From contig NZ_JAPNKD010000014.1 in NCBI RefSeq assembly GCF_026626585.1, positions 221,207 through 285,206 on the forward strand: DNA of 64,000 nucleotides, in the 5' to 3' direction. Below are positions 1 through 64,000 of the stretch, piece by piece; positions within the stretch are counted from its first letter, which is position 1, and every line of letters starts with the position of its first letter. The notes below the pieces were generated by a model. It was not told the origin of the DNA. It ran no database searches and saw nothing but the letters and a program-made list of their open reading frames with translations. This stretch comes from Nannocystis sp. ILAH1. GTDB taxonomy: Bacteria; Myxococcota_A; Polyangia; Nannocystales; Nannocystaceae. The position numbers were made by a program, and so were the translations under genes.

Positions 1-781
1 GCCGTGGGAGTACGTGCTCGGCGCGGCGGCCACTGCGATGCTGGTCAGCGCCCAGCCCGACGTGCTCGAGCTCGACCTCGACACCTGCGGCTACTGGACG
101 CAGGAGATCTTCGACACCTACCGCCCGACCTCGACGAAGGAGGTCGGCCACGCCGACACCAGCCTGTACGGCTACCTCGACGCGCTCGAGGGCGCCTACG
201 ACCACTTCGTCGCCCGCTCGGGCATGGTCGACTACGACGCCGAGTTCGCGCGCCACATCTACCACGTGCCGTTCGGCGGCATGACCTTCAGGGCCCACCG
301 GGCGCTGCTGCGCCGCGGTCCGCACGAGATGTCGCTGCGTGAGGCCAAGGCGCACTTCGAGCGCAAGTCGAAGCAGGCGCTGCGCTACAACTCGCGCTTC
401 GGCGGCACCTATACCTCGGCGACCTTCATCGCCATGCTCGGCCTCATCGACGCCGACCCCGAGCTGCGCGCGGGCGACAAGGTCTCGATCTTCTCCTACG
501 GCTCGGGCTCCTGCGCCGAGTTCTACCGCGCGACCGTCGGCGAGCGCGCGCGCGAGCAGGTCGCGAGCCAGCGCGTCGGCGCCGGCCTCGATCGCCGCAT
601 GCCGCTGACCATCGAGGAGTACGAGGCGCTCGAGCGCCAGCGCGCCGCCTTCATCGACCAGAGCGACTACGAGGTCGACCAGTCGGGCCTGCGCGGGCTC
701 TACGAGCGCGCCTACGCCGGCAAGGGCCGCCTCGTGCTCGACGCGGTGCGCGGCTTCCAGCGGGAGTACCGCCTGTCCTGA
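1..781 (+). CDS. HMG-CoA synthase-like beta-branching enzyme (HMGS/PksG/TaC family), 5' end truncated by window edge
   Basis: 255-aa C-terminal fragment in frame from position 2; HMGS-like C-terminal region including FSYGSGSCAEFY; immediately followed by two ECH genes and an ACP (classic HCS cassette order). Confidence 0.75.
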   Translation, partial: PWEYVLGAAATAMLVSAQPDVLELDLDTCGYWTQEIFDTYRPTSTKEVGHADTSLYGYLDALEGAYDHFVARSGMVDYDAEFARHIYHVPFGGMTFRAHRALLRRGPHEMSLREAKAHFERKSKQALRYNSRFGGTYTSATFIAMLGLIDADPELRAGDKVSIFSYGSGSCAEFYRATVGERAREQVASQRVGAGLDRRMPLTIEEYEALERQRAAFIDQSDYEVDQSGLRGLYERAYAGKGRLVLDAVRGFQREYRLS

Positions 782-889
782 GGCTCCGACCATGCCGCGC
801 ATGTCCCTCGCCACGCCGGCCGCGCCGCCTCTCGGCGTCGTGCGGCCCGGCCGCTCGTCCCCTCGTTTCTGCACTTCGGAGGTGATCGC

Positions 890-1645
890 GTGCGCGTCCG
901 CTGCGAAGAGGGCGAGCTGATCCATCGGCTGTTCCTCGGGGCAGGTCCCGGAGGACATGTCGCATTGGACACCGACGGGATCGCCGCGCTGGCCGACGCG
1001 GTCGAGCAGGCGGTCGCCGGCCCGGCGCGCGCGCTGGTGATCGCCAGCGAGGGCCCCGAGTTCTGCGCCGGCATGGACCTGGCGGCGGCGCTGCGGACCC
1101 CGTCGGCGCAGATGCGCGAGGCGATGCAGCGCTTCGCCGGCTGCCTCGAGCTGCTGGCGAGCGCGAAGCTGGCGACCCTCGCGGTGGTCACCGGCGCGGC
1201 CAGCGGCGGCGGGGTCGGCCTGGCGGCCGCGTGCGACCTGGTGGTGGCGGCGCCGACCGCCACGTTCGCGCTGCCGGAGCTGCGCTACGGGCTGGTGCCG
1301 GCGGTGATCTTCCCGGCGCTCGAGGCCCGGATCGGCGCGCGGCGGACCCGGCGGCTGGCGCTGACCGGCGAGCTGGTGACTGCCGCCCAGGCCGAGCCGT
1401 GGGGTCTCGTGGACGTGGTCGCGGACGACCCGGACAAGGCGCTGCGCGGCCTCTTGCGCTCGTTGCTGCGCGCGCGCCCGCAGGCGGTGGCGACGCTCAA
1501 GCGGATCACCGGGCCGGCGGGGCAGGGCGGGGTGGCCCAGACCGCGGCCGACCTCGAAGACCCCGAGCTGCGGGCGGCGCTGGCGGCCCTGCTGGCCGAG
1601 GGGCAGGCGCCGCCGTGGTTCGCCAGGCTGAAAGGACAGGAATGA
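890..1645 (+). CDS. enoyl-CoA hydratase/crotonase family, ECH1-like (dehydratase of HCS cassette)
   Basis: GTG start 8 nt after GGAGG; crotonase oxyanion-hole region ALVIASEGPEFCAGMDL; stop overlaps next start (ATGA). Confidence 0.8.
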   Translation: MRVRCEEGELIHRLFLGAGPGGHVALDTDGIAALADAVEQAVAGPARALVIASEGPEFCAGMDLAAALRTPSAQMREAMQRFAGCLELLASAKLATLAVVTGAASGGGVGLAAACDLVVAAPTATFALPELRYGLVPAVIFPALEARIGARRTRRLALTGELVTAAQAEPWGLVDVVADDPDKALRGLLRSLLRARPQAVATLKRITGPAGQGGVAQTAADLEDPELRAALAALLAEGQAPPWFARLKGQE

Positions 1646-2418
1646 ACGCGCATGTCCCAACAGACAGCCTCGTCGAGGTGACGCTCGAGCGCGACGGCGT
1701 GGCAGTGCTGACCATGCGCGACGCGGCCGGTAAGAACGCGTTCAGCCGGGCGTTCGCGGCCGCGTTGACGCGCGCGCTCGAGGACCTCGGCCGGCGCGCC
1801 GACGTGCGCGTGTGCGTGGTCGCTGGCTTGCCCGAGGCGTTCTCCGCCGGCGGCGACCGCGACGTCCTGCTCGGCCTCGCCGACGGCACGATCGCCCCGT
1901 ACGACCTGCTGCTGACGCGGGCGCTGCTCGAGGTGCCGGTGCCGACGATCGCCGCGATGGCGGGGCCCGCGGTCGGCGGCGGCCTGGTGTTCGGCCTCGC
2001 CTGCGACATGGTCGTGATGGCCCGCGAGAGCCGCTACGGCGCCAACTTCATGGACCTCGGCTTCACGCCGGGGATGGGCGCGACGCGCCTCGTGCAGTTC
2101 GCGTTCGGCGAGTACGTCGGGGCCGAGATGCTGTACGGCTCGCAGTACTTCCGCGGCGAGCAGCTGGCGGGGCGCGGCCAGGTCAACGCGGTCGTGCCGC
2201 GCGTCGAGGTGCTGCCGCGGGCCCTCGACATGGCGGCGCGGATCGCCGACAAGCCGCGGGCTGCGCTGCTGTTGCTCAAACGTGCGCTGGCGTTGCCGCG
2301 CCGACGGGCCTTCGAGGAGGCGCGCACGGTCGAGTCGATGATGCACGAGGTATGCTTCGCCGACCCGGAGACGGTGGCGCGGATCCGCACGAACTACGGG
2401 CCAGGCCAGGGAGGATGA
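1642..2418 (+). CDS. enoyl-CoA hydratase/crotonase family, ECH2-like (decarboxylase of HCS cassette)
   Basis: ATG at 1642 overlaps upstream TGA; crotonase fold (AFSAGGD, GGGLVFGLACDMVVMA); the six-frame ORF 1231..2418 is an upstream extension in the same frame. Confidence 0.8.
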   Translation: MNAHVPTDSLVEVTLERDGVAVLTMRDAAGKNAFSRAFAAALTRALEDLGRRADVRVCVVAGLPEAFSAGGDRDVLLGLADGTIAPYDLLLTRALLEVPVPTIAAMAGPAVGGGLVFGLACDMVVMARESRYGANFMDLGFTPGMGATRLVQFAFGEYVGAEMLYGSQYFRGEQLAGRGQVNAVVPRVEVLPRALDMAARIADKPRAALLLLKRALALPRRRAFEEARTVESMMHEVCFADPETVARIRTNYGPGQGG

Positions 2419-2421
2419 CGC

Positions 2422-3237
2422 TTGCTCAATGACTTCAAGGACAGGGTCGTCTTGATCACGGGCGGGACGCGCGGCATCGGCCTCGCGTGCGCGCTCGCGT
2501 TCGGGCGCCAGGGTGCGCGCACGGTGCTGACGCACCGCTGGGGCTCGGCCGACGAGGACGAGCTCAAGGCCCGCTTCATCGCCGCCGGAGCCCCGGCGCC
2601 GCTGGTGATCGAGGCCGACGCGTCGCGCGAGGAGGACACCGACAAGCTGACCGCGCGGCTCAAGGAGGAGTGCGACGGCGTGTGGGCGTTCATCAGCAAC
2701 GTCTGCGTGGTCCAGCGCGGCGAAGGGCCGGAGAAGCACACCCGGCGCGCGCTGTACAAGAGCCTCGAGTACTCGAGCTGGCCGTTCGTCGGCTACCTGC
2801 AGGCGCTGCACGCCGCGTTCGGCCGCTACCCCCGCTACGCGCTGGCGATGTCGTCCGACGGGCCCGACACGCACTACCCCGGCTACGACTACGTGGCGGT
2901 GGCCAAGGCGGTGCTGGAGACGTTCGTGCGCTACATGAGCACGCACCTGTACGAGCACGGCTGCATCGTCAACGCCCTGCGCACCCGCCAGGTGATGACC
3001 GAGAGCTACGAGCAGATGTTCGCCGCCCAGCAGCGCGAGCTGGCGGGCAAGTTCCCCGAGTTCGCGTGCACCGTCGACGAGGTCGCCGACACGACCCTCG
3101 CGCTGTGCAGCGGGCTGTTCGACGCGATGGGCGGGCAGGTGCTGACGCTCGACCGCGGCGCGGCGTTCGTCGACAACGTCGCCACGCTCGGGCCGCGGCT
3201 CGTCGGCGGCAGCGACAAGGAAGGAGCTCCGGCGTGA
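2422..3237 (+). CDS. FabI-like SDR enoyl-[ACP] reductase (paralog 1)
   Basis: TTG start after GGGAGGA; Rossmann motif ITGGTRGIG; active-site Y-x6-K (YDYVAVAK) and RYMS segment resembling E. coli FabI [20 protein letters not shown]. Confidence 0.7.
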   Translation: MLNDFKDRVVLITGGTRGIGLACALAFGRQGARTVLTHRWGSADEDELKARFIAAGAPAPLVIEADASREEDTDKLTARLKEECDGVWAFISNVCVVQRGEGPEKHTRRALYKSLEYSSWPFVGYLQALHAAFGRYPRYALAMSSDGPDTHYPGYDYVAVAKAVLETFVRYMSTHLYEHGCIVNALRTRQVMTESYEQMFAAQQRELAGKFPEFACTVDEVADTTLALCSGLFDAMGGQVLTLDRGAAFVDNVATLGPRLVGGSDKEGAPA

Positions 3238-4049
3238 TCCTCCGCAACGACCTCAAGGGCAAGGCCGTCATCGTCACCGGCGGGACGGCGGGCATCGGCC
3301 TGGCGACCGGCCTGTTGTTCGGCAAGTACGGCGCACACGTGTACCTGACGCACCGCTGGGGCTCGGCCGACGAGGACGAGCTGCGGGCTCGCTTCGAAGC
3401 CGCGGGCGCGCCGGCGCCGACGATCGTCGAGGCCGACGCGTCGCAGGACGAGGACACCGAGGCGCTGATGGAGGCGGTCAAGCGCGACCACGACGCCGTG
3501 TTCGCGCTGATCAGCAACGTGTCGTTCGCCCACGTCAGCAAGTCGCACGAGGACCTCGACAAGAAGAGCTTCCTGCGCAGCCTCGGCTACAGCGCGTGGC
3601 CGTTCGTCGGCTACCTGCAGGCCATCCGCGAGACCTTCGGTCGCTGGCCGCGCTACGCGGTGGGAATGTCGTCGCGCGGGCCCGAGTACTTCCTCCCGGG
3701 CTACGACTTCGTGGCCGCGAGCAAGACCGTGATGGAGACCTTCTGTCGCTACCTCACGGCAGATCTGCTCAGTGAGGATGTTCGCATCAACATCCTGCGC
3801 GCGAACCCGGTCGAGACTGCATCGCTGGAGGCCACCTTCGGGCCCGACTTCGTGCCGTTCTGCAAGAAGTACTACTCGGAAGGCTGGTTCATCGACCCCG
3901 ACGAGGTCGCGGCCGCGGCGCTGGCCCTCTGCAGCGGCCTCATGGACGGCGTCAAGGGGCAGATTCTGCTACTGGACAGGGGCCTCGGTTTCGCCGACAA
4001 CGTCGTTCGCCTGTTTTCGGCGCGCGAGCGTCACGGGCTGAGTTTTTGA
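3234..4049 (+). CDS. FabI-like SDR enoyl-[ACP] reductase (paralog 2)
   Basis: GTG at 3234 overlapping upstream stop (GTGA); VTGGTAGIG; YDFVAASK (Y-x6-K); clearly alignable with the upstream paralog over its full length (e.g. LTHRWGSADEDEL, SWPFVGYLQA, LALCSGL shared); the six-frame ORF 2487..4049 is a frame artefact that merges into this gene. Confidence 0.7.
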   Translation: MILRNDLKGKAVIVTGGTAGIGLATGLLFGKYGAHVYLTHRWGSADEDELRARFEAAGAPAPTIVEADASQDEDTEALMEAVKRDHDAVFALISNVSFAHVSKSHEDLDKKSFLRSLGYSAWPFVGYLQAIRETFGRWPRYAVGMSSRGPEYFLPGYDFVAASKTVMETFCRYLTADLLSEDVRINILRANPVETASLEATFGPDFVPFCKKYYSEGWFIDPDEVAAAALALCSGLMDGVKGQILLLDRGLGFADNVVRLFSARERHGLSF

Positions 4050-4112
4050 CCTTCGCTTCCTGCGAGATTCGCTGCGGGCAACCTGCACCGCGCCCACCAA
4101 GGAGAACCGAGA

Positions 4113-4379
4113 ATGAGCACCCGCGATGATGTCTTGGCCGTCGTCAAGCGCCACCTCGTGGACACCGTCGAAGGGATCGATGCGGCCCAGGTCGACCCCG
4201 CCAAGTCGATGAAGGACCTCGGCGCCAACAGCCTCGACATCGTCGAGGTCGTCTCCTGCAGCATGCGCGAGCTCAAGGTGAAGGTCCCCCGCGCCGAGCT
4301 CAACAAGTTGACGAACATCGACGAGCTCGTCGACCTGCTGCACAAGACGGTGCAAGAGAAGCAGGCCGCCGCGTCCTGA
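4113..4379 (+). CDS. discrete acyl carrier protein
   Basis: 88 aa, LGANSLDIVEVV phosphopantetheine-attachment Ser motif (DSL), acidic helix-rich. Confidence 0.85.
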   Translation: MSTRDDVLAVVKRHLVDTVEGIDAAQVDPAKSMKDLGANSLDIVEVVSCSMRELKVKVPRAELNKLTNIDELVDLLHKTVQEKQAAAS

Positions 4380-4394
4380 GCGCCGTCGGCGTGT

Positions 4395-4432
4395 GTCCCC
4401 GCGGACAGGGTCCCGGGGACATGCGCGATCGG
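4395..4432 (+). terminator. GC-rich hairpin after ACP gene (GTCCCCGCGGAC-AGG-GTCCCGGGGAC), no U-tract
   Basis: inverted repeat read directly; position immediately 3' of operon. Confidence 0.3.
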
Positions 4433-4749
4433 CCAGACACATTCGCGCCCGCGCTGCGCTCGTCGCAGCCCGGGCGCGCTCGTCGTACCTGGACCTCGCG
4501 CGTCGTTCAGCCGCGTGGCTCGAGCGGAGTCGTGCGCGGCGCTGGTAGCTGGGCGAGCCACGTGACGCGCCTGGCCTTCGGGCCAGGTGCGGACTTCGGG
4601 CGGAAAACGCGCGGTCACACTTTGCCCGAGGGGGCAGGTGCGGACTTCGGGCGGGCCAGCGCTGCGGCGAGGATGCGTCTGACCTTTGGGCCAGGTACGC
4701 GGCTCGGTTGAGCCCGCGCGTCGGCACCCAGTCACACCACGCTTGCAGC

Positions 4750-5553
4750 TCAGGCGGGCGGAAGTCGGCAGACCAACGCCTCGGCGCGGCGCCAGGCCGA
4801 CACGACCAGGAGCGCCCACACGTTGAGCCCGAGCGCGACCGCGAGTGCGGCTGTCCAGAAGGACAGGTCGAGCCGGACCGCCGCGGCGGCGGTGGCGACG
4901 TAGAGCAGCGCGAGGTGAGTGTCGTGGCTCAGCGGTGCGGCCATGCGCAGGGGCGGGGCCAGCAGGGAGCGGGCAGCGCCGGGGGTGGGACGGGGGCCGG
5001 TGTGCTCCGGTCCGAGCAGCGCGGCGGCGATGTCGTGGAACACAGCGGGGCCGAGCCCGCGGGACAGCGCGGTCACCGAGGGCCGCGGCGAGGGCGGCGC
5101 TGCGTCGCTGCCACCGCCGGTCAGGTCGCGGAACCGGCGACGCAGCTCGGCGTGGAGCCCGACGTGGATCAGCGCGCTGACGAGCGCCACCGACGCGAGG
5201 GTGCAGGCCCACGGGTTGGCGGGCGCGGCTCGCAGCGTCAGCGCGACCCAGAAGGCGGCGCCGATCGCAAACTCGAGCGTGCCGGCCTCGGCCTCCGCGG
5301 CGCCGGCGACGAGGCGGCGACAACGGCTGGCGACGGTGAACGCGAACAACAGCCAGGCGGGGAAGATCCAGTCGACGCCGCTCGGCGCGGCCAGCAGCAC
5401 GGCGACGGCGCCGGTGAGGCCGACCACCAGTCCGGCGAGGGTGAGCAGCTCGACGCTCGGCGCCGGTCGCACCCGCTCGAGGACCCACGCTGCGAGCGGC
5501 CGATGGAGGTGGCGATCGAGAGTTCCCTCGGTGATCGGATCGTCGTCGGCCAT
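4750..5553 (-). CDS. hypothetical polytopic membrane protein
   Basis: several long hydrophobic helices; no recognised motif. Confidence 0.45.
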   Translation of the reverse strand: MADDDPITEGTLDRHLHRPLAAWVLERVRPAPSVELLTLAGLVVGLTGAVAVLLAAPSGVDWIFPAWLLFAFTVASRCRRLVAGAAEAEAGTLEFAIGAAFWVALTLRAAPANPWACTLASVALVSALIHVGLHAELRRRFRDLTGGGSDAAPPSPRPSVTALSRGLGPAVFHDIAAALLGPEHTGPRPTPGAARSLLAPPLRMAAPLSHDTHLALLYVATAAAAVRLDLSFWTAALAVALGLNVWALLVVSAWRRAEALVCRLPPA

Positions 5554-5616
5554 CGCCTCGGAGGGTGGGCGGGGCCTCGGGCCCTGTCAAGCGAGCCCCG
5601 GCGCTGCAGAAACCGC

Positions 5617-5844
5617 TCAGGAGCGCGGCTTGGCGTTGTCGGGGAGGACGAGCCCCTGCGTGTCGACGGTCTTCCAAAACGCGGGCCAGCGCGAGATCTC
5701 GCGCAGCGTCGGCAGCACGTCGACGGGGTTGTGCGGGTACGTGCGGCGCAGGAACAGCACCGCGGCCTCGGCTGTCGGCGCCTCGAGGAAGTGCGCCTCG
5801 CCGGGCGGGTACTCGTAGCGGAACTTCAGGAGGGGCGGGGTCAC
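5617..5844 (-). CDS. small conserved-looking hypothetical protein (75 aa)
   Basis: GTG start overlapping stop of upstream PduO gene (GTGA); sequence VTPPLLKFRYEYPPGEAHFLE... Confidence 0.4.
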   Translation of the reverse strand: MTPPLLKFRYEYPPGEAHFLEAPTAEAAVLFLRRTYPHNPVDVLPTLREISRWPAFWKTVDTQGLVLPDNAKPRS

Positions 5845-6446
5845 GGGGCGGGCTTCCGGTGGGTATCCCACAGCACCTCGGGGACGGCGAAGGCATGGGC
5901 CGCGGCGCGGGCGACGACGAAGAACCAGTCGCTCAGGCGGTTGATGTAGCGGACGGCCTCGCCGCGGACCGGCTCGACGCGGGCGAGCGCGACGACGCTG
6001 CGCTCGGCGCGGCGGCACACGGTGCGTGCGAGGTGGGCCCACGCACCGAGCGGCCCGCCGCCCGGCAGGATGAAGCTGCGCAGCGGCGGCAGGTCGGCGT
6101 TCCATGCGTCGAGCTCGAGCTCGAGGCGCGTGACGTCGGCCTCCTCGACCTTGAGCGGCGCCTTGCCTTCGGTCGCGCCGGGCGTCGCCAGCTCGGCCCC
6201 GAGGTCGAACAGCTCTTGCTGGATCCGCGCGAGCGAGGCGTCGAGCGCGGCCAGGAACTCGCGGCGCTCGCCGGGCTCGCCGATGCGGGAGAGCTCGACG
6301 CGCAGCACGCCGAGCACCGCGTTGAGCTCGTCGACCTCGCCGTAGGCGGCGACCCGCGGGGCGTCCTTGCCGACGGTGTCGCCACTGGCGAGCATCGTGT
6401 CGCCGCGGTCGCCGAACTTCGTGTAGACCTTGCTGATGTAGACCAC
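5841..6446 (-). CDS. PduO-type ATP:cob(I)alamin adenosyltransferase
   Basis: N-terminal VYTKFGDRGDT (IYTRTGDKGxT signature), ~200 aa helical bundle size. Confidence 0.75.
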   Translation of the reverse strand: MVYISKVYTKFGDRGDTMLASGDTVGKDAPRVAAYGEVDELNAVLGVLRVELSRIGEPGERREFLAALDASLARIQQELFDLGAELATPGATEGKAPLKVEEADVTRLELELDAWNADLPPLRSFILPGGGPLGAWAHLARTVCRRAERSVVALARVEPVRGEAVRYINRLSDWFFVVARAAAHAFAVPEVLWDTHRKPAP

Positions 6447-6499
6447 GGGGCTGTCCGATCGGCCAGGTTTGTTCGGCCAGGTGCTCGGGAGCAGGTGCC

Positions 6500-6537
6500 G
6501 AGGGACATGCCCGTGAGGACATGTCCCTCAGGACAGC
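6500..6537. repeat. REP-like palindromic element pair (GAGGGACATGCCC / GAGGACATGTCCCTC)
   Basis: 10-bp perfect inverted repeat GAGGGACATG...CATGTCCCTC; family member of RRRCATGYYY elements. Confidence 0.6.
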
Positions 6538-6541
6538 CGAC

Positions 6542-7471
6542 TCAGCGACCCTTCAGCGCGGCGATCAGGCGCGGCTGGAGCTCGGGGATGATGACGAACA
6601 CCCACCCGAGCTGCGCCTTGACGCCGTCGACGAGGATCGCCCAGCGGTGACGGTCGTCGAGCTCGATGACGAAGATCAGGAGGCCATTGTCGCCTTCGAT
6701 GATGAACTTGTTGATGCCCTTGGCGAGGGCATCCTCCGAGCGGGTCAGCGCGTTGTGCAGCTGCTCGGAGAGGCGGTTGAACATGGCGCACGCCTTCGGC
6801 GCCGAGTTGATGCCCGCGAGCGACATGCCCGAGGCTTTGCTGATGATGTCGACGCTGATGAGGCCGCCCATGAGGTGGTCGTCGAGCTCCTCGAGGATGG
6901 CCTTCACGACCTTGAGGTCCATGTCTGACAGCTCCTTGTCGCGCGCTGCAACGTTGGGGGCGGCCGCGTAGGCCGGCGTCGGTGTAGAGACGGGCAGCGG
7001 CGGAAGTGGCGGGACGGTGACCGGCGCAGCTCGCTGCGGCTTCTCGATCACCGGCACCGGCGGAGGGGAGGGCGGCGTCGCGGCGCGTGGCGGTGGCTCG
7101 CTTCGCGGCGGTGGCTCGCTACGCGGCGGCTCGCTGCGTGGCGGCGGCTCGTTGCGCGAAGCCTCGTCGCGCTGACGAGCTCGGTCCATCAACAACGCGA
7201 CGATCGAGGTGTGTCGTACCGTCTGCGGGCAGTTCTCGGGCAACTGCGAAGACGAGACGCTGCCCTCGCGCCAGTCGAGGATCGTGTTGACGGCGTCGTC
7301 ACCCTGGGCCGCGCCGGTCTCGGCGTGGACGAGGTTGCCGCCCTGGAAAAACATCGCGCCGACGCCATGCGGCGACTCGACGGACAGCTTGATCGACATG
7401 CGCGATGTCTGCGCAAGTTGCAGGATGTCCCAAAGTTCAAATCCACCGATCTGGGCGATCGTGGTTGCCAT
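6542..7471 (-). CDS. DUF4388 domain / Pro-rich linker / Roadblock-LC7 (MglB-like) domain protein
   Basis: N-term IAQIGGFELWDILQL (DUF4388-like), EPPPRSEPPRSEPPPR repeats, C-term roadblock-like KVVKAILEELDDHLMGGLISVD; start taken at MATTIAQ (ORF track start 7549 is an upstream extension). Confidence 0.65.
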   Translation of the reverse strand: MATTIAQIGGFELWDILQLAQTSRMSIKLSVESPHGVGAMFFQGGNLVHAETGAAQGDDAVNTILDWREGSVSSSQLPENCPQTVRHTSIVALLMDRARQRDEASRNEPPPRSEPPRSEPPPRSEPPPRAATPPSPPPVPVIEKPQRAAPVTVPPLPPLPVSTPTPAYAAAPNVAARDKELSDMDLKVVKAILEELDDHLMGGLISVDIISKASGMSLAGINSAPKACAMFNRLSEQLHNALTRSEDALAKGINKFIIEGDNGLLIFVIELDDRHRWAILVDGVKAQLGWVFVIIPELQPRLIAALKGR

Positions 7472-7856
7472 TATTCGCCTCCCCGTGGCCCACGTGGGCC
7501 GCGACCGCGATCGGAGGGGCAGCTCCCACCGATGTTGGTCTGGGTACAATACCGCGCCTGCTCATATCTTTGGGACAGGTTCTTCACGCGAGCCTGCGGC
7601 GACGCCATCTCAGCCCAGGTCCGTGGGGCCGTAACGGCGTCGCGTGTGTCCCGTCTCACTCGGATTACGAGGTTTGGCGTCCGAACTAGCATCCGCGCTC
7701 GCCGGGCAAGCCTGCGGTCAAGGCTTTTCGCCGGCCACGCTAACACCAGCTTCGGAAAAAAGCTACGTTGGAGACACCGGACACGCTGCGCGCTGAGTGC
7801 GCAGCGCCGCACCCGTCTCTCGGGACCTGGCCGCCCGGCCCTGCTCGCATCCCGCG

Positions 7857-10010
7857 TCACCACAGCAGGGCGTAGACCGACGTCGCCAGCAGATTGGCGA
7901 TCGCCAGGGGCATCGCGGCCCGCTCGAGAAAGAAGAGAGCGGCGCGCGCACGCGAGCCGGTGGCCGACGCGTGCAGCCGCTGCACGAACCACACGACCGC
8001 AGCGATCTTCGCCGCCGCCACGACTGCGCCGATGAACAGCACGAGGCCGTGGCCGCTGCCGGCGAGTACCGTCGCGGGCACACCACCGCCGAGGAAACAG
8101 GCGACGAACGCCGCCGCGAAGGCGAGCCGCTCGAGCCGTCCTGCCGGCGGCGCGGCCGCGACCGCGAGGGCGACGGCAGCGGCGATCGGTTGCACGAAGA
8201 TTCCCCAGGCGGGGGGGATCGCAGCACCGCCGACGAGCCCCGCTGCTTGCTCCCCCACGAGCTGCCGTGGATCGAGGGTGCCAAAGGCCAGCAAAGGGCC
8301 GGCGAATGCGGCGGCGAGGGCGAGGTCGCGCGACGCCAGGCGGCGGGCCAGCGCAGCCCGGTCGACGAGGCGACCAAGACCGGCGAGCACGAGGGCGACG
8401 AGATAGACGAGCCAGCCTTCGCCGACGGCGATCAGCGACAGCGAAGCACCTCCCCGTCCCGCGGCGCACTGCTCGACGTCCGCGGCGGAGAGGCTGCTGC
8501 CGAGGCCGTCGAAGCACAGGCCCGGACCGAACGGGAACAGCGCCAGGACGGCCACCACCGGCAGCCAGGCGGTCCAGTTCAGCCGGGTGCGGCGCGTCGA
8601 GATCCACGCCAGCGCGACGAGCGCGAGCGCCAGGGCGGTGCGGATCGCCGTGCGCCGCAGATCGCTCGCGAGATCGGGTGGCTCCCAGCGGAGCTCGACG
8701 ATCTGGGGCGCCTCTCCCGCCGCGAAGAGGAGGCGCGCGCTGCCGGAGCCGGAGGCGCCGGTGCGATCGAAGTGGTCGCGGTCGACGCGGAGGCGCAGGC
8801 TCACGGCTCCGCCAGCAGCGATCTCCCGCGGGTACTCGCGGTTCTCGATCGAGAAGGCGCCCCAGTCGGGGGTGCGGGTGTCGAAGCGGATCCGCGTCAA
8901 CGGGACGGGCGCCGCGCCGTGATTCACGAGTCGCAGCTCGAGACGCTGCGCCGCCGGCGTGAACACCAGCGTCCCCGGTTCGGCGCGCACTCCCGTCGGA
9001 GGGGCCCCGCAGCCGAGCCCGAGCGCGAAGAAGAGGACGCAAGGCGCTGCGGGCGAGAGCGCGGCGCGGAGGAAGTTGCGACGAGGGAGCGGCGAGCTCG
9101 CGTGCGCGACGCGGGCGAGTGGGAGCGGCGAGACGACCGAAGTGGACAGCCGCAGGGCGACGTCCTGCGACAGGGACTCGGGCGAGGAGCTCGCGCTCGC
9201 GTCGAAATTGCGAAGAAGCGGCGATGCGATCTCGGGCGGGCTCACCGGCGTCTCGTCGACACCACGCATGACCGAAGCGGGCGGAAGCGGCGACGCGACC
9301 TCGGGCCGGGTGCTCGCGCTTGCCTCGAAGTCGCGAGGAAGTGGAAGCGGTGACGCGGCCTCGGGCGAGGAGCTCGCCAGCGTCTCGTCGACACCACGCA
9401 TGACCGAAGCGGGCGGAAGCGGCGACGCGACCTTGGGCCGGGTGCTCGCGCTTGCCTCGAAGTCGCGAGGAAGTGGAAGCGGTGACGCGGCCTCGCGCGA
9501 GGAGCTCGCCAGCGTCTCGCCGACAACTTGCATGACCGAGGCGGTCGACCGCAGCGACGCGACCTCGAGCCGAGTGCTCGCGCTTGCTTCGAAGCGGCAG
9601 AGAAGTGGAAGCGGCGACGCGGCCTCGCGCGGCGAACTCGTCGGCGTCTCGTCGACCGAAGCGGACGAGCGCAGCGACGCGACCTCAAGCCCAGTGCAAG
9701 TGCTTGCTTCGAAGCAGCGAAGAAGTAGAGGCGGCGAGACGACCGCGAGCGAGGAGCTCGCAGACATCTCGTCGACGCCTGGCATGGCCGAAGCGGGCGG
9801 GTGCAGCGGGAAGTCCTGCCCCGCGAGCTCGAGCGAGGAGCTCGCACGGACCCTGAAGCCGCGAAGCGGCGACGCCAGCTCGCGCGACACGACGTCCAGC
9901 GCCGGGCCGTCGCAGGCGCTTTGGGCCAGGTTACTCGCCGAGACACCCAGCGCGACGACGCCGCTCGCCGACGCGGGCGCAGGCGAGGCGGCGGCGCGCG
10001 GGCGGATCAT
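7857..10010 (-). CDS. polytopic membrane protein with N-terminal Ser/Pro/Ala-rich tandem-repeat region
   Basis: ATG at 10010 overlaps stop of upstream small TM gene (ATGA); 40-44-aa repeats in frame; then a lipobox-like signal-anchor segment (FFALGLGCG) and >=8 TM helices. Start uncertain because all frames are open here. Confidence 0.45.
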   Translation of the reverse strand: MIRPRAAASPAPASASGVVALGVSASNLAQSACDGPALDVVSRELASPLRGFRVRASSSLELAGQDFPLHPPASAMPGVDEMSASSSLAVVSPPLLLRCFEASTCTGLEVASLRSSASVDETPTSSPREAASPLPLLCRFEASASTRLEVASLRSTASVMQVVGETLASSSREAASPLPLPRDFEASASTRPKVASPLPPASVMRGVDETLASSSPEAASPLPLPRDFEASASTRPEVASPLPPASVMRGVDETPVSPPEIASPLLRNFDASASSSPESLSQDVALRLSTSVVSPLPLARVAHASSPLPRRNFLRAALSPAAPCVLFFALGLGCGAPPTGVRAEPGTLVFTPAAQRLELRLVNHGAAPVPLTRIRFDTRTPDWGAFSIENREYPREIAAGGAVSLRLRVDRDHFDRTGASGSGSARLLFAAGEAPQIVELRWEPPDLASDLRRTAIRTALALALVALAWISTRRTRLNWTAWLPVVAVLALFPFGPGLCFDGLGSSLSAADVEQCAAGRGGASLSLIAVGEGWLVYLVALVLAGLGRLVDRAALARRLASRDLALAAAFAGPLLAFGTLDPRQLVGEQAAGLVGGAAIPPAWGIFVQPIAAAVALAVAAAPPAGRLERLAFAAAFVACFLGGGVPATVLAGSGHGLVLFIGAVVAAAKIAAVVWFVQRLHASATGSRARAALFFLERAAMPLAIANLLATSVYALLW
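9100..9830. repeat. tandem repeat, ~6 units of 120-132 bp (two near-identical 132-bp copies at 9281 and 9413)
   Basis: read directly; all unit lengths are multiples of 3; encodes ...ASPLPLPRDFEASASTRPEVASPLPPASVMRGVDET... units. Confidence 0.8.
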
Positions 10011-10354
10011 GGCGCGCGGGTCAGCGAGGGCCACGCGATCGCGGTCGCCAGACCCAGCAGACCCAGGCCGGCGGCGCTGACCCAAAGGGCAGGTCCTTCC
10101 GGACATGTCGTGCTGGACAGGCAGACCGCGGCGGTCGGCGCGAACAGGACCAGGGCCAGCGCGAGCGCGAAGCCGAGGCCGGCCAGCGCGAGGAGGCCGC
10201 CGGTGTCGACGGGCTGACGCGGGCGCAGCTGAACCAGGCTCTCGCCGGCGTCGGGCGCGGCCTGCTGCCTCGCACGCGCGCGGACCAGGCCGGCGAGGAC
10301 CCCGATGAGCCCGACGGCTGCGACGAGAGGCAGGTAGTCGAGCAGGGGGCTCAT
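10007..10354 (-). CDS. small membrane protein (115 aa, 3 TM)
   Basis: hydrophobic segments; sits between the macro-domain gene and the repeat membrane protein with overlapping stop/start. Confidence 0.45.
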   Translation of the reverse strand: MSPLLDYLPLVAAVGLIGVLAGLVRARARQQAAPDAGESLVQLRPRQPVDTGGLLALAGLGFALALALVLFAPTAAVCLSSTTCPEGPALWVSAAGLGLLGLATAIAWPSLTRAP

Positions 10355-10882
10355 CTACGGGATGTTCCCTTCCATGGCCAACTCGAACACCTCGACGTCG
10401 TCGGCGTCCTTGGCCATGAGGAAGGCGCGGAGCGGGCGCTCGCCGCGGTAGACCTTGAGCTCGCTGTGGATCGCGCGAGCGGCTTCCTCGGCAGGGATCC
10501 CGAGCTCGAACGCACCCATCAACGGGACGGCGACGCTCGTGAAGCCCTTGACCTTGCAGGCCACCAGCACCGCCGCGGTGGCGCGCAGGACGTCCTCGAC
10601 CTGGACGCGACCGCCGGGGCGATCGGTGTTGGGCACGTGGATGAGGTACTTCGCCTTCATCTTGCCCGCGGGCGTCACGAACGCGGCGCCGATCGCCAGC
10701 GGGGTGTGCTCCTTCACCATCGCCTCGATCTCGCGGCCGGCCAGGTCGCGGATCTTGTTGGCCGGGAAGTGACTCATCACGCCCTCGGAGTTGGTCGGAC
10801 AGACGAAGGCGTCGACCGCGATCTGCTCCCAGGGCAAGGTCGAGATCTGGATCTCGACGGACTCATTGATGTCGGTGGCCAC
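10355..10882 (-). CDS. macro domain (ADP-ribose binding/processing) protein
   Basis: DAFVCPTNSEGVMSHF (macro VNAANxxLxGGGG-like), GKMKAKYLIHVP; ~175 aa. Confidence 0.6.
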   Translation of the reverse strand: MATDINESVEIQISTLPWEQIAVDAFVCPTNSEGVMSHFPANKIRDLAGREIEAMVKEHTPLAIGAAFVTPAGKMKAKYLIHVPNTDRPGGRVQVEDVLRATAAVLVACKVKGFTSVAVPLMGAFELGIPAEEAARAIHSELKVYRGERPLRAFLMAKDADDVEVFELAMEGNIP

Positions 10883-10895
10883 GCGCGGACCTTAC

Positions 10896-11387
10896 TCAAG
10901 CCTGCAGCATCGAGTCCAGCTCAGCGGCGATCGCGGACTCGGGCTCGTTGCGGACGGTCGAGAGCTCGCGAATGACCAGGTTCCGGGCGGTCTGCAGCAT
11001 CTGCCGCTCGCCGTGCGAAAGATTCTTGGTGTGCTTGAGGAGGCTCAGATCGCGGTACACCTCGCCGACCTCGAACAGCGAACCCGTGCGGATCTTCTCC
11101 ATGAAGCCGCGGTAACGCCGGTTCCAGGTCTGGCGATCGCACGGGACCTCGTGGTCGCGCAGCAGATCGTAGAGCTCGTCGATCATCTCGCCGTCGGCGA
11201 GGGGACGCATGCCGTTCTCTTCGGCCTTGGCCACCGGCACGATGATCTTCAGGCCGGAGCCGAAGACGCGCAGGTGATAGAACTGGAAGGGGCGCGACTC
11301 GATGATTTTCGTCTCGAGGGCCATGACCTCGGCGACACCGTGAGTCGGGTAAACGGCCTTCTCACCAACGTTGAATCGGGGTTGCAT
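10896..11387 (-). CDS. CarD_CdnL_TRCF family RNA-polymerase-binding regulator
   Basis: N-term FNVGEKAVYPTHGVAEV (RNAP-interacting domain), 163 aa like CdnL. Confidence 0.8.
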   Translation of the reverse strand: MQPRFNVGEKAVYPTHGVAEVMALETKIIESRPFQFYHLRVFGSGLKIIVPVAKAEENGMRPLADGEMIDELYDLLRDHEVPCDRQTWNRRYRGFMEKIRTGSLFEVGEVYRDLSLLKHTKNLSHGERQMLQTARNLVIRELSTVRNEPESAIAAELDSMLQA

Positions 11388-11849
11388 CGGCAGTTCGTCT
11401 CCAGGCGTTTGCGCGCGCCCCTCTGCACCTCTTGTGCCGCCGACTCGTCGACGGGCGTCGTGGGGACGAAATCCCCCACCTTCAAAGTAGTTCGGGACAG
11501 TTGGGCCCGGTGCAGTCGGGCTCGGCGCGTCGGCGCAGGGTGCTCCTTAAGCGGAAAAAAGGCCCAGGGGGCCGATCGGGGCAATCCTGCAGGTGACGGC
11601 GCCGCCGGTGGATGGCGCGGCGGAAAGGGCGAAGAAGCAGCGACAAGCCAAGGGGGTCGGTATCGGACGGCCGCCCGGACACCGGTCGGCCACTTGCCGG
11701 CCATCGCGAGGCCAGCAGTCAGGTGGCTACTGCGAGTGGCTACGATTGTAGCCACCCCGGACGAGCGGGTTTGCCCGCCTGTCGGGCAAAGTAGATAGCA
11801 GCCGGGTAAGGCGCGTCCAGTGAAAAGAACGGTGTGAACCTGGCATATC

Positions 11850-12491
11850 TCACTGCAGGGCCACGATCCGCCATCCCTGAGGAGTCTGCTCGAGCGTCAG
11901 GGCGCGCCCGGGCTCGTAGCGCAGGATCGCGCGTTCCATCCCCGGCGTGAACTCAATTGCCCCAGGTTGCTTCAGGAGTTGCTCCAGAAGGTCCGCCCGG
12001 CGGTTCCAGTCGTCCCGGAGGCGCGAAGAGAGATCGTCTGCGAGCAGCGTGGAAAGCGCGCCGAGATCGGCCCGCCGGACGGCGGTCAGAAAGGCCCGAA
12101 TCGCGCTAGCCGGGGTCGAGAGGTCCGGCAAGCCCGGCAGGCCGCTCACGACCTGGTAATGGCCGCCGGTTTGCGCCCATGCGAGCACGGCGCCGTCGTG
12201 GACGGTCTCGCCGCCGCGCACCGGCGTCTTGAGCGCGGGCGGCAGCGTGTCGAGCGCGGCCTTGGCCGCCGAGCGCTCGGCCGCCTGCGCCTTCCAGCGC
12301 GCCGTGAACGCCTCCTTCGAGGTCGCCGCGCGCAGCTCCGGGCTGAGCAAGGCGTACGCGGCGGCCGGATCGTCGGCGGCCAGAGCCCGGGCATAAGCCT
12401 CGCGCAACGCTTCGGGGCTGCGCGCGCCGCCGCCGCCGCGACAGGCCATCAGCAACAGACCGGCGAGCAACAAGGACCGGCGGCGACGCAT
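11850..12491 (-). CDS. hypothetical lipoprotein
   Basis: MRRRRSLLLAGLLLMAC signal/lipobox; no known domain. Confidence 0.5.
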   Translation of the reverse strand: MRRRRSLLLAGLLLMACRGGGGARSPEALREAYARALAADDPAAAYALLSPELRAATSKEAFTARWKAQAAERSAAKAALDTLPPALKTPVRGGETVHDGAVLAWAQTGGHYQVVSGLPGLPDLSTPASAIRAFLTAVRRADLGALSTLLADDLSSRLRDDWNRRADLLEQLLKQPGAIEFTPGMERAILRYEPGRALTLEQTPQGWRIVALQ

Positions 12492-12563
12492 CGGCGGGCG
12501 AATGCCGGGTTCGCGGAGCGTGGGCACAGCTCGATTAATTCCTGTCACAAAGGCCAGGTCGGC

Positions 12564-14177
12564 TCAGGCCCTGGGCCCGCTGCGCTTGTCGAGGATGATG
12601 TCGTGCGCGTACTCGTCGCGCGTGGTCGGGTAGTCGATCGTGTAGTGGAGGCCGCGCGACTCCTTGCGCTGGCGGGCGCACTCGATGATGAGGCTGCCGA
12701 CCAGAGAGATGTTGCGCAGCTCGAGCACGTCGCGGGTGACGCGGAATTTCCAGTAGTACTCGAGGATCTCCTCGCGGATGAGGTCGAGCCGCCGCCGCCC
12801 GCGCTCGAGGCGCTTGTCCGAGCGGACGATGCCGACGAAGTTCCACATGGCGGCGCGCACCTCCTCCCAGTTGGCCGAGACCATGACCGCCTCGTCCGAA
12901 TCGCGGGCGGCGCCCTCGTTCCACGGGCTGACCTGATCGGGCGGGCCGCGGCCGAAGTCGTCGCAGGCCTGGGCGGCGCCGTCGGCGAGGACGACCGCCT
13001 CGAGCAAACTGTTGGAGGCCAGGCGGCAGGCGCCGTGGAGGCCGCTCATAGCGACCTCGCCGATCGCCATCAGGCCGGGGATGTCGGTGCGGCCGTGGCG
13101 ATCGACGACGACGCCGCCGCACATGTAATGGGCCGCGGGGACCACGGGGATCGGGTCCTTGCGCATGTCGATGCCGACCGACATGCAGCGGGCGTGAATC
13201 GCCGGGAAGCGGCTGACCACGTAGTCGGGATCGAGGTGCGTCATGTCGAGGAACACGCAGCGCTCGCCCGACCGCTTGAGCTCGGCGTCGATCTCGCGGG
13301 CGACCACGTCGCGCGGGGCGAGCGAGCCCATCGGGTGCCGCTCGGCCATGAGGTCGCTGCTGTCGGCCCGCCGCAAAATGCCGCCCTCGCCGCGCAGCGC
13401 CTCCGAGATCAGGAAGGTGTTGGCATCGGGGTGGTGCAGGCAGGTCGGGTGGAACTGCATGAACTCGAGGTTGCCGACCGAGGCGCCGATCCGGTAGGCG
13501 ACCGCGACGCCGTCGGAGGTGGCGACCGCCGGGTTGGTCGTATAGCGGTAGACGCGGCCGGCCCCGCCGGTGGCGAGGACGGTGATCGGGGCGACGAATG
13601 CCTCGACGCGATCGGCGGCGTTGTTCAGCGCGTATACGCCGAAGCAGCCGCGGCTGCCGTCGACCTTGGTCCAGCTCAGGAGGTCGATGACGGTGTGGTG
13701 CTCGTGGATCGTGATGTTCGGGTGGGCGTGCGCGGCCGCCAGCAGGGCGTGCTCGATCTCGTAGCCGGTGGTGTCGCGGTGATGCACGACGCGCCGGCGC
13801 GAGTGGCCGCCTTCCCGCCCGAGCTCGAAGGGGGCGTGCTCGTCGCCGCCGACGCGGTCGAAGCGGACGCCGTAGCGCTCGGCCAGGCGCCGCACGAGGG
13901 TGGGTCCGCGCTGGACGGCGTAGGTGACCATGTCGCGGTTGCACAGGCCGGCGCCGACGGTCAGCGTGTCCTCGATGTGCTCCTCGAGCGAGTCGTCGCC
14001 CGCGAACACGGCCGAGATCCCGCCCTGGGCCCAGCGGGTGTTGCTCGACTCGGCGCGGTGCTTGGTGAGGATCACCACCGGTCCGCGATCCGCGACCTCG
14101 AGGGCGAAGTAGAGGCCCGCGAGCCCGCTGCCGAGCACGAGGTAGCGCGCGTGGTGGATCGGCGTGCTGGCGGTCAT
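12564..14177 (-). CDS. nadB: L-aspartate oxidase
   Basis: FAD motif VLGSGLAGL, RWAQGGISAV, HYMCGGV, full length 537 aa. Confidence 0.9.
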   Translation of the reverse strand: MTASTPIHHARYLVLGSGLAGLYFALEVADRGPVVILTKHRAESSNTRWAQGGISAVFAGDDSLEEHIEDTLTVGAGLCNRDMVTYAVQRGPTLVRRLAERYGVRFDRVGGDEHAPFELGREGGHSRRRVVHHRDTTGYEIEHALLAAAHAHPNITIHEHHTVIDLLSWTKVDGSRGCFGVYALNNAADRVEAFVAPITVLATGGAGRVYRYTTNPAVATSDGVAVAYRIGASVGNLEFMQFHPTCLHHPDANTFLISEALRGEGGILRRADSSDLMAERHPMGSLAPRDVVAREIDAELKRSGERCVFLDMTHLDPDYVVSRFPAIHARCMSVGIDMRKDPIPVVPAAHYMCGGVVVDRHGRTDIPGLMAIGEVAMSGLHGACRLASNSLLEAVVLADGAAQACDDFGRGPPDQVSPWNEGAARDSDEAVMVSANWEEVRAAMWNFVGIVRSDKRLERGRRRLDLIREEILEYYWKFRVTRDVLELRNISLVGSLIIECARQRKESRGLHYTIDYPTTRDEYAHDIILDKRSGPRA

Positions 14178-14248
14178 GGTGGTGGGGCGAAAGTAGCAGA
14201 GCGGCGGGGCCGGTCGACAAGGGTCCGCGGCGGCGATAGGCTGGGCCC

Positions 14249-15010
14249 GTGGGAGCGGATCGGCCCATGCCGCTGCGGCGGACCTGGCAGACGCGGAGCG
14301 GCTGCGCGGCGGTGTTGGCGGCGATCTCGATCACGCTTCCGGGCCCTGCGGGGGCAGCCGAACCGACCTACCGCCGCTACACGGACGCGCAGGGGGTGGT
14401 CCACGTGACGCCCGTGCGCGCTGTCGGCGCGGGACGGCGCGAGGTCGAGGAGATGCCGGGCAGCGGCGGCGAAGGCGGGGCGCCGAAGACTGCGGCGGCC
14501 GAGGCGGAACCGTCGGCGCCGCGCCGCGATCCGCAGGTCGAGGTCGCCGAGGCGCTGGCCGACGAACGCTCGCGTCGCTGGGAGACGCACATCCGCGGGG
14601 CGGCGCGGCTGTATCAGCTGCCGGAGTCGCTGGTGCGCGCGGTGATTCACACCGAGAGCAACTACTATCCCGGGGCGGTCAGCAGCACGGGGGCGATGGG
14701 GCTGATGCAGCTGATGCCGTCGACCGCGCGCTTCCTCGGGGTCCAGCAGGCGTTCGACCCACGCCAGAGCATCTACGGCGGGGCCAAGTTCCTGCGCCTC
14801 CTGGCCAACCGGTTCGGCGGCGACATGGTGCTGGTGGCGGCCGGTTACTTCTCGGGCGCCGGCGCGGTGCAGAAGTACGGCGGGGTACCGCCACACCCGG
14901 GGGTGCGTGCGTACGTGAAGGCGGTCCTGCGCCGGTTTTATGCGTACGAGCGGCTGCTTCAGGACGGGGCCGGCGGGGCGAGCCCCGCGCGGGCGATCGC
15001 CAGTCCGTGA
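14249..15010 (+). CDS. lytic transglycosylase (SLT domain), secreted
   Basis: signal peptide, AVIHTESNYYPGAVSSTGAMGLMQLMP catalytic region. Confidence 0.8.
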   Translation: MGADRPMPLRRTWQTRSGCAAVLAAISITLPGPAGAAEPTYRRYTDAQGVVHVTPVRAVGAGRREVEEMPGSGGEGGAPKTAAAEAEPSAPRRDPQVEVAEALADERSRRWETHIRGAARLYQLPESLVRAVIHTESNYYPGAVSSTGAMGLMQLMPSTARFLGVQQAFDPRQSIYGGAKFLRLLANRFGGDMVLVAAGYFSGAGAVQKYGGVPPHPGVRAYVKAVLRRFYAYERLLQDGAGGASPARAIASP

Positions 15011-15040
15011 GCCGACGCCGATCTCGCAGGGCCTCGCGTC

Positions 15041-15688
15041 TTGTCTTGGACGTGGCCCTGGCTTCGCGGTAGGCTCCCGCGGCTTTCTGTGAAGAGGTAC
15101 GAAGGCTTCCGCCGGGAGATCCTGAATCTCCCCAACATGATCACCATCGGCCGGGTGTTCCTCATCCCGCCGGTGCTCATGCTGATCGACAAGACCGATC
15201 CGTGGCGCTGCGTGCTCGCGTCGCTGCTGTTCACGGTCGCGTCGCTGCTCGACCTGATCGACGGCTGGCTGGCCCGCCGCTCCGGCCTGGTGACGGTGTT
15301 CGGCAAGTTCGTCGACCCGCTCGCCGACAAGATCATGGTGTCGGCGGTGCTCATCTACTTGGTGATGGACGACCGCGCGCCCGCCTGGCTGGTGGTGCTG
15401 TTGTTGACCCGCGAGTTCTACATCAACGGCCTGCGCTCGCTCGCCAGCTCGGAGAACATCATCATCGCCGCCAGCGCCGGCGGTAAGGCGAAGACGGCGT
15501 TCCAGCTGACGGGCATCTCGTTCCTGCTGATGCACTACCGCTACCGCCTGCCGGGCATCGAGGAGGCGCTCGACTTCCATCGAGTCGGCCTGGTGCTGCT
15601 CGGGCTGTCGGTGTTCGTGTCGATCAAGAGCGCGGTCGACTACACGTTCGGCTTCCGCGAGGCGCTGGCGCAGAAGAACGCCGAGTGA
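15041..15688 (+). CDS. pgsA: CDP-diacylglycerol--glycerol-3-phosphate 3-phosphatidyltransferase
   Basis: CDP-alcohol phosphatidyltransferase motif DLIDGWLARRSG...GKFVDPLADK; start may be one of the internal starts. Confidence 0.8.
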   Translation: MSWTWPWLRGRLPRLSVKRYEGFRREILNLPNMITIGRVFLIPPVLMLIDKTDPWRCVLASLLFTVASLLDLIDGWLARRSGLVTVFGKFVDPLADKIMVSAVLIYLVMDDRAPAWLVVLLLTREFYINGLRSLASSENIIIAASAGGKAKTAFQLTGISFLLMHYRYRLPGIEEALDFHRVGLVLLGLSVFVSIKSAVDYTFGFREALAQKNAE

Positions 15689-16950
15689 GCCGGGCGCGCC
15701 AGATCGCGGCGCTGGCCGCGTCGGAGCCGGGCGGCGCGTTGGCGTGGCTCGACGGCGGAGCGGGCCGCGGGTTCGTGGCGCTCGAGCCCGACCTCGAGGT
15801 GGTGGCCGACGATCTGACGGCGTTGCCGACGATCGAGGCGCTCTGGCGGGCGGAGCCGAGGCTGCCGTGGTTCGGCTGGCTGACGTACGAGGTGGGCACT
15901 GCAGCGCTGCTCGGCCGCCCGCCGACGGCGGCGAGTTTGCCGGGGCTGGTGCTCCGCCGTTACCGGGCGGCGCTCGAGCTCGGGGCGCGCGAGCAGATCC
16001 ATGGGGACACTCGCGCGGGGGCGGAACTGCTGGCGCGGCTGGCGACCGCCACCTGGCCCTGGGGACAGGACTGGCCGCTGGGTCCGGTCAAGGCGTTGGT
16101 CGCTGCCGAGGACTACCGGGGGCGCGTGCGCCGGGCGCAGGAATTCATCGCGGCCGGGGAGACGTACCAGATCAACCTGACGCAGCCGTTCGTGGCGCGG
16201 TGGCTGCCGGAATGGGCGAGTCGGCCGGTGGCGGCCAGGGCGGCGGCCGTGTACGCCGCGGTGCAGGCGGCGACGCCGGCGAGCATGGGAGGCCTCCTGG
16301 CGATCGAGCCCGGCCGGCCGTGCGGACGCTGGGCGATCTCCAATTCGCCGGAGACACTGCTGGCGATCGAGCTGGGGGCCGGAGAGGACGGGGGCGACCT
16401 GGCGCGCTCGTGGCCGATCAAGGGGACGCGCCCGCGAGGGGCCGATCCGGAGGGCGATCGGGCGGCCCAAGAAGAGTTGCAGCAGAGCATCAAAGATCTC
16501 GCTGAACACGTGATGATCGTTGATCTTGTGCGCAACGATCTCGGCCGGCTCGCGCGTCCGGGTTCGGTCCGCGCGCCGGCCCGGCCCGAGCTGGTGACGC
16601 TGCCGACGGTGCATCACCTGGTGTCGGAGGTCCGCTGCACGCTGCGCCAGGGATGGACGCTGGCGGAGGTGATGGCGGCGGTGTTCCCCGGCGGGAGCGT
16701 GACAGGGGCCCCCAAGCGGCGCACGGCCGAGCACATCGAGCGGCTCGAGCAGCGCGCTCGCGGGATCTACTGCGGGGCGATCGTGGCGCTGCTGCCCGAC
16801 GGTCTGCGCTGCAGCATCCCGATCCGCACCGGGGTGGCGGACGCGGCCGGGCTGTGGCTGCAGAGTGGCGGGGGGATCGTGATCGACTCCGACCCGGAGG
16901 CCGAACGCCGCGAGTCGTGGGACAAGGTGCGCGCGTTCGAGCGAGCCTGA
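15685..16950 (+). CDS. pabB: aminodeoxychorismate synthase component I (chorismate-binding enzyme, PabB/TrpE family)
   Basis: GTGA overlap with pgsA; PIKGTRPRG, HVMIVDLVRNDL, FPGGSVTGAPK motifs; short N-terminus favours PabB over TrpE. Confidence 0.65.
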   Translation: MSRARQIAALAASEPGGALAWLDGGAGRGFVALEPDLEVVADDLTALPTIEALWRAEPRLPWFGWLTYEVGTAALLGRPPTAASLPGLVLRRYRAALELGAREQIHGDTRAGAELLARLATATWPWGQDWPLGPVKALVAAEDYRGRVRRAQEFIAAGETYQINLTQPFVARWLPEWASRPVAARAAAVYAAVQAATPASMGGLLAIEPGRPCGRWAISNSPETLLAIELGAGEDGGDLARSWPIKGTRPRGADPEGDRAAQEELQQSIKDLAEHVMIVDLVRNDLGRLARPGSVRAPARPELVTLPTVHHLVSEVRCTLRQGWTLAEVMAAVFPGGSVTGAPKRRTAEHIERLEQRARGIYCGAIVALLPDGLRCSIPIRTGVADAAGLWLQSGGGIVIDSDPEAERRESWDKVRAFERA

Positions 16951-17207
16951 GCGGCCGGCTTCAGGGCTGGGCGGACTCCACAGGCGGTGGCGAGTGCTCG
17001 GTGAGCCGCGGAGCTTCCGGGGCGAGGAACGGGGGGCTCATCAAATCGCCGCCCGCAGCGCTGCCGCCTGCGGATTGGGCGGCCGACGAGGTTCAGGTGT
17101 CGCCTTGCCCGGAGCCGGCGGCGCGACTGCGGCTCCGGTGGGAGGGCCTTGTCCTGGGTTCAAGAGCGGGGCGCTTCGCTTCGAGAAGTCGGGGCCCCGA
17201 CCGCGGC

Positions 17208-17792
17208 TCAGCTGGCGGGCTTTGCCTCGGGCGTATTTTCTTTGATTTCCGGCGGTTGCGCGTGGAACATCAAGTAAGGGATGAGCAGCAGGACGCCGAC
17301 GACGAGGGCGATGTCGGCGACGTTGAAGTTCGGCCAGCACAGACCGCGAGGGTTCCACGGGGAGCAGACGCGGATGAAGTCGACCACGCCGTGGGTGAGG
17401 TTGCCGTGGGGGTCGGAGTCCTGGCGCAGCAGGCGGTCGTGCATGTTGCCGAGGGCGCCGCCGATGATGCAGCCGATGGCGAAGAAGCCGTAGAGGCGGT
17501 CGGTCGGCAGCTTGCGGACGAGGGCGGCCATGTAGACCACCGTCACGAGGGTGACGACGATGAACAGGGGACGCGAGAAGTCCTGGCCGCGCAGGAAGCC
17601 GAAGGCGGAGCCGGTGTTGAAGCTGTAGGACCAGTGGAACCAGTTGCCGATCGCGGCAATCTGCCGGTTCGGCGGCCGGAGGTTGTCCCAGGCCCAGCTC
17701 TTGGTCACGAGATCGAGGATCAGAAACACCGCGGCTGCGGACGCGGTGACGAGGATCGGCCGGAGCCGGTTCGATGCTGGCGTGTCGCTCAT
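17208..17792 (-). CDS. lspA: lipoprotein signal peptidase II
   Basis: SFNTGSAFGFL, GGALGNMHDRL, VVDFI, FNVADIALVVG motifs; start at MSDTPAS (ORF track start 18098 is an upstream extension). Confidence 0.85.
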   Translation of the reverse strand: MSDTPASNRLRPILVTASAAAVFLILDLVTKSWAWDNLRPPNRQIAAIGNWFHWSYSFNTGSAFGFLRGQDFSRPLFIVVTLVTVVYMAALVRKLPTDRLYGFFAIGCIIGGALGNMHDRLLRQDSDPHGNLTHGVVDFIRVCSPWNPRGLCWPNFNVADIALVVGVLLLIPYLMFHAQPPEIKENTPEAKPAS

Positions 17793-17989
17793 GTAGGGCC
17801 GAAAAACCTGGCCAGTGTACCCGAGGCACCAGGGCGAGCAAGCGCAGCCACCGCTGCGCCGCGGGCCGCAGAGACGGTCCGAAGGGCTGCCGGGCAGGGT
17901 TGCGGGTTCGGCAGCGCGGTTGCCGCGGTGCTCTGGCGGGTTCGACCGGCGGCGGCCCGGGGCGCAGCAGGACGAGGCAGGTCCGGAGC

Positions 17990-18230
17990 GGGAGCTCAAG
18001 GCTGAGGGGAGGTCCGGGGGTGGCCGCGGTGCCCTGGGGCGGGAGCTCGATGGTTCGGGCGAAGGTCCGATGACGGCTGCCTCGGGGCGAGAGCTCATGG
18101 CTCAGGCTGAGGCCCGACGCCTCGGTGCCCTGAGGGGCAGCTCGAGGGTCCGGGCGAAGGTCCGATGACGGCTGCCTCGCGGCGCGAGAGCTCGCGGCTC
18201 AGGCGGAGGTCCGATTGTCGGGGGTGGCCG
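17990..18230. repeat. degenerate direct repeats homologous to the 3' end of the upstream lspA paralog
   Basis: GGGCGAAGGTCCGATGACGGCTGCCTCG...GGCTCAGGC(G/T)GAGG(T/C)CCGA repeated at ~18055 and ~18140, resembling CTCAGGCGGCGGTCCGATTGTCGG at 18278-18300. Confidence 0.4.
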
Positions 18231-18279
18231 CAAGAGACTCAGGCAGATGGTTGCCTCGACGCTTGGGGCCGCACGAGGC

Positions 18280-18816
18280 TCAGGCGGCGGTCCGATTGTC
18301 GGCGGCGGCCTCGGTGCGCGGCAGCACGAGCAGGAACAACAGCACGCCCGCGACCAGGACGGCGTCGGCGATGTTGAAGGCCGGCCAGGTCTTGCCGCCC
18401 CACAGGTAGACGACGATGAAGTCGACCACGCAGTAGTCGCCGGCGTAGACCCGGACCAGGCGGTCGTGCAGGTTGCCGAGGGCGCCGCCGGCGATCAGGC
18501 CGATGGCGATGAAGGCGGCCCGGCTGGTGGTCGGCAAGGTCCGCGCGAGGTGGACGAGGTAGCCGACCGCGGCCAGGGTGATGACGATGAAGAAGTAGCG
18601 CGCCCAGTCGACGTCGTTGAGGAAGCCGAAGGCAGAGCCGGGATTGCAGGCGAAGTCGAAGTGCAGCAGCTTGTCGCTGACCTTCCAGGCGGCCTGGTCC
18701 CGCAAATTGTTCCAGACCCACGCCTTACTCCAAAGGTCGAGGCCGAGGCTGAGACCGGCGATCACCGCTGCGAGGGCGATCCGCGGTCCGCGTGTGGGTT
18801 CGGGTGGGGCGGCCAT
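18280..18816 (-). CDS. lspA: lipoprotein signal peptidase II, second tandem paralog
   Basis: NPGSAFGFL, GGALGNLHDRL, VVDFI, FNIADAVLVAG; alternative upstream start at 18894. Confidence 0.8.
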   Translation of the reverse strand: MAAPPEPTRGPRIALAAVIAGLSLGLDLWSKAWVWNNLRDQAAWKVSDKLLHFDFACNPGSAFGFLNDVDWARYFFIVITLAAVGYLVHLARTLPTTSRAAFIAIGLIAGGALGNLHDRLVRVYAGDYCVVDFIVVYLWGGKTWPAFNIADAVLVAGVLLFLLVLPRTEAAADNRTAA

Positions 18817-19217
18817 GGCGGGCGCGGAGCATACCAGGGTCGCGCCCGCCGTGAACCCGTTCGCGAGGCGAGATCCGTGACGTCGACCTCGCACGCACGA
18901 CGCGCCCCTGAAGCCGCGGCTCCAGGGCCTCGAGGCCGGCGCTCGTCGTCAGCGGCGGTTCGTCGGTTCGCGCCGGCTCGGTGGCGATCCCGGGAGGTAC
19001 AGGCGATGCTCCGCTGCGCGCGGACCGGCGAGCGCCACAGCGAACGCGTGTTGCCGGAGCGAGGATGCTTCGAACGACGCAGGGAGGCAGTCAGGCCAGG
19101 GGCCGTCCAACGAGGCGCACGTGAGCCTCACGGAGCGGATAGCTCGACGCGAAGCCGCTGGCCTGCTGTCGGGTCTGCTGCGCCCTCGATCGTCTCGGGC
19201 GCAGTAGGTCAACTCTG

Positions 19218-19270
19218 CTTCGAACAGCGGTGCGACTCGAAGCAGAGCTTCTAATCTTGATTTACAGGCG
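19218..19270 (+). terminator. perfect 11-bp stem-loop (CTCTGCTTCGA...TCGAAGCAGAG) followed by AT-rich tract CTTCTAATCTTGATTT
   Basis: read directly; locally AT-rich in a ~72% GC genome; lies in an otherwise unexplained ~400-bp intergenic region (18895-19304). Confidence 0.3.
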
Positions 19271-19304
19271 CTGGCGCCGCTGAGCCGTCGCGCTTTCGTT
19301 TGGC

Positions 19305-20204
19305 TCAGGCGCGCTGGAGCAGATCGAACAGGGCCGGGCGGCGGCGGCGGGGCCACGTCGAGCGCGGGTGGGCGAGCGCTCGCCGACCGCGAGAGACCCG
19401 CTGGTCCATGGCCTGGCGAGTCATGCCGTCGAGGGCGACGGGCCGCTCGGCCTGCAGTTCGGTGAGCTCGCGCCGCTCCTCGCCCAGCAGCGCGGCCAGG
19501 GCGTTCTCCAGCAGGACGGCCTCGGGCAGGCGGAGCTCGCGGAGGGCGGCGCGGAGGCGGGCGCGCATGCGCAGCTCCTCGCGGGTGTCCTCGCCGGTGT
19601 CGCGCAGCTCCTCGGCGCGCGACTGGGCGTCGCGGGCGAGCGAGACCGAGGCGGACGCGAGCAGGACGGTCAGCGGGCGGACCTCGGGATCGGCGAGCTC
19701 GGGGCGGTGGAGGAGCGTCGCTACCTCGGTGTAGGCGATCGCGTCGACGTCGGACTCCTCGCCGCCGACGACCTCGAACTCCTCGCCGCGGAAGGCGGTG
19801 ACGAACAGGCGCAGGCGGATGGCCTCGAACACCAGCAGCTCGGCCAGGGCAGCCTGGAGGGCGCTGCGCCGGTCGTCCTCGTCGCCGCCGCGGGCGAAGT
19901 CGAAGAGCATGTGCTGCAGCGGCGGATTGCCGGCTCCGTTGGCGGCGAGCCGGGCCCACGGCTCCAGCTCTTCCGGTATCTCGAGGAAGAGGGCGTCGCG
20001 CAGGCCCTGGTGGAAGCCCTGGAGGGCCGGGAAACGCGGGTCGCGGACCGCGGTCAACAAAGAAAGGCCCTGGCGGCGCGCGCGCAGGGCCTCGTCGGCG
20101 AGGACGTCGAGCTCGGACTGGAGCTCCACCACATCAAGAGGGGCGGCGACGCCGCCACCGGCCGGGAGAGGAAGGAGGTGGGTGACGGCGGCGGCGACGT
20201 TCAT
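19305..20204 (-). CDS. hypothetical protein (299 aa, acidic, helical)
   Basis: coherent single frame with codon bias; no recognised motif. Confidence 0.45.
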   Translation of the reverse strand: MNVAAAVTHLLPLPAGGGVAAPLDVVELQSELDVLADEALRARRQGLSLLTAVRDPRFPALQGFHQGLRDALFLEIPEELEPWARLAANGAGNPPLQHMLFDFARGGDEDDRRSALQAALAELLVFEAIRLRLFVTAFRGEEFEVVGGEESDVDAIAYTEVATLLHRPELADPEVRPLTVLLASASVSLARDAQSRAEELRDTGEDTREELRMRARLRAALRELRLPEAVLLENALAALLGEERRELTELQAERPVALDGMTRQAMDQRVSRGRRALAHPRSTWPRRRRPALFDLLQRA

Positions 20205-20246
20205 GGCGTGCTCAGGGGTTTAACCACCCGCCCGAGGCACGCAAGA

Positions 20247-21128
20247 TCAGGGGCTCGCCGGGGTGTGAGAGGGATGCCGGAGGGCCACGCGCAGCAGCGT
20301 CTTCAGGCGCGCGTTGCCGACCCGCTTGCCGATCGCGGCCGGACCCGCGGGCCGCTCCCATCGGGGGGGCGGCCGTCCGGCGAGGGCGGCGAGGCGAGCG
20401 AAGATCTCACGCCGCGGGGTGTGGTCGTCGTCGACGACGTTGATGACGCCGCGCTCGTCCGGCGCGAGGGTCAAGGCGGCGAGGACGGCCTGCACTGCGT
20501 CCTCGCAGTGGATGAGGTTGGTCGGCTGCATGCCGTCGCCCGCCAGGACTGCGTCGTCGCCGGCGCCGCGGTAGAGGCGGAACAGCTCGCGACCCGGACC
20601 GTAGAGGCCGCCGAGACGGAGGATCGTCCACGGCACCGCATGGCGCGTGCAGGTGTCGCGCACCAGCTCCTCGGCCTCGCGCTGCACGCGGCCCCGCGGC
20701 TCTTCGGGCCACTCGAGGCAGTCGTCGTCGAGCCAGCCATCGCGGTCGGGCAGGGCCGAGGTGGATGAGACGTAGACGAGGCGGGTGAGCGGGAGGGTGA
20801 CTGCGGCCGCGAGCAGCCGACGGGTGCCCTCGACGTAGAGCTCGCGGCGGTCCTGCTGCTGGCCGGGGGCGTAGCAGACGACCAGCGCACGCGCGTCGGC
20901 GAGGACCGCGGCGATGTCGGCAGGGGTGAGCGCGGCGACGTCGAGCGGGCGGAGCTCGATGCCCTCCGGGACATGTCCGTTGGGCCATGTCCCGGAGCGC
21001 GTGGTCGCAAGGACAGGCGGATCGCCAGCGCCCCCGGTCGCCGCGAGCGCGGCAGCGACGGGGGCGCCGAGGAAGCCGGCGCCGACGACGGCGACCGGGC
21101 GAGCGAGGGGAGACGCGCCGCTGGGCAC
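20247..21128 (-). CDS. NAD-dependent epimerase/dehydratase family protein
   Basis: GTG start; Rossmann VAVVGAGFLG; YGPGR and NLIHCEDA regions; the 481-aa ORF in the track is an upstream extension. Confidence 0.65.
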   Translation of the reverse strand: MPSGASPLARPVAVVGAGFLGAPVAAALAATGGAGDPPVLATTRSGTWPNGHVPEGIELRPLDVAALTPADIAAVLADARALVVCYAPGQQQDRRELYVEGTRRLLAAAVTLPLTRLVYVSSTSALPDRDGWLDDDCLEWPEEPRGRVQREAEELVRDTCTRHAVPWTILRLGGLYGPGRELFRLYRGAGDDAVLAGDGMQPTNLIHCEDAVQAVLAALTLAPDERGVINVVDDDHTPRREIFARLAALAGRPPPRWERPAGPAAIGKRVGNARLKTLLRVALRHPSHTPASP

Positions 21129-21139
21129 GCGCGGCTCGC

Positions 21140-21892
21140 TCAGAACGACACGCCGCCGCCGAGCAGGAGGTTCAGGCGGGCGATGAAGAAGGCCGGGCAG
21201 GCGCCTGGGGCGGCGCCGCAGCCGTAGCCGTAGCGCGGGCCGAAGCTCATGTCGAACTGCGGGAACTGCAGCCACACGATCCAGCGGTCGTCGAGCATGA
21301 GCTTGAGACCGACGCCGAACTGCAGGTTCGCGGCGTGGTTCGTGTAGTGGTAGTAGGCGCCGTTGTAGTAGTTCCAGCGGTCCGACAGCAGCTGGTAGCC
21401 CAGCGAGACGTTCGGCGAGATGTAGAGGCCGAGGTCGCGCTTGACCTGGATGTCGTAGGTGAACTTGGGCGCGATGACGAAGCCGAAGCGGCGGTAGCCG
21501 AACTCCTCGTTGAGAAGGACGCCCAGCGCCGGGCCGGAGGCGTTGCCGCTGAAGTGGCCGCTGAACTCCTGGGTCAGCTTGAACGAGCCCCAGTAGCCGA
21601 AGCCGCCGTAGCGACACGGGAAGCCGGGTGCTCCGCAGCCGGGGCCGTAGTAGCCGGCGTCGTAGTAGTGCGACGAACCGCCGATGCCCCACGAGGGGCC
21701 GAGGCCGAACAGGAACTGCATCGGGCGGGTGCCTGGTCGCAGCACTCGAGGAACGGCCGCTTCAGCGTTCGAGGGGGCGACCGTGCTGCCGAGGAGGGCG
21801 GCGCCGAGCGCCGCGGTGGCGAGGCCGAAGCGACGTCGGCGACGACCAGTAGTGACAGGCAGGGGACGGTCCGAGGTGGTGGCCTGGGTCAT
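21140..21892 (-). CDS. secreted Gly/Tyr-rich protein, possible outer-membrane beta-barrel
   Basis: RRRRRF Tat-like signal, alternating aromatic/Gly beta-strand pattern, C-terminal ...GGGVSF. Confidence 0.5.
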   Translation of the reverse strand: MTQATTSDRPLPVTTGRRRRRFGLATAALGAALLGSTVAPSNAEAAVPRVLRPGTRPMQFLFGLGPSWGIGGSSHYYDAGYYGPGCGAPGFPCRYGGFGYWGSFKLTQEFSGHFSGNASGPALGVLLNEEFGYRRFGFVIAPKFTYDIQVKRDLGLYISPNVSLGYQLLSDRWNYYNGAYYHYTNHAANLQFGVGLKLMLDDRWIVWLQFPQFDMSFGPRYGYGCGAAPGACPAFFIARLNLLLGGGVSF

Positions 21893-22063
21893 GGGGACTC
21901 CTGCGAGCGAGGGAAGGGGCACGCTCCGTAGACCGGGGCGCGCGCGGTGATTCTAACGTGTCTTGCGGCGAGCACGGAAGTTCGGGGTTGCTCGGAGAAA
22001 CTCCCGGGGGTGAAGGCACCCAAGGCACTGCCGCCGACGCGAGTGTGATCTACGCTGCGGTCG

Positions 22064-22798
22064 GTGCCAGGTGATCGAGGCGACGAGGCGGCGATTAGCA
22101 TTCGTGCGCAGACGCGCACCGCTCGCCACCAGCGGCTCGCTGCGGCGATCGAGACGCGTCGGCTCGAGCGCCGCCGGCGAGCGAAGATCCTGGCGATCTG
22201 GGCGGTCGTGTCGACGATCGCGGTCGTCGTCACCGCGCTCATCCGTGGGGTGTTTGACCCGCTCGAGCTGGTGTTTTTCGCGAGCACGCTGGGGACGATC
22301 GCGTTCGCGTCGTTCTCCGGGGTGCTCGCTCGCCCGCTGCCGTTGATGGAGCGGCAAGCGCTGGCGGGCGCGGACGCGGCGCTGGCCCTCGACCACCTGC
22401 CGCCTCGCGTGGCCGAGCTGGCCCGAGAGACACGCGCGCTGCGGCTCGCGGTCGAGGCCGCCGACCCGGCCGACGCGGCGATCGACGCCTGGGTGTGGAG
22501 CTGGATCCGCAGCGTCCGCGAGCTCGGGCCCGAGGAGCGCGAGCTGATCGCCCATGTCGGGATCTCGACCCACGACGTCGAGGCGGTGCTGCTCGGCGAG
22601 GCGCTCGACGCTGGCCCGGCGGACGGCCCCGTGGACAACCCCGCGCTGCCGGCCAGGCGCGCGGCGGGACGGGGTCCGCGGCTGGCACCGGTCGAATTGG
22701 CGGTGCTGGTGCGCCGGGTCGAGCTGCTGGCCGAGCACTTCGAGGCGTTCGAGGTGGCGCTGCTGCGCTACCGGCCGGGGACCTACCGCGGGTCCTGA
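22064..22798 (+). CDS. hypothetical membrane protein
   Basis: two N-terminal TM helices (ILAIWAVVSTIAVVV, VFFASTLGTIAFASF), no known domain. Confidence 0.45.
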   Translation: MPGDRGDEAAISIRAQTRTARHQRLAAAIETRRLERRRRAKILAIWAVVSTIAVVVTALIRGVFDPLELVFFASTLGTIAFASFSGVLARPLPLMERQALAGADAALALDHLPPRVAELARETRALRLAVEAADPADAAIDAWVWSWIRSVRELGPEERELIAHVGISTHDVEAVLLGEALDAGPADGPVDNPALPARRAAGRGPRLAPVELAVLVRRVELLAEHFEAFEVALLRYRPGTYRGS

Positions 22799-22846
22799 GG
22801 GACATGTCTGTCACGACATGTCCACCGCGACATGTCCTTCAGGACT
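22797..22846. repeat. REP-like cluster: three GACATGTCC palindromes spaced 13 bp in a 40-bp convergent intergenic gap
   Basis: GAGGGACATGTCTGTCACGACATGTCCACCGCGACATGTCCTTCAGG read directly. Confidence 0.65.
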
Positions 22847-23750
22847 CGCGGAAGCTGACCATGACGGCGTGGGCGTCGTGCTTGTGCTCGAAGTTGGTGG
22901 CGCGGCGGAAGGCGGTGGCGTCGACGACGATCGGGTGCTTGATGTGGGCGACGGCGCCGGGCGGCAGGTAGGGCAGGCCGAAGCGGCCGGCGCTGTACTT
23001 GAAGAGCGGCTCGGGGATCGGGATCGGCTGGCGGCCGGTGCCGCGGGCCAGCGTCGACAGCGGGACGGGCGGCGGGCCGGCGACGTTGTAGATCCCGTTG
23101 AGCTGGTGATCGACGGCGCGCACGATCGCCTCGACGCCGTCCTCGTCGTGCATGAAGTGGTAGAGCGGATCGAAGCCGAGGATCATCGGCACCCGCGGGC
23201 CGGCGAGGAAGCTGGCGAGGGTGCCGCGGTGCGTCGGGCCGAGCATGTAGACCATGCGCAGGACGGCGGTCTTGAGCCCGGGCCAGCGCCACAGCGCGGC
23301 GGCGGCGAACAGGTCGGCGGCGACGAGGTCGGCCAGCTCGGGGAAGGTCGAGACGGCCAGCGGCGGCTCCTCCTCGGTGCGGTACAGCGGCGCGTCGGGG
23401 GCGGCGCCGTAGATCGTGTGGCGGCCGACGAACACGGCCTGCTTGACGCCGAACTCGTGGCAGTACTCGAACACGAGGCGCGTGCCGTGGAGGTTGATGC
23501 GCAGCCGCTCCTCGGCGCTGGCGGTGAAGTGAGTGATCGTCGCCATGTGGATGACGACGTCGGGCCGGTGCTGGCGGAACACGTCGGCGGCCGGCCGCTT
23601 GCGCACGTCGGTCTGGAACACGTGCACGCCCTCGGGCGCGTCGGGCCAGGGGCGGCGGTCGATGCCGAGGATCTCGTCGCCGCGGGCGCGCAGGCGCAGG
23701 GCGACCATGCGCGCGTGGGCGCCGTTGATGCCGGTGATCAGGATCTTCAT
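22839..23750 (-). CDS. NAD-dependent epimerase/dehydratase (SDR extended family)
   Basis: MKILITGINGAHARMV Rossmann start; ATG overlaps stop of upstream acyltransferase (ATGA). Confidence 0.75.
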   Translation of the reverse strand: MKILITGINGAHARMVALRLRARGDEILGIDRRPWPDAPEGVHVFQTDVRKRPAADVFRQHRPDVVIHMATITHFTASAEERLRINLHGTRLVFEYCHEFGVKQAVFVGRHTIYGAAPDAPLYRTEEEPPLAVSTFPELADLVAADLFAAAALWRWPGLKTAVLRMVYMLGPTHRGTLASFLAGPRVPMILGFDPLYHFMHDEDGVEAIVRAVDHQLNGIYNVAGPPPVPLSTLARGTGRQPIPIPEPLFKYSAGRFGLPYLPPGAVAHIKHPIVVDATAFRRATNFEHKHDAHAVMVSFRES

Positions 23751-24667
23751 GGTTCGGAGTCGGGGTCGGTCGGGCCGGAGGTCGAGGCGGGCGCGGCGGA
23801 GGACGAGCCGGACGAGCTGTCCTCGGGTTCCTGTGCGAAAGTTCCGTCGGTGCGCTGGCGGTGGAGCGCGCAGCCGCGGAGGACCAGCAGCTCGACGACG
23901 CTCTTGACCTGCTCGACGTAGCCCTCGATGACCTCGTCGGGCTCGCGGCCGGTGCCGGGGAAGTGCATCGGCTTGCCGTAGTGGATCTCGCAGCCGAGCG
24001 GCAGCGGGAACGGGACGAGGTACGGAGGGACCGGCCAGTAGGGCGCGCCGACGATCTTGGCCAGAGTCTTGGCGTGGTAGATGGTGGGGAGCGCTTCCTC
24101 GCCGCCGATGAAGGCGAAGGGGACGATCGGCGCGCCGGTCTGCAGGGCGATCCGCATGAAGCCGGTGCCGAACTGGACCAGGCGGTAGCGATCCTTGAAG
24201 AGCTTGCCGGTGCCGCGCGCGCCCTCGGGGAAGATCATCAGCAGGCGGCCGTCCTGCAGCAGCCGCAAGGCGTGCTCGGGCAGGCCGGGGAGCTGACCGA
24301 CGCGCGAGAACCACTCCGAGACGAAGGGCCAGTTGCCGGCGAACTTCTCGACCATGCCGGTGGCGTGGCGCGGGAGGTCGCGGCCGAAGAACAGCGAGGC
24401 GAGCACCATGCCGCCGTCGACCGGCAGGCCGCCCGAGTGGTTGCCGACGAGCATCGCGCCGCCGCGCTCCGGCACGTTGTCGATGCCGAAACACTTCACC
24501 CGGAAGTAATTTTTGTAGAAGACCTCGAGCATCGAATAGAAGACGCCGAGGTGCTTCTTGGAGATCCCGAACGGATCCATGCCGTATTGATTGAACGGTA
24601 GCTCGAGACGTTCGAGGCGGTCCCGGACGTCGCGGCTGGTGAGAGTCTCGAGGCGGAACGGTCCCAT
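23747..24667 (-). CDS. 1-acyl-sn-glycerol-3-phosphate acyltransferase family (LPLAT/PlsC-like)
   Basis: VGNHSGGLPVDG (HX4D-type block), FPEGARGTGK block. Confidence 0.75.
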   Translation of the reverse strand: MGPFRLETLTSRDVRDRLERLELPFNQYGMDPFGISKKHLGVFYSMLEVFYKNYFRVKCFGIDNVPERGGAMLVGNHSGGLPVDGGMVLASLFFGRDLPRHATGMVEKFAGNWPFVSEWFSRVGQLPGLPEHALRLLQDGRLLMIFPEGARGTGKLFKDRYRLVQFGTGFMRIALQTGAPIVPFAFIGGEEALPTIYHAKTLAKIVGAPYWPVPPYLVPFPLPLGCEIHYGKPMHFPGTGREPDEVIEGYVEQVKSVVELLVLRGCALHRQRTDGTFAQEPEDSSSGSSSAAPASTSGPTDPDSEP

Positions 24668-24883
24668 CCGGCTCGAAGAAGTCTCAGGCGGCGCGGGTCC
24701 TGAAGCAAGTCGCACGCGAGAAGCCGCGGCGAGCGAGGTTCTGCATGGCTCAGGACGCTGCGGTCCGGACCGCGCGCCGGGGCGGTACCACTGCCGCGGC
24801 TGCGGCATTTCGAGCGGCGCTCGCATGCCCTCGCGCGCCCGGGCTCCGGCGCGAGGGCGACGCGAAGCAACCCCGGGGCGAGG

Positions 24884-25981
<1,098 letters not shown>

Positions 25982-26070
25982 ATCCGAACGTTAGGCCGGC
26001 CACTGCGCGTTTGCAAGCGTGTTTGCCGCGCGCGTCGATGCGAACGTCGATCGAGCGCAACTCCGCGCCG

Positions 26071-26114
26071 AACAAACACGAAAGGCCCGGATGTCGCCAG
26101 GACATCGCGGGCCC
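26071..26114 (-). terminator. intrinsic terminator of mdh-sucCD operon
   Basis: on minus strand: GGGCCCGCGATGTC-CTGGC-GACATCCGGGCC stem-loop followed by UUUCGUGUUUGUUC. Confidence 0.5.
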
Positions 26115-26135
26115 GCGCGCGCACGGTGTCGATGC

Positions 26136-27025
26136 TTACGCGCTGGTCTTGGCCCCGAGCACGCGAGCCATGGTCGAGCCGAGGTCGGAGGGCGTGTCGG
26201 CGATCGTCACGCCAGCCTCGCGCAGCGCGGCCAGCTTGGCGTCGGCGGTGCCCTTGCCGCCCGAGATGATGGCGCCCGCGTGGCCCATGCGCTTGCCCGG
26301 CGGGGCGGTGACGCCGGCGATGAAGCCGACCACCGGCTTGGTGACGTGCTCGCGAATGAAGGCCGCGCCGTCCTCTTCGGCCGAGCCGCCGATCTCGCCG
26401 ATCATGATGATGCCCTCGGTCTCCGGGTCGTCCTGGAACAACTTGAGGCAGTCGACGAAGTTGGTGCCGTTGACCGGATCACCGCCGATGCCGATGGCGG
26501 TGCTCTGGCCGAGGCCGAGCGTGGTCAGCTGATGCACGGCCTCGTAGGTGAGGGTGCCGGAGCGCGAGACGACGCCGACGCGGCCGGGGGTGTGGATGTA
26601 GCCGGGCATGATGCCGATCCGGCACTGCTTCGGCGTGATGATGCCGGGGCAGTTGGGGCCGAGCAGGCGCGAGCCGGGCTTGTCCTGCAGGAACCGCTTG
26701 GCCTTGACCATGTCGGCCACCGGGATGCCCTCGGTGATGCAGACGATCAGCGGCACGCCGGCGTCCGCGGCCTCCATGATCGCGTCGGCGGCGAACGGCG
26801 GCGGCACGAAGATGACGCTGGCGTTGGCGCCGGTCTTCTCGACGGCGTCGCGCACGGTGTGGAACACCGGGACGCGGCCGTTCAGCACGGTCTCGCCGCC
26901 CTTGCCGGGCGTGACGCCGCCGACGACTTGAGTGCCGTAGGCGAGCGACTGCTCGGCGTGGAAGAGGCCGACCTTGCCGGTGATGCCCTGGACGATGAGG
27001 CGGGTGTTCTTGTCGACGAGGACGC

Positions 27026-27029
<4 letters not shown>
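26136..27029 (-). CDS. sucD: succinyl-CoA synthetase alpha subunit
   Basis: [18 protein letters not shown], CoA-binding and His-phosphorylation loop regions; start overlaps sucC stop. Confidence 0.9.
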
Positions 27030-28224
<1,195 letters not shown>

Positions 28225-28225
<1 letters not shown>

Positions 28226-29190
28226 CAGGTCGCCTGGCCTTTCCCGTAGGGCAGGAGGGCCACCAGCTCGCGCACGGCGTTGGCCGAGACCTCGAGCATG
28301 CCCTTCTCCTTGTCGCCGAGCTTCATCTCGATGACCTTCTCGACGCCGCCCTTGCCGAGCACGCACGGGACGCCGATGAAGAGGTCGCTGTAGCCGTACT
28401 CGCCACCCAGCAGCGCGGCGCACGGGAGCACGCGCTTGCGGTCGCGGACGATCGACTCGACCATCGCCACCGAGGCCGCCGCCGGCGCGTAGTAGCCGGA
28501 GTAGCCGAGCAGGCCGACGATCTCGCCGCCGCCGCCGCGGGTGCGCTGGATGATGGCGTCGATCTTGTCCTGCGGAAGTAGCTCGGTCAGCGGGATGCCG
28601 GCCACCGAGGTGTGGCTCGGCAGCGGGACCATGGTGTCGCCGTGGCCGCCGAGGACCATGCCGTGGATGTCGTCGACGCTGACGTTCAGCGCCTCGGAGA
28701 TGAAGTACTTGTAGCGCGCCGTGTCGAGCACGCCGGCCATGCCGATCACGCGCTCCTTGGGGAAGCCCGACTCGGCGTACATGACGTGGCACATGGCGTC
28801 GAGCGGGTTCGAGACGCAGATCAGCACCGCGTTCGGCGAGCGGCTGGCGATCTCGCGGGTCACGCCGCCGACGATCTTGCGGTTGATCTCGACGAGCTCG
28901 TCGCGGCTGGTGAACTTGCCGGTGACCGGGTCCTTCTTGCGCGGCACGCCGGCGGTGATCACGACGACATCGCTGTCGGCCGTCTCGTCGTAGCCGTTGG
29001 TGCCGACGATCTTGAGGTCGAAGCCCATGACGGGCGCGGCCTCGGCGAGGTCGAGGGCCTTGCCCTGCGGTACGCCCTGGGCGATGTCGACGAGGACGAT
29101 GTCGCCGAGGTGCTTCTGGGCGGCCCAGTGCGCGGCCGTCGCCCCGACGTTGCCGGCTCCCACGATCGTGATCTTGTTGCGACGTGACAT
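28225..29190 (-). CDS. mdh: malate dehydrogenase (LDH-like MDH)
   Basis: [33 protein letters not shown] motifs. Confidence 0.9.
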
Positions 29191-29368
29191 GTGCGAGATC
29201 TTTCCCCCTAGGAGGTCCGCGCTGCATATACCAGCCGCGGAGGCATCGGAGCAACGGCGGCGGAGCGGCCGATGAACGCTGATCTCGCGCTCCTCCGCGA
29301 ATCTCCGCCAAAAGTGCGGGATCGCGCCGGTTCCGGACGGACGACCGACGCCGAATCGGACCCGGCGA

Positions 29369-31183
29369 CTACCGACGCGTGGGAGCCGCCGGCGTGATGG
29401 TCAGCTCGACCTTCGCCCCCTCGCGATCGACGACCACCGGGACGGCGACGCCCGGCTGCAGCTCGCCGAAGCAGGCCATGTAGTCGTCGATGTTGTGGAT
29501 CTCGCGCTTGCCGATCTTGACGATGATGTCGCCGGCCTTGAGCCCGGCGGCCTCGGCGGGGCTCTGCGGGCGGACGCCCGTCAGCTTCATGCCGTCGACG
29601 TTGGCGGCGTAGTCGGGGACGGTGCCGAGCGAGACGCGGAAGCCGCCGCCGCGCGGGGCCGCGGTCGCGATCTTCTTGAAGTCGAGGACAGGCTGCTCGC
29701 GCTGCATCAAGGCGACCAGGCGGACGCTGAGGTCGGCGATCGCTACGGCGCCGTCGAGGTTGATCTTGTCGAAGTCGTCGGTCGGCCGGTGGTAGTCGTC
29801 GTGGGCGCCGCTGAAGAAGTGGAGGACCGGGATGTCGACGGCGTAGTAGCTGGCCTGGTCGGAGGCGCCGAAGCCGTCCTCGCTCGGCTTGATGACGAGG
29901 GTCCGCGCGGCGTCCCGCGGGTCGACCTTGGCGCGGTCGAGCAGGCCCGGCCAGGCGCTGCTGGTGCCGGTGCCGACGACGACGACGGTGTTGTCGCGCA
30001 CGCGCCCGACCATGTCGAAGTTGAGCATGGCGACGATGTCCTTGCGCGCCTCGGGCGAGAGCGACTCGACGACGCGCTTGCTGCCCAGGAGGCCCATCTC
30101 CTCGGCGGCGAAGGCGACGAACTGGAGGTCGAAGGGCCGCGCCTCGGGCGGCAACTCGGCGAGCGCCGCGGCGACGCCGAGCAGAGCCGCGACGCCGGAG
30201 GCGTTGTCGTCGGCGCCGTTGTGGATGGCGTCGACGCCGGGCGCGAGCGAGGAGCTGCTGCCGCGGCCGAGGTGGTCCATGTGCGCGCCGAGGACGATTC
30301 GCTTCGTACCTGTCCCTTTGAGCAGGCCGGCGACGTTGGCGGTGGTGGCGGTGACGCGCTGGACGGGGCTGTGCAGCGAGCCCTTGGCGACGGCGCCGGG
30401 CTTGAGGCCGCCGTGCGGGTTGTCGGCGGTGACGGGGCCCTTCTTGCCGAAGGCCGTGAGGAGGTCGGGGGTGCCGGCGGCGGACACGGCGAGCGCGGGC
30501 AGCTGGAGGTCGTTGGCCTCGCCGTGGTTGGGGTACGGGACGGTGGCGTCGGGCTCCCACAGGATGAAGCCGACGGCGCCGCGATCGCGGGCGGCGATGA
30601 CCTTCGACTGCACGCGGGTCTTGGCCGGGTCGAGGTGAGGATCGGCCGGGGCGCCGCTGCGCGCGACGACGATGGCGCCCTTCACCTTGTCGAGCAGCTT
30701 GGCGTAGTCGCCGCTGTCGGGGGTGTCGCCGGGGATGCCGTGGCCGACGTAGACGATCTTGGCGCTGACGGGGGCGGACGAGGCGGCGGCGAAGGGGACG
30801 AGGGTGTGCACGACCGGCTTGCCGCCCAGCTGGAGGACGCTCTGCTCGCCGGAGCGGAGGGCGACGCCGTCGGTGAACTCGAAGCTCTGACGGAAGCTGT
30901 CCCCAAAGCCAGGTTGGAGTCCGAGCTGGCGGAAGGCCTGCTCGATGTGCTCCTCGACCCGCTGGTCGGCGGCGGTGCCGGGCGGGCGGCCCTCCTGGGC
31001 GTCGTCGGCGAGGAAGGCGAGGTGCCCGCGCAGGCGCCCCGGCTCGACCGGCGGCGGGTCCTGCGAGGCGGAGCGCGGGGCGTCGTTCGCGGTGGGCTGG
31101 CTCGTCGGGGCCTGCGTGGACTGCTCGGGCCGGCAGGCGAGCAAGGAGGCGAGGAGGAGCCAGGAGGCGCGGGACGACGACAT
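29369..31183 (-). CDS. M28 family peptidase lipoprotein with PA and C-terminal PDZ domains
   Basis: LLASLLAC lipobox; HMDHLG...[17 protein letters not shown] zinc ligand blocks; [15 protein letters not shown]. Confidence 0.75.
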
Positions 31184-31708
31184 GGGGCGAAGGATGCGCG
31201 AGCGCGGGCGAGCGGCGCAAGAGGTGGGGACCGGGGCCGGCGGCGCCCACGAGCTGTCCTCGGAGACATGACCCTCCGGACTCGCGACGGGCGCGGCGCC
31301 GGCTGGGTCGGACGCGGCGGTCGTGATGGGACTTACGCGCGCACGAACGATCTTCGAGAGGATTAGGGATTTTCGTGAGGATCGGGAGGTGCGGGAATTG
31401 CTTGCGGAAGCGGCAGATGCGGCGTCGCTCCGGGCTGCGATTCACGGTGACGAGTCTCCGCGCGGAGAGGGTCGCCGGGAGTTCGCTGCCGAGGAGGCAG
31501 GCGCGCACGACGGCGGGCTCCGCGAGGCCGAGGCTGACCGAAGAGGCAGGTTCAGGTCGGATCGGCCCGAAGATGCTCCGGGGCGACGCGCGGGCCCGCT
31601 CGTGGGCAGCCGACAGGACCGGTCTGGGGCCGGCCGGCGCTGCACCGTCATGGGGCGACGAACCAGGAATTGCGGACGGCCTCGGCGGCCGCGAGCGAGG
31701 AGAAAAGT

Positions 31709-32944
31709 ATGCTTAGAACATGGTATATTGGACATGTCCTTGGATTCATGGCTGTTGTGACAGGTTGCGATCCGAAGGACCCGGGGGTCACGGGCGGGAC
31801 GCTCAGCGCGGGGACGACCACGGGCGGGAGCGACAGCGACGGGACGTCGGGGGGCGGCGGGACTGACAGCGAGGGGACGACCGGCGTGCCGGAGACGACC
31901 GGCGGACCGGACGAGACGACCGACGATCCGGGCGACGCGACGACCGAGACGACATCGGGAGGGCACGACACCGACTCGGGGTCGACGCCGGAGGACTTCG
32001 CGTGCGAGGGCGGCGCGTGGCTGTTCGTCAATCCGGAGACCAGCGGCGCGGGCAAGGTGTCGCTCGCGGCCGACGGGCGGGCGCGGGTGTTCAGCGACGG
32101 TCTGACGCGCGAGTTCGACGCGGCAGGGACGCTGGTGGCGACATTGCCGATCCCGTCGGGTGCGATCTACTGGGACATCGACGCGGCGGGCAACGGCTAC
32201 GCGATGTTCCGCGACGAGGGCGGCGTGTCGCCGCGGAAGTGGCTGCGCAAGTTCGACCCGGCGGGGACGATGCTGTGGGAGAGCGACCTGGGACCGAGCG
32301 ATCAGGGCTTCTGGTCGGGCTACGGCGTAGCGATCGCGGTCGACGGGACGACGGTGTACAGCGACCGCGCTGCCGTCGGCGACGGGACGCGGATGGTCAA
32401 GCACGCGGCCGACGGGACGCTGCTGTGGGACCTCGAGGTCGCGGACCAACTCGAGGTGGCGGCGATCGGGTCGGCGGGCACGATGGTGGCGTTGGTGTGG
32501 AACGAGGGCGTCCGGCTGCTCGACCCGTCCGGCGAGGAGCTGTGGACGCGCCCGTGGGAGCTCTCGGTGCTCAGCACGGCGGCGATCGACGGCGCGGGCG
32601 CGGTGGTGGTCGGGGCTCAGATCGGGTCGTCGGGAGTGAGGATCGGGAAGTTCGCGGCCGACGGGACGCCGCTGTGGGACACGCATGTCGAGGACATGTG
32701 GAGCTTCGGCGACCTCGCGGTCAACGCGAGCGGCGAGATCGCGGTCGGCGGCCACCACAACAACGACACGCCGTTCCGCGGGATGGTGGCGCGGCTCGAC
32801 CCGTCCGGCGCGACGCTGGCGGCGCACCGCTGCGACAGCGGGTCATGGGAGGTCGACGTGGCGATCGACGACGCGGGGACGATCTTCGCGTCCGGCGCGG
32901 TCGACTTCGAGACCTATCACATGTACGTGACGGCGTACGAGTGA
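31709..32944 (+). CDS. lipoprotein with Thr/Gly-rich linker and beta-propeller-like repeats
   Basis: MAVVTGC lipobox; repeated DGT.LW / ADGTPLWD strand motifs. Confidence 0.55.
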   Translation: MLRTWYIGHVLGFMAVVTGCDPKDPGVTGGTLSAGTTTGGSDSDGTSGGGGTDSEGTTGVPETTGGPDETTDDPGDATTETTSGGHDTDSGSTPEDFACEGGAWLFVNPETSGAGKVSLAADGRARVFSDGLTREFDAAGTLVATLPIPSGAIYWDIDAAGNGYAMFRDEGGVSPRKWLRKFDPAGTMLWESDLGPSDQGFWSGYGVAIAVDGTTVYSDRAAVGDGTRMVKHAADGTLLWDLEVADQLEVAAIGSAGTMVALVWNEGVRLLDPSGEELWTRPWELSVLSTAAIDGAGAVVVGAQIGSSGVRIGKFAADGTPLWDTHVEDMWSFGDLAVNASGEIAVGGHHNNDTPFRGMVARLDPSGATLAAHRCDSGSWEVDVAIDDAGTIFASGAVDFETYHMYVTAYE

Positions 32945-32946
32945 GC

Positions 32947-33142
32947 CACAGGTCGAGGAGCTCGCGGCAGGCCGGCCGGCTGCCGCGAGCTGGCTCGAAG
33001 GACAGGTCGCGTGGGGCCGTCAGCGGCATGGCTGACGCCGCAGCGAAATGCCCTTCGGGACATCTGACATCGCAGGGCCGACGCCGCAGCGAGATGTCCT
33101 GAGGGACAGATATCGTCACAGGTCGAGGAGCTCGCGGCAGGC
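32947..33142. repeat. 26-bp exact direct repeat (CACAGGTCGAGGAGCTCGCGGCAGGC at 32947 and 33117) flanking a ~145-bp insert carrying REP-like motifs and an internal ~30-bp duplication
   Basis: read directly; second copy is the 3' end of the M3 peptidase CDS. Confidence 0.6.
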
Positions 33143-34822
33143 GGCGGCGGCCCGGCGCACGGTGCTGCGATCTGTCCCGAAGTTCAGACCGGCGGCGGCG
33201 AACAGGTCGGGCAGGCGGGCGCGGGCGCCGAGGGCGAGGGCGCGGCGGAGGTCGGCGACGGCGGCGGCGGGCTCGGCGAGCGCGCGGCGGTGGAGTTGCA
33301 CTGCGCCGAGGCCGGCGATCGCGTACTCGATGTAGTAGAAGGGCAGCTCGAACACGTGCAGGCGACGCCCCCACAGGGCGGCGCGGTCGGCCTCGAGGCC
33401 GCTCCAGTCGACGCCGGGGCACAGCCGCCCGTGCTGCGCGAGCCAGGCGGCGTCGCGAGCCACACGGTCGCTGGCCTCGTCGGGGCGGGTGTAGACCCAG
33501 TGCTGGAAGGCGTCGATGGCGGCGGCGTGCGGGAGGAACAGGACGAGCTGCTCGAGCTGGTGGCGCGCCGCGCGGGTGCAGGTGTCGGCGTCGTAGAAGG
33601 CGCCCAGGTGAGCGGCGGCGAGCAGCTCCATGCCCATGCCGGCGACCTCGCAGAATTCGATCGGGGGTTGGCGGTTCCAGATCAGCGCATCGCCGGCGCA
33701 GGCGAGGGCGTGGAAGGCGTGGCCGGACTCGTGCAAGACGGTGAGCACGTCCTCGTGGCGGCCGACGGCGCCGGCGAACACGAAGGGGAGGCCGCTGGCG
33801 TGGAGGTGGACCTGGAAGGCGCCGGCGGCCTTGCCTGGCCTCGACATCAGGTCCAAAAGGCCATGTTCGGCGAGGCGCGAGAACTGGCGGGCGAACTCGG
33901 GGTCGACGGCCTCGAAGGCGCGGGCGCAGCCGGCGATCAGCGCCTCCTCGCGGGTGAACGGGACGAGCGGGCCGCCGGGAAGGGCCCCGAGGTCCCACGG
34001 GCGCAGGACGTCGAGGCCGAGGGCGGCGGCGCGGCGACGGAGGACGAGGCCGGCGAGGGGGACGAACTCGGCGGCGATGGCCTCGTGCAGCGCGAGGCAG
34101 TCTGCGGGGCCGTAGGCGAGGCGGTCGAGGCGGCGGAAGCGATAGGCGCGGTACTCGGGCAGCTCGGCGGCGGCGGCCTGGGCCCTGCGGTTGTCGAGGA
34201 GGCGGTCGAACAGGTGGTCGAGCTCGGGCTTCACTGCGCGGAACTCGGCCGCGACCGTGCGCCAGGCGGCCTCGCGCCGCGAACGGTCAGGGTCGTCCTC
34301 GCTGCGCTCGACGTGGGCCAGCGGAGTGTCGGCGCCGTCCCAGGGGAACCGCATGCCGGCCCGCAGCTGGCCGTAGGCAGCGCACAGGTGCTGCTCGGCG
34401 GCCTCGAGCGGGACGAGGGCGGGACGGTGGAGGTCGGCCTGGTTGCGCAGCACCGCGAGGGCGCAGGCGTGGCCGGGCGGGAGGCGAGCTGCCGCCGGGT
34501 GCTCGACGAGCCGCCGCGTGAGGCCGTGGCGCAGCGGTTTGCAGGCGGGGCCGAGGACGTCGACGTGGACGAGCCAGGCGCGCGCAGCCTCGGGCTCGTC
34601 GGCGCTGCAGCTGGTGGCGATCTGTCGCCGCGCCTGGGCCTCGGCGAGGTGGCTCTCGAGCTCGGACCAGTCGCGTAGCCATTGCTCGAGGATCCATGGA
34701 TCGTCGGCCGGCAACGGTCGCGCGCCGAGCTCGCCGTAGCAGGCCTCGAGATCGGCGAGCCGATCGAGGCGCACGCGCGCGGGCAAGTAGCGCCGCGGCG
34801 GCGGCGGGAGCGAGCCGAACAC
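33116..34822 (-). CDS. M3 family oligoendopeptidase (PepF-like)
   Basis: HESGHAFH zinc-binding HExxH, ~568 aa. Confidence 0.8.
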   Translation of the reverse strand: MFGSLPPPPRRYLPARVRLDRLADLEACYGELGARPLPADDPWILEQWLRDWSELESHLAEAQARRQIATSCSADEPEAARAWLVHVDVLGPACKPLRHGLTRRLVEHPAAARLPPGHACALAVLRNQADLHRPALVPLEAAEQHLCAAYGQLRAGMRFPWDGADTPLAHVERSEDDPDRSRREAAWRTVAAEFRAVKPELDHLFDRLLDNRRAQAAAAELPEYRAYRFRRLDRLAYGPADCLALHEAIAAEFVPLAGLVLRRRAAALGLDVLRPWDLGALPGGPLVPFTREEALIAGCARAFEAVDPEFARQFSRLAEHGLLDLMSRPGKAAGAFQVHLHASGLPFVFAGAVGRHEDVLTVLHESGHAFHALACAGDALIWNRQPPIEFCEVAGMGMELLAAAHLGAFYDADTCTRAARHQLEQLVLFLPHAAAIDAFQHWVYTRPDEASDRVARDAAWLAQHGRLCPGVDWSGLEADRAALWGRRLHVFELPFYYIEYAIAGLGAVQLHRRALAEPAAAVADLRRALALGARARLPDLFAAAGLNFGTDRSTVRRAAAACRELLDL

Positions 34823-34924
34823 GTGCGCCAGAGTAGCACCGCGGCGCGCGGGCGCAGGAGGCCGAACCAGCTGCTGAGGGGCAGGAGCAGGAACAAGGCG
34901 ACGTCCGGCGGGTGCGTACGTGAG

Positions 34925-35471
34925 ACTGTGAGAAGGGCAGGACGTCGTCAGGCAGGCTCAGGCGTGCGGCGGACATCTCGGGGGCGCGCGCGGGAGGCTG
35001 GTCGAAAGGACAGGAGCTCGACGTGCAGGCTCCGAGTTCCGCGTGAGATGACGCCTGCAGCACGCGCGTGATGGTCGAAAGGACAGGTGTGCTTCGGGCA
35101 GAGTCCGAGTGCCCAGTGAGGTGACGTCCGAGGAGCGCGCGTGAGGCTGGTCGAGAGTACAGGTGTGCGTCGGCAGAGTCCGAGTTCCGAGTGAGGTGAC
35201 GTCGGCGAAGCGCGCGTGAGGCTGGGCGAGAGGACAGGAGGGTGCCGGGCAGAGTCCGAGGTCCGAGTGAGGTAGCGATGCGACCGGTACCTCGGCGGTC
35301 TCGAGAGCACGTGAGGCTGGTCGAAAGGACAGGCGCTGTGTCGGGCGGACTCCGGGTTCCGCGAGATGACGTCGCTAGAACGCGCGAGAGGCTGTTCGAA
35401 AGGACAGGACCTCAGGAACAGGTGAGGCGACGTCCTGAGGGCGCGCGTCTGAGGCTGGTCGAGAGGACAGG
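34925..35471. repeat. tandem array of ~7 degenerate ~77-bp units, each with conserved core GTGAGGCTGGTCGAAAGGACAGG
   Basis: unit starts near 34994, 35071, 35148, 35225, 35315, 35392, 35455; intergenic between M3 peptidase and TetR gene. Confidence 0.75.
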
Positions 35472-36095
35472 TCAGTCGGGGCGCAGGCCGCGGGACATCG
35501 CGCCGATGGTGAGCTCGATCTCGCGGTCGTCGTCCCACGGGTAGTCGGGCAGGATGGCCAGGCGCGTGATGATGTAGCCGCCCAGGGCGCTCATGAGGAG
35601 CCGCAGGACGGTCTCCGGGGGGTCGTTCCGGATCTGTCCGCGCGCCTGGTACTTGCGGATGACTGCCAGCAGCTCGGGGATGACGTGGCGGCCGATGTGG
35701 CGGAACACCATCGTCCGCAGCTCCGGGCTGAGCGGGACTTCTTGTAAGAAGATCCGCAGCGCCGGCACGTGCTCGCGCGCGACCGCGAGGCGGTTGCGCG
35801 CGAACTCCCGCAGGAATTCGGCGAAGTCGGGGTAGTCGGTGTCGATCAGCCGGTGCAGGTCGCGGAAGGCGATGGGCGCGAGCACCCGCTCGACGAACGG
35901 CTCGAGGATGTGGTCGAGCAGCAGCTGCTTGGTCTTGAAGTGGCGGAAGATCGTGCCCTCGGCGACGCCCGCCCGCCTGGCGATCTCGCTGGTCGCGGCG
36001 CCTCGAAAGCCGCGCTCCGCGATCACTTCGATCGCGGCGCGGACGATGCGCTCGACGCCGCGCACCGGCCCTGGATCGTCTTCGCGCGTGGCCAT
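35472..36095 (-). CDS. TetR family transcriptional regulator
   Basis: HTH SEIARRAGVAEGTIFRHFKTKQLLL; divergent from monooxygenase. Confidence 0.8.
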   Translation of the reverse strand: MATREDDPGPVRGVERIVRAAIEVIAERGFRGAATSEIARRAGVAEGTIFRHFKTKQLLLDHILEPFVERVLAPIAFRDLHRLIDTDYPDFAEFLREFARNRLAVAREHVPALRIFLQEVPLSPELRTMVFRHIGRHVIPELLAVIRKYQARGQIRNDPPETVLRLLMSALGGYIITRLAILPDYPWDDDREIELTIGAMSRGLRPD

Positions 36096-36187
36096 GACCC
36101 CGAGAGCTTGGCCTGAGTGAGCACTCACTTGCAACCGTCCTGGAGCCGTGGCACGGTGAGTGAGCACTCACTTGCAGGAGCGGAGCG

Positions 36188-37750
36188 ATGGCGTCGATCG
36201 ATGTGCTGGTGGCAGGAGCGGGGCCCACGGGCTTGACGATGGCGTGCGAGCTGCGGCGGTTCGGGCTGACGGTGCGGGTGGTCGATCCCGCGCCGCGCAC
36301 GACCGAGCACTCCAAGGCGCTGGTCGTCCACGCGCGCACGCGCGAGGTGTTCGAGGCGATGGGGCTGCGCGCGGCGGTCGAGGCCGAGGCCGAGGCGCTG
36401 ATGGCGGTGCAGCTGTACTTCGAGACGCAGCTGCTGGGGACGCTGGACGTCGCGCGGTTCGGGCCCGACGTGCCGCGGCCGGTGTTCCTCGATCAGAGCG
36501 CGACGGAGCGGATCCTGGCCGAGCACCTGGGGCACCTCGGCGGCGCGGTCGATCGCGGGCTGCGGCTGCTGTCGTTCCGCGACGAGGGCTCGCAGGTGGT
36601 GGCGACGATCGGTGGCGACGACGGTCGCACCGAGTCGGTGACTGCGCGCTGGCTGGTCGGCTGCGATGGTTCCCACAGCGCGGTGCGTCACGGCCTGGGT
36701 CTGCCGTTCGAAGGTTCTGCCTATGAGGACATGTTCGATCAGGCAGATCTGAAGATCCGCTGGGACCGCCCGCCAGGGCTCGGCTGCGGGTTTCTGCGGC
36801 CCGCGGGGCTGGTGGTGTTCGCTCCGTTGCCGCGCGGTCGCTATCGCATCATCGCCATGGGCGGCGACGGTCACGGGCCCGAGCCGACGCTCGAGATGTT
36901 CCAGAAGCTGGCCGACGAGCTGGTGCCCGGAGCGGTGCTGTACGACCCGGAGTGGATCCTGCGGTTCCGCCTGCACCACCGCATGGTGCCGAAGATGGGC
37001 GTGGGGTCGGTGTTCCTCGCCGGCGACGCGGCGCACATCCACAGCCCCGCCGGCGGCCAGGGGATGAACACGGGGATCCAGGACGCCTTCAACCTGGCGT
37101 GGAAGCTGGCGATGGTGGCCCGTGGCGCGGCTCGCCCCGAGCTGCTGGCGACGTACGACGCGGAGCGATTGCCGGTGGCGAGAAGGACGCTCGAGATGAC
37201 GGACCGCCTGTTCCGCGGCGCGACGAGCCGACGGACGATGATGCTGCGCAAGCTGCTCGTCAGCACGGGGCTGCGATCACGCGCGCTGCAGCAACGGATG
37301 GCGCGGCGCATGTCGCAGACGGGCGTGTCGTATAGCGAGTCGCCGGCGGTGATCGACGCTCGCAGCTGGCCGCGGCGCTCGCCGAAGGCCGGTGATCGAG
37401 CGCCGGCGGCGATGCTGCGCGCGGGCGATGCGACGGTGTCACTTCACGCGCTGGTGGCGAGCGAGGCGAAGATGACGCTCTTGCTCATGCACGGATCGTC
37501 GCGCTCGCAGGCGCTGGCGATCGCGGGTCGGGAGCTGGCGGAGAAGTGGGGCCGATCGCTGGTAGTTCGCGACCTGGTCCTGGGTACAGGCGACACGGAG
37601 ACTCTCGGCGATCCTTCGGGCGCAGTGGTCCGCGGGTGGAGAGTGCGCGCGCCTGAGCTCATGCTGCTCAGGCCCGACGGCCACATCGCAGTGCGAGCGC
37701 CGCTGGCTCGCATCGAGGTGCTGCGGGCCTACGCAGCGCGCTGGTTCTAG
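36188..37750 (+). CDS. FAD-dependent aromatic-ring monooxygenase (PheA/TfdB family)
   Basis: DVLVAGAGPTGL (GxGxxG), DG.HS, GDAAHIHSPAGGQGMNTGIQDA motifs. Confidence 0.8.
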   Translation: MASIDVLVAGAGPTGLTMACELRRFGLTVRVVDPAPRTTEHSKALVVHARTREVFEAMGLRAAVEAEAEALMAVQLYFETQLLGTLDVARFGPDVPRPVFLDQSATERILAEHLGHLGGAVDRGLRLLSFRDEGSQVVATIGGDDGRTESVTARWLVGCDGSHSAVRHGLGLPFEGSAYEDMFDQADLKIRWDRPPGLGCGFLRPAGLVVFAPLPRGRYRIIAMGGDGHGPEPTLEMFQKLADELVPGAVLYDPEWILRFRLHHRMVPKMGVGSVFLAGDAAHIHSPAGGQGMNTGIQDAFNLAWKLAMVARGAARPELLATYDAERLPVARRTLEMTDRLFRGATSRRTMMLRKLLVSTGLRSRALQQRMARRMSQTGVSYSESPAVIDARSWPRRSPKAGDRAPAAMLRAGDATVSLHALVASEAKMTLLLMHGSSRSQALAIAGRELAEKWGRSLVVRDLVLGTGDTETLGDPSGAVVRGWRVRAPELMLLRPDGHIAVRAPLARIEVLRAYAARWF

Positions 37751-37752
37751 CG

Positions 37753-38115
37753 CTACTTGTGGTTGAGGCCGAAGTACGCGGCGAGGAGGCCGAGCAGCGG
37801 CGCGACGAACCACAGCACGCGACCGGCGCCGGGCTTGCGAGCCACCAACGCGGGGGCGGCCGCAAGGCAGATCCACGCGAGCAACTTGGGGTGAACCCAG
37901 CCAGGCATGGCGCCGCCGTACTTCACCCCGAGCATGCCGAAGCCGGCCGCGACGATGAGCAACGTTCCCACGCCGTGCGTGGCAGCGACCAGCCCACGCG
38001 CGGGGTTGGTCTCACGAGTGCCACCGGCGATGCCGTGGAACGCGAGGCCGCCGAGGCCCATAAAGAGGAGGACGATGCCGAAGATGTGGAGGACCAGGAA
38101 GAGCTCGTAGGACAC
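37753..38115 (-). CDS. small membrane protein (4 TM)
   Basis: hydrophobic profile only. Confidence 0.4.
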   Translation of the reverse strand: MSYELFLVLHIFGIVLLFMGLGGLAFHGIAGGTRETNPARGLVAATHGVGTLLIVAAGFGMLGVKYGGAMPGWVHPKLLAWICLAAAPALVARKPGAGRVLWFVAPLLGLLAAYFGLNHK

Positions 38116-38191
38116 GGCGGCGCCGAGCCTCGCACGCCTCTGCGCGATTTGACAAGCTCGCGCCGGCCCGAAGGCTGATACACTCGCGGCG

Positions 38192-38974
38192 ATGTCGATC
38201 CAGGGCTACAGCGCATCGGAGTTCACCCACGAGGGCGTCACCAAGACGGTCTATCGGCGCGGGCGTGGCCCGGGGGTCGTCATCATCACCGAGGTCCCCG
38301 GCATCCACGAGGCGGTGGTCACGTTCGCCAACCTGGTGGCGGACGCGGGCTTCACCGTGGTCTTGCCCGACCTGTTCGGCGAGCCGATGAAGCCGGTGTC
38401 CGGCGGCTACCTCGCCAGCACGATGCTCAAGCTGTGCGTGAGCAAAGAGTTCAAGCTGCTCGCCGGCCAAGAGTCGAGCCCGATCACGAACTGGCTGCGC
38501 GGCCTGGCCCGCGCGCTGCACAAGGAGCTCGGCGGCAAGGGCGTCGGCGCGATCGGCATGTGCCTGACGGGGAACTTCGCGCTGTCGATGGCGGTCGAGC
38601 CGTCGCTGATGGCGCCGGTGATGTCGCAGCCGGCGCTGCCGCTGCCGGTTGGCAAGGCGCGCCGCGGTCAGCTGGCGATCGCGCCGGACGAGCTCGCCAC
38701 GGTGAAGCGGCGGGTCAAGGACGAGGGCCTCAAGGTGCTCGGCCTGTGCTTCACCCACGACGGCAAGGTCCCGCGCGAGCGGTTCGAGACGCTGAAGCGC
38801 GAGCTCAAGGAGGGCTTCGAGGCGATCGAGATCGACTCCGGCCCGGGCAACGCCCACGGGATCAAGCCGTCGGCCCACAGCGTGCTGACCGTCGACCTCG
38901 TGCGCGAGACCGGCCACCCGACCGAGCAGGCGCTGCAGCGCACGCTGTCGTTCCTGCGCGAGCGGCTGCAGTAG
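38192..38974 (+). CDS. dienelactone hydrolase family protein
   Basis: GAIGMCLTGNFA nucleophile elbow (Cys-type DLH), ~260 aa. Confidence 0.7.
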   Translation: MSIQGYSASEFTHEGVTKTVYRRGRGPGVVIITEVPGIHEAVVTFANLVADAGFTVVLPDLFGEPMKPVSGGYLASTMLKLCVSKEFKLLAGQESSPITNWLRGLARALHKELGGKGVGAIGMCLTGNFALSMAVEPSLMAPVMSQPALPLPVGKARRGQLAIAPDELATVKRRVKDEGLKVLGLCFTHDGKVPRERFETLKRELKEGFEAIEIDSGPGNAHGIKPSAHSVLTVDLVRETGHPTEQALQRTLSFLRERLQ

Positions 38975-38992
38975 ACCGCGGAGGGGAATGAA

Positions 38993-39064
38993 CAAGAGGG
39001 CATGTCCGTAAGGGCATGCCCTCTTGAACATGCCCGAAGGGGCATGTCCTTGGGGTCATGGCCC
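38993..39064. repeat. REP-like cluster: five RRRCATGYYY units incl. a 15-bp stem hairpin CAAGAGGGCATGTCC-GTAA-GGGCATGCCCTCTTG
   Basis: read directly; convergent gap between DLH and PepSY-TM genes. Confidence 0.7.
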
Positions 39065-39637
39065 GCCGGACAGGGTCACGTACAGCACGGGGACGGCGAT
39101 CCCGAGCAGGACGAGCACGCCGCCGCGGCCGACCAGGCCCTTGCGGCCGGGCAACATGAACAGGCCCGAGGCGGCGAGGAACAGCAGGAACACGGCGTAG
39201 CCGTCGGCGATGTAGGTCCAGGCCTTCTTGCCGCGGTTCAGGTGCAGCCAGTTGGCGACGCGCAGCAAGAGGCGCGGGCGCTGGCCGTCCTCGAGGACGA
39301 CGCCGCTGTCGAGGTCGACGTGGAGGGTGCTGCCGTCGAGGAGGATCGACAGCTCGCGCGCGTCGCTGCGGTAGACCTCGGTCGGCGGGTCTTGGATGGA
39401 GAGCTCGGCGAGGACCTTGTCGGCGGCGGCGCGGTCGTCCTCGGGCAGCGGCACGGCGACCTGGTGGCGCGCCTCGTAGTTGTCGAAGTTCGGGTCCCAG
39501 TCGGCGATGTGATTGACCGCGAGGCCCGACAGCGCGTAGACGAAGGTGAGGCCGACGGCGACGTAGCCTATGTCGCGGTGGAGGGCGCGCAGCCAGGGCC
39601 GCCAGCGGACCGGGCGCCGGCGCTCGGGCTCAGGCAT
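39056..39637 (-). CDS. PepSY-associated TM helix membrane protein
   Basis: three TM helices with PepSY_TM-like spacing; start overlaps stop of the MsrP-like gene. Confidence 0.55.
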   Translation of the reverse strand: MPEPERRRPVRWRPWLRALHRDIGYVAVGLTFVYALSGLAVNHIADWDPNFDNYEARHQVAVPLPEDDRAAADKVLAELSIQDPPTEVYRSDARELSILLDGSTLHVDLDSGVVLEDGQRPRLLLRVANWLHLNRGKKAWTYIADGYAVFLLFLAASGLFMLPGRKGLVGRGGVLVLLGIAVPVLYVTLSGGP

Positions 39638-40376
39638 AGCGCTCTTCCTTCCACGGGTCGGCGTGGTTGTGATAGCCGCGGGTCTCCCAGTAGCCGGGCT
39701 CGTCGCGGGCGACGAACTTGATGCCGGTCAGCCACTTGGTGCTCTTCCAGAAGTAGAGGCCCGGCACCATGGCGCGCACCGGGCTGCCGTGCGGGCGCGC
39801 GAGCGGCTTGCCGGCGTGGCGGTGGGCGACCAGGACATCGGGCGCGAGCGCCTCGGCGAGCAGGACGTTGGCGGTGTAGCCGTGGGCGCCCTCGAACACG
39901 ACGTGGCGCGCGGTCTTCTTGAGGCCTGCCTTTTCGGCCAGGTGACTGACGCGCACGCCCTTCCACGCCGCGCCGAGCAGCGACCAGCCGGTGACGCAGT
40001 GGACGTCGGCTTCGACCTCGGTCTGCGGCTCGGCGAGCAGGCCGTTCCAGTCGAGCTCGAACGGCTTCTCGACCTCGCCGTAGATCTTGATCTTGACGTC
40101 GGCGGGGCTCGGCGAGCCTGGCACGCCGCCCATCGGCCGCAGCGCCTCGAGCACGCGCTGGCCGGGCGGGAGGCGCGGGCGGCCGTCGGCGAGGGTCATG
40201 GCCTTGGCCTCGCGCGTGAGGCGGTCGTTCAGGACCCACAACATGCCGCCGCCCATGGCGGCGACGACGGTGCCGCTGGCGGCGCGGGCGAGGAAGTCGC
40301 GCCGGCTCATGGCGGCGGAGACGGCGGGAGGCAGCGGGCGAGAGGCGGACATCGTTCGACCTTCCGGCTCGGACAA
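39630..40376 (-). CDS. sulfite-oxidase-family molybdopterin oxidoreductase (MsrP/YedY-like)
   Basis: Tat signal SRRDFLARAASG; PGQ; VHCVTGWS molybdopterin-Cys block; ~250 aa. Confidence 0.75.
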   Translation of the reverse strand: MSEPEGRTMSASRPLPPAVSAAMSRRDFLARAASGTVVAAMGGGMLWVLNDRLTREAKAMTLADGRPRLPPGQRVLEALRPMGGVPGSPSPADVKIKIYGEVEKPFELDWNGLLAEPQTEVEADVHCVTGWSLLGAAWKGVRVSHLAEKAGLKKTARHVVFEGAHGYTANVLLAEALAPDVLVAHRHAGKPLARPHGSPVRAMVPGLYFWKSTKWLTGIKFVARDEPGYWETRGYHNHADPWKEERYA

Positions 40377-40395
40377 CGCGGGGCCCCGGCGAGTG

Positions 40396-40800
40396 TTACG
40401 TCGGGGGGCGGACCCGCAGCCGCAGAGTACCGTCGGCCGCCTGGGTGGTGTCGACGGCCAGGCCGGCGGCGCTCGCCGCGGCGCGCACGCGGGCGGTCGC
40501 CAGCGCCCGGGTGAGCGGGGCCACCAGGCGCTCGGCCAGGACTGCGCGATCGTGCTCGCCGCACACCAGGACGAAGGTGCTGCCGGCCGCGCGCAGGCCG
40601 AAATCGGCGACGGCCGTCAGCGTGCCGGCGGGCAGGCGCAGGTCGACCGGCTCGCCGGCGCACTCGAAGTTGCCCTCGAGCATGAGGCCGCCGGGGATCT
40701 CCGCGACCTCGGCGCGAAGCCCCAGCTCGCTCAGCGCGGCCTCCAAATCAGCCCGCGCGAGCTCGCGGGCGCCGAGGTCGAGGCGGACGTAGCGGCTCAT
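40396..40800 (-). CDS. hypothetical protein (134 aa)
   Basis: start overlaps stop of upstream small gene (ATGA). Confidence 0.4.
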   Translation of the reverse strand: MSRYVRLDLGARELARADLEAALSELGLRAEVAEIPGGLMLEGNFECAGEPVDLRLPAGTLTAVADFGLRAAGSTFVLVCGEHDRAVLAERLVAPLTRALATARVRAAASAAGLAVDTTQAADGTLRLRVRPPT

Positions 40801-40979
40801 GGCTTGCTGTCCTTCGGGGCATGGCACAAAGGACATGTCTCTTCGGCCTGGCGCACCAGCCAGCCGCAGCGCGCGCAGGCGGCCGCGGGGGTCGGCTCGG
40901 GCAGGTCGGCGACGGCGACAGGCTCGTCCAGCGCGGGCAGCTCGAGCTGCTGCTGGGCGAGGTTGCGCGCGCGGGACAC
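40797..40979 (-). CDS. small zinc-ribbon-like protein (60 aa, CxxC...CxxC)
   Basis: CARCGW...CPLCH. Confidence 0.4.
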   Translation of the reverse strand: MSRARNLAQQQLELPALDEPVAVADLPEPTPAAACARCGWLVRQAEETCPLCHAPKDSKP

Positions 40980-41076
40980 GGCCAGAGGCTGACCCGAGCG
41001 GGCCGGCCTGGCAAATTCTCGCCGGATGAGCGCGCCGGGGGCCGTGCAGGAGCGCGCTCAGGGCGAGCAGGACGGC

Positions 41077-41808
41077 TCAGGTGCGGCCGGCCGCGGGCTG
41101 GCCGGCCAGGCCCTCGGTCGCCCACAGGACGGCGAGGCGGCGCAGCTGGTGCGCGCTGTGGGCCCCGAGCTTGAGCTTGAGGTTGGACTGATGGGTCTCG
41201 ACGGTCTTGATCGAGATCTTGAGCGACTCGGCGATGTTGCGGGTGTCGTGCCCGCGGCCGAGCAGCTCGAACACCTCGAGCTCGCGGTCGCTGAGGTTCT
41301 CGATGCCGGTGCCGGCCCGCGGGCGCGAGACCATGGCGTTGAGCATCGTCTCGGCCAGCTGCTCGCTCACCGCCAGCTCGCCCTTCAGCGACTTGCGGAT
41401 GGCGCCGACGATCCGCTCGGCCGGCACGTGCTTCATCAGGTAGCCGTGCGCGCCGGCCCGCAGCACCCGCTCGCCGAACAGCTGCTCGTCGTGCATCGAC
41501 AGCACCAGCAGCTTGAGCTCGGGCCAGGCGGCGCGGATCTGCTTGATCAGATCGATGCCGCTGCCGGTCTTGAGCGAGAGGTCGACGACCGCGAGGTCGA
41601 CGGGCTTCTCGCGCAGGATCGCCAGGGCGGCCTCGGCGTCCTCGGCCTCACCGACGATCTCCAGGTCGGCCTCGGCTCCGAGGAGCTGCGACAGGCCGAG
41701 GCGGAAGATCGGGTGATCGTCGACGAGGAGGACCCGCGCCGGCGACGAGGGCTGGTCCGCGGGTCCTGTTCCTTGAGACAGGGGAGTGATCGGCGGCTGC
41801 ACGGTCAT
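41077..41808 (-). CDS. NarL/FixJ-family response regulator (REC + LuxR HTH)
   Basis: VLLVDDHP...D receiver, LSDRELEVFELLGRGHDTRNIAESL...KTVETH HTH; no kinase gene adjacent. Confidence 0.85.
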   Translation of the reverse strand: MTVQPPITPLSQGTGPADQPSSPARVLLVDDHPIFRLGLSQLLGAEADLEIVGEAEDAEAALAILREKPVDLAVVDLSLKTGSGIDLIKQIRAAWPELKLLVLSMHDEQLFGERVLRAGAHGYLMKHVPAERIVGAIRKSLKGELAVSEQLAETMLNAMVSRPRAGTGIENLSDRELEVFELLGRGHDTRNIAESLKISIKTVETHQSNLKLKLGAHSAHQLRRLAVLWATEGLAGQPAAGRT

Positions 41809-42087
41809 AATGAGCGCTCGTACAATATCCCATAGCCGTGATCGCAGTGTCACGCACCTGGAGTTCGCAGGATGGGTAGGACGTGAGCACGCAAATTCCC
41901 ACAAGGCTCGCAGCAGGTTTGGCGGTGCGAGTCACGTTCGCTCGCGACATCGTGCTCACTTGAATTGTGTTCAACAGCACACCGTGCGAACCGCTGTTCG
42001 CCGGCCATCCTCGGGCGATTGGCGCGGTTGTGCAGACATTGCGCGACCGCGGGCCACGCACCGTATTGAAACTTTAAGACAGGTTCT

Positions 42088-43584
42088 TCAAGCCCTGCGG
42101 GCCGCAGCGCTCGCCCACGCACGCAGGGCCGTGATTTCGCCGGCACGACTGCGACTCAACGGGATGGTCGCGGTGAGCGCGCGAGCGAGGTCGCGGCGCG
42201 CGAGCGGTCGCGACTCGGCGAACGCGTCGAGGCGAGCTTCCACGATCGCGCCCTCGATCTCGGCGCCCGAGAGTCCGTCGGCCGCGCGTACGAGGTCGAC
42301 GAGGTCGGGCAACGGATCAGCGAGGACCGGGGCGGCGCCCATGTGCGAGCGGGGCGCATGCTCGAGATGGATCTCCGCGATGGCAGCGCGTTCGTCCGCG
42401 TCGGGCAGGTCGACGAAGAAGATCTCGTCGAGACGGCCCCGACGTGTCAGCTCGGGCGGCAGGCGCGTGACCTGATTGGCGGTGGCGACCACGAACACCG
42501 GACGTCGGCGCTCCTGCAGCCACGTCAGCAGCCCGCCCAGCACTCGCGCCGCGGTGCCGCCGTCGCTCGCCGGGCCCTCGCTGCCGGCCAGGCCCTTGTC
42601 GAGCTCGTCGATCCACAGCGCGACCGGAGCGATGCGCTCGACCGTCGCGGTGACGCGGCGCAGGTTGGCCTCGCTCTCGCCGAGCGTGCCGCCGTAGAGC
42701 CGGCCCGGCTCCAGCCGCAGGAGGCCGAGGCCGAGCGCGTGGGCGCAGACGCGGGCGGCCAGGCTCTTGCCGCAGCCCTGCACGCCGACGAGCAGGACGC
42801 CGCGCGGGTCGGGGATCGCCGCGGCGCGGGCCTCGGGGCGGAGGGCGAGCGCGCGGCGGGCCAGCCACTGCTTGAGCTGCGCGAGGCCGCCGAGCATGTC
42901 TGAAGAGACAGGTTCGACGCGCTCGAGCAGGCCGCCGCGGCGCAGCAGCTCGGCCTTGCCGGCGCCCAGCTCGGCGAGCGCGGCGTCGTCGGCGGGGACG
43001 TGGGCGGCGCGGCGCAGCAGTCGACGGGCCTGGTGCTCGGACAGGCCGAGAGCGGCGTGGGCGAGCTGCGGCGCGCGACGGTCGAGCGCGGCGGCGGGGC
43101 CGGGGCGGCCGGCGATCCGCAGCTCGTCGACGAGGTCGGCCGCGAGGCCGGTGAGCTCGTCGGTGTCGGGCAGCTCGAGCTCCAGCAGCTCGAGCTCGGG
43201 GATGGCGACGAGCGCAGGCGCGAGGTCGCCGACGACGACGACCGCGGGACCGACGCTGCGCTGCGCGAGCTCGCGGAGGGCCCGCAGGGCGACGGGCTCG
43301 AGCGGGGGCGGATCGAGCAGCACCCACAGACCGGGATCGGGGTCGCGCAGGAGGCCGCGCAGGAGGTCGAGCAGCGGCTCGGGCGCGCCGAGGCCGTCGC
43401 GCCCGCCGGCGGCGCTCCAGGTGTGGACGGGCCAGTCGAGCCGCTCGCCTGTGTCCTCGCACAGCCGCAGCGCCCGCGCCTCGTCGACCGCGCGCAGGCC
43501 GAGGCCGCGGGCGCCGGCCTGCAGCGCCTCGCGCAGGCGGGTGCGCGCGCGCGCGAACGGAGTGTCTTTCGGGTCATGTCTCAC
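42088..43584 (-). CDS. AAA+ ATPase family protein
   Basis: Walker A GVQGCGKS, Walker B LWIDELD, sensor/arginine-finger region ATANQVTRLPPELTRRGRLDE; GTG start overlapping upstream stop. Confidence 0.75.
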   Translation of the reverse strand: MRHDPKDTPFARARTRLREALQAGARGLGLRAVDEARALRLCEDTGERLDWPVHTWSAAGGRDGLGAPEPLLDLLRGLLRDPDPGLWVLLDPPPLEPVALRALRELAQRSVGPAVVVVGDLAPALVAIPELELLELELPDTDELTGLAADLVDELRIAGRPGPAAALDRRAPQLAHAALGLSEHQARRLLRRAAHVPADDAALAELGAGKAELLRRGGLLERVEPVSSDMLGGLAQLKQWLARRALALRPEARAAAIPDPRGVLLVGVQGCGKSLAARVCAHALGLGLLRLEPGRLYGGTLGESEANLRRVTATVERIAPVALWIDELDKGLAGSEGPASDGGTAARVLGGLLTWLQERRRPVFVVATANQVTRLPPELTRRGRLDEIFFVDLPDADERAAIAEIHLEHAPRSHMGAAPVLADPLPDLVDLVRAADGLSGAEIEGAIVEARLDAFAESRPLARRDLARALTATIPLSRSRAGEITALRAWASAAARRA

Positions 43585-44324
43585 GGGGCATGTCCCTCAG
43601 ACCATGTCAGCCACGCGACCAGCAGGTGGCCCTGAGCGGCGACCGACACCGGGCCGTCGTCAGGGAAGCAGAAGCCGTTCAGCCACAGGCGGGCGCCGCG
43701 GAGGCGCGCGAGGCGGCCGTGGAGCAGCGCGAGGTCGGCGGCGCAGGCGCGGGCGAGCTCGGCGCGCGGGCGCGGCGGGATCGTGTCTGGCCAAAAGGAC
43801 AGGCGGTAGGCGGGCTTGCCGTCGACGCGGAGGACGTCGAGCCGGAGGGCGCCGCTCGGATCGGCGGCGACCAGCTGGGCGCGCCGCAGCAGGTCCGGGA
43901 ACGGCCGCGCTCGCGAGCCGCGGAAGTCGAGGGCGAAGAACACCGGCGCCGCGGCGGAGCCGGGCAGGGCGCGGGTGAGGCCGCGGGCGAGGGCCCGGGC
44001 GGCCGCCTCGAGCGCGCCGGGGACCTGCGGCAGGGTGAGCAGGCCGGCCACCGCGGCGGGGCTGCCTGCGGCCGCGAGGGCGGCCACGACGGCCCGCAGG
44101 CGGCCCGGGGCGCGCGGCGCCAGGGCCACCAGGCGGGCGACGGCGGGCTCGTCGAACTCGCCGCGGGCGAGCAGGTCGTCGAGCTCGCGCAGGGCGTCGT
44201 CGGCGTCGCCGGTGGCGGGCGGAGTGGGGACCAACCAGAGGTGCGGGCCGGCCTGGTCGCGGGCGCGGTCGAGGGCCGCGAGGGTGTCCGATGGGACAGG
44301 TCCGTCCGAGCGCCGGCCGCTCAC
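43581..44324 (-). CDS. hypothetical protein translationally coupled to the AAA+ ATPase
   Basis: 247 aa, no motif; GTGA junction. Confidence 0.45.
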   Translation of the reverse strand: MSGRRSDGPVPSDTLAALDRARDQAGPHLWLVPTPPATGDADDALRELDDLLARGEFDEPAVARLVALAPRAPGRLRAVVAALAAAGSPAAVAGLLTLPQVPGALEAAARALARGLTRALPGSAAAPVFFALDFRGSRARPFPDLLRRAQLVAADPSGALRLDVLRVDGKPAYRLSFWPDTIPPRPRAELARACAADLALLHGRLARLRGARLWLNGFCFPDDGPVSVAAQGHLLVAWLTWSEGHAP

Positions 44325-44325
44325 G

Positions 44326-44802
44326 TCACCGCTCCCGCATGGCCCTGTCGATCTCGCGCTTCTGCTCGCGCTCCTTGATCGAGGCCCGCTTGTCGTAGGT
44401 CTTCTTGCCGCGGCACAGCGCCATCTCGAGCTTGATCCGGCCGTTGCGGGCCAGCAGCGCGAGCGGGATCAGCGTGAGCCCGGCCTGGTCGACCGCCTCG
44501 GTCAGGTGGTCGAGCTCCTTGCGGTGCAGCAGCAGCTTGCGCGGGCGCAGCGGCAGGTGGTTGCGGTCGTGCGCCTGCGTGTACTCGCCGATGTGCGATT
44601 GATAGAGGAAGAGCTGGTCGCCCTGGAACTGGCAGTACGACTCGCCCAGGCTGGCGCGGCCGTCGCGGATCGACTTGACCTCGCTGCCCATGAGCGCGAG
44701 GCCGGCCTCGTAGCGCTCGAGGACCTCGTACTCGAAGGTGGCTCGGCGGTTCTGGACGAAGATGTGGCCGTCCTTCGTCGCGGTCTTGTCGGTCTTCTTC
44801 AC
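44326..44802 (-). CDS. smpB: SsrA-binding protein
   Basis: NRRATFEYEVLERYEAGLAL..GSEVKS and C-terminal basic tail. Confidence 0.9.
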   Translation of the reverse strand: MKKTDKTATKDGHIFVQNRRATFEYEVLERYEAGLALMGSEVKSIRDGRASLGESYCQFQGDQLFLYQSHIGEYTQAHDRNHLPLRPRKLLLHRKELDHLTEAVDQAGLTLIPLALLARNGRIKLEMALCRGKKTYDKRASIKEREQKREIDRAMRER

Positions 44803-44817
44803 GGCGGGGGTGGAAAG

Positions 44818-45498
44818 CTACAAAGCGGACCGCAGGAGGGCAAGCCCGGCGGCGCGGGCGGCCCCTGCGGCCCGTATGGCGGCGAGGCAGGCGGTCAGGG
44901 TGGCGCCGGTGGTGGTCACGTCGTCGACCACGAGGACGCGCCGGCCGACGAGCGACCGCCCGGCCCGCACGACGATCGCGCCCGCCAGGTTGTCGCGGCG
45001 CGCCGGACCGTCGAGCTCGCTCTGCGGCGGCGTGGCGCGCGTGCGCTGCAGGAGCCGCGGGTCGAGGCGGGCGCCGGTCGGGTGCTCGCGGGCGGCCCAG
45101 CGAGCCAGCAAGGCGGCCTGGTTGAAGCCGCGGGCGAGGGCGCGGCGCCAGTGCAGGGGCACCGGCGCGACGAGATCCCAGCCCTCGCGCCACACCGACG
45201 CGTGGGCGAGGAGCCGGCCCAGCGGCCCGGCGAGCTCGAGCTCGCCGACGAATTTGAGCCGCCGGACGGCCGCGGCGAGCGGGCCGTCATAAAGGAAGCA
45301 GGCCTCCACGTCGCCGACGCGCCGCGCGGCCGGGTCGAGCAGCGCGAGCTCGGGAGCGCAGCGACTGCACAGGGGCGGCATGCCCCCGGTGGGCGGGGCC
45401 CGGAGGAGGTGACGACAGGCGATGCACACCGGCGGCGCGAGGAAGTCGAGGACCACACGGAGAGGTCGTGCGAACCGCCGTCGTTGTTGCACGCGCAA
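44818..45498 (-). CDS. comF: ComF family protein (zinc ribbon + phosphoribosyltransferase domain)
   Basis: N-terminal CxxC...CxxC, C-terminal PRT loop VLVVDDVTTTGATL. Confidence 0.75.
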   Translation of the reverse strand: MRVQQRRRFARPLRVVLDFLAPPVCIACRHLLRAPPTGGMPPLCSRCAPELALLDPAARRVGDVEACFLYDGPLAAAVRRLKFVGELELAGPLGRLLAHASVWREGWDLVAPVPLHWRRALARGFNQAALLARWAAREHPTGARLDPRLLQRTRATPPQSELDGPARRDNLAGAIVVRAGRSLVGRRVLVVDDVTTTGATLTACLAAIRAAGAARAAGLALLRSAL

Positions 45499-45735
45499 GA
45501 GATCGCGCTGGAGATCGCGTCGAATTCGCAGCGCAAGAGGCGTGTGAAGATCATTTCGCCGTGCGATGCAAGCAGGCGGTCATGCGCACGATCGGCGCCG
45601 ACGCCGAGAAATTCGCCGGATCTGCGGCGATGCTCGCGATCCACGGCGGAGGAAGACGCACACATCGTCGCTGGGCGTGATCTGGCGTGCAAATCGCGGC
45701 AGTGGGCGGCACGCTAATTCCAAGGAGGCCGCGTC

Positions 45736-46263
45736 ATGCTCGCACACGATCTCGGATCTCTCAGCGTCGGAACGGTCTTGACGACTTCTACCTTCACGGT
45801 GAAGCCGGCCGATCTGACTGCGCATGTGGAGTCCAGCTTCTTGGGACAGGTAGTGGGTTGCGGAGAGGAGATGCTGTCGACCGGGAGCGTGTCCGGCGGC
45901 GGCGCGCCGGAGCCGTGGGGTCGAGTTTGTCCGCTGCCGGTCGCGTTCGGTCGGGCGCTGTCGGCCCTGGCCCACAGCGAGCCGTTCCGCGACGTCGCGC
46001 TCACGCTGCGCAGCATCAGCCGCGTGCGGCGCTTCGGTGAGGTGCTGGTGGGGGAGCCGCTGACTGCGATCGCGACGGTGCGCTTCCGCAGCGGCAGAGT
46101 ACCGAATGCGACGCACGTGACGCTCGCCGTAGAAGTTCACCGCGAGAGCCAACGCGGCCGCGTCGGCGCGACCGCGCTGAGCTTCGAGGTCGGGCTCGAG
46201 CTGCGATCGCTGGCGAGCGCCGCTGCAGAGGTGCAGATGGCTGGCGGCGCCGCCGCCGCGTGA
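45736..46263 (+). CDS. hypothetical protein, possible hotdog fold
   Basis: AAGGAGG 7 nt upstream of ATG; no firm motif. Confidence 0.4.
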   Translation: MLAHDLGSLSVGTVLTTSTFTVKPADLTAHVESSFLGQVVGCGEEMLSTGSVSGGGAPEPWGRVCPLPVAFGRALSALAHSEPFRDVALTLRSISRVRRFGEVLVGEPLTAIATVRFRSGRVPNATHVTLAVEVHRESQRGRVGATALSFEVGLELRSLASAAAEVQMAGGAAAA

Positions 46264-46557
46264 GGCCTGCTTTCGTGCCACTTTGGCCCGGTTCGCCGCG
46301 CCGCGTCATGGTTTTCGGACCATGTCTCAAGATGCAGTCCGTCGCACGCCGTCGCGGTCCTCTGCCGCACGCGACCTGCGCAGTGGCCCGCGGTCCGGTA
46401 GCGCCGCTGGGTGGTCTTTGAGACAGAGGCCGACGGGGCCTGCGCCAGGCTACGCGGCGCGTTTCCGCGCGAGGGCCGAGATAATCTTCTCGGCCACGAT
46501 CGGGTGCGCATCAGCTTGCCAAGGCGGATCCCCTGTGTGACCTTCAGTCTGCGGCGC

Positions 46558-47652
46558 ATGCTCTACGAGGACCGCTACAAGCTGATTTTGGCCGCGTGCC
46601 AGGACATTCGCCGGCATCGCGAGCAGGTCGCCAAGACGGTGATAGCGAGCCAGCTCCTCGACGCCCTCGACGTCGATGTCCCGAGCGACGCGCTGTTGTC
46701 CCACATCGTCGCCGAGTCGCTGTTGCGACGGATCGACCGCAACCTGCTGTCGGGGCGGAACTTGTACCTGCAAGCCGAGAAGCGGCCGCAGATCGACCTG
46801 TTCACGCTGCTGCAGCGGGCGATCCCGGCGGTGCCGCAGGGCTACGCGCTGGCCAACCAGTACCTCGTTCACGCGATGCGGCAGTCGAGCACGCCGGCGC
46901 TGCTCGAGATCGGGATCGGCAAGGGCCTGCAGATCGTCGCGCTGCTGCGGGCGCTCGCGCGCGATCCCGGCAAGATCGAGCGCCTCCGCGTGATCGCGCT
47001 GGAGCCGAACCGCACCGCCCTGAACGAGGGCGTGGCCGCGATCGACGAGGTCCGCGCCGAGCTGCCGTTCGACATCGAGATCTATCCGCTGGTCAAGCTG
47101 ATCGAGGTCTGCGAGGATGCCGACTACGCGCACTTCGAGGCGCTCGCCGAGGGGAGCTTGTCGATCAACGCGGCCTACACGCTGCACCACACCACGGGCC
47201 CCGACAGCGACGCGCGCACCCGCCTGCTGCGGCGGCTGCGGGCCCTGAGGCCGCGGGTGTTCACGCTGGTGGAGCCGAGCTCGGACCACGACACCGAGCA
47301 CCTGACCCGGCGCATGCATCACTGTTGGCAGCACTTCGCGACGGTGTTCGATCTGGTCGACCGCAGCGACGCGTCCCCGGACGAGAAGTTCGCCATCAAG
47401 GAGGGCTTCTTCGGCCGCGAGGTCCGCGACATCCTCGGCACCAGCGACGCCTTCCGCACCGAGCGTCACGAGACGCTCGAGTCGTGGCTGCTCCGGCTGA
47501 AGAAGTCGGGTTTCGTGCCGTACCCGGCGATCGACCTCGACGTCGATCTGCCCGAGTACTGCCGCTCCTCGGTCAGCTCCGGGCTCGTGCGGCTGTCCTA
47601 CCGCGGGGTGCCGATCATCGCGGTGTTCGCGTTCTCGGGGGAGGCGGGATGA
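46558..47652 (+). CDS. bacterial GRAS-domain protein (Rossmann/methyltransferase-like GRAS fold)
   Basis: LEIGIGKGLQIVALLRAL (VHIID-like block), RVIALEPN, C-terminal ERHETLESWLLRLKKSGF matching the plant GRAS RVERHE...AGF motif. Confidence 0.6.
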   Translation: MLYEDRYKLILAACQDIRRHREQVAKTVIASQLLDALDVDVPSDALLSHIVAESLLRRIDRNLLSGRNLYLQAEKRPQIDLFTLLQRAIPAVPQGYALANQYLVHAMRQSSTPALLEIGIGKGLQIVALLRALARDPGKIERLRVIALEPNRTALNEGVAAIDEVRAELPFDIEIYPLVKLIEVCEDADYAHFEALAEGSLSINAAYTLHHTTGPDSDARTRLLRRLRALRPRVFTLVEPSSDHDTEHLTRRMHHCWQHFATVFDLVDRSDASPDEKFAIKEGFFGREVRDILGTSDAFRTERHETLESWLLRLKKSGFVPYPAIDLDVDLPEYCRSSVSSGLVRLSYRGVPIIAVFAFSGEAG

Positions 47653-48191
47653 GCGGCGAGAGCGAGCCGAGCGAGCCGGTGGTCCACGGGGCGCTCATGG
47701 GCGGCTTCGCCCAGGCGTGCGTCAACCTCAACATCGTCGCCGGTCGACGAGCCACCGCGCTGCTGGCCGACATCGACATGGGGCGGTGGTTCCCGCTGTC
47801 GAAGTGGATGGAGATCGAGCGGATGGTCGGCGAGTCGTACGCCAACGTGGAGCCGATCCGGCTCAAGCTCGGCATCGAGATGATGCGGCTGTGGTACCAC
47901 GGCGGGCCCGGCAAGGCGCTCATCCACCGCGGCGCCGACTTCCTGCACTTTCAGACCGGCAGCCACGGCATCGCCAGCGTCATCCGTGGCCCGCGCGAGG
48001 TGGTCGGCTCGTTCGACCTCGCCGAGTTCGACTCGGACCGCGGCCACGCCGTGATCCGCTCGTCCACGCCGTTCGACAAGACGATCGAGCGCGGCGTGCT
48101 GATCGGCGGGGTGATGGCGCCCGGCGACCTCTACTACGTCGACGTGACGAACGACGGCGACCCCAACCGGCTCGTGGTGGAGTTCCACTGA
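47649..48191 (+). CDS. hypothetical protein (180 aa), possible sensor/adaptor of the module
   Basis: ATG overlaps GRAS stop (ATGA); no recognised motif. Confidence 0.45.
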   Translation: MSGESEPSEPVVHGALMGGFAQACVNLNIVAGRRATALLADIDMGRWFPLSKWMEIERMVGESYANVEPIRLKLGIEMMRLWYHGGPGKALIHRGADFLHFQTGSHGIASVIRGPREVVGSFDLAEFDSDRGHAVIRSSTPFDKTIERGVLIGGVMAPGDLYYVDVTNDGDPNRLVVEFH

Positions 48192-48192
48192 G

Positions 48193-49119
48193 ATGACGCT
48201 CGACGAGATCCTCGAGGGGCGAGACCCCGACCGCCTGTCCGAGCTGTCGCGCGAGGACATGCGCAGGCTGTTCTGGATGTACAAGGGCCTGCTCAAGCGG
48301 GTCGAGCGCGACACCGCCTACTGGCAGGCGACCAACGACAACCTGCGCACCGCGTACGAGCGGCTCGACGAGCAGGAGCGCGAGCTGGCCCGCGCCTACC
48401 AGACCATCCGCCAGGACCTCGAGATCGCCCAGCAGGTCCAGCACGCGCTGCTGCCGAAGGACCACCCGGAGATGCTCGCGCGCTTCGAGTTCTCGGTCTA
48501 CCACAAGCAGATGACCGAGGTCGGCGGCGACTACTACGACTTCTACCGCCTGCGCGACGGCAGCCACGCGATCGGCGTGTTCGACATCTCCGGCCACGGG
48601 GTGTCGGCGGCGCTGATCATGGCCTACCTCAAGGCCCAGCTGGTCCAGACGATGGAGCAGGTGTCGCGCCCGCGCGACATCGTCGAGTACCTCAACAACG
48701 CGACCGTCGGGTTCCTCCGCGAGGTCCGCCGCTACGCCACCGTCAACTTCGTCGCGTTCGGCGAGCGCACGTTCCGCTACGTGTGCGGCGGCGGCTACGG
48801 GGTGCTGGTCCGCGGCGGAGAGGTCCACACGTTCAACAAGGGCGACCCGTTCATCGGCCTGCGCCGCCGCGCGTACAGCGAGTACGAGCTGCCCTTCGAG
48901 ACAGGTGACGTGCTGGCGCTGTACACGGACGGCATGGTCGAGGCGCAGGACAGCGCGGGCGCCGACTACAGCACCCGCCGGCTGCACGAGCTCGTGCGCA
49001 CCAACTCGGAGCTGCCGGCCAATCAGATCCTTCAGCGGTGCCTCGACGACTACGGGCAGTTCCGTCGCGTCGACGCCGACGACATCACCCTCATCGTGCT
49101 GCGGAGGCGGGCGGCGTGA
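48193..49119 (+). CDS. PP2C-type serine phosphatase (SpoIIE/RsbU family)
   Basis: GGDYYDF, GVFDISGHGVSAALIMA, LYTDGMVEA, ITLIVL blocks. Confidence 0.8.
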   Translation: MTLDEILEGRDPDRLSELSREDMRRLFWMYKGLLKRVERDTAYWQATNDNLRTAYERLDEQERELARAYQTIRQDLEIAQQVQHALLPKDHPEMLARFEFSVYHKQMTEVGGDYYDFYRLRDGSHAIGVFDISGHGVSAALIMAYLKAQLVQTMEQVSRPRDIVEYLNNATVGFLREVRRYATVNFVAFGERTFRYVCGGGYGVLVRGGEVHTFNKGDPFIGLRRRAYSEYELPFETGDVLALYTDGMVEAQDSAGADYSTRRLHELVRTNSELPANQILQRCLDDYGQFRRVDADDITLIVLRRRAA

Positions 49120-49631
49120 GCGAGCACGAGTTCGACGATGAACCGATCACGACCAGCGTCGGCCTGACGCTGACGGTCGCGCCGATGGGCGACGCGCGTG
49201 GCAACCTGGCGACGACCGTCGGCGAGTCGCTGCTGGCGATGCTGACGGTGTTCTACCCGCAGGCGCTGTGCAAGAAGGCCAACGTGGTCATCACCGAGCT
49301 GGTCCAGAACGTGATCGACAACGTCAGCGATCCGGGCAGCCAGATGCGCGTCGACCTGCGCATCGACGGCGACGCGCTGCAGGTCCAGGTCACCAACAAG
49401 GCGACCTTCGAGCAGTACCAGGACGTCAAGGACCGCGTCGAGCGGCTGACGACCGCGACGGATCCCAAGCGCCTGTTCGCCGACACGCTCCGCGCCCGCC
49501 GCATGCAGCGGCTGCGCGGCGGGCTCGGCCTCATCCGCCTGGTGTCCGAGAACCGCTTCCGCTTGTCCGCGACGTACTCGGGCGAGAACTTGACGATGCA
49601 GGCGGTGTTTCCTTTGCGAGGTGCGCAATGA
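49116..49631 (+). CDS. HATPase_c anti-sigma-factor-type serine kinase (RsbW/SpoIIAB/SiaB-like)
   Basis: GTG overlaps phosphatase stop (GTGA); N-box ELVQNVIDN, G2-like GGLGLIRL. Confidence 0.55.
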   Translation: MSEHEFDDEPITTSVGLTLTVAPMGDARGNLATTVGESLLAMLTVFYPQALCKKANVVITELVQNVIDNVSDPGSQMRVDLRIDGDALQVQVTNKATFEQYQDVKDRVERLTTATDPKRLFADTLRARRMQRLRGGLGLIRLVSENRFRLSATYSGENLTMQAVFPLRGAQ

Positions 49632-50035
49632 ACGTCCTCACCTACGGCGAGATCATGGACGGCGGCGTCAGTGTGTTCCACTGCGTCGCCCGCGAGGACG
49701 AGGGGAACTTCTCCCTCACGTTCTCGGGCGTGGTCCGCATCGACAACCCCTATCGCTATCTGTCGGCCCTGCTGCAGGACCTGCGCGAGATCTTGCCGAA
49801 GCGCGAGATCCAGCGCAGCGTGCTCGACTTCACCGAGCTCGAGTTCTGCAACTCCAACGGCTTCTACGTGATCATGGACATCGTCGAGCTGGTGTACCTG
49901 CTGCTGCCCGGGCCGGTGCTGGTCCGCCGCCTGCAGGAGGACGACTGGCAGCAGGAGACGCTGCCGATCCTGCTCAACCTCGACGAGGAAACCATCGCCG
50001 CCCGGACGACCTTCGAGGACGTGCGAGAGTTCTGA
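49628..50035 (+). CDS. STAS-like anti-sigma-antagonist-type protein (RsbV/SiaC-like)
   Basis: ATG overlaps kinase stop (ATGA); VLDFTELEFCNSNGFYVIMDIVE resembles the STAS vLDlsgv.fiDSsGl block. Confidence 0.5.
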   Translation: MNVLTYGEIMDGGVSVFHCVAREDEGNFSLTFSGVVRIDNPYRYLSALLQDLREILPKREIQRSVLDFTELEFCNSNGFYVIMDIVELVYLLLPGPVLVRRLQEDDWQQETLPILLNLDEETIAARTTFEDVREF

Positions 50036-50036
50036 C

Positions 50037-51125
50037 ATGGTGGCCATCCTCGAGCTGGTGGAGTCGATCGCGCTGCGCGTCGATGCCGACGGCAAGGTGA
50101 CCCCGGTGTCGCCGGCGGCGGCCCGCTGGCTGGCCGCCCGCCCCGGCGCGCCCAGCCTCGGCGCGCTGTTCGGCGCCGCGTCGCCGGCGTTCCTGCGCAG
50201 CCTGGCCGAGAGCAGCGGCAAGGCGGTGCCCGAGAACCCCTGGCCCGAAGGACCTGTCGCATGGGACCTGTCCTTGGAGCCATCCGACGGGGTGCTGGCG
50301 GTGGGCGTCGCGATCCGCTCGCCGCGGGCGCTGGCGTCGCAGCTGGCGACCGCGACCCTGCTCGACAAGAGCCTGGCGCTGGCGGTGTTGCCGCGTGAGT
50401 CGGCGGCGCCGCTCGGCGAGCGGCTCCAGCCCAAGGCGTACCGCGAGTCGACGGTGATGTTCATCGACGCGGTCCAGTTCTCGCGCCTGGCCGCCCGCGT
50501 CGACCCGGTCACCTGCCTCAAGCAGCTCGACTTCTTCTTCTCGGCCTTCGACCAGATCACGACGGCGTTCGGCGTCGAGAAGCTGCGCACCGCCGGCGAC
50601 ACGTACGTGGCGGTCTCGGGCATCCCCCACCGCCGCCTGTCGCACGCCGTCGACGCGACGTTCGCCGCGCTGCGCTGCGCCCAGGTGGTGGCGTCGGGGC
50701 TGACGCCGATCGTCGACGAGTGGGACTGGAGCTTCCGCATCGGCCTCCACTCGGGGCCCTGCATCTCCGGCGTGCTCGGCTCGAAGAAGCCGGTCTACGA
50801 CCTGTGGGGCGACACCGTCAGCGTCGCCAGCCACGTCGAGCGCGTCGGACAGCCCGACTCGGTGTGCGTGTCCGGGGCGGTCCGTCAGCTCATCGAGCCG
50901 TTCTTCTCGCTCGAGTTCCTGCAGACGACGGTGACCCGCAGCGTCGGCGAGATCGAGGTGTTCGCGGTCCGCGGCCTGCTGCCCGAGCTGCAGGCCGACG
51001 ACCAGGCGATGGTCGCCAACGCCGAGTTCACGGCCCGCTACGAGTCGCGCTTCGCGTCGCCGTGCCCGACCGCCGCCCAGGAGGCGCTCGGGGTCGAGCT
51101 CGGCCAGGGCCTCGACGAGTTCTGA
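50037..51125 (+). CDS. class III adenylate/guanylate cyclase with ~150-aa N-terminal unknown domain
   Basis: VMFIDAVQFSRLA, KLRTAGDTYVAVSG, IGLHSGPCISGVLG, YDLWGDTVSVASHVE catalytic blocks; starts 1 nt after previous stop. Confidence 0.8.
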   Translation: MVAILELVESIALRVDADGKVTPVSPAAARWLAARPGAPSLGALFGAASPAFLRSLAESSGKAVPENPWPEGPVAWDLSLEPSDGVLAVGVAIRSPRALASQLATATLLDKSLALAVLPRESAAPLGERLQPKAYRESTVMFIDAVQFSRLAARVDPVTCLKQLDFFFSAFDQITTAFGVEKLRTAGDTYVAVSGIPHRRLSHAVDATFAALRCAQVVASGLTPIVDEWDWSFRIGLHSGPCISGVLGSKKPVYDLWGDTVSVASHVERVGQPDSVCVSGAVRQLIEPFFSLEFLQTTVTRSVGEIEVFAVRGLLPELQADDQAMVANAEFTARYESRFASPCPTAAQEALGVELGQGLDEF

Positions 51126-51143
51126 GTCACCCTCGGGCTGTTC

Positions 51144-51175
51144 GAGAGGGCATGTTCATACGGACATGTCCTCTC
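51144..51175. repeat. REP-like hairpin GAGAGGGCATG-TTCATACGGA-CATGTCCTCTC
   Basis: read directly; convergent gap. Confidence 0.6.
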
Positions 51176-51178
51176 CGT

Positions 51179-51763
51179 TTATTCGAGGCGGTAGTCCTTG
51201 AACAGGTAGGCGTAGAAGCCGATGACCTCGCGCAGCAACGACCACGGCTCGCGCAGCTCGAGCTCGAGGTCGGCGTGCGCGCCGGTGGCCTCGACGCCGA
51301 AGCGGCGCAGCGCCAGCTTGGTGCGGGTGACGTGGTAGTACTGGCTGACGGCGATGGCGGAGCGCTCGCCGCGGGCGCGCAGGTCGGCGGCGACGAAGCG
51401 GGCGGTGGCGTGGGTGTTGATGCCGCCGCGGTCGACGGCGATCCGCTCGGCCGGGACGCCGCGGGCGACCAGGTAGTCGCGCATGACGTCGGCCTCGTGC
51501 GGGCTGCCGGGATCCTGGCCGCCGCTGACGATGAGGCGCGGGACGAGGCCTGCGGCGTACAGGGCGGCGGCGCGATCGAGCCGCAGCTGGAGGCGGCGCG
51601 CGGGCTCGCCGGCGGGGCTGACGTGGTTGCCGAGGACGACCGCGACGTCGGCGGGGCGGTCCTCGTCAGTGCAGCCGTCGACGGCGATGACGAGCAGATG
51701 GACGAGGCCCCAGACGCACAGGAGGGCGAGGAGGCGGAGGATGTACTTTCGCACCTGGCGCAT
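51179..51763 (-). CDS. DUF218 (YdcF/ElyC/SanA-like) protein
   Basis: VAVVLGN, LIVSGG, N-terminal TM. Confidence 0.6.
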   Translation of the reverse strand: MRQVRKYILRLLALLCVWGLVHLLVIAVDGCTDEDRPADVAVVLGNHVSPAGEPARRLQLRLDRAAALYAAGLVPRLIVSGGQDPGSPHEADVMRDYLVARGVPAERIAVDRGGINTHATARFVAADLRARGERSAIAVSQYYHVTRTKLALRRFGVEATGAHADLELELREPWSLLREVIGFYAYLFKDYRLE

Positions 51764-51774
51764 GGGACCTGTCC

Positions 51775-52794
51775 TCAAGGACCTGTGATTTCGCCGTCCG
51801 GCGGGCGCACGGGGAGGCAGGTGAGCCGGGCGGACTCGGGGTCGTAGCGGAAGGTGTCGTGGAGGGCCAGGAGGCGGCGCGCGTAGCCGTGCAGGCGCTC
51901 GGGTCGCATCGACCGCCAGGCGACGCCGGCGGCGCCGGTGGTGTCGAACACGCGCACGCGGCCGAGGCGATCGCGGGCGGGGTCGACGATCATCATGTGA
52001 TGGTACATGCGCTCGCCGCCGCGGGCGCGGGCCCGGTGCGAGACGCTGCAGAGGTTGAGCGCGTCGGGGACGAGGGCGGCGATCAAGGCGTCGGGGCCGA
52101 GCTCGGCGAGGCGCAGCTCGAGCAGCTCGAGGCCGTGGGGGAGGTCATCGGCGGGCAGGCGCGCCGCTATCTGCAGGAGGGCGGCGCGGCCGGCGTGGGC
52201 GCCGTCCTGGCACGACTCGAAGCCGGCGGGCGGATCGCAGGGCACGAGGTCCGCGAGCTCGAGTCGCGGCAACCACAGCAGGCGGACGCCCTCGAGGAAG
52301 CCGCCGAGGCAGCCGAGGTCGTATGTCCCAGGGGACAGCCGCACGGGGCTGCCGGCGTCGGTGCGGCAGAAGCCGGCGGGATCGCCGAGGCGGATGTGGC
52401 CGAGGCGCTCCCAGGCGTCGATCTCGGCCCAGCGATCGGGCTCGAAGGCGAGCTCCATGCCGCGGAAGATCGCGGCGGGGTCGCGCGCGCGCAGGCCGGC
52501 GGCGAGCACCTGCGGGACACGGGGGTAGTGCGCGAGCGAGGGCCAGCGCGCCAGGAGGTCGAGGTCGCGGGCGTCGACCGGCTCGAGGTGGACGGTGAGG
52601 CGAGGCGAGGACCCGCGCGCGGGGTCGAGGTCGCGGGGGCCGAGCGGATCGAGGTGGACGAGTGGGCGCGGGGCGGGGCGCGAGGTCGGTGCGGGCGCGT
52701 CCTCCTCGGGCGCAGCAGCGGGCGCCGGCTCCCCGCAGGCGAGAGCGGCCGCCAGGCCAGCCGTGAGCACCCGCGGGTCGCGCACGGGAGGCAT
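51775..52794 (-). CDS. hypothetical lipoprotein
   Basis: LAAALACGEP lipobox; no known domain. Confidence 0.45.
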   Translation of the reverse strand: MPPVRDPRVLTAGLAAALACGEPAPAAAPEEDAPAPTSRPAPRPLVHLDPLGPRDLDPARGSSPRLTVHLEPVDARDLDLLARWPSLAHYPRVPQVLAAGLRARDPAAIFRGMELAFEPDRWAEIDAWERLGHIRLGDPAGFCRTDAGSPVRLSPGTYDLGCLGGFLEGVRLLWLPRLELADLVPCDPPAGFESCQDGAHAGRAALLQIAARLPADDLPHGLELLELRLAELGPDALIAALVPDALNLCSVSHRARARGGERMYHHMMIVDPARDRLGRVRVFDTTGAAGVAWRSMRPERLHGYARRLLALHDTFRYDPESARLTCLPVRPPDGEITGP

Positions 52795-53032
52795 CTAACC
52801 GCAGCCGGCGGCCTTCGTCGAGGTGCCGGCGGGACGGGTGGCCGGGAGCGCCGGGTTGCTCGGAGCCGCGCGAGCCAGTGAGCCCCGAAGCGACGCAGGC
52901 GATCGCGCGGTCCGAGGCGAGGGTCTCGGTGGAGCTGCCGGCGATGGCGACCTGAAGTCGCATCGCGGAAGTCCGACGAGCGCGCTCGCTGGGCGGGTCC
53001 ACGAGCTGTCGCCCTCGCGGCCCGGTGCCCTC

Positions 53033-53108
53033 GAGGACAGGTTTAAAAGGACATGCTCGGTGGAGCATGTCCTCTTAAAAATGTCGGAGAGGACATGGCC
53101 GGATGGCC
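53033..53108. repeat. REP-like cluster incl. 16-bp stem hairpin TTAAAAGGACATGCTC-GGTG-GAGCATGTCCTCTTAAAA with unusual AT-rich flanks
   Basis: read directly. Confidence 0.65.
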
Positions 53109-53111
53109 AGG

Positions 53112-55196
53112 TCAGTGGGAGGCGGCGATCACCGTGAGCGTGCGGCGCAGGACCAGAGTGGTCCAGGTGTCGGTCAGCGGCAGGGCGGGGATCGTGACGC
53201 TGCCGTCGGGGCCGGCGACCACCTCGCCGTGGACCTGGCCGAAGGACCAGGCGACGCGCTCGCCGGGGTGACAGCGGAAGGCCTGGGCGCGGCGCGGGGT
53301 CACGTCGACGAACGCGGGCAGCTCGGCCATCACCCGGTCGCCCTCGCTCGGGTAGCCGGGGGCGGGCGGATCGGCGCCGTCGCCCGCGTGGACGCGCAGG
53401 GCGAATTGCAGGCGATCGACGGTGTCGACCACCGAGGCACCGTCCCAGCGGAGGAACCGGCCGAGCGCGCCGGCGATGGCGCCGTCCCAGCCGGTGTCGC
53501 CGGCGATGGCGACCTCGCCGGCGAAGCCCGCGTTGGCGCTCCAGTCCTGCTTGCCGTTGCCGGCGCCGACGCCGGGGTCGTCGTCGAGCGAGGAGTACGA
53601 GAAGGCGGGGAACGCCCGGTCGCGGCGCAGCGTGGCCTCGTCGCCGCTGATCGGCGCCCACGAGCCGGCCCACCAGCTGTCCCCGAGGACAGGATCGGCG
53701 ACGCCGTGGCCGCCCTCGTCCCAGATGGCGAAGTGACCGACGCCGCGGCTCTGCAGCGCCTGATAGAAGCTCTCGCCGGTACGCGGGCTCGGCAGGACGG
53801 TGGCGCCGAAGTGGATGGTCGGGTCGTCCTTGCCGTGCTTGAGGAACAGGAACTGGTCGCGGGCCTCGACTGACTCGGCGAGGGCGCGCGTCAGATCCAT
53901 GTGATCCCAGGCCGACAGGCCGCCGCCGCCGTCGAGGTCGAGCTCCGGCGCGCCCCACCAGCCGGACAGCTGGGTGATCCGCGACGGCCGGTGATTGCGC
54001 GCGATCGCCTGGCCGAGGCGCGCGTCGATGTAGGCGAAGTGACGCCCGCGCAGGAGGCCGAGCAGCATCGCCCCGGCGCCGCCCATCGAGCTGCCGTAGA
54101 CGTAGACGCGCTGCGGGTCGGCCTCGGGGTGGTGGCGCAGGACGTACTCGACGAGGTGGAGCACGCGGCGCATGGTGTAGTCGGGCGCGGCGCCGCCGGC
54201 CGCGGGATCGACGTCGGGCAGCGAATCGGCGTAGCCCCACCAGTAGGTGTTGTCGGGGTCGTGCGGGGAGATCCGGATCTCGTTGGCCGAGCCGGTGCCG
54301 CCGGGGTTGGCGGTGGCGAAGCCGTGCAGGCCGATCCGCACCGGCACGCCCTCGAGCGGGACCTCGAGCGGGACCATGACCTTGGCGACGAACTCGCGGC
54401 CGGCGTAGCCCGGGCTGTCGAGGTACTCATCTGTCTTTTGGGACAGGATGTAACGGACATATCCGCTGGCGTCGAGGAACTCGGTGTCGACGACCTCGGG
54501 CCACGGCGGCTGGATGGTGTCGCGGACGACGACGTCGAAGGTGGCCTCGACGCGCGACTCGTGGTCGTGGGCGAGCACCGTGACGGTCCAGCGATCGCCG
54601 CCCTGGGTGAAGTCGGGGGTGAAGCGGAAGGTGCGGGTCGGCTCGTCCCAGGTGGCGCCCGGCGGCAGGCCGAGCACGTGGACGCGCAGGGCCGCGGGAT
54701 CGGCGACGTCGACGACGTCGACGACGAGGCCGACCTCGGTGTCCTCGTCGACCCCGACCTCGGCGGGGACGAGGATCCGCGGGGCCGAGCGTTCGACGGC
54801 GAGGGTCAGCGGGCGCGACTCCTCGTCGTCGCGGCGGACCAGCACCTCGTAGTCGCCGCGCTTGCGCGGGCCGCTGTGGGCGTGCAACTCGCCGCCCGAG
54901 ACGAAGGTGGTCGGCAGCTCCTGGCCGGCGACGACGACGACGCTGGAGCGCGTGAAGCCGGCGCCGGTGACGTGGAGGTCGAAGGCGACGCCGCCGGGCG
55001 CAGGGTCGGGCGAGAGCGCGTCGAGCTCGAGCGGCGAGAGCTGAGGGCCGCCCAGCGGGCCCTGGCTGACGGGCGGGCGCGTCGGGGGCGTCTGGTCGTC
55101 AGGGATGGCGCCCGAGGGGCCGCTGTAACAGCCGGCGAGGGCGAGCCACGTGACCGTGAGGCACGCGCGCGAGACCAGGCCAGAGCAGGACAACAT
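53112..55196 (-). CDS. secreted alpha/beta-hydrolase (esterase/peptidase S9-like) lipoprotein
   Basis: WLALAGC lipobox; YVYGSSMGGAGAM GxSxG nucleophile elbow; Ig-like N-terminal region. Confidence 0.6.
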   Translation of the reverse strand: MLSCSGLVSRACLTVTWLALAGCYSGPSGAIPDDQTPPTRPPVSQGPLGGPQLSPLELDALSPDPAPGGVAFDLHVTGAGFTRSSVVVVAGQELPTTFVSGGELHAHSGPRKRGDYEVLVRRDDEESRPLTLAVERSAPRILVPAEVGVDEDTEVGLVVDVVDVADPAALRVHVLGLPPGATWDEPTRTFRFTPDFTQGGDRWTVTVLAHDHESRVEATFDVVVRDTIQPPWPEVVDTEFLDASGYVRYILSQKTDEYLDSPGYAGREFVAKVMVPLEVPLEGVPVRIGLHGFATANPGGTGSANEIRISPHDPDNTYWWGYADSLPDVDPAAGGAAPDYTMRRVLHLVEYVLRHHPEADPQRVYVYGSSMGGAGAMLLGLLRGRHFAYIDARLGQAIARNHRPSRITQLSGWWGAPELDLDGGGGLSAWDHMDLTRALAESVEARDQFLFLKHGKDDPTIHFGATVLPSPRTGESFYQALQSRGVGHFAIWDEGGHGVADPVLGDSWWAGSWAPISGDEATLRRDRAFPAFSYSSLDDDPGVGAGNGKQDWSANAGFAGEVAIAGDTGWDGAIAGALGRFLRWDGASVVDTVDRLQFALRVHAGDGADPPAPGYPSEGDRVMAELPAFVDVTPRRAQAFRCHPGERVAWSFGQVHGEVVAGPDGSVTIPALPLTDTWTTLVLRRTLTVIAASH

Positions 55197-55430
55197 ACGC
55201 TGATCTTTCCCACGACGTTCGCCGATGCGCCAGCGCCGACCGACGAAATTTCTGTGACGTGGTCGCAAGACCGACGAGCGGACGGCCCGCGATCCGGCGC
55301 ACAAGGTAGGTCCGCGGCGCGACCTTCCTGGGGCGAGGCGTCGCCGCGGTCACGCCTCCGGTGCCCCGCTCGAACCCCTAGGGCTTCCGCCGGATGTCGA
55401 TTGCGACATGGCGGAAAGGACATGCCAAGA

Positions 55431-58400
55431 TCAGGCCGGGTGACGCTCGAGCCAGGCGTCGACCTCGGCCCGGTAGTGCTTCGCCCCTGCCTTCCGGAAT
55501 AGGGTCTGCGCCGAAACAGCGAGGGCACGTGCCTGTGCGCGATCTCCGCGAGAGTCCCAGAGGACCTGTGCGAGCTGGAATTCGGCCTGGGCGCGCTGGA
55601 TGGGGGCGTTGCGCGGATCGAGCAAGGAAATGCTGCGCTCGAGGTCGCGGCGCGCGTCGTCGAGGCGACCTTGCGACTGCCGCACCTTGGCGCGAGGGGT
55701 CAGGACCTCGGACATCCACAGCGAGTCGCCGCCGTAGTTGCGCTCGATCGCCGCGACTGCGGCGTCGGCCTCGCGCTCGGCCGCCGACAGATCGCCGAGG
55801 CCCGCGAGCGCGACCCCCCGGATCGCCCGGCTGACGGCGGTATAGAGGTTGTCTTCGCCGAGCACCGAGACGGACAGGGGCAAGGCCTTGTCGGTGTGGT
55901 CGCGGGCGGCGGCGTAGTTGTCGCGGGCGAGCTCGATCTGCGCCAGGGCGAGGTGGGCCAGCACGATGCCCTGGGGGTCGGGGCTCTGCGCGGCGCTCCA
56001 GATGGCGAGCGCGCGGGTGGCGTGCTGCTCGGCCAGACCGAGCTCGCCGCGCACCTGCTGGACCGAAGCGAGGCGCTCGAGCATGGCGGCCACGCGGGTG
56101 CTCAGCGGGCCGAAGTTGTGCTCCCAGATCGCCCGCGCCTCCTCGTAGGCGTCGAGGGCCTCGCCGAAGTCGCCGCGCTGGGCGGCGATGTCGGCCAGCG
56201 CCGACAGCGGGTACGCGAGCCGCTCGTGGCGCGGCGGCAGGGCGGCGCGGAGGATCGTCAGGGCGGCGCGCTGGTGCTTCTCGGCGGTGTCGAAGTCGCC
56301 GCGCAGGGTGGCGACGTTGCCGAGGTCGGCCAGCGAGAAGGCGTTGTTCGGGTGACCCTCGCCGTAGATGTCGCGGCGCAGGGCCAGCAGGTCCTCGAAG
56401 ATGATCTGCGCCGGCTCGAGCTGACCGAGGCTGAGGTGGACGTTGGCGAGGTTCTGGCGCGTGGTGACGGAGGGGACCGAGCGCTCGGGCAGGTCGGCGA
56501 GCGAGCGGCGGTAGTGGTCGATGGCGGTGCCGTACTCGCGGCGGGCCTCGGCGATCTGGCCGCGGCGGAACTCGAGGTCACCGCCGAGGCGGGGCGGGCG
56601 ACCGAGGCGCTCGTGCAGGGCCTCGGCGTGGCGCAGCCACGGCTGGGCGTCGTCGGGGTGGCCGAGGGTCTGCGCCAGGCGGCCGGCGAAGCCGCTGGCT
56701 GTCTCGAAGGCCAGGCGATCGTGACCGGCGGCGAGCGCCTCCCAGTAGGCCTCGCCGTAGACGCGGACGCAGTCGTCGTACTTGCTGGCGACGAACAGCT
56801 GGTCGGCGAGCTGCGCCAGCACCTCGGCGCGCAGCGGTCGATAGCCGAGGTCGCGCGAGCGCTGCTCGGCGGCCTCGAGCAGGTTGAGACCGGCGCCCGG
56901 GTGGCCCGTCGCAGCCTCGGCGCTGGCGAGCGAGAGCTGGTCGCGCAGGCCCTGCACCGCTTCGACGAGCGCGGGCGCGGGCGGGGCGACGTCGGCGCGC
57001 AGGGCGTCGAGGTCGGCGCAGCGGGCCGGGGGCGGCAAGGCCTCGACGGCGTCGTGGGCGTGCGCGACTGCGTCGGCGTCGGCCCCGGCGAGCACGCCGA
57101 GCAGGGCGTCGAGCTCGTGGCGGCGATCCTCGAGGCAGTGCATGCGCCTGTCCAAAAGGTCATGTGATTGTTCGCCGCGGATGTTGGCCGCCGCGCACGC
57201 GTCGGTGTGGCCGGCGATCCACGCCTCGGCCCAGGCGTCGACGCGCGCGCCGGCGCGCGCGGCCGCGTCGGGGGCGTAGGGCAGGCCGGTGGCCGCGAAG
57301 GCGGCGTCGAGGGCGGCGCGGCGCTCGGGGTTCCACGTGGGCGCGAGCGCCTCGGCGGCCCCGGTGCACAGCGCGGGCGCTTCACCGGCGAGGGCGAAGG
57401 CGACGGCGCCGGCGACGAGCAGCGCGCCGCCGCCGGCGAGGGCCCAGCGCCTGCGATCGCGCCGCAGCGGCCGCTCGAGCGCGTCGAGCAGCGCCTGCAT
57501 CGACGGCCACCTGTCCCCGGGTTCAGCCGAGAGGCCGCGGAGGATGGCGCGGTGGATCGCCGGCGGGACCTTGGCGGGGCGCCGCGGCGGATCGACGCGG
57601 CCGCGGGCCTTGGCCGCCTCGAGCGCGAACAGGTTGTCGCCGCTGAACGGGCGGTTGCCGTACAGGCCCTCGTAGAGCGCGACGCAGAAGCTGAACTGAT
57701 CGGCGCGCTCGTCGATCGCGGCGCCGCCCCGCTGCTCCGGGGCCATGTAGGCCGGCGTGCCGACGAGGGTGCCGACGCGGGTGAGCGGGCCGGACACCAG
57801 CGACGAGGACAGCGGATCGATCGGGGCGCCGGGGTCGGGCGCAGCAGCGGGGCTCGTCGGCTCGACCTCGCCGGCGGGCCGCGCCAGGCCGAAGTCGAAC
57901 ACGCAGATCCGACCTGTCTCTCCGACCAGGACGTTGCCGGGCTTGAAGTCGCGGTGGATGATGCCGACGGCGTGGGCGGCGACCAGGCCGCGGCCGGCGG
58001 CGAGGAACACGTCGAGGACCTCGCGCACGCCGCGGACGCGGTCGTCGAGCCACTGGGCGAGGGTGATGCCGGGGACGTACTCCATCACCAGGAACACGCC
58101 GGCGGCCTGCGGTATCCTGTCCTTCGGGACATGTTCCGTGCGGTGTGGGCCGATCCGCATGGTGGTGAGGGCGTCGGCGTCGTAGCTGCCGACGTCGTGG
58201 ACCGCGACGACGTTGCCGTGCGACAGCCGGGCCAGCGCCTGGGCCTCGCGCAGCAGGCGGGCGTGCGCGGCCTGGGCCGGGCCGTCGCCGGGGGCCACGC
58301 GCAGCAGCTTGATCGCGACCTTGCGATCGAGGCTGGGGTCGTAGGCGAGGTAGACGACACCCATGCCGCCGGCGCCGAGGCGACGCATGAGGACGTAGCG

Positions 58401-58619
58401 GGTGAGCTGAAGCGCGCGCTCGCGCTGCGACAGCGAGGAGCGGTCGAGGGCCAGCGGCGGGATCGGCGGGCTCGCGGGGGGCCGCGGGCGGGGCGACAGA
58501 TCTCCGGCCAGAGTCTCGTCGGTGGCGAAATCCGGCCGCGGAGGAGGGTCGCCGACAAGCGTGAGATCGGGGTCCGGCCCGGAGGACCGCGGGGTGGGAT
58601 CACCGCCGGCGCGCGACAT
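55431..58619 (-). CDS. Ser/Thr protein kinase with C-terminal TPR repeats
   Basis: LGAGGMGVVYLA, VAIK, HRDFKPGNVLV, DFGLA, GTPAYMAPE; long TPR tail. Confidence 0.8.
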   Translation of the reverse strand: MSRAGGDPTPRSSGPDPDLTLVGDPPPRPDFATDETLAGDLSPRPRPPASPPIPPLALDRSSLSQRERALQLTRYVLMRRLGAGGMGVVYLAYDPSLDRKVAIKLLRVAPGDGPAQAAHARLLREAQALARLSHGNVVAVHDVGSYDADALTTMRIGPHRTEHVPKDRIPQAAGVFLVMEYVPGITLAQWLDDRVRGVREVLDVFLAAGRGLVAAHAVGIIHRDFKPGNVLVGETGRICVFDFGLARPAGEVEPTSPAAAPDPGAPIDPLSSSLVSGPLTRVGTLVGTPAYMAPEQRGGAAIDERADQFSFCVALYEGLYGNRPFSGDNLFALEAAKARGRVDPPRRPAKVPPAIHRAILRGLSAEPGDRWPSMQALLDALERPLRRDRRRWALAGGGALLVAGAVAFALAGEAPALCTGAAEALAPTWNPERRAALDAAFAATGLPYAPDAAARAGARVDAWAEAWIAGHTDACAAANIRGEQSHDLLDRRMHCLEDRRHELDALLGVLAGADADAVAHAHDAVEALPPPARCADLDALRADVAPPAPALVEAVQGLRDQLSLASAEAATGHPGAGLNLLEAAEQRSRDLGYRPLRAEVLAQLADQLFVASKYDDCVRVYGEAYWEALAAGHDRLAFETASGFAGRLAQTLGHPDDAQPWLRHAEALHERLGRPPRLGGDLEFRRGQIAEARREYGTAIDHYRRSLADLPERSVPSVTTRQNLANVHLSLGQLEPAQIIFEDLLALRRDIYGEGHPNNAFSLADLGNVATLRGDFDTAEKHQRAALTILRAALPPRHERLAYPLSALADIAAQRGDFGEALDAYEEARAIWEHNFGPLSTRVAAMLERLASVQQVRGELGLAEQHATRALAIWSAAQSPDPQGIVLAHLALAQIELARDNYAAARDHTDKALPLSVSVLGEDNLYTAVSRAIRGVALAGLGDLSAAEREADAAVAAIERNYGGDSLWMSEVLTPRAKVRQSQGRLDDARRDLERSISLLDPRNAPIQRAQAEFQLAQVLWDSRGDRAQARALAVSAQTLFRKAGAKHYRAEVDAWLERHPA

Positions 58620-58707
58620 CTGCGGGTCCAGGTTATCCCGACGGTGCTGCGCTGTCGTGTCGGGCTTGAGGCGCAATGCCGCGCGCCTGTATCATCCCGC
58701 CGATCGC

Positions 58708-59733
58708 ATGACCGTCCTCGTCACCGGCGCCGCGGGTCACATCGGCGCGAATCTAGTCCGTACGTTGCTGTCTCGCGGCGAGCGCGTCCGCGTGCTCGTC
58801 CGCAATTCCCAGCGCGCGCTCGCGGGGCTCGACGTCGAACGCGTCACCGGCGACGTGCGCGATCCGGACGCGGCGCGCCGCGCGACCGCGGGAGTCGACG
58901 TCGTGTATCACCTCGCGGCCCAGATCTCGATCTCGGGCGACCCGCGGGGGCTGGTGCGCGCGGTCAACGTCGACGGCGTGCGCTCGATCGCCGAGGCGGC
59001 GCTGGCCGCGGGCGTGCGCCGGCTGGTCCACTGCAGCTCGGTCCACGCGTTCGACCTCTACCGCGAGGGCACGAGCGGCGTGGAGGTCGACGAGCGCTGG
59101 CCGCGGGTGCCCGACGAGCCGAGCCACTTCGCCTACGACCGCTCGAAGGCGGCCGGCGAGCGGGCGCTCCGCGAGGTGATGGGTCGCGGCCTCGACGCTG
59201 TGATCGTGCATCCCTCGGGCGTGATCGGGCCGTACGACTTCGGACCGTCGCGCATGGGCCGGATGTTCCTGCAGCTGTACCGGCGGTCGCTGCCGAGCCT
59301 GATCGACGGGGCGTTCGACTTCGTCGACGTGCGCGACGTGGTGGCCGGGATGCTGGCCGCGCAGGCCCGCGGCGAGAACGGCGAGAACTACCTGCTGACG
59401 GGGCACACGGTGCACGTGCGCGACATCGGAGCTATCGCCGAGGCGATCACCGGCGTGAAGCCGCCGCGGCTGGTGGCGCCGATCTGGTTCGCGCGCGTCG
59501 GGGTGCCGCTGTTCGGGGTCGCCGGCGCGGTGATGCGGCAGGAGCCGCTCTACACCCACGAGTCGCTGTCGGTGCTGGCCACGCGCGCGCGCTTCGACCA
59601 CGGCAAGGCCGAGCGCGCGCTCGGCTACACGGTCCGGCCGTTCGCGGACAGCGTGCGCGACATCTACGAGTGGTTCGACGCCGCGGGGATGCTCGGCAAG
59701 AAGCGCCTGGCGAGCAGCGAGACGCGGATCTAA
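58708..59733 (+). CDS. NAD(P)-dependent epimerase/dehydratase (SDR extended family)
   Basis: VLVTGAAGHIGANLV, YDRSK. Confidence 0.75.
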   Translation: MTVLVTGAAGHIGANLVRTLLSRGERVRVLVRNSQRALAGLDVERVTGDVRDPDAARRATAGVDVVYHLAAQISISGDPRGLVRAVNVDGVRSIAEAALAAGVRRLVHCSSVHAFDLYREGTSGVEVDERWPRVPDEPSHFAYDRSKAAGERALREVMGRGLDAVIVHPSGVIGPYDFGPSRMGRMFLQLYRRSLPSLIDGAFDFVDVRDVVAGMLAAQARGENGENYLLTGHTVHVRDIGAIAEAITGVKPPRLVAPIWFARVGVPLFGVAGAVMRQEPLYTHESLSVLATRARFDHGKAERALGYTVRPFADSVRDIYEWFDAAGMLGKKRLASSETRI

Positions 59734-59740
59734 GCCGCTG

Positions 59741-59862
59741 TCCCGCGGGACATGGCCTGCGGGACAGATAGCAATACCCCGAGAGCGCGGATGGCTCTCG
59801 GGGCATGGCAAAAAGGTCAGGTTCGATGGGGCATGTCGCAGAGGACATGCCCGAAAGGTCAC
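59741..59862. repeat. REP-like cluster with >=3 hairpins (GTCCCGCGGGAC palindrome; CCCCGAGAGC-GCGGATG-GCTCTCGGGG; GGGCATGTC-GCAGAG-GACATGCCC)
   Basis: read directly; convergent gap. Confidence 0.65.
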
Positions 59863-60146
59863 CAGGACGGCTTCTCTTCCTCGGGGCCCGGGTCGGGCTT
59901 GGCGGCGCCGGAGGGCTTGTCGGCGGCGTCGGGCGCGGGCGGGGTCGCCGGCGGGGCAGCCTCGGGCGCGGCGGGCGGAGCGGCGACCGGCGCCGGCGTC
60001 GGCTGGGGTTGAGCGGGCGGCGGGGCCGCGGTCTTGGTGTCGGCCTTGGTCTCGACTTTCTTGGCGTCCTTGCTGCCGCAGGCCGGGGTGGTGGCAGTGG
60101 CGAGCAGCATGGTGGCCGCGAGGAACTTCTCCAGGTCGATCTTCAT
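59859..60146 (-). CDS. small Pro/Ala-rich lipoprotein
   Basis: LLATATTPAC lipobox, low complexity. Confidence 0.4.
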   Translation of the reverse strand: MKIDLEKFLAATMLLATATTPACGSKDAKKVETKADTKTAAPPPAQPQPTPAPVAAPPAAPEAAPPATPPAPDAADKPSGAAKPDPGPEEEKPSW

Positions 60147-60278
60147 CGCTGTCTCCTTCGTGGCGCGGTCGCCGCGCCGTGCCGCGCGAGTATAACCCCG
60201 TCCTCGCGGGTCGCCACGAACCGGCGCGGCGGCGGACGGGCGTCCTGCGCGAACTCACCGCGGGGCCTGGCCCAAAGG

Positions 60279-61064
60279 TCAGGCGCCGGTGAACTTCGCC
60301 GCCCGGCGCTCGACGAACGACTGCATGCCCTCACGCGCGTCGTCCGAGCCCATGATCGCGCGGACCTCGGCCATCATGCCGGCGAGGGCGGCCTCGGGGC
60401 CGCGCTCCACGGTGGTGCGGGCGGTGGCGAGGGTGGCCCGCACGCCGAGCGGGGCCTGGGCGGCGATCGTGGCCGCGATCTCGGCGGCCCGCTCGACCTG
60501 CTTGCCGGGCTCGACCACTTCCTGCGCGAGGCCGATCCGCAGCGCCTCGGCGGCGTCGAACATGTCGCCGGTGAGGAGCCAGCGCATCGCGTTGCCCCAC
60601 CCGGCGACCTGCGGCAGCCGCAAGGTCGCCCCGCCGAACGGGAAGATCCCGCGCCGGATCTCGATCTGGCCGAAGCGCGCGTCGCTGGCGGCGATCCGGA
60701 TGTCGGCGGCCAGCATCAACTCGATGCCGAGGGTCAGGCAGAAGCCCTGGACGGCCAGCACGACCGGCTTGCTGCGGACGCGGCCGTGGAGGCCGAGCGG
60801 ATCGACTGCGCCCTCGGGGAACAGCGGCTCGCCGCGCGCGACGGCGGGGCCGACCTCGGCGAGGTCGAGGCCGGCGGTGAAGTGATCGCCGTGGGCGAAC
60901 ACGACGGCGCAGCGCAGCTGCGGATCGTCCTCGAATTCGGTGAAGGCCTCCGCCAGCTGCCGCAGCATGGCGAGGTCGAAGGCGTTGCGCTTGGCGGCGC
61001 GGTCGAGGCCGATCATCCGCACGTGGCCGTGTGTCTGGGTCGAGATCCGGCGGTCCGTGGACAT
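60279..61064 (-). CDS. enoyl-CoA hydratase/isomerase family protein
   Basis: crotonase blocks AVVFAHGDHFTAGLDL, GFCLTLGIELMLAADIRIA. Confidence 0.8.
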   Translation of the reverse strand: MSTDRRISTQTHGHVRMIGLDRAAKRNAFDLAMLRQLAEAFTEFEDDPQLRCAVVFAHGDHFTAGLDLAEVGPAVARGEPLFPEGAVDPLGLHGRVRSKPVVLAVQGFCLTLGIELMLAADIRIAASDARFGQIEIRRGIFPFGGATLRLPQVAGWGNAMRWLLTGDMFDAAEALRIGLAQEVVEPGKQVERAAEIAATIAAQAPLGVRATLATARTTVERGPEAALAGMMAEVRAIMGSDDAREGMQSFVERRAAKFTGA

Positions 61065-61197
61065 GCGCGCGAGCATACACCGCGAGACGGAGCGGCGGGA
61101 GGATGTTCATGTCCGAAGGGACATGGTGGAAGAGTCAGGCGATTGGACGATGGTTCGTCCGGTGGTCTCGCGGTTCGAAGGCTGGTATCGTGGCGGC

Positions 61198-61959
61198 ATG
61201 GCCGACGAGCCGACACCAGACGAGATGATGGCCGCGCTCATCGAGCTGCACCGCGGGCTCGAGCGCATGGGGCCGGGAGACCCGCAGTTCAGCCGGGAGA
61301 TCCTGGCGGGCTTGCCGGCGCTGCCGGAGGCGCCGCGGATCGCCGACCTCGGCTGCGGCGCGGGGGCCGGGGCGCTGCTCCTGGCGGAGACGTTCGGGGT
61401 GCCGGTGATCGCGGTCGATGGCCTGCGGGCGTTCCTCGACCAGCTCGAGGCGCGGGCGCACGAGCGCGGGCTCGCGTCGCTCGTGCGCGCGGTGGAGGCC
61501 GACTTCGCAGCGCTCGACTGGCCGGCGGGATCGATCGACTTGCTGTGGTCGGAGGGGGCTGCGTACCACCTGACGTTCGCGGGCGCGGTGCAGCGCTGGC
61601 GACCGCTGGTGGCGCAGGGCGGGGTCGCGGTGATCTCGGAGGCGAGCTGGTGGACCGAGACGCCGGCCGCGGCGGCGCGCGAGTACTGGGCGGCCGGTTA
61701 TCCGACGATGGGGACCGAGGCGACGAACGCCGCGCGGGCGCGTGAGGCAGGGTTCGCGGTGCTGAGCGTGCATCGGCTGCCGGCGCGAGCGTGGTGGGAC
61801 AACTACTACGGGCCGCGCCTGCGCCGGGTGGACGAGGTCCGTGAGACGGCGGACGCTGCGATGCGAGCGGCCATCCGCGAGACGGAGGCGGAGGTGGCGA
61901 TGTTCCGCGCGCACGCCGAGGACTACGGGTACTCGTTCTACGTGCTGCGGGCGGTGTGA
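61198..61959 (+). CDS. class I SAM-dependent methyltransferase
   Basis: DLGCGAGAGAL motif I, LLWSEGAAYHL. Confidence 0.75.
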   Translation: MADEPTPDEMMAALIELHRGLERMGPGDPQFSREILAGLPALPEAPRIADLGCGAGAGALLLAETFGVPVIAVDGLRAFLDQLEARAHERGLASLVRAVEADFAALDWPAGSIDLLWSEGAAYHLTFAGAVQRWRPLVAQGGVAVISEASWWTETPAAAAREYWAAGYPTMGTEATNAARAREAGFAVLSVHRLPARAWWDNYYGPRLRRVDEVRETADAAMRAAIRETEAEVAMFRAHAEDYGYSFYVLRAV

Positions 61960-61977
61960 CGGGCGGGTGCTAAGTGT

Positions 61978-62012
61978 GATTGAAAGGACATGCCCTGAAG
62001 GACATGTCTTGA
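61978..62012. repeat. REP-like pair GAAAGGACATGCCC / GAAGGACATGTC
   Basis: read directly. Confidence 0.55.
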
Positions 62013-62036
62013 GATGCTCGTTTGGTCTGTGGAGCG

Positions 62037-63680
62037 TCAGCGGCGGCGGCGGCGGAGCGCGAGCAGGCTGGCCGCGAGGACAGGTGAGAGCGGGCCGTCG
62101 TTGCGGCAGCCGCAGCCGGTCTCGGGCGGGCTCGCGCCGGCCGAGTCGCTGGCGGTGCCGGGCTCGGAGCTGCCGGTGTTCGTGGTGGGCTCGGGGCCGG
62201 TGGTCGGGTCGCCGGTGGTCTCGGGGCCGGTGGTCGGGGCTTCGGCCGGCGGCGCGGCGATCCACAGGTGGTTGGTGACGGTGCGCGGCTTGCCGTCGAC
62301 GAGGACCTCGGCGCGGACGCGCGTGTAGCCGGCGGCGGGCGGCTCGACGAGGAAGTCGTGGGTGAAAGGGTCGCCGGCGACGGGCACCGCCTCCAGGGGC
62401 TTGCGGTCGCGGACCAGACGGACGCTCGCGCCCGCAGGGGCGCCGGCGACCCGCACGCTGACGACGGCCTGGCTCGCTTCGAGGCTGTCCCCGGGGACGT
62501 GTGTCCCGGAGGACAGCTCGAGCATCGGATCGGCCGGGCCCTGCAGCTTGACGACGGTGCGGCCGGCGCGGAGTCCGGCGAGGATCGCGTCGACGCCGAG
62601 GGAGTCGGCGTACACGAGGGTGGTGGGGTCGCCGATCGGGCTGTCGAAGCCGCCGAGGTCGAGGCCGGCCTTGTGATCGTCGCTGCCGCCGATCGGGGCC
62701 GGGCGATGGCCCTGGTCGCACAGGTCGTCCCAGAAGCGCATGGCGTCGTCGGTGAAGAACATGCCGGCCTTGTCGAGGCCGCCGGTCGCGATCTCGACGG
62801 CGCCGAGGCGGGCAGGGTCGAGGTCGAGCTGCCAGGCGCAGCCGATGCACAGATCGCCGAGCGCGAGGGCGGGGTGATTGGCGCTGAGCACGGCGCCCTG
62901 CAGGTCGTAGGCGTCGGCCGCGGCGGTGATGCTGACGCCGGGCTGGCCGAGCTTGTGGTCGACCCAGGCGGTCGCGCCGATGGCGTTCATGTGGCCGGCG
63001 TAGGTGGTGAACTCGCAGCCGGGGACGAACAGGAGGTCAGGGTGACGGGCCTGGGCGTCGGCGAAGAAGTCGAGGTGCGAGGTGGTGTTGTGGTCGGTGA
63101 CGACCACGAAGTCGAGGCCGCGGCCGCGCGCGAACTCGGCGATGGCGTCGAGGGTCGGCGAGGCGTCGCCGCTCTCGCGCGAGTGGACGTGGAAGTCGCC
63201 GGCGTACCAGCGCGGGCCGCCGCCGAGCGTGACCGGCTGATAGGGCGCGCGCTCGGGCTGGGCCGGCAAGGTCGGGGCGTCGCGCAGGGTGATGGTGATC
63301 AGGTACTCGCCGGGCGGCGCGGCGAGCTTGGCCTTGCCGACGACGACGCTCCACGTGCCGGCGGCGATCGGGCCGGGGACGTAGGAGCGCGAGGCGGCGG
63401 CCTCGCCGACGACTGCGTTCTCGTCGTTGCCGCCGCCCCAGCCGCGGAACACACCCTGCGGGTCGACGAGGCCCCAGTCGAGGATGTTGTCGTCCGAGAG
63501 GTCGTCGTGGGCGATCTCGATCTCGCGCGTGCCGGCCGGGACGTCGAAGGCGACGAAGAAGTGGTCGAGGCTGTCCATCGGGACCTGTCCCTTGAGCTCC
63601 TGGACGGTCTCGGCGGCGCGGGCGGAGGCCGCAGGCACGAGCAGCGCGAGCGAGGCAAGGGCCTGCCGGAGGCGGGTCAT
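62037..63680 (-). CDS. secreted PHP-domain metallophosphoesterase with MYXO-CTERM sorting tail
   Basis: signal peptide; DFHVHSRESGD and VTDHN PHP motifs; C-terminal Pro/Thr-rich linker then GCGC...LLALRRRRR. Confidence 0.7.
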   Translation of the reverse strand: MTRLRQALASLALLVPAASARAAETVQELKGQVPMDSLDHFFVAFDVPAGTREIEIAHDDLSDDNILDWGLVDPQGVFRGWGGGNDENAVVGEAAASRSYVPGPIAAGTWSVVVGKAKLAAPPGEYLITITLRDAPTLPAQPERAPYQPVTLGGGPRWYAGDFHVHSRESGDASPTLDAIAEFARGRGLDFVVVTDHNTTSHLDFFADAQARHPDLLFVPGCEFTTYAGHMNAIGATAWVDHKLGQPGVSITAAADAYDLQGAVLSANHPALALGDLCIGCAWQLDLDPARLGAVEIATGGLDKAGMFFTDDAMRFWDDLCDQGHRPAPIGGSDDHKAGLDLGGFDSPIGDPTTLVYADSLGVDAILAGLRAGRTVVKLQGPADPMLELSSGTHVPGDSLEASQAVVSVRVAGAPAGASVRLVRDRKPLEAVPVAGDPFTHDFLVEPPAAGYTRVRAEVLVDGKPRTVTNHLWIAAPPAEAPTTGPETTGDPTTGPEPTTNTGSSEPGTASDSAGASPPETGCGCRNDGPLSPVLAASLLALRRRRR

Positions 63681-63760
63681 GGAGGCACGATAGCGCACCG
63701 CCGAGCGGTGCGGTGCGGTCCGTCGCAAGCGACCCGGGCGCTCGGGTACACTCGCGCCGG

Positions 63761-64000
63761 ATGGCCGAGCGCGACCCCGAAACCAACGTGGCCCTCGGTG
63801 AGGGCAAGCTGACGTTCCCCTGCGAGCAGTGCGGCTCGGCCCTCGAGTACTCGCCCGGCTCGGACCAGCTGCGCTGCAACCATTGCGGTCACACGCAGGC
63901 GATCCAGGGCGAGCGATCGATCCTCGAACATGACTTCGAGACCATGTTGCAGCGGATCGCCCGCGCGCCGGCGTCGACTCTGGGCAGCCACAGCGTCCAG
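63761..64000 (+). CDS. hypothetical protein with N-terminal zinc ribbon, 3' end beyond window
   Basis: CEQCGS...CNHCGH; no stop before window end. Confidence 0.4.
   Translation, partial: MAERDPETNVALGEGKLTFPCEQCGSALEYSPGSDQLRCNHCGHTQAIQGERSILEHDFETMLQRIARAPASTLGSHSVQ

Follow-up and report, generated by a model that had tools for sequence, protein, structure and literature searches.

The window, i.e., the whole stretch of 64,000 nt analysed from Nannocystis sp. ILAH1, opens on a run of six genes on the plus strand (2-4379). Open reading frames together with Pfam and NCBIfam matches confirm the genes that a first-pass annotation had identified here, namely an HMG synthase (HMGS) truncated by the left window edge, the crotonase-fold proteins ECH1 and ECH2, a pair of Y-x6-K reductase paralogues (SDR-A and SDR-B) and a free ACP:

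2..781, + strand: HMGS, 3' part (259 codons + stop), predicted ACP-dependent type (Pfam HMG_CoA_synt_C, 67.5 bits)
890-1645, + strand: ECH1, crotonase fold, presumed dehydratase of the HMG-type intermediate (Pfam ECH_1, 107.5 bits)
1642-2418, + strand: ECH2, putative decarboxylase of the PksI/CurF-ECH2 type (NCBIfam PRK07110, a PksI-type model, 269 bits versus a cut-off of 215)
2422-3237, + strand: SDR-A, predicted FabL/FabI-like enoyl-ACP reductase, paralogue 1 (Pfam adh_short_C2, 92 bits; TTG start)
3234-4049, + strand: SDR-B, predicted FabL/FabI-like enoyl-ACP reductase, paralogue 2 (Pfam adh_short_C2, 112 bits; GTG start)
4113-4379, + strand: stand-alone ACP, the sole ACP of the operon (Pfam PP-binding, 36 bits)

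The HMGS reading frame runs past the left edge, leaving the N-terminal ~154 codons outside the window, and ECH1 starts at a GTG codon with GGAGG upstream. The genes had been described as all having overlapping stops and starts, which applies to only two of the five junctions, ECH1/ECH2 (ATGA, 1642-1645) and SDR-A/SDR-B (GTGA, 3234-3237); the remaining three are gaps of 108, 3 and 63 nt. The ACP gene forms the 3' end of the operon, and the genes that follow are unrelated and lie on the opposite strand.

Extent and recurrence of the operon

The corresponding region of Nannocystis radixulma is 92% identical to the window at the nucleotide level and colinear on both sides. Twelve independent loci, which represent at least five phyla, share this gene order: N. 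radixulma and 11 others, the latter distributed over Myxococcota, Planctomycetota, Acidobacteriota, Gammaproteobacteria and Bdellovibrionota. Because of this recurrence, the arrangement is not due to chance. The order in the orthologous loci comprises 11 genes: an alpha-oxoamine synthase (AOS), malonyl-CoA:ACP transacylase (AT), a FabZ/ApeI-like dehydratase (DH), a FabF-like Cys-His-His ketosynthase (KS), a FabG-like ketoreductase (KR), HMGS, ECH1, ECH2, two enoyl-reductase candidates (ER) and ACP. Since the window begins inside HMGS, we infer the five upstream genes (AOS to KR) of ILAH1 from these loci. Judging from the orthologues, the six genes are the 3' half of a compact, self-contained operon present in several bacterial phyla, and no description of the 11-gene architecture was found in the literature searched.

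The six genes had been taken for the edge of a PKS cluster, with the PKS, a donor ACP and a KS expected upstream. This expectation does not hold: in N. radixulma and the 11 other loci, KR, KS, DH, AT and AOS are followed by unrelated genes, the operon is bordered by unrelated housekeeping genes, and the operon encodes no ACP besides the one at 4113-4379. The sole KS has an intact Cys-His-His triad in all ten orthologues compared, and hence is not a Cys-to-Ser KS0. In none of the 12 loci examined do the 10 kb upstream of AOS contain a modular PKS, nor do the 10 kb on either side contain a PKS, and the orthologous operons have neither the KS0 decarboxylase expected of such a cassette nor a thioesterase, FabH, acyl-ACP ligase or PKS megasynthase. 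Nor is the locus the border of a large polyketide antibiotic cluster, given that the upstream genes in the 12 loci are a FAS-like set and AOS.

The beta-branching enzymes and the carrier protein

Among solved proteins, HMGS is closest to CurD (150 bits) and PksG (124 bits), with Myxococcus MvaS at 109 bits. Its C-terminal tail (GKGRLVL...F.R.Y) aligns with CurD and PksG, whereas the MvaS alignments (at most 109 bits) lack the tail and break off near residue 212-214 of the 259 residues in the fragment. Of the catalytic residues, the His (HVPFGG) lies within the window, the Glu and Cys were read in the N. radixulma orthologue (93% identity) and in every other orthologue, and the Glu-Cys-His set is intact in all HMGS orthologues. 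In agreement with the first-pass annotation, these features support assignment of HMGS to the ACP-dependent polyketide type (CurD/PksG) rather than the MvaS type.

In addition to scoring above the PksI-type cut-off, ECH2 matches PksI with 154 bits and the ECH2 of CurF with 138 bits, versus at most 84 bits for generic crotonases, and the His that is mutated in the PksI entry 4q1j (MH motif) is kept in 11 of 11 orthologues, supporting a decarboxylase of the PksI/CurF type with its catalytic His. ECH1 resembles PksH weakly: its top NCBIfam model, the PksH-type PRK07112, scores 120 bits, below the cut-off of 250, and PksH itself (PDB code 3hp0) ranks only 16th with 66.7 bits. Of the two crotonase Glu positions, the second (LPE) is conserved and the first is occupied by Gly; no other gene of the operon is conserved as poorly as ECH1 (38% identity within Nannocystaceae). 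A dehydratase role for ECH1 is presumed mainly from its fixed place between HMGS and ECH2.

The ACP scores 59.6 bits, below the cut-off of 79, with NCBIfam PRK07117, a model for the ACP of polyketide beta-branching loci, and about 34 bits with AcpP models. The motif GA(N/S)SLDIVEVVS is conserved in 11 orthologues, none of which has a Trp six residues past the ACP Ser.

As in the HCS cassettes of modular PKS (PksF/G/H/I and AcpK of bacillaene, CurB-F of curacin, and those of myxovirescin and mupirocin), an ACP-dependent HMGS with the CurD/PksG tail, ECH1 and a PksI/CurF-type ECH2 occur in the canonical order, and the small free ACP resembles donor ACPs as much as FAS ACPs. Unlike those systems, the operon lacks a KS0, a modular PKS and a Trp-flagged acceptor ACP, and its cassette sits within a FAS-like set of discrete type II enzymes, with predicted release by AOS. 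The PKS-associated type of HMGS and ECH2 would suit a cassette acting in trans on a modular (trans-AT) PKS located upstream or elsewhere, but the absence of a neighbouring PKS, of KS0 and of the Trp flag, together with the complete FAS-like set and the housekeeping genes at the borders, largely refutes such a role, which we consider very improbable.

The paired reductases

SDR-A and SDR-B are 49-50% identical to each other. Their description as FabI-type reductases is correct with respect to the enoyl-ACP-reductase motif, but the best enoyl-reductase model for both is FabL rather than FabI (71 bits for SDR-A and 74 bits for SDR-B, versus a cut-off of 328). Both have a FabL-style TGxxxGIG cofactor motif in a Rossmann-fold SDR (TGGTRGIG in SDR-A, TGGTxGIG common to the two) and a Y-x6-K motif, YDYVAVAK in SDR-A and YDFVAASK in SDR-B, the latter (Y157-x6-K164) invariant in 21 sequences compared. 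The identity to solved FabI is about 25%, and the scores are far below curated cut-offs. Unlike FabL and FabI, the operon SDRs form a narrow, separate clade that always occurs in such operons, mostly paired or fused; 99 representatives of the SDR-B family were found at E<=1e-30 among 1.84 billion. SDR-A groups in a clade of its own with the ER that comes first in loci from other Nannocystaceae and from Planctomycetota. Eleven loci retain both ERs, and fusions of the two into a single protein occur in Plesiocystis and in two further representatives. In PKS pathways with HCS cassettes, saturation relies on ER domains of the MDR type or on trans-ERs of the FMN type, whereas FabL-like SDRs would do this in the operon.

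A carbonyl-reductase function, for example on the amino-ketone in the manner of 3-ketosphinganine reductase, would leave double bonds in the chain, both at the branch and wherever DH has acted. The scores below the FabL and FabI cut-offs leave room for it, as does the AF2 model of SDR-B (pLDDT 89.6), for which the highest Foldseek TM-scores (0.80-0.85), in a comparison that does not separate the model from classical SDRs, include aminoacetone/aminopropanol dehydrogenase; the top match by E-value is Thermus FabI. However, where classical SDRs have their catalytic Tyr, SDR-A and SDR-B have an invariant Val, and the Tyr three residues upstream gives the Y-x6-K signature of enoyl-ACP reductases. 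The SDRs are also kept in two loci without an adjacent AOS (L084 and L007), and separate classical or extended SDRs exist for ketone reduction. Furthermore, a relative without HMGS (L006), with the order KS-KR-ER-ACP-AOS-DH, has exactly one such SDR; unless this protein is an enoyl reductase, L006 would lack an ER and its reductive loop would be incomplete. A carbonyl-reductase role thus appears improbable, and SDR-A and SDR-B are best read as enoyl-ACP reductases nearer FabL than FabI. Because HMGS is of the PKS type, ECH2 is a predicted decarboxylase and the SDRs carry the enoyl-ACP-reductase motif, the saturated methyl branch proposed earlier is a reasonable chemical prediction.

Predicted product and its proposed release by AOS

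Taken together, we favour, with a probability of roughly 0.55, a FAS-like assembly line of discrete type II enzymes, equipped with its own beta-branching cassette, that would produce a saturated methyl-branched acyl-ACP, from which AOS, which resembles serine palmitoyltransferase (SPT), would release an amino-ketone. The most likely product is a methyl-branched chain joined to an amino acid, i.e., a sphingolipid-like base. Each step of the proposed mechanism is based on homology and gene content. Malonate would be loaded by AT on the dedicated ACP, and the single Cys-His-His KS would self-prime via decarboxylation of malonyl-ACP and then elongate. At one defined beta-ketoacyl-ACP stage, HMGS would add an acetyl-derived carboxymethyl group, after which dehydration by ECH1 and decarboxylation by ECH2 would give a beta-methyl enoyl-ACP whose double bond could be saturated by a FabL-like ER; as the operon lacks a KS0, a supply of acetyl-ACP to HMGS is assumed. 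KR, DH and ER would carry out ordinary reductive cycles, and the ER paralogues, which are fused in Plesiocystis, may either each take one of the two double-bond types or act as a hetero-oligomer. Because the operon lacks a thioesterase, release is assigned to AOS, which would condense the branched acyl-ACP with an amino acid in a decarboxylative Claisen reaction to a branched alpha-amino ketone. In Nannocystaceae, reduction by an extended SDR and N-acylation by a GNAT-fold acyltransferase could then yield a ceramide-like lipid.

AOS adjoins the operon and is translationally packed into it in 9 of the 12 HMGS-containing loci (non-adjacent in L084, L007 and L002), and the linkage is kept where the order varies. 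Its nearest solved relatives are Sphingobacterium SPT and Thermus AOS (about 246 bits), and it scores below every curated cut-off (bioF 325 versus 426, SPT-CFB 297 versus 640). If the operon were instead a starter-unit factory that converts acetoacetyl-ACP to isovaleryl-ACP for the general fatty acid synthase and iso-odd fatty acids, the reading nearest to that of the first-pass annotation, AOS would be a neighbour with its own function. The ancestral HMGS acceptor is acetoacetyl, HMGS, ECH1, ECH2 and one ER are chemically enough for isovaleryl-ACP, and three loci lack an adjacent AOS. Such a factory would, however, make AT, KS, KR, DH and the second ER superfluous, it has no transferase for moving the acyl group to AcpP, and the packing of AOS, with a linkage that outlasts changes in order, speaks against it; we regard it as unlikely.

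A small but appreciable chance is given to a short-chain product, where one or two elongations would lead to a small branched amino-ketone and on to an alpha-hydroxyketone autoinducer (CAI-1/LAI-1 type) or a pyrazine rather than a membrane lipid. CqsA-like AOS enzymes yield signal precursors, AOS matches the autoinducer-synthase model with 198 bits, and accessory genes differ by lineage (an amine oxidase in L004, a lipocalin in L007). On the other hand, AOS scores SPT, BioF and KBL models well above CqsA, and repeated cycles are suggested by the full reductive loop, which includes two ERs. A long-chain lipid is also indicated by an FA_hydroxylase in the Acidobacteriota locus L005, by an AAT-family acyltransferase in the Planctomycetota locus L082 and by the GNAT-fold acyltransferase of Nannocystaceae, whose gene, like that of the extended SDR, is divergent from AOS and adjoins the operon; in N. 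exedens, the GNAT homologue adjoins an ACP and an AMP-binding enzyme. The acyltransferase and extended SDR next to the operon point to a ceramide-like lipid in Nannocystaceae. The extended SDR was considered as CerR, but cannot be given that name because it has no NDUFA9-type match among solved structures. The lipid-type accessory genes also include a classical SDR in locus L083.

The sphingolipid-like reading has precedents. Clustering of Spt, bCerS and CerR marks sphingolipid synthesis (PMC11334938, PMC11087976), and an ACP-dependent Spt with a dedicated ACP is known (PMC11324152). As in the Caulobacter ceramide pathway (Spt, AcpR, AasR, bCerS, CerR), an SPT-like AOS lies beside a dedicated ACP (PMC11324152, PMC11087976), an ACP and an AMP-binding enzyme accompany the GNAT homologue of N. 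exedens, and genes for an N-acyltransferase-fold protein and an NAD-binding reductase, possible analogues of bCerS and CerR, adjoin in Nannocystaceae. Unlike Caulobacter, which loads a free fatty acid by acyl-ACP synthetase, the operon would build a methyl-branched acyl-ACP de novo, and its AOS is below all NCBIfam SPT cut-offs. In SgaAB of Pseudomonas fluorescens MYb115, an iterative type I PKS and an AOS produce long-chain sphinganines; here too a dedicated synthase would make a fully reduced chain on its own ACP, and a KBL/SPT-like PLP enzyme would off-load it onto an amino acid with no thioesterase. SgaA is a single multidomain PKS lacking beta-branching, whereas the operon has discrete type II enzymes, an HCS cassette and two ERs.

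One possible place for the methyl branch is a starter of the isovaleryl type. With the branch on acetoacetyl, HMG-type condensation, dehydration, decarboxylation and reduction to an isovaleryl thioester would follow the chemical logic of the myxobacterial alternative isovaleryl-CoA route (MvaS, LiuC, AibA/AibB, AibC), of which the operon could, in this one possible placement and purely by analogy, be an ACP-based counterpart. In the Aib route, the decarboxylase is the glutaconate-CoA-transferase-like pair AibA/B and the reductase the MDR-type AibC. The operon has none of the defining enzymes of that route (CoA-type MvaS, AibA/B and AibC), and differs in its carrier (ACP, not CoA), its PKS-type HMGS, its predicted crotonase-fold decarboxylase ECH2 and its SDR-type reductase.

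Gene content and borders of the operon

The left end of the window (window G+C 67–76%) holds six ORFs arranged head-to-tail on the plus strand, and ORF calling combined with Pfam matches bears out the HMGS–ECH1–ECH2–reductase–reductase–ACP set described in the first-pass annotation. The two paralogous reductases are referred to as SDR-A and SDR-B.

Genes of the operon in the window (position, strand, gene, remarks)
2–781, +, HMGS; 259 codons, extends past the left edge; Pfam HMG_CoA_synt_C
890–1645, +, ECH1; GTG start, with GGAGG 5′ of the start; Pfam ECH_1
1642–2418, +, ECH2; Pfam ECH_1
2422–3237, +, SDR-A; TTG start; Pfam adh_short_C2
3234–4049, +, SDR-B; GTG start; Pfam adh_short_C2
4113–4379, +, ACP; Pfam PP-binding

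The genes had also been described as all overlapping, which is a slight overstatement: ECH1 and ECH2 overlap (ATGA), as do SDR-A and SDR-B (GTGA), but at the remaining junctions the genes are separated by 108, 3, and 63 nt. The cluster ends at position 4379, and the genes 3′ of the ACP are unrelated and lie on the opposite strand (a 267-aa protein without a Pfam match, a 73-aa protein, and a PduO-type adenosyltransferase). A scan of window positions 1–5000 for promoters and terminators found none.

The intergenic region 3′ of the ACP carries short direct repeats (window 4443–4699), namely a 24-nt unit, GGGCCAGGTGCGGACTTCGGGCGG, at 4580 and 4631, the 23-mer of which is absent from the rest of the 64 kb, a 28-nt repeat pair (4564 and 4672), and a 20-nt tandem (4443–4485); no terminator-like hairpin was found in this repeat region. 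Two other repeats lie within minus-strand genes. In the ORF at 7857–10106 (749 aa), a tandem repeat with a period of 132 nt (9215–9800; 4.6 copies, 79% matches) encodes a repetitive Ser/Pro/Ala-rich segment, and in the PatA_N-type gene at 6542–7549, an 18/33-nt tandem repeat (7085–7158) encodes a proline-rich linker of the PPRSEPP type.

We infer the upstream half of the operon from Nannocystis radixulma (L001), in which SDR-B is 96% identical and both sides of the cluster are colinear with the window at 92% DNA identity, and from the other orthologous loci. On the same strand 5′ of HMGS, N. radixulma encodes a FabG-like KR, a FabF-like KS, a FabZ/ApeI-like DH, a FabD-like acyltransferase (AT), and a class I/II aminotransferase, beyond which lies a divergent extended SDR. 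A scan of genome contigs was flooded by the generic SDR motif, and true relatives accounted for 7 of 80 loci. The gene set recurs, its order almost unchanged, in 11 loci in addition to that of N. radixulma.

Loci sharing the gene set and order with N. radixulma
L002, Nannocystaceae MAG
L004, gammaproteobacterial MAG
L005, Acidobacteriota MAG
L007, Ca. Albibeggiatoa
L008, Bdellovibrionales MAG
L082, Planctomycetota MAG
L083, JGI metagenome contig
L084, Minicystis
L085, Nannocystis-like contig
L086, Plesiocystis pacifica SIR-1
L087, Nannocystaceae strain ST9

The flanks examined in the 12 loci contain no modular PKS or NRPS, thioesterase, FabH, or KS0 gene, and there is no PKS within 10 kb. Upstream of the cassette, where genes for a PKS, KS0, and donor ACP had been expected, those found instead are for KR, KS, DH, AT, and an α-oxoamine synthase (AOS), and the KS has an intact active-site Cys. 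Because of these upstream genes and the intact KS, the cassette is judged, from gene content, to be part of a discrete type II FAS-like operon.

Predicted β-branching enzymes and paired reductases

Compared with solved relatives, the window fragment of HMGS scores highest with CurD (150 bits), followed by PksG (124), Myxococcus MvaS (109), and the Enterococcus and Staphylococcus MvaS enzymes (~80), and the ranking is unchanged for the full-length N. radixulma orthologue (93% identical; CurD 268, PksG 233, and MvaS 223 bits). The CurD and PksG alignments reach the last residues of HMGS via a conserved tail, AGKGRLVL.A...F.R.Y, whereas the MvaS alignments end ~45 residues earlier, at approximately residue 369 of the full orthologue (212–214 of the window fragment). 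As for the Glu-Cys-His triad, the His lies inside the window, and the Glu and Cys are kept in all nine orthologues that cover that region. The higher CurD/PksG scores, the shared C-terminal tail, and the retained triad agree with the original assignment of HMGS to the PKS type (PksG/CurD) and not to MvaS.

ECH2 scores 269 bits with the PksI-type model PRK07110, above the curated cut-off of 215, and its best scores among solved structures are with PksI (154 bits) and CurF-ECH2 (138), compared with at most 84 bits for ordinary crotonases. The His residue that is mutated in PksI entry 4q1j is kept in 11 of 11 ECH2 orthologues, and together these results uphold a decarboxylase of the PksI/CurF type. 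ECH2 lacks two Lys residues that were mutated in other PksI entries; because they are also missing from CurF, they are non-diagnostic for the family, and we dropped them as a family-defining test. By these measures, both HMGS and ECH2 belong to the HCS enzyme families. No gene of the operon is less conserved than ECH1. The PksH-type model PRK07112 fits it best (120 bits, under the cut-off of 250), PksH itself (3hp0) ranks 16th among solved structures at 66.7 bits and is outscored by generic hydratases, and of the crotonase Glu residues, the second (LPE) is kept while the first is Gly. The presumed role of ECH1 as a dehydratase rests mainly on its fixed position, plus the one conserved Glu, and is a weak point.

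The ACP scores 59.6 bits with PRK07117, which represents ACPs of β-branching loci (cut-off 79), compared with ~34 for AcpP models, and CurB (37.4 bits) is level with FAS ACPs (38.2). Its sequence reads S-L-D-I-V-E-V-V, without the Trp that flags acceptor ACPs after the phosphopantetheinyl Ser. The sole KS, encoded upstream, keeps Cys-His-His in 10 of 10 orthologous loci, and its best model is the PksF-type PRK07103 (356 bits, cut-off 445). A KS0, in which the active-site Cys is replaced and which makes the acetyl-ACP donor, was found neither in the window nor in the 10 orthologous loci. In canonical HCS systems, KS0 and a PKS-embedded, Trp-flagged acceptor ACP are defining features, and since both are missing from the operon, the cassette is best described as HCS-like, predicted to work as an HCS cassette does but in a new host architecture. 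The interpretation in the first-pass annotation is partly supported: the PKS-associated types of HMGS and ECH2 are borne out, and the edge of a PKS cluster is not.

SDR-A and SDR-B are 49–50% identical, and both contain TGGTxGIG and Y-x6-K. Tyr157 and Lys164 are invariant, as is Val160, which aligns with the catalytic Tyr of a classical SDR dehydrogenase, the family Tyr being three residues upstream; Y-x6-K is present in 22 of 22 enoyl reductase (ER) sequences from 12 loci. At the motif level, Y-x6-K with a displaced Tyr is characteristic of enoyl reductases of the FabI/FabL/InhA type. Among enoyl-reductase models, FabL NF005975 ranks first for both proteins, at 71 and 74 bits compared with a cut-off of 328, and the FabI models give at most 63 bits (cut-offs of at least 299). 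The description of the pair as FabI-type reductases therefore holds with respect to the Y-x6-K dyad, but FabL is closer than FabI, and both scores are under the curated cut-offs. It is plausible that the SDRs work like FabL/FabI, although curated criteria place them in neither family. An AlphaFold model of SDR-B (pLDDT 89.6) shows the SDR fold, with Thermus FabI as the top Foldseek match by E-value, a comparison that cannot tell an ER from a classical reductase because classical SDRs superpose equally well. An exhaustive HMMER search among 1.84 billion sequences shows the family to be narrow and distinct, with 99 representatives at E ≤ 1e-30 and a total of 377 at the looser threshold of E ≤ 1e-10.

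Two ER genes are retained in 11 loci, in the order ER-ER-ACP or ER-ACP-ER, and the paralogues form separate clades within each arrangement. They diverge most at the segment that matches the FabI substrate-binding loop, including a two-residue indel. In Plesiocystis pacifica SIR-1 (L086:18109–19821), the ERs are fused into a 570-aa protein, A-type in the N-terminal and B-type in the C-terminal domain, each with TGGTKGIG and Y-x6-K intact, and two more representative proteins are fused in this way (P0361, 565 aa; P0362, 520 aa). The fusion is a Rosetta-stone sign, hinting that SDR-A and SDR-B act jointly. A related locus in a Myxococcales MAG (L006:209–5616) encodes a PKS-type KS, KR, ER, ACP, AOS, and a FabA-like DH without HMGS or ECH, and has a single Y-x6-K ER; it may represent an ancestral straight-chain version of the operon. 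The retention of two ERs, their separate clades, the loop differences, the fusions, and the single ER in L006 together favour the SDRs as the enzymes that carry out enoyl reduction in the reductive loop. The observations further suggest that the second ER goes with the branching cassette and is either dedicated to the trisubstituted β-methyl enoyl intermediate or an obligate partner; an exception is the Albibeggiatoa locus, which has HMGS yet one ER only. We also considered self-resistance, with the SDRs as extra FabI-like genes directed against a FabI inhibitor, and rejected it since they are remote from housekeeping FabI/FabL and always paired with the operon.

Proposed release enzyme and pathway

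The N. radixulma aminotransferase is an α-oxoamine synthase; among solved structures, Sphingobacterium (S. multivorum) SPT and Thermus AOS come closest to it, both at ~246 bits. It falls under every NCBIfam cut-off (bioF, 325 vs. 426 bits; SPT models, 230–297 vs. 500–670). An AOS gene is adjacent in 9 of the 12 HMGS-containing loci. Because the operon is without a thioesterase, AOS is the sole plausible release enzyme, and would condense an acyl-ACP with an amino acid to form an α-amino ketone. A reading in terms of biotin synthesis (pimeloyl-ACP/BioF) was set aside, since the HMGS–ECH1–ECH2 cassette would lead to a product with a methyl branch and not to a straight C7 diacid, and ECH2 is a predicted decarboxylase.

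The most economical scheme for the operon has five stages. After malonyl loading, the single KS would prime itself and elongate the chain; HMGS, ECH1, and ECH2 would catalyze one branching event with subsequent ER reduction; ordinary KR/DH/ER cycles would follow; and AOS would finally release the product. The source of acetyl-ACP is assumed in this scheme because there is no KS0. If HMGS acts on acetoacetyl-ACP, the intermediate would be isovaleryl-ACP and the product iso-branched, that is, the chemistry first proposed for the cassette but placed in another pathway. Alternatively, the branch may lie in mid-chain. Far less probable is an iterative, mevalonate-independent, ACP-bound route, in which the branching arm (HMGS, ECH1, ECH2, and one ER) would alternate with KR/DH and the other ER so that every fourth carbon would bear a methyl group, and AOS would free a phytanyl-like, multi-methyl-branched sphingoid base. 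Such an isoprenoid pattern would explain the two co-evolving, sometimes fused ERs with different substrate loops by two kinds of double bond.

The Spts of Alpha-, Beta-, and Gammaproteobacteria preferentially use acyl chains bound to a specialised ACP (PMC11324152). In SgaAB, an iterative PKS together with a KBL-like enzyme produces sphinganines. The operon resembles SgaAB as well as the ACP-dependent synthesis of sphingolipids in bacteria, but in neither of these is the chain built and branched by discrete enzymes, as it would be here. Relative to the myxobacterial alternative isovaleryl-CoA route, it is an analogue and not a homologue: that route has a CoA-dependent MvaS, AibA/AibB, and AibC, whereas the operon has a PKS-type HMGS, a crotonase-fold ECH2, and SDR reductases, and CoA-transferase-like genes (AibA/AibB) are present in none of the loci. 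No description of the operon architecture was found in the literature searched, which included a 2025 survey of conserved Myxococcota BGCs and covered subscription journals thinly.

The known β-branching cassettes are accessory to giant modular polyketide synthases, and the known bacterial sphingoid bases draw on the general pool of fatty acids or, in a single case, on an iterative type I PKS. The operon would constitute a third arrangement, a compact type II system with its own β-branching cassette, an unusual ER pair, and an SPT-like release enzyme, spread across myxobacteria, planctomycetes, acidobacteria, Beggiatoa-like gammaproteobacteria, and Bdellovibrio-like predators. If this is true, it represents a new biosynthetic origin of long-chain bases or amino lipids with methyl branches, compounds that could serve as environmental biomarkers, and a way to branched lipids without branched-chain amino-acid primers. 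It would also offer an 11-gene system for HMGS, ECH, and ER chemistry on one free ACP, compact enough for direct heterologous expression.

Neighbouring genes and lineage-specific accessories

Spt genes that cluster with those for an N-acyltransferase (bCerS) and a reductase (CerR) are taken to mark sphingolipid synthesis in bacteria (PMC11087976, PMC11334938). In four Nannocystaceae loci (L001, L085, L086, and L087), the gene divergent from AOS encodes an extended SDR (3Beta_HSD/NmrA/NAD_binding_10). A sequence search of this protein against the PDB (E ≤ 1e-5) returned no NDUFA9 chain, and the label CerR was dropped for that reason. A paralogue of the extended SDR, 34–35% identical over ~200 aa, is encoded far downstream in the window (58705–59379, +).

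A GNAT-fold protein of 387–408 aa (Acetyltransf_1/Acetyltransf_6) is located beside AOS in Plesiocystis (L086) and strain ST9 (L087), with a partial copy in L002, and matches no NCBIfam model. In N. exedens (L088:10001–13278), its homologue forms a triad with an ACP (93 aa) and an AMP-binding enzyme (589 aa) away from the operon, which recalls the AcpR/AasR pair of Caulobacter sphingolipid synthesis. As circumstantial evidence, such a triad would suit an N-acyltransferase that receives its substrate from an acyl-ACP synthetase. The case that the neighbouring genes make for a sphingolipid-type end product is likewise circumstantial.

Lipid-type accessory genes within or next to the operon in individual lineages (locus and position, lineage, product)
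L005:11720–12715, Acidobacteriota, FA_hydroxylase family protein
L004:1636–3708, Gammaproteobacteria, flavin amine oxidase and a 245-aa protein without a Pfam match
L082:1–663, Planctomycetota, AAT/peptidase-C45-type acyltransferase
L007:10805–11239, Albibeggiatoa, lipocalin-like protein

The JGI metagenome contig (L083) has a classical SDR as an accessory, and the variety of such genes suggests that the lineages tailor one core product differently, each by its own accessory genes.

Follow-up and report, generated by a model that had tools for sequence, protein, structure and literature searches.

A variable-copy minisatellite that probably grew from a REP-like element at a TetR stop codon in Nannocystis

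A tandem array was found at positions 34911-35471 of the window, by which we mean the whole 64,000-nt stretch of Nannocystis DNA that was analysed. The array lies between the genes for a TetR/AcrR-family regulator and an M3-family peptidase. The reading that we prefer, and hold to be probable, is that it is a lineage-specific minisatellite of variable copy number that grew from a single REP-like intergenic element at the TetR stop codon. Its role would probably be that of an intercistronic spacer or terminator.

The window has a G+C content of about 71%. On the - strand the order is TetR/AcrR regulator, array, M3 peptidase. The regulator (35472-36095; Pfam TetR_N, 2.1e-15) is 207 aa long in its orthologues, and its ORF is open to 36167 in the window. 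The protein is 97% identical to one of N. pusilla and 92% identical to the N. exedens counterpart; an exact look-up found no record of the window's own version. The peptidase, downstream of the array (33116-34822; Pfam Peptidase_M3, 6.3e-29), has 568 aa from a GTG start at 34822. Its orthologue was called at 568 aa as well, and conservation across the orthologues begins at this GTG. An FAD monooxygenase gene is divergent from the TetR gene. The further neighbours are ordinary chromosomal genes, including those for a malate/lactate dehydrogenase, an M28 peptidase, a dienelactone hydrolase and a response regulator. A Pfam scan of the neighbouring ORFs found no cas or reverse transcriptase (RT) genes around the array, and an association with a retron was rejected since the neighbourhood has no RT genes. 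The GC skew of the + strand is positive nearly window-wide, and the cumulative skew climbs steadily.

The original prediction, made from the letters of the sequence, had placed here an array of seven units of about 77 bp. The array itself was borne out by TRF, which reported a period of 75, 3.8 copies, 80% matches and a score of 336 for the best-kept part (34986-35273). Self-alignment also revealed a periodicity beyond the short core: the self-match at lag 75 was 0.458, compared with an all-lag mean of 0.294 (sd 0.03), which is more than 5 sd above. No 14/15-nt sub-period inside the unit was seen in the self-match analysis. The modal period is 75 nt (range 63-95) rather than about 77. Seven good cores were present as predicted, but an eighth, degenerate copy at 34920-34941 has to be added. 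The cores start at 34920, 34992, 35065, 35141, 35216, 35311, 35386 and 35449, giving spacings of 72, 73, 76, 75, 95, 75 and 63 nt. All eight are on the + strand, in head-to-tail units. The final core ends at 35471 and adjoins the TetR stop codon (35472-35474, tca on the + strand), so that, read from the TetR gene, the array begins at its stop codon. This exact end had been predicted. The array does not fill the whole 650-bp gap, as had also been claimed, but occupies 561 of the 649 nt between TetR and the peptidase. The non-repeat remainder is 88 nt (34823-34910) beside the peptidase start and has a conserved promoter-like motif inside. With head-to-tail units of tens of base pairs and a significant periodicity, the array has the organisation of a minisatellite or VNTR.

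The 23-nt core GTGAGGCTGGTCGAAAGGACAGG has six matches at ≤3 mismatches, all within the array, where none is expected. The conserved core of the original prediction therefore stands. These six copies differ by 0-3 of 23 positions, and the seventh (35065-35087) has a 3-nt deletion. Unit u0 (34911-34985) is the oldest and is degenerate; it contains the core-like GTGAGACTGTGAGAAGGGCAGG at 34920-34941 and is, by alignment, common to N. pusilla L019. Units are otherwise labelled W for the window, P for N. pusilla and E for N. exedens, and W0b is 77-80% identical to P0b. Unit u1 (34986-35060) is a core (34992-35014) with a 52-nt linker. The core with the deletion belongs to u2 (35061-35134), to which u3 (35135-35209; core 35141-35163) is 85% identical. 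Unit u4 (35210-35305; core 35216-35238) is 95 nt long because of an insertion of about 20 nt close to its 3' end. The core of u5 (35306-35380; core 35311-35333) matches the consensus exactly. Unit u6 (35381-35440; core 35386-35408) is short, has a different linker and is homologous to P1 of N. pusilla. The terminal unit, u7 (35441-35471), is a core alone (35449-35471) against the TetR stop, the counterpart of the single core found in relatives.

The remainders of the units had been described as variable. Instead, the linkers repeat too, with 52-86% pairwise identity among W1-W5 and the highest value, 86%, for W2/W3. Like a CRISPR array, the locus has direct repeats at regular intervals, here of about 75 nt. 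Unlike in a CRISPR array, the apparent spacers recur, and the repeats themselves are degenerate. Since the linkers recur and no cas genes are nearby, the array is not CRISPR, in agreement with the original prediction. A coding repeat was rejected as well, because units spaced 73, 76 and 95 nt apart would shift the reading frame. Also rejected as coding was the long - strand ORF at 34948-36339, which overlaps TetR out of frame on a strand that is stop-poor and C-rich.

The copy number was compared across 12 loci with the TetR-to-M3-peptidase arrangement, this window included. Six loci (L009 from N. radixulma, L022, L023, L025, L037 and L038) have one core in a 45-nt gap with the layout TGA-CCTGTCCTTTCGACCAGCC-tccgRaccGGTGCTACCyy-N7-GTG. 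In these, a single 19-nt core, CCTGTCCTTTCGACCAGCC on the gene-sense strand, directly follows the stop codon, and a -10-like motif and the GTG come next. Two loci have one core and additional unique spacer, L021 with a 139-nt gap and L024 with a 100-nt gap. N. pusilla (L019 and L020) has three units in a 268-nt gap, N. exedens DSM 71 (L011) has seven in a gap of about 550 nt, and the window has eight. The copy-number comparison that the original prediction had proposed as a check thus gave a series of 1, 1 plus spacer, 3, 7 and 8 units. Copy number at one locus varies among related genomes, as in a VNTR.

A tree of the TetR proteins orders this series. All loci with an array fall into one clade; those with spacer only are basal to it, and the single-core loci are its sister clade. 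Window units u0, u6 and u7 match the three units of N. pusilla, and u1-u5 are additional. Units are most alike within a genome: identity is 63-85% among W1-W5 and 70-81% among the regular N. exedens units (E1, E2a, E3-E5), compared with 53-74% across genomes. This likeness within genomes points to concerted evolution or separate expansions. The starting state would have been a single core in a 45-nt gap right after the TetR stop. In one clade, the gap first gained spacer and then a core-plus-linker unit of about 75 nt, now present in 3, 7 or 8 copies. Such an array could originate by duplication of the core plus adjoining sequence, and later units may have been gained and lost through replication slippage or unequal recombination between cores.

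The composition of the gap suggests what such an array might do. On the TetR-sense strand, the 649-nt gap has a C/G ratio of 1.3-2.4 per 78-nt segment, and about half of these segments exceed 1.7, the window-wide 95th percentile (median 1.0). GC skew reaches its window-wide maximum, 0.29, over the array and its flank (34750-35600). When the units were folded on both strands, they did no better than shuffled sequences (z +0.25 to +1.8), and the stability of whole-region folds, again on both strands, was not beyond that of shuffles; the gap in fact folded worse than its shuffled versions. For 10 units taken from two species, the RNAalifold consensus reached -7 kcal/mol, with -0.13 for the covariation term, which is essentially none. 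An Rfam search of 34000-36500 at a permissive E-value returned only a spurious match to the HOTTIP lncRNA (E 0.096). G-quadruplex motifs with G3 runs were absent from the array. The terminator scan found one weak hairpin only, at 35409-35428 (- strand) within u6, and no sigma-70 promoter was found in a scan of the array. On the TetR-sense strand the core forms a poor hairpin of 3 pairs, so a REP-style role as a stabiliser is doubtful. A C-rich, G-poor RNA past a stop codon that is predicted to be unstructured is the hallmark of a Rho-dependent terminator region, and the gap appears to have it.

The peptidase appears to have a start signal of its own. An extended -10-like motif, TGcTACTCT (34830-34838, - strand), is situated 7 nt upstream of the peptidase GTG and downstream of the array, which is wholly upstream of it. 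The string GGTGCTACyyT, 7 nt and GTG is invariant in 10 orthologous loci with variable surroundings, and has the form TGnTAnnnT. An extended -10 at this distance from the GTG suggests a leaderless mRNA. Transcription through the array would then give the TetR mRNA a long 3' extension that is C-rich, G-poor and poorly folded. Such a tail would favour Rho-type termination and thereby uncouple TetR transcription from the peptidase, whose own -10 element would drive its expression, probably on a leaderless mRNA. Termination, its dependence on Rho and the leaderless start of the peptidase mRNA are all read here from sequence features. The selected part would be the core, either as a 3'-end element of the TetR transcript or as a protein-binding site. 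The amplification itself is probably close to neutral, because relatives manage with one core. Since these single-core species have a gap of only 45 nt, the extra units must be dispensable for both genes.

How much of the array is under selection separates our preferred reading from its strongest rival. This is a purely neutral minisatellite, in which the units have no function and are a product of slippage that the non-essential intergenic gap tolerates. We consider it possible, with a chance clearly below even. Single-core relatives keep the same flanking genes around their 45-nt gap, and there is free drift in copy number, in the length of the units (63-95 nt) and in linker sequence, all as expected under neutrality. 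The array also gave no fold, promoter or Rfam signal. However, in the arrays the core is far better kept than the linkers, and it is invariant across the single-core loci. By counts read from a printed alignment of these six, 0 of 19 positions of the core vary, whereas the non-coding stretch beside it varies at about 7 of 26 positions and the 3' end of TetR at about 5 of 60. Arrays also persist in two diverged species.

The core has relatives throughout the window. A window-wide family of 10-bp palindromic boxes, GGRCATGYCC, at a spacing of 14 nt, forms 29 clusters in the 64 kb with 2-6 boxes each, one of the best examples being at 6461-6537. TGTCC-N4-GGACA occurs 11 times in the window where 0.02 are expected, and two-box matches at 14-nt spacing occur 71 times where 1.95 are expected. 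The position profile over 67 GGACAKG sites reads ATGYCC-N4-GGACAKG-YCC with a further box 14 nt on, and the box pair can be written as GGACATGTCC. Multi-box clusters, for example those at 22800-22837, 38998-39074, 51148, 53035-53111, 55404, 59737-59852 and 61986-62009, start mostly 0-30 nt past stop codons, with the distances taken from a crude GC3-based gene map. These are abundant, short, imperfect and extragenic palindromes, the features by which REP elements are recognised. The box family has the look of an element specific to the genus, either REP-like or terminator-like. With two boxes in degenerate form, the array core, cTGgTC-GAAA-GGACAGg, belongs to it, which agrees with the original prediction of a minisatellite built on a REP-related core. 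Distant TetR orthologues with a different downstream gene have a box-like element directly after the stop (L026) or about 50 nt downstream (L039). An unusually AT-rich stretch with box motifs (…aagtatgcttagaacatggtatattGGACATGTCCttggattcatgg…) was seen at 31700-31760, in the interval that separates the divergent M28 peptidase gene from the following gene on the + strand, while boxes usually follow stop codons.

The exact 19-mer core also occurs at other loci in several Nannocystis species, singly or as doublets, in either orientation to the genes and several times beside stop codons. Among the exact-core matches, only one N. exedens locus has a large array, so a claim of a general array family is without support. 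In a Nannocystis metagenome-assembled genome (L013, 2007-2051), the core was seen as 21-nt tandem repeats, CCTGTCCCTGCGGCCAGCACG twice and then CCTGTCCTTTCGACCAGCCCG twice, in a high-GC3 ORF. This may be an in-frame intragenic copy that encodes a Pro/Ser/Thr-rich linker.

A bolder reading takes the core and the GGRCATGYCC boxes together as sites recognised by a so far undescribed Nannocystis system for marking the 3' ends of genes. A non-canonical terminator is one form that such a system might take, and an end-of-gene signal bound by a protein is another. On this view, the 1-8 copies of the array would form a natural dosage series of the signal that tunes how far TetR transcription is insulated from a leaderless peptidase promoter. 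We think this unlikely.

The single-core loci raise another question, which concerns the position of the core. There its TCGACC precedes the -10 motif by 17 nt, where a -35 element would sit, so the core may belong to a promoter instead of serving as a 3'-end element. No -35-like element was found at the corresponding position in the array-bearing genomes. The 19-bp core could be the site of a sequence-specific DNA-binding protein other than the adjacent TetR. The array would then be an amplified binding platform whose multiplied sites, in front of the peptidase promoter, serve activation, repression or titration. The recurrence of the exact 19-mer at unrelated loci in several species speaks for a binding site, as do its invariance at the orthologous locus, its conservation despite a weak hairpin and its place at -35 in the single-core loci. 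Yet at its other loci neither the distance of the core to gene starts nor its orientation towards them is constant, and several copies are found between genes that converge. Where an array is present, the -10 motif is separated from the closest good core by more than 170 nt. The core-binding protein is purely hypothetical, and we give this platform only a slim chance.

The original prediction had offered three readings of the array: a hot spot of element insertion, a regulatory site array and a structured RNA locus. None of them was supported, the regulatory array being judged as one for the adjacent TetR. Repeated insertion of a small core-targeting mobile element (MITE/REPIN-like) would fit a core that is dispersed in the genus and occurs in direct doublets 51 nt apart at L004 and L010. 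However, neither terminal inverted repeats nor target duplications mark the units. The linker sequence is absent elsewhere in the window and in about 250 kb of other Nannocystis DNA, and no other copy of the complete core-plus-linker unit was found in the same 250 kb. No transposase was among the 16 ORFs of the window (about 23.7-41.9 kb) that were scanned against Pfam. Since the linkers are unique to the array, the units run head-to-tail and neighbouring units are the most alike, local duplication is favoured over repeated insertion, which we regard as very improbable. A scan of metagenomes for tandem cores found only unrelated actinobacterial coding repeats and low-GC arrays. Three metagenome contigs (L029, L031 and L033) carry unrelated arrays with a G+C of 0.45-0.67, 65-80-nt periods and GGTCGAAAGGACAGG-like words. 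Four others (L030, L032, L034 and L035) have 54-nt coding repeats in actinobacterial-type genes, which are likewise unrelated to the Nannocystis array.

A site array for the adjacent TetR was judged by where its operator lies. The perfectly palindromic operator-like site TGAGTGAGCACTCACTT is present in two copies 43 bp apart (36114-36131 and 36157-36174, + strand) in the divergent region between TetR and the FAD monooxygenase. The pair is kept in that position in 11 orthologous loci, distant and array-less ones included, and is likely the TetR operator. It was found only at 36114-36174 and at the equivalent position of the orthologues. The array holds half-sites at most, GAGTGAG (6-7 nt at most) in W2-W4. 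The least probable reading of all, that the units are tandem genes for small RNAs, a structured RNA (NsiR1-like) or operators of the neighbouring TetR, can point to a layout that resembles tandem sRNA arrays and to this half-site, but the half-site is absent from the N. exedens units, the full operator pair is elsewhere in every orthologue, and the units have no promoter-like and terminator-like signals of their own, no stable or covarying fold and no credible Rfam match.

With these alternatives weighed, the preferred reading of a minisatellite grown from a REP-like element can be set beside known repeat systems. In its organisation the array is closest to the staphylococcal STAR elements, and MIRU-type VNTRs are also close. 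STAR elements of Staphylococcus aureus have a short direct-repeat core with at least 40 nt of recurring locus- or lineage-specific sequence between copies; their loci lie between genes and can grow or shrink, and no function is known for them (PMC3532100). The Nannocystis array likewise combines a dispersed short core of 19-23 nt with recurring locus-specific linkers of about 52 nt, and ranges from 1 to 8 copies between relatives. Unlike in STAR, the core is a degenerate palindrome of a wider box family, and one large array locus was seen for it; the core sequence and the organism are also unrelated.

MIRUs of Mycobacterium tuberculosis are tandem units of 46-101 bp at intergenic loci of a GC-rich genome, with a copy number that varies between strains (PMC3914561). 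The array resembles them in lying between two co-oriented genes and in starting at a stop codon. Supply et al. (1997) reportedly found MIRUs to be frequent between genes of the same orientation, in contact with the stop and start codons on either side. Full MIRU units are found at 41 loci, whereas here only the short core is dispersed and not the whole unit. Small ORFs over the flanking stop and start are not found here either: spacings of 73, 76 and 95 nt break the reading frame, so the array, unlike MIRU, has no coupling mini-ORF.

Dispersed short palindromic intergenic elements that follow gene 3' ends, sometimes clustered between tandem genes, are a likeness to enterobacterial REP and BIME sequences. 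BIMEs are composed of REPs that alternate in orientation (PMC2817692). In contrast, the cores of the array are all direct. The weak hairpin of the array core also differs from REP, and the GTAG/CGTC tag of the published REP superfamilies was not recognised by eye in the repeats. REP locations differ between strains. In E. coli, the REP325 cluster between yjdM and yjdN was recently reported to be a partially Rho-dependent terminator and an mRNA stabiliser. The proposed insulation of the peptidase from TetR read-through by the array would mirror this case. We therefore file the array as a REP-derived intergenic VNTR that is a member of no named family.

The array is ordinary in kind and reveals no new kind of system. 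A literature search on repeats in Nannocystis or other myxobacteria found nothing relevant. To our knowledge, such repeats are undescribed in Nannocystis, whose genomes are 11-12 Mb. With 1 to 8 copies among relatives, the locus forms a clean natural series that would capture the birth of a minisatellite from a single REP-like element at a stop codon. The array could be used as a marker for strain typing. It would also be a convenient test case for REP-like 3'-end elements as Rho-assisted insulators between tandem genes, a role recently argued for E. coli REP325.

Follow-up and report, generated by a model that had tools for sequence, protein, structure and literature searches.

The window analysed here, a stretch of 64 kb, contains a family of short palindromic repeats in which a 10-bp near-palindromic arm, GGRCATGYCC, is followed by 4 variable bases, 2-8 such units being joined head to tail into arrays whose 14-bp lattice is strict. 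An earlier note on this DNA had proposed a recurrent family of intergenic palindromes, and such a family is real, as seen in the excess of exact matches over expectation, in the phasing of the units and in their position just after stop codons. By analogy with repeats of the REP/BIME type, the arrays may act, with a probability of roughly 0.5, as symmetric 3'-end hairpins which protect mRNA ends and stop or slow read-through.

Exact RRRCATGYYY decamers occur 22 times in the window, against 2.1 +/- 1.6 expected from dinucleotide-preserving shuffles (n = 100), none of which reached 22, and weight-matrix matches of at least 10 bits number 57 against 8.4 expected. Core-to-core distances in the window show sharp peaks at 14 and 28 bp. 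Moreover, strong matches in 722 kb of Nannocystis DNA were spaced by 14, 28, 42 and 56 bp in 295, 132, 108 and 49 cases, respectively, and, at spacings which depart from the lattice, by 13 bp four times and by 15 bp fewer than three times, the probability of a unit at +14 bp being 0.47 and that at other offsets at most 0.007. The window holds 23 arrays of at least two units, 15 of them outside ORFs, and strong copies are found at about 0.5 per kb; by extrapolation, there would be about 360 arrays per Mb, roughly 4,000 per Nannocystis genome. The favoured forms of the arm are GGGCATGTCC and its reverse complement GGACATGCCC, so that the arm has an orientation, and its GG/CC are 90-97% conserved across copies. 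The extended consensus proposed earlier is retained in its decamer core, but the 'YCGAARGG...' flank reduces to a weak tendency, since no consensus emerges from the 4-nt spacers (TCGC, the loop seen most often, is that of 6 hairpins in 134) and the array flanks show a weak purine/pyrimidine bias only, purine-rich on the 5' side and pyrimidine-rich on the 3' side.

The focal array lies between two convergent genes:

38192-38974, plus strand: gene on the left flank, encoding a member of the dienelactone hydrolase family (Pfam DLH at residues 25-257 of 260)
38993-39077, no strand assigned: focal array, six units in 14-bp register at 38998, 39012, 39026, 39040, 39054 and, degenerate, 39068
39056-39637, minus strand: right flanking gene, PepSY_TM-like membrane protein (Pfam PepSY_TM_like_2, residues 16-187 of 193)

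The stop codon of the plus-strand gene is 23 nt ahead of the first unit, and the array spans the entire 81-bp convergent gap and extends into the 3' end of the minus-strand gene. Four exact RRRCATGYYY decamers, 14 bp apart, occupy positions 38998-39049 (GGGCATGTCC gtaa GGGCATGCCC tctt GAACATGCCC gaag GGGCATGTCC), and the fifth unit, degenerate, GGTCATGGCC at 39054-39063, holds the stop codon of the minus-strand gene, which reads TCA on the plus strand at 39056-39058. Two hairpins are formed, one at 38993-39026 with a 15-bp stem and the loop GTAA, the other at 39028-39047 with an 8-bp stem and the loop GAAG. As RNA, the array is predicted to fold with -57.2 kcal/mol on the plus strand (z = -5.6) and with -49.7 kcal/mol on the minus strand (z = -5.4). 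At the orthologous site, N. pusilla has 7 units together with an insert of 27 nt, and N. punicea has 6 units, strong units numbering 5, 6 or 7 across the three genomes.

The other arrays and related copies in the window, given without strand, are the following:

939-962: two-unit array, 2 nt ahead of the called start of gene 965-1645 (plus strand)
4403-4426: two-unit array in a convergent gap, 23 nt past the stop codon of gene 4113-4379 (plus strand)
6447-6526: six-unit array between two minus-strand genes, 15 nt past the stop of the upstream gene; fold z = -3.7
20969-20992: two-unit look-alike inside an epimerase gene, encoding GTWPNGHVPEG
22787-22850: palindrome with arms of about 22 bp and three strong units (22800-22837), filling a 40-bp convergent gap; fold -41.7 kcal/mol, z = -7.0
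33035-33115: convergent gap with units in degenerate form, ATGCCC ttcg GGACATCTGA ... ATGTCC tgag GGACAGATAT
34986-35471: 75-bp minisatellite of about 7 copies, with a degenerate unit (cgaaaGGACAGG...) in each
40817-40840: two-unit array, identical in N. pusilla and diverged in N. punicea
42892-42915: two-unit copy inside an uninterrupted AAA-ATPase ORF (42088-43584, minus strand), conserved in N. punicea
43572-43609: three-unit array where two tandem genes meet; it overlaps the stop codon of gene 43581-44324 (minus strand)
51144-51175: hairpin of two units between convergent genes, its stem 14 bp long
51765-51788: two units with CCTG as core, at a closely spaced junction of tandem genes
53035-53114: six-unit array adjoining the stop codon of gene 53112-55196 (minus strand); central hairpin stem 17 bp, fold -49.2 kcal/mol, z = -10.9
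55404-55427: two-unit array; the stop codon of kinase gene 55431-58676 (minus strand) is 3 nt away
59748-59852: unit pair at 59748 and four-unit array at 59801-59852, in a convergent gap
61099-61128: weak unit pair, GTTCATGTCC gaag GGACATGGTG, adjoining the start of gene 60279-61076 (minus strand)
61986-62009: two-unit array between convergent genes, a methyltransferase gene at 61192-61959 (plus strand) and gene 62037-63680 (minus strand); minus-strand fold z = -3.4

All ten sites given as examples in the earlier note contain units, those at 33040-33113 and 61099-61128 in degenerate form. Its suggestion that the core also seeds a tandem array holds as well, in that degenerate units are embedded in the 75-bp minisatellite; the orthologous stretch in N. 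pusilla measures about 118 nt and reads GGACAGGACC tcag GGACATGGCC.

The placement of the units follows gene ends. With the window split by GC3-based gene calls, which leave about 15% as noncoding, 15 of the 22 exact decamers are noncoding, a density about 12-fold above that of coding DNA. A frequency set by base composition, or an equal density inside coding sequences, had been named beforehand as grounds for giving up the family; the noncoding density is instead well above the coding one, and the exact matches lie far above the compositional expectation. Within 60 nt past the stop codon, 20 of the 60 genes in the window have a unit of at least 8 bits; for gene 5' ends the count is 6 of 60, and for internal coding windows it is 18 of 547. 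The distance from stop codon to first unit peaks at 4, 9 and 14 nt, and arrays often overlap stop codons. Arrays of at least three units, in loci that were picked for a strict unit pair and are in part mutually orthologous, so that the counts are not fully independent, are distributed as 69 convergent, 36 tandem, 4 divergent and 12 in ORFs (which make up 84% of the DNA), in agreement with the enrichment between convergent genes and at gene ends claimed before; divergent gaps, those of promoters, are almost devoid of arrays. In the window, which is an unbiased sample, 6 of the 9 convergent gaps bear an array of at least two units, which makes the arrays a ready marker of gene and transcript ends in a genus where canonical terminators are undetectable.

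The intergenic location is, in turn, the rule for most copies but not for all, as some lie inside ORFs. The motif is 3.7-fold over-represented in ORF interiors (63 against 17 expected), single in-ORF matches being near chance at low score thresholds. Rickettsia palindromic elements (RPE) are also palindromic repeats able to lie in frame within protein-coding genes; unlike them, the in-ORF Nannocystis copies are a small minority, and the epimerase copy at 20969-20992 is not an insertion, since GTWPNGHVPEG is conserved in distant homologues without an indel. In-ORF copies as insertions were therefore rejected for this copy, the sole one compared with homologues.

Neighbouring arms of opposite orientation give rise to hairpins whose stem measures 10-15 bp and whose loop measures 4 nt, so that the stems which had been attributed to adjacent units do exist and the family is both hairpin-capable and dispersed; often, a weak linker unit stands between two hairpins. 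Of the six window sites folded, five have z-scores between -3.4 and -10.9, and at the sixth (61960-62036) only the minus strand is in that range, the plus strand giving z = -0.4; the minus strand of 51126-51180 gives z = -2.3. Complementarity between neighbouring arms is 0.607, against 0.573 +/- 0.006 with shuffled partners, and compensated positions number 111, against 74 +/- 7 in shuffles. Covariation between neighbouring arms was seen at positions 3 and 8 (odds ratios 1.9 and 1.7), which are anti-correlated within one arm (odds ratio 0.33, p = 1e-10). Opposite-orientation neighbours are in excess, 36 and 35 against 22 +/- 4 expected, same-orientation ones being at expectation, and in 5-unit arrays the complementarity of units 4 and 5 exceeds that of all 2,000 shuffles, the middle unit being the weakest. 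Nevertheless, a general covariation test over 114 two-unit arrays was not significant (67.4% paired, 66.9% in shuffles), unlike the strict Watson-Crick shuffle tests, and most pairing arises because both arms match one near-palindromic consensus. The evidence for selection on arm pairing itself is moderate and mixed. Among co-directional gaps, 45 have the better fold on the sense strand and 43 on the antisense strand, and therefore nothing singles out RNA over DNA; the counts of G.U against A.C are uninformative on strand.

With regard to transcription, a G+C-rich hairpin directly past the gene, as in an intrinsic terminator, is present, but the stems are not followed by a U-tract (T frequency 3' of the stems 0.09-0.42), which speaks against canonical termination. 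A scan for canonical terminators over 20 kb (36001-56000) returned 3 sites against 4.1 expected, and the array at 51144-51175, the sole one with a T-rich tail in these 20 kb, is the only one to qualify as a hairpin-plus-T-run terminator. In another genome of more than 70% G+C, U-rich ends account for only about 25% of the transcript 3' ends mapped, while hairpins devoid of a U-tract still mark genuine ends (PMC8780764). These Streptomyces Term-seq hairpins share with the arrays G+C-rich stems devoid of a U-tract, a position at gene ends and a genomic G+C content of more than 70%; they are individually unique, whereas in Nannocystis one consensus is reused at thousands of sites.

Under the preferred reading, that of symmetric 3'-end hairpins, an array transcribed from either side would provide one or two very stable G+C-rich hairpins at the mRNA 3' end. 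Such hairpins would stand in the way of 3'-to-5' exonucleases; they would also make RNA polymerase pause or stop, or fix the end which Rho-dependent termination leaves behind, convergent neighbour genes being thereby insulated. The roles proposed for REP/BIME are mRNA 3'-end protection, transcription attenuation and protein binding, a function comparable to the one put forward here having been ascribed to them in enterobacteria. Roles of the arrays as terminator, stabiliser or nucleoid-protein site, as the earlier note had them, are putative. As a separate observation, certain arrays are situated at tight operon junctions or within ORFs, where termination would harm, which counts against a termination role.

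The closest known analogues are the REP/BIME elements, and the functional analogy is right. The REP (or PU) and BIME repeats of Enterobacteria and Pseudomonas are likewise short extragenic palindromes in very many copies with stable hairpins, located after genes and between convergent genes, with clusters which alternate unit orientation and a copy number which varies between strains. The Nannocystis hairpins, of 24-34 nt, extragenic and in many copies, have the size and abundance of REPs (a 20-40-bp stem-loop), and the excess of opposite-orientation neighbours corresponds to the alternation of BIME clusters. REPs are further defined by a conserved GTAG or CGTC tetranucleotide at one end of the stem-loop (PMC3733652), and in the 134 well-paired Nannocystis hairpins GTAG was found once and CGTC four times, so that the REP tag is lacking. 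Moreover, unlike in REPs, each arm nearly complements itself, with an invariant CATG at its centre, the length of loops and linkers alike is exactly 4 nt, from which the strict 14-bp lattice follows, where BIMEs have defined linker motifs of varied length, conserved extra-PU linker motifs are replaced by spacers without consensus, and the host is a myxobacterium. The classification as REP/BIME-type made earlier can thus be kept as to analogy, clustering and position, but not as strict REP membership. The REPIN-RAYT system, whose defining feature is a single-copy RAYT (Y1 HUH transposase) gene flanked by the repeat (PMC5581495), is also made of paired hairpin-forming repeats, vertically inherited and persisting across related species; a tblastn search with an approximate E. 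coli RayT query over 790 kb, made up of the window and 96 loci and amounting to just a few percent of the genomes, yielded no match with E below 1. The 5-unit layout of hairpin, linker and hairpin resembles a REP doublet, which is indistinguishable from the Nannocystis lattice because any two arms can pair. The family permits asking whether REP-like behaviour can arise without the GTAG/RAYT machinery.

The family had been described as genome-specific; it is instead genus-wide, as Nannocystis, with at least five named species, accounts for 83 of the 96 stretches recovered when 185,579 species genomes were scanned. Beyond this genus only isolated pairs were found, and viral contigs were rejected as carriers, their four isolated pairs being at chance level. 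Related Nannocystaceae loci, with 57-72% protein identity, show few weak pairs, some of them after genes, and the array expansion is therefore specific to Nannocystis. Identity between the window and N. pusilla is about 95%, and for 31 of 34 arrays the orthologous site in another species has units, the flanks of site-matched arrays being 83-95% identical between species. None of these 34 comparisons gave a clean presence/absence polymorphism. Orthologous arrays differ mainly in unit number, with one clean case of a 28-bp (two-unit) indel, the site of 43572-43609 having exactly two extra units, as perfect tandem copies, in N. punicea. The arrays are thus inherited at fixed sites across species, gaining or losing units, and the MITE alternative, for which terminal inverted repeats, a target-site duplication and presence/absence polymorphism among relatives would be expected, was rejected, on a limited sample, since the differences concern unit number and not clean insertions. 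Between orthologous units, differences were counted at 1 of 172 core positions, 37 of 258 stem-flank positions and 50 of 172 spacer positions; the conservation of CATG, far beyond hairpin needs and partly inflated because detection and alignment were both anchored on CATG, hints at sequence-specific recognition or at homogenisation among copies.

The same data bear on the possibility that the arrays are selfish or neutral palindromic minisatellites, devoid of host function and persisting where they are least harmful, after stops and in convergent gaps. Seeding would occur by copying or gene conversion, and changes in size by replication slippage, favoured by alternative hairpin registers. Convergent gaps are a classic safe haven for small repeats. 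The variation in unit number among close relatives (the two-unit indel in N. punicea, the three counts at the focal site), the higher-order minisatellite built on units and the over-representation of the motif within ORFs are all consistent with this explanation, as is the known vertical persistence of REPIN populations for millions of years (10.1101/2021.07.10.451892). Against it stand the sites kept across species with conserved stems and core and diverging loops, the 34 comparisons without clean polymorphism, and the enrichment of opposite-orientation neighbours, where plain tandem duplication predicts the reverse. On balance, we regard a purely selfish origin as a possible but rather unlikely explanation.

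A further alternative takes the arrays as phased binding sites, in duplex or cruciform DNA, for a putative sequence-specific protein loaded at gene ends, the candidates being a nucleoid-associated protein, gyrase or another topoisomerase, an anti-collision or insulator factor, and a CATG methyltransferase or reader. Binding of gyrase or other topoisomerases has been proposed for BIMEs, and BIMEs are characterised by proteins that bind them, IHF, gyrase or Pol I. The near-invariant CATG between orthologous units, the conserved GG/CC, the strict lattice, the symmetric behaviour of both strands and the genus specificity of the motif would suit such a protein, although the anchored detection and alignment inflate part of the CATG conservation. 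Moreover, a palindrome bound by a dimer predicts self-complementary arms, while positions 3 and 8 are anti-correlated within the arm and complementary to the neighbour instead; the dimer-binding model is disfavoured on this account, and the binding-site explanation as a whole appears distinctly improbable. A speculative combination, to which we attach an equally low probability, is that of a lineage-specific gene-end punctuation, and not a RAYT-driven REP, in which a dedicated protein would recognise the stem with its invariant CATG core and, by means of the phased arrays, stop or insulate convergent transcription or manage its supercoiling. The putative protein would bind cruciform or duplex DNA, or the nascent-RNA hairpin; selection would keep the arrays in place and slippage would resize them.

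The uptake sequences DUS (Neisseria) and USS (Haemophilus) are also genus-specific 10-12-mers, highly over-represented and present inside genes too, with frequent inverted pairs forming hairpins after genes, often terminator-like. A similar signal, that is, a genus-specific 10-mer favoured by the transformation machinery, accumulating genome-wide and tolerated as inverted pairs doubling as 3' hairpins, would account for the number of strong copies per kb, for the inverted pairs after genes and for the enrichment in ORF interiors, and natural transformation has been reported in Myxococcus xanthus. Nevertheless, the density outside ORFs is roughly 10-fold higher, DUS/USS are neither palindromic nor in phased multi-unit arrays, and we know of no uptake sequence which is near-palindromic or arranged in strictly phased runs of up to 8 units, all of which renders this explanation very improbable. 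As for an origin by chance, through the base composition or codon usage of a genome with 72% G+C, the near-chance frequency of single in-ORF matches at low thresholds and one in-ORF pair that is a coding coincidence are outweighed by the excess of exact decamers, the +14-bp phasing and the restriction to isolated pairs outside Nannocystis and in viral contigs, so that it can practically be dismissed.

In myxobacteria, with genomes of 11-13 Mb, small-repeat biology has hardly been described. A search of the whole window against Rfam gave no match at gathering scores, and a literature search, within the library covered, returned no paper on this repeat family or on REPs in myxobacteria. The variation in unit number between close relatives could serve for strain typing, and short bidirectional 3' elements would be useful parts in the engineering of Nannocystis, whose natural products are under study. 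The decamer RRRCATGYYY is also the p53 half-site, which was set aside as a coincidence, the literature search with the decamer having led to p53 response-element papers only.

The focal array, in a convergent gap at 38993-39077, consists of six units, each a 10-bp near-palindromic arm (GGRCATGYCC) followed by four variable bases, the last unit being degenerate. Four of them are exact RRRCATGYYY decamers spaced by exactly 14 bp (38998-39049, reading GGGCATGTCC gtaa GGGCATGCCC tctt GAACATGCCC gaag GGGCATGTCC), and the fifth, GGTCATGGCC at 39054-39063, includes the stop codon of the adjoining minus-strand gene. The excess of this decamer, on which the earlier note had based its REP-like family, was confirmed. 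In fact, 22 exact matches were found in the window, against 2.1 ± 1.6 in dinucleotide-preserving shuffles, a weight matrix derived from these 22 gave 57 matches of at least 10 bits (8.4 expected), and core-to-core distances showed peaks at 14 and 28 bp only. Since the window is 72% G+C, genes were called by third-codon-position G+C, a number of calls being verified with Pfam; on this basis, the non-coding 15% of the window contains 15 of the 22 exact matches, and 15 of the 23 arrays of at least two units lie outside ORFs. The motif is therefore more frequent than composition would predict and less dense in coding DNA, and a chance product of composition is excluded.

The anatomy of the arrays was established on 722 kb of Nannocystis DNA, comprising the window and 83 blocks of 8 kb picked for containing one strict unit pair, a choice which biases absolute densities but not array shape. 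Strong units were spaced by 14, 28, 42 and 56 bp 295, 132, 108 and 49 times, respectively, with spacings of 13 bp occurring 4 times and of 15 bp fewer than 3 times; the probability of finding the next strong unit at +14 bp was 0.47, and at any other offset at most 0.007. Arrays hold 2 to 8 units, the arm reads G(0.97) G(0.90) R C A T G Y C(0.90) C(0.93), and the four bases after it have no consensus. The common element, gaag-GGGCATGTCC-nnnn-GGACATGCCC-cttc, folds into a perfect hairpin whose stem measures 10-14 bp, and many convergent gaps hold two such hairpins flanking a weaker middle unit. Six sites of the window were folded as RNA, and at five of them one strand or both had a z-score between -3.4 and -10.9; values of -2.3 and -0.4 were obtained for the minus strand of 51126-51180 and the plus strand of 61960-62036, respectively.

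As regards placement, 69 arrays of at least three units were located in convergent, 36 in co-directional and 4 in divergent gaps, only 12 being found within called ORFs, which make up 84% of the DNA. Arrays start a few bases from the stop codon; counted from the first base of this codon, the first strong unit lies preferentially at 4, 9 and 14 nt, offsets that let TGA form part of a consensus unit or spacer (tgaa, CATGA, TGACATG), so that the lattice includes the end of many genes. The final codons of many genes are encoded by degenerate units, such as the ...TLSGGP* of gene 39056-39637 (39054-39063). In the window, an unbiased sample, arrays of two or more units occur in six of the nine convergent gaps, and 20 of 60 genes have a unit within 60 nt past the stop codon, the corresponding figures being 6 of 60 for the 5' ends of genes and 18 of 547 for internal segments of coding sequence. 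The 81-bp gap wholly occupied by the focal array separates a dienelactone-hydrolase-family gene from a PepSY_TM-like membrane-protein gene, two unrelated housekeeping-type genes according to Pfam. A position atypical for the family is that of the unit pair GAACATGGTA tatt GGACATGTCC (31716-31739), in an unusually A+T-rich patch of a divergent gap, 17 nt upstream of the plus-strand gene 31757-32944.

The hairpin between neighbouring arms, rather than the 10-bp palindrome, is favoured by several tests as the unit that matters, although the evidence is not clean. Complementarity between neighbours at the six variable stem positions was 0.607, against 0.573 ± 0.006 with partners shuffled, and in 111 cases (74 ± 7 expected) the neighbour fully compensated a non-self-complementary arm position, although some arrays are orthologous to each other and such counts are not independent. 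Between neighbours, co-variation was seen at positions 3 and 8 (odds ratios of 1.9 and 1.7), which within one arm are anti-correlated (about 0.45 overall; 0.33, p = 1e-10, in arrays of at least three units), so the arm is oriented, being either GGGCATGTCC or its complement GGACATGCCC. Neighbours in opposite orientation numbered 36 and 35, against 22 ± 4 expected, and those in the same orientation were as expected; in five-unit arrays, none of 2,000 shuffles reached the value of pair 4-5, and for pairs 2-3 and 3-4 the value was under expectation. A simple site for a dimeric DNA-binding protein is disfavoured by this pattern. In the 114 two-unit arrays, however, a general test for covariation gave no excess (67.4% paired cells, against 66.9% in shuffles), so that most of the pairing is explained by the match of both arms to a single near-palindromic consensus.

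To the observed anatomy, placement and conservation of the arrays we attach, as the best-supported reading and with a probability of about one half, the role of REP/BIME-like 3'-end hairpin elements, from which we infer a function at the RNA level: protecting mRNA ends and insulating convergent neighbours. Whichever side transcription comes from, the mRNA 3' end would fold into one or two hairpins of high stability, which could block 3'-to-5' exonucleases, and which could also pause or stop the polymerase, or define the transcript end that Rho-dependent termination leaves, thereby insulating convergent neighbours. Against such a role stand the absence of a U-tract, the sense strand of co-directional gaps folding no better than the antisense (45 vs 43), a CATG core more conserved than the hairpin alone requires, and the location of some copies at tight operon junctions or within ORFs. 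A precedent is provided by Streptomyces avermitilis (>70% G+C), whose mapped 3' ends are U-rich in only about one case in four (PMC8780764).

The arrays are old, fixed in position and unstable in length. Units were present at the same site of another species in 31 of 34 array-to-orthologue comparisons, none of which showed a clean presence/absence, and a MITE was rejected on this insertion-polymorphism criterion. Across three genomes, the strong units of the focal array number 5, 6 or 7, and the array at 43572 has exactly two extra units, perfect tandem copies, in N. punicea. Orthologous units differ at 1 of 172 positions in the CATG core, 37 of 258 in the stem flanks and 50 of 172 in the spacers, this contrast being somewhat inflated by an alignment anchored on CATG; moreover, one hairpin pair carries a compensated U-A to C-G change between N. 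exedens and N. bainbridge. At 34986-35471, between two minus-strand genes, lies a minisatellite with a 75-bp repeat and about 7 copies, each copy with one degenerate unit of the 14-bp family (cgaaaGGACAGG...), so that the earlier link of a 77-bp array to the motif was right in substance. Its N. pusilla orthologue (7240-7420 of the scanned stretch L008) is only about 118 nt long and reads GGACAGGACC tcag GGACATGGCC; copy number thus differs between genomes about 95% identical.

Such instability would be expected of selfish or neutral palindromic minisatellites, as would the over-representation in ORF interiors (63 matches of at least 12 bits, against 17 ± 3 on codon shuffling), part of which may stem from errors in the crude gene calls. 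Unit pairs in uninterrupted ORFs include:

42892-42915, AAA-ATPase linker, conserved in N. punicea
58113-58136, Ser/Thr kinase domain
50250-50273, N-terminal part of a cyclase

The pair at 20969-20992 in an epimerase gene was rejected as an insertion, being a coding look-alike whose product, GTWPNGHVPEG, is kept without indel in distant homologues. The conserved position and stem, together with the enrichment of oppositely oriented neighbours, nevertheless make a purely selfish or neutral origin unlikely. Somewhat less probable still are phased protein-binding sites, which would account for the invariant core, the strict lattice and the strand symmetry, but not for the anti-correlation within arms.

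The family is not genome-specific, as the earlier note had proposed, but genus-wide. A scan for GGRCATGYCCNNNNGGRCATGYCC in one genome per species (185,579 species) returned at least 96 stretches, and 83 of the 96 matches listed were from Nannocystis, including N. exedens, N. pusilla, N. punicea, N. bainbridge, N. radixulma and metagenome-assembled genomes; the other 13 among those listed each hold one isolated pair and no further arrays, as do 4 viral contigs. The window itself is 95.5% identical to N. pusilla Na p29 across 7.3 kb and 91% to N. punicea FL3 across 8 kb, and the best protein matches are likewise from Nannocystis. Syntenic loci of more distant Nannocystaceae (57-72% protein identity) showed a few weak pairs only, some of them after genes, and the expansion therefore belongs to Nannocystis. 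A genus-specific 10-mer in inverted pairs after genes could recall a DNA-uptake sequence, but the palindromic arm and phased units render this most improbable. Two stretches, L036 (266-289) and L079 (87-110), each with a strict unit pair, are contigs of the 'Actinomycetota' MAG KR13_S3.mb.130 (G+C 0.69-0.70); since two matches within one unrelated genome are unexpected by chance, they may be mis-binned Nannocystis-like DNA.

The comparison with REP/BIME elements stands for behaviour, but the defining features were either absent or not detected. The GTAG/CGTC tag that defines REPs (PMC3733652) is virtually missing, GTAG occurring at 1 and CGTC at 4 of 134 Nannocystis hairpins, and the conserved linker motifs of BIMEs are lacking. 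Of the features defining REPIN-RAYT systems (PMC5581495), no RAYT homologue was found by tblastn with an approximate E. coli query in 790 kb of sampled DNA, a small fraction of the genomes. No Rfam family matched the arrays when the whole window was searched, and the literature search retrieved no description of this family, nor of REPs in myxobacteria. A canonical intrinsic terminator was rejected, the hairpins having no U-tract. The region 36001-56000 is virtually devoid of standard E. coli-type signals, with 3 hairpin-plus-T-run terminators (4.1 in shuffled sequence, hence no excess) and only one sigma-70-like promoter match.

Other repeats were observed in the window. A large tandem repeat (9215-9800; period 132 bp, 4.6 copies, 60-bp sub-period) has no confident gene call and lies between the minus-strand genes 7857-9269 and 10007-10354, and a 95-bp repeat (18023-18214; 2 copies, 87% matches) lies within a 487-bp non-coding gap. 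Two identical 20-nt sites, TGAGTGAGCACTCACTTGCA (36114-36133 and 36157-36176), 43 bp apart and each with an AGTGAG/CTCACT inverted repeat, lie in the gap from which a TetR-family gene (35472-36065, minus strand) and an FAD-dependent monooxygenase gene (36188-37750, plus strand) diverge, and look like putative TetR operators. Finally, a local repeat, GGGCCAGGTGCGGACTTCGGGCGG and its relatives (4564-4699; 2-3 copies in a 370-bp convergent gap), has the half-unit GGNCAGGT in common with the main family.

Follow-up and report, generated by a model that had tools for sequence, protein, structure and literature searches.

Within the window, i.e., the stretch of 64,000 nucleotides of Nannocystis DNA analyzed as a whole, positions 46558–51125 of the + strand contain a tightly packed operon of six genes (G1–G6). 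All six open reading frames are real and lie where the original prediction had placed them. Neighboring genes either share 4-nt overlaps (G1/G2, ATGA at 47649; G3/G4, GTGA at 49116; G4/G5, ATGA at 49628) or are separated by 1-nt gaps (G2/G3 at 48192; G5/G6 at 50036), giving three overlaps and two gaps. Five of six junctions had been described as tight. The tightness is correct but the count is not, as six genes form five junctions, all five are tight, and the one at 48192 had been omitted. The GC content at third codon positions (GC3) is 0.94–0.97 in each gene in a genome of about 70% GC, indicating that these are real reading frames. Within Nannocystis, dN/dS values of 0.08–0.21 point to purifying selection on all six genes.

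The operon appears to be closed by a terminator-like hairpin on the + strand (51144–51185; stem-loop at 51144–51175) that has a 14-bp stem, a 4-nt loop, and a T-rich tail. This is the sole terminator-like site in positions 45600–51900, a region in which 1.3 such sites are expected by chance, such that the pattern by itself is weak; it is the position of the hairpin, 19 nt past the G6 stop, that is suggestive of a terminator. The next gene beyond it lies on the opposite strand and encodes a DUF218 protein. The original prediction had reported no sigma factor gene and had regarded one immediately downstream as an observation that would count against it. None is present within about 10 kb of the operon, and no candidate switch target was found to be encoded nearby.

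Products of the six genes

The first two genes encode a GRAS protein and a putative sensor. G1 (46558–47652) encodes a bacterial GRAS-domain protein of 364 aa, or 371 aa from the alternative GTG start at 46537 that is used in the NCBI call. The GRAS assignment is borne out by the Pfam GRAS match (1.4e-35; 123 bits against a cut-off of 27; residues 43–323) and an ERHE motif that is invariant among the 41 orthologs compared, and a 99%-identical protein is named "GRAS family protein [Nannocystis pusilla]" by NCBI. As in the plant GRAS proteins (DELLA, SCARECROW, and relatives), the whole GRAS domain is represented, with the G-x-QW, VN..LH, and R-x-ERHE motifs and the C-terminal region. Unlike the plant proteins, G1 consists of the GRAS domain alone without an N-terminal DELLA-type region, is encoded within a bacterial phospho-signaling operon, and retains the SAM-binding loop, i.e., a Rossmann methyltransferase-like G-x-G-x-G loop (IGIGKG), together with the acidic residue that ends beta-2. 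G2 (47649–48191; 180 aa), previously listed as unknown, encodes a stand-alone H-NOX-like (H-NOX/V4R/Bet3 fold) putative ligand-binding sensor, an identity that had not been recognized before. G2 has no Pfam HNOB match, lacks the proximal His and the YxSxR motif, and belongs to a wider family without any conserved His or Cys, such that heme or gas sensing is unlikely. These absences also distinguish G2 from the stand-alone bacterial H-NOX sensors that regulate neighboring kinases or cyclases and from soluble guanylate cyclase, in which H-NOX is combined with a class III cyclase.

G3 (48193–49119) encodes a PPM/PP2C (SpoIIE-type) Ser/Thr phosphatase of 308 aa, as predicted. The Pfam SpoIIE match is strong (7.8e-28), the top NCBIfam match is the SiaA C-terminus (2.3e-20), and the GGDYYD, DISGHG, YTDG, and DDIT motifs are conserved, with the metal-binding motifs intact. 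At its N-terminus, a helical stretch of about 90 aa is present solely where the locus includes G1 and G2; it is conserved among these loci, whereas the N-terminal region differs in Sorangium, Polyangium, and Chondromyces.

G4 (49116–49631) encodes a GHKL/HATPase-like protein of 171 aa in the DUF6272/slr1658 superfamily, identified from motifs and sub-cut-off profile matches and presumed to bind G5 and to act as its Ser kinase. The Nannocystis protein matches DUF6272 (2e-3), HATPase_c (2.5e-3), and HATPase_c_2 (7e-3) in Pfam as well as slr1658_superfam (5.7e-9), all under the curated cut-offs. Among 19 orthologs, matches were found to slr1658_superfam in 18, DUF6272 in 17 (best 8e-8), SiaB_fam_kinase in nine, HATPase_c_2 in six (best 7e-7), and RsbW in two. 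The N-box (E61..N65) and the G2-box (GGLGL) are invariant. The G1-box reads NKATF instead of DxGxG, such that the glycines are gone and Asn94 replaces the Asp, as Asn does in at least 90% of the orthologs. This Asp-to-Asn change abolishes ATP binding in other GHKL proteins, which makes the kinase activity of G4 uncertain. The G4 family profile had no sequence match among solved kinases, including the anti-sigma kinases. A Chondromyces paralog is a DUF6272-STAS fusion, supporting contact between G4 and G5. The original prediction of a HATPase kinase in a complete partner-switching module thus holds for the PP2C and STAS components, whereas the relationship of G4 to the GHKL proteins is weak (about 2e-3 in Pfam) and the module is less canonical.

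G5 (49628–50035) encodes a single-domain STAS (SpoIIAA-fold) protein of 135 aa in the slr1659 superfamily, which was matched by 33 of 33 orthologs. G5 has neither a STAS nor a DUF1987 match in Pfam, but the predicted STAS identity is upheld by an AF2 model (pLDDT 95.7) that in Foldseek fits SpoIIAA (7.5e-5), other anti-sigma antagonists, RsbV, and SiaC (5e-4; 6kko, 6kkp, and 7e6g), the nearest structures being those of SpoIIAA complexed with SpoIIAB. The C-terminal DDWQQETLPILLN motif is invariant, as is the FCNSNGFY motif, whose Ser76 sits where helix alpha-2 starts and is the presumed phosphorylation site. In SpoIIAA, the phosphorylated Ser belongs to a DSSG motif, and the NSNG of G5 lies opposite this motif in a non-significant alignment (E = 1.2). 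G5 (dN/dS 0.08) exceeds the other five proteins in conservation.

G6 (50037–51125) encodes a protein of 362 aa with the predicted class III nucleotidyl-cyclase domain (Pfam Guanylate_cyc, 3.7e-36; residues 131–295). An N-terminal domain of about 100 aa with an invariant W76 is weakly PAS-like (weak PAS matches in one of 16 orthologs), a short helix motif (LALAVLP in Nannocystis, LLNILP in orthologs) directly precedes the catalytic domain, and the C-terminal tail is conserved. Homology extends over the full length across two phyla. When residues were mapped against mammalian AC5/8/9 C1 and C2 alignments and ortholog alignments, the Nannocystis protein was found to keep both metal-binding Asp residues and the adenine-specifying Asp. 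However, its catalytic site is degenerate, with the substrate Lys replaced by Arg, the transition-state Asn by Ser, and the transition-state Arg by His. These residues are canonical in spirochete and other orthologs. The cAMP/cGMP-type output that had been proposed is therefore doubtful in Nannocystis, in which G6 homodimers probably do not synthesize cAMP strongly. Judging from these residues, the protein is more likely to have weak or altered activity, to form the C1-like half of a heterodimer, or to be a nucleotide-binding pseudo-enzyme. Despite the degenerate site, G6 is under purifying selection (dN/dS 0.21).

Distribution of the cassette

The co-conservation in related genomes that the original prediction had called for was found. 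Among 66 assessable species genomes of Myxococcota and Spirochaetota, 26 have all six genes in identical order. The flanking genes are unrelated and GC ranges from 0.43 to 0.72, indicating that the arrangement is not due to chance. G3, G4, and G5 occur together at all 78 of the 80 genome loci whose contigs permitted checking. Among the loci compared, G1 and G2 always co-occur, and G6 accompanies the core only where both are present. At 40 of the 66 assessable loci, the core lacks a cyclase gene; in Sorangium, it is followed by a gene for a PAS-GAF-STAS protein instead, and elsewhere by unrelated genes. The cyclase is thus an accessory rather than a universal STAS target, and G5 must have another partner at these loci, possibly in Nannocystis as well. 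Conservation is much higher for G5 (53–77%) than for G6 (29–60%) or G4 (31–61%), suggesting that the key partner of G5 may be more conserved than either.

Comparison with known partner-switching systems

The SiaABCD system of Pseudomonas aeruginosa (PP2C SiaA, kinase SiaB, STAS-like SiaC, and diguanylate cyclase SiaD) offers a reasonable working model by analogy. Both operons combine a PP2C, a small GHKL-type protein, and a STAS fold with a cyclase gene in last position and no sigma factor, and the phosphorylation site of the STAS protein (known in SiaC, presumed in G5) is at the start of helix 2. The SiaC-like model of G5, the best NCBIfam match of G3, and the SiaB matches among G4 orthologs are further similarities. 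In contrast, the Nannocystis operon ends in a class III rather than a GGDEF cyclase, and this cyclase is catalytically degenerate. G3 is a soluble protein with neither membrane nor HAMP portions, DUF1987 is not matched by G5 nor SiaB by the Nannocystis G4, and the GRAS and H-NOX-like front-end genes have no Sia counterpart. All Sia scores are far under the equivalog cut-offs, placing the operon outside the SiaABCD family itself.

The PP2C, GHKL, and STAS triad is also found in RsbU/RsbV/RsbW-SigB and SpoIIE/SpoIIAA/SpoIIAB-SigF, to which G5 is linked by its nearest structures and by the candidate phospho-Ser in NSNG that aligns weakly with DSSG. Unlike these classical modules, the Nannocystis operon has no sigma factor gene, G4 lacks the G1-box and is under the HATPase_c_2 cut-off, G5 has no Pfam STAS match, and both sequences are very divergent. 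By sequence, the closest family to G4 and G5 (18/19 and 33/33 orthologs) is Slr1658/Slr1659 of Synechocystis, which also pairs a kinase-like with a STAS-like protein. However, the scores (35.6 and 25.2 bits) compare with a curated cut-off of 100, and the available text on the cyanobacterial system mentions no GRAS, H-NOX-like, or cyclase link. According to that text, slr1658 disruption impaired recovery from iron starvation and de-repressed pgr5 about 1000-fold.

Proposed mechanism and alternatives

The analysis establishes the order and coupling of the genes, the domains and folds of their products, the states of key residues, and the co-occurrence of the genes. Every contact between the proteins, any phosphorylation, the ligand, and the signal direction are our inferences. 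Our tentative reading, with a probability of about 0.45, is that the cassette is a sigma-factor-independent partner-switching (Ser-phosphorylation) system that has its own sensor front end and acts on the cyclase protein. G1, as a SAM-methyltransferase-like small-molecule binder or modifier, and G2 would sense a small molecule and act on the lineage-specific N-terminal region of G3; the co-occurrence of G1 and G2, the variation of the G3 N-terminus with their presence, and the G2-like N-terminal sensor domains of many histidine kinases are consistent with such roles. G3 would then dephosphorylate Ser76 of G5, whereas G4 would bind G5 and, if catalytically competent, phosphorylate the same residue, such that the phosphorylation state of G5 would select between G4 and an effector. 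An invariant Ser76 in a STAS fold, together with an intact PP2C and a GHKL-like G4 with weak SiaB and RsbW links, argues for this switch. Where the cyclase gene is attached, as in Nannocystis, the effector would most likely be G6. G5 may contact the G6 N-terminal domain or pre-catalytic helix and control dimerization or activity, much as SiaC attaches to the stalk of SiaD and favors its active dimeric form (PMC8457831). Direct control of nucleotide cyclases by STAS proteins is likewise established in HsbA-HsbD and BgrV (PMC8457831, PMC7647112). The presumed route from G2 to the cyclase would thus run through a phosphatase and a STAS protein, unlike the direct contact of H-NOX sensors and soluble guanylate cyclase.

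Alternatively, the switch target may be encoded elsewhere (a sigma factor, a transcription regulator, or a conserved enzyme) and the cyclase may be a co-transcribed accessory rather than a direct G5 partner, serving as a parallel output or as an input that reports a cyclic nucleotide or other signal through its N-terminal domain. The 40 loci without a cyclase, the conservation of G5 beyond that of every linked protein, and the effect of the distant relative Slr1658 on pgr5 transcription, for which the available text mentions no cyclase, are consistent with this explanation. Nevertheless, it appears somewhat unlikely given that the G5/G6 junction is tight (1-nt gap in Nannocystis, overlap in the spirochete MAG L003), that G6 has been retained in sixth position in both phyla along with its conserved, family-specific N-terminal domain and never joins the core without G1 and G2, and that no candidate target lies nearby. 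These same features of G6 are counted here in favor of the cyclase as effector.

A conflict also exists within G4. The altered G1-box, the sub-cut-off scores in Nannocystis, the lack of sequence matches to solved anti-sigma kinases, and the lack of biochemical characterization of the slr1658 family in the available portions of the literature would all fit a pseudo-kinase. G4 and G5 would then form a purely binding-based slr1658/slr1659-type pair without a G4-driven phosphorylation cycle, and the PP2C would act on another protein or on G5 phosphorylated by an unlinked kinase. However, the invariant N-box Glu and Asn and the GGLGL of G4 are difficult to account for unless the protein binds a nucleotide, nine of 19 orthologs match the SiaB family kinase model, and the Ser at the canonical site of G5 is invariant and always accompanied by an adjoining intact PP2C, making this explanation unlikely. 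Even less probable is a metabolic or biosynthetic unit built around G1 as a functional methyltransferase that acts on small molecules to yield a product, with the remaining genes serving solely to control how G1 is expressed or how active it is. The SAM-binding loop and acidic residue of G1 are compatible with such a role, and Zhang, Iyer and Aravind reportedly predicted in 2012 that bacterial GRAS proteins are small-molecule methylases. In comparison, signaling domains account for five of the six products, the cassette contains no biosynthetic genes and none is conserved in the flanking regions, and a distant GRAS homolog is likewise coupled to a GAF histidine kinase. For the bacterial GRAS proteins, the operon provides a concrete route by which their function may be tested.

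Operon organization and surroundings

The six-gene signaling operon of the original prediction (46558-51125) was confirmed and extended. Six open reading frames (ORFs) on the + strand encode a GRAS protein (G1, 46558-47652, 364 aa), an H-NOX-like protein (G2, 47649-48191, 180 aa), a PP2C phosphatase (G3, 48193-49119, 308 aa), a GHKL-like protein (G4, 49116-49631, 171 aa), a STAS protein (G5, 49628-50035, 135 aa), and a class III cyclase protein (G6, 50037-51125, 362 aa). All five junctions are tight (in order, ATGA, a 1-nt gap, GTGA, ATGA, and a 1-nt gap). Third-position GC is 0.94-0.97 in each ORF, with a background of about 70% GC, indicating that these are the true frames. The six proteins are 98-100% identical to those of strain Na p29. 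At the N. pusilla locus (L001 9390-11394, GCA_049060185.1), the products of G4 (158 aa), G5 (101 aa), and G6 (142 + 151 aa) are called short or split. These products are 99-100% identical over the aligned parts and the frames are intact in the window and in Na p29; frameshift errors of this assembly are the most likely cause.

A terminator-like hairpin, the sole one in 45600-51900, lies 19 nt 3' of the G6 stop codon, and the next gene downstream, on the opposite strand, encodes a DUF218 protein. As predicted, none of the genes called at the near-identical N. pusilla locus, up to about 10 kb on each side, has a sigma-factor domain. Upstream of G1 lie about 290 nt of non-coding DNA, in which a sigma-70 scan, uninformative for a myxobacterium, found no promoter-like site. 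No Rfam family was found over 45500-51900 at E values up to 1, and neither a second cyclase nor paralogs of G1-G6 were found elsewhere in the window. The ORF located about 290 nt ahead of the operon (45736-46263, + strand, 175 aa) lacks a Pfam match, corresponds to a 154-aa gene call in N. pusilla, and is missing 5' of G1 in a spirochaete locus (L003). Other signaling genes nearby include one for a 932-aa Ser/Thr protein kinase with TPR repeats about 4 kb downstream (approximately 55200-58000, - strand, a position inferred from L001 15478-18276) and one for a Response_reg-GerE regulator about 5 kb upstream. Neither is kept beside the cassette in other genomes.

Protein families of the operon

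G1 is a bona fide GRAS family member, as originally proposed, with a full-length match to Pfam GRAS (PF03514; residues 43-323, 1.4e-35, 123.4 bits against a gathering score of 27). Its orthologs keep an invariant ERHE motif together with VN..LHH and G-x-Q motifs, and G1 retains a Rossmann-type G-x-G-x-G loop (G119, G121, and G123) and the acidic residue that ends beta-2. SAM binding or methyltransferase activity has been predicted for bacterial GRAS members; our literature searches turned up no experiments on a bacterial GRAS protein. A second signaling context for such proteins is found on a JGI metagenome contig (L085 2-3385; same layout in L086 and L087). There, a distant homolog sharing 34% identity with G1 is encoded by a gene that has 4 nt in common with the end of a GAF-HisKA-HATPase histidine kinase gene and is convergent with an alpha/beta-hydrolase gene, a neighbor reminiscent of plant GID1/D14-type receptors.

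The product of the second gene, previously listed as unknown, can now be described as H-NOX-like by fold, with the heme ligands missing. G2 belongs to a small orphan family (82 clusters among 5.8 billion sequences), has no Pfam match, and as a profile retrieved only noise from the PDB (e.g., jacalin at E 0.03). Its structure model (pLDDT 88.4) predicts an H-NOX fold, the top 43 Foldseek matches in the PDB all being H-NOX domains or H-NOX-containing soluble guanylate cyclase chains. Judged by sequence, G2 falls outside the HNOB family: the proximal His of heme-binding H-NOX proteins (His100 is not conserved) and the YxSxR motif are absent, and 87 fused homologs of this domain share no conserved His or Cys. 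In fold and genomic role, G2 is similar to stand-alone H-NOX sensors; in heme chemistry it differs from them. An exhaustive profile search recovered 209 representatives of the G2-like domain, and in most of the longer ones it forms the extreme N-terminus of PAS-HisKA-HATPase-REC hybrid kinases. Because the same domain heads these kinases, G2 is best regarded as a stand-alone copy of a sensor domain that lacks a Pfam model, and the domain looks like an undescribed and fairly widespread one. At least 87 multi-domain proteins begin with it (P0283-P0430 in the representative search; examples in L088, L089, and L090), and the ten examined are mostly hybrid kinases of this type. The idea that GRAS is an obligate companion of this domain was rejected, given that three of the fused histidine kinases have no adjoining GRAS gene.

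For G3, the PP2C assignment proved sound. The protein matches Pfam SpoIIE (7.8e-28), and the metal-binding motifs GGDYYD, DISGHG, YTDG, and DDIT are intact and conserved in 63 orthologs; G3 thus carries the metal-binding Asp motifs that define the PPM/PP2C component of an Rsb/SpoIIA-type partner-switching module. The STAS assignment of G5 also stood, although neither a Pfam STAS nor a DUF1987 match, nor any other Pfam hit, was obtained. An AF2 model built with 33 homologs (pLDDT 95.7) has a predicted STAS/SpoIIAA fold. Foldseek matched it best to SpoIIAA bound to SpoIIAB and also to other anti-sigma antagonists, RsbV, and SiaC (E from 7.5e-5). G5 has an invariant FCNSNGFY motif, and helix alpha-2 (76-92) begins at Ser76, so that in the model G5 appears as a single-domain STAS protein with a phosphorylatable Ser at the N-terminus of this helix. 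Its NSNG segment aligned onto the SpoIIAA DSSG, albeit non-significantly (E = 1.2).

G4 is the weakest of the six assignments, and the predicted HATPase kinase is borne out only in part. The N-box (E61 and N65) and the G2-box (GGLGL) are invariant among orthologs, whereas the G1-box reads NKATF rather than DxGxG and lacks its Asp. Matches to Pfam DUF6272, HATPase_c, and HATPase_c_2 (about 2e-3 to 7e-3) were all below threshold, and the NCBIfam slr1658 superfamily was matched at 5.7e-9 (35.6 bits; curated cut-off 100). Among 19 orthologs, 17 match DUF6272, six HATPase_c_2, 18 the slr1658 superfamily (best E 1.9e-12), nine the SiaB family kinase (weakly; best E 1e-5), and two RsbW; the window G4 itself has no SiaB match. 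Neither a profile of the 19 orthologs nor a single Chondromyces ortholog gave a significant match in the PDB. On sequence grounds, G4 is therefore described as GHKL-like and a presumed kinase.

G6 carries a class III catalytic domain, as originally claimed (Pfam Guanylate_cyc, 3.7e-36), with PDB matches to AC5, AC8, AC9, mycobacterial adenylate cyclases, and guanylate cyclases; an exact-sequence lookup found nothing. The N-terminal domain of about 100 aa has an invariant W76 and a faint PAS signal, and an LLNILP-type helix precedes the catalytic domain; homology across phyla is full-length and includes this helix. Catalytic residues were mapped by alignment to the C1 and C2 domains of mammalian AC5/8/9. 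Both metal-binding Asp residues are present and invariant (D144 in FIDAVQF and D188 in AGDTY), and the window G6 keeps the adenine-specifying Asp (D255 in YDLWG). However, Arg184 replaces the substrate Lys, Ser262 the transition-state Asn, and His266 the Arg, so that the full Lys/Asp, Asn, and Arg set needed for an active homodimer is lost. The original prediction is accordingly upheld for the cyclase domain, but the cAMP/cGMP-type output that it implied is doubtful in this organism. The residue pattern is similar to that of the C1 half of mammalian cyclases.

The Ser/His pattern is shared by five named Nannocystis species and one Nannocystis MAG (L005-L011 and L013), and in another locus (L014) the Lys is retained and Gln takes the place of the Arg. 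Outside Nannocystis, spirochaetes included, most homologs keep K, D, N, and R (L076 and L078 are without the Arg). From this alignment, the predicted catalytic degeneration is specific to the Nannocystis clade. Decay into a pseudogene would be one explanation for it, but this is ruled out by the intact frame and by a dN/dS of 0.21 among five Nannocystis species, compared with 0.08-0.18 for the other five genes. The altered cyclase is thus maintained rather than decaying.

Distribution of the cassette

A scan for the G5 family, with one genome per species, identified 80 loci. G3, G4, and G5 occur together in 78 of these, which is every locus whose contig permitted checking. Gene content was counted in the 66 loci with sufficient flanking DNA. 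All six genes are present in the same order in 26 loci from two phyla (Nannocystis species and MAGs, other Myxococcota-type MAGs, and many Spirochaetota MAGs), and the expected neighborhood conservation is thereby established. G1-G5 without the cyclase occur in 13 loci from various Myxococcota-type and other MAGs, and G3-G5 alone in 27 loci from Sorangium, Polyangium, and Chondromyces. These counts do not represent independent events, because many of the genomes with G3-G5 only are closely related Sorangium. Across the 66 loci, G1 and G2 always co-occur, and G6 is present only where both are found. The six-gene loci differ in their flanking genes and range in GC from 0.43 to 0.72, indicating that the cassette is a mobile, selected unit.

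In cyclase-less loci, the genes 3' of G5 are mutually unrelated. Neighbors of the three-gene loci include genes for a dCache-HAMP-SpoIIE protein, a fused DUF6272-STAS protein and, in Sorangium, a PAS-GAF-STAS protein whose gene starts 16 nt after G5. In Chondromyces apiculatus (L002 5112-8435) and Sorangium cellulosum So ce56 (L032 8422-9801), G3-G5 lie inside a larger cascade, in the order of a dCache-HAMP-SpoIIE receptor phosphatase, a 305-aa fused DUF6272-STAS protein, and then the three genes.

All 18 spirochaete-type loci (L003, L054-L056, L059, L061-L065, L067, L068, L072, L073, L077, L078, L080, and L084) have a seventh gene 3' of the cyclase position (e.g., L003 11565-11930). Its product of about 122 aa has a marginal PilZ-domain match (E 4e-4, 21 bits against a cut-off of 22.5), and the gene is not present in Nannocystis loci. 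L064 lacks the cyclase, and there the PilZ-like gene directly follows G5 and is itself followed by a DUF4118-GGDEF gene. Replacement of the cyclase by GGDEF, which would have been evidence for equivalent outputs, is weakened as an explanation by the intervening PilZ-like gene. Because this gene is common to all spirochaete-type loci, L064 resembles a locus that simply lost its cyclase and has an unrelated neighbor.

Proposed partner-switching model and its significance

Partner switches that do not act on sigma factors are already well established. Nucleotide cyclases directly controlled by STAS-type proteins include those of SiaC-SiaD, HsbA-HsbD, and BgrV (PMC8457831, PMC7647112). The parallel with SiaABCD drawn in the original prediction remains reasonable as a working model, in that this system would be the closest functional likeness of the operon, with the cyclase encoded last. 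Nevertheless, the operon is not a member, all of its scores being far below the SiaABCD equivalog cut-offs. G3 scores 72.7 bits against the SiaA equivalog cut-off of 700, matches only SiaA positions 351-656, and, having no membrane part, is missing the membrane/HAMP N-terminus of SiaA. G4 and G5 do not match SiaB and DUF1987, yet the predicted G5 fold matches SiaC. The output protein SiaD is a GGDEF diguanylate cyclase, whereas G6 has a class III Guanylate_cyc domain. In Rsb/SpoIIA-type modules, the sequestered target is a cognate sigma factor, which has no counterpart near the operon. G4 and G5 are also distant relatives, rather than members, of Slr1658/Slr1659 (NF047703/NF047705), since they score below 100 bits (25.2 bits for G5 against the slr1659 superfamily) even though 18/19 G4 and 33/33 G5 orthologs match (E down to 2.5e-9 for the latter). 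In the cyanobacterial system, recovery from iron limitation is impaired and pgr5 is de-repressed when slr1658 is lost. Full-text literature searches found no description of the G1-G6 combination; a 2012 bacterial-GRAS paper from the Aravind lab may mention the neighborhood earlier. Searches for GRAS with partner switching, H-NOX with PP2C and STAS, partner switching with adenylate cyclase, and DUF6272 returned nothing relevant.

The anatomy observed directly fits a partner switch without a sigma factor: a G3-G5 triad with an intact PP2C and a conserved Ser, tight G5-G6 coupling, and no sigma gene for about 10 kb around. The overall interpretation proposed at the outset is partly supported. In such a switch, G4 would bind G5 and phosphorylate Ser76, and G3 would remove the phosphate. 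This core is quite probable, and the fused DUF6272-STAS protein supports physical contact of the G4-G5 type. A small molecule would be bound or methylated by G1 and/or bound by G2, and the two proteins would set G3 activity through its N-terminal helices. The best evidence for action via the phosphatase comes from the first 90 residues of G3, whose conservation is confined to loci carrying G1 and G2 and which give way to a different sequence in three-gene loci; input by this route is somewhat favored. Unphosphorylated G5 may then engage G6, although a direct G5-G6 interaction has slightly less than even odds, and a real cAMP output in the window organism is unlikely. The model is limited by the absence of the cyclase beside the core in 40/66 loci, by the conservation of G5, which exceeds that of any presumed partner, and by the missing G1-box Asp of G4.

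A bolder reading, to which we assign a probability of about 0.3, is also compatible with these components. In it, bacterial GRAS proteins would handle the ligand at the head of a Ser-phosphorylation switch: together with a heme-less H-NOX-like sensor, GRAS would gate a PP2C phosphatase, whose STAS substrate would directly switch a class III cyclase. This would be the first partner-switch-controlled cAMP-type output, and the Nannocystis cyclase would have been converted to a conserved pseudo-cyclase or one half of a heterodimer.

The weight of the finding is lowered because not all loci link the core to a cyclase, the cyclase of this locus seems catalytically impaired, all mechanistic steps are inferred, and non-sigma switches have precedents; it is raised by the cross-phylum conservation, the handle on GRAS, and the new sensor domain. 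The cassette adds a new front end to a partner switch and possibly represents a new output class. What it implies for GRAS, sensor, output, and pseudo-enzyme biology depends throughout on the proposed contacts and phosphorylation. Conserved across phyla, it offers a concrete handle on bacterial GRAS function: the GRAS gene is set beside the H-NOX-like and PP2C genes in 39 species genomes, and these fixed partners are obvious candidates for binding and activity assays. The ligand of the G2 domain, once found, would annotate a whole class of kinases. Control of the cyclase by STAS, if real, would add class III cyclases to sigma factors and diguanylate cyclases as outputs of partner switches. The degenerate but conserved Nannocystis cyclase and its canonical orthologs provide a natural experiment on how a signaling enzyme can turn into a pseudo-enzyme in an unchanged pathway. 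If the joint GRAS/PP2C/STAS/cyclase reading is true, the ancestral signaling role of the GRAS family would be small-molecule perception feeding a phosphatase, a role older than the recruitment of the family in plants.
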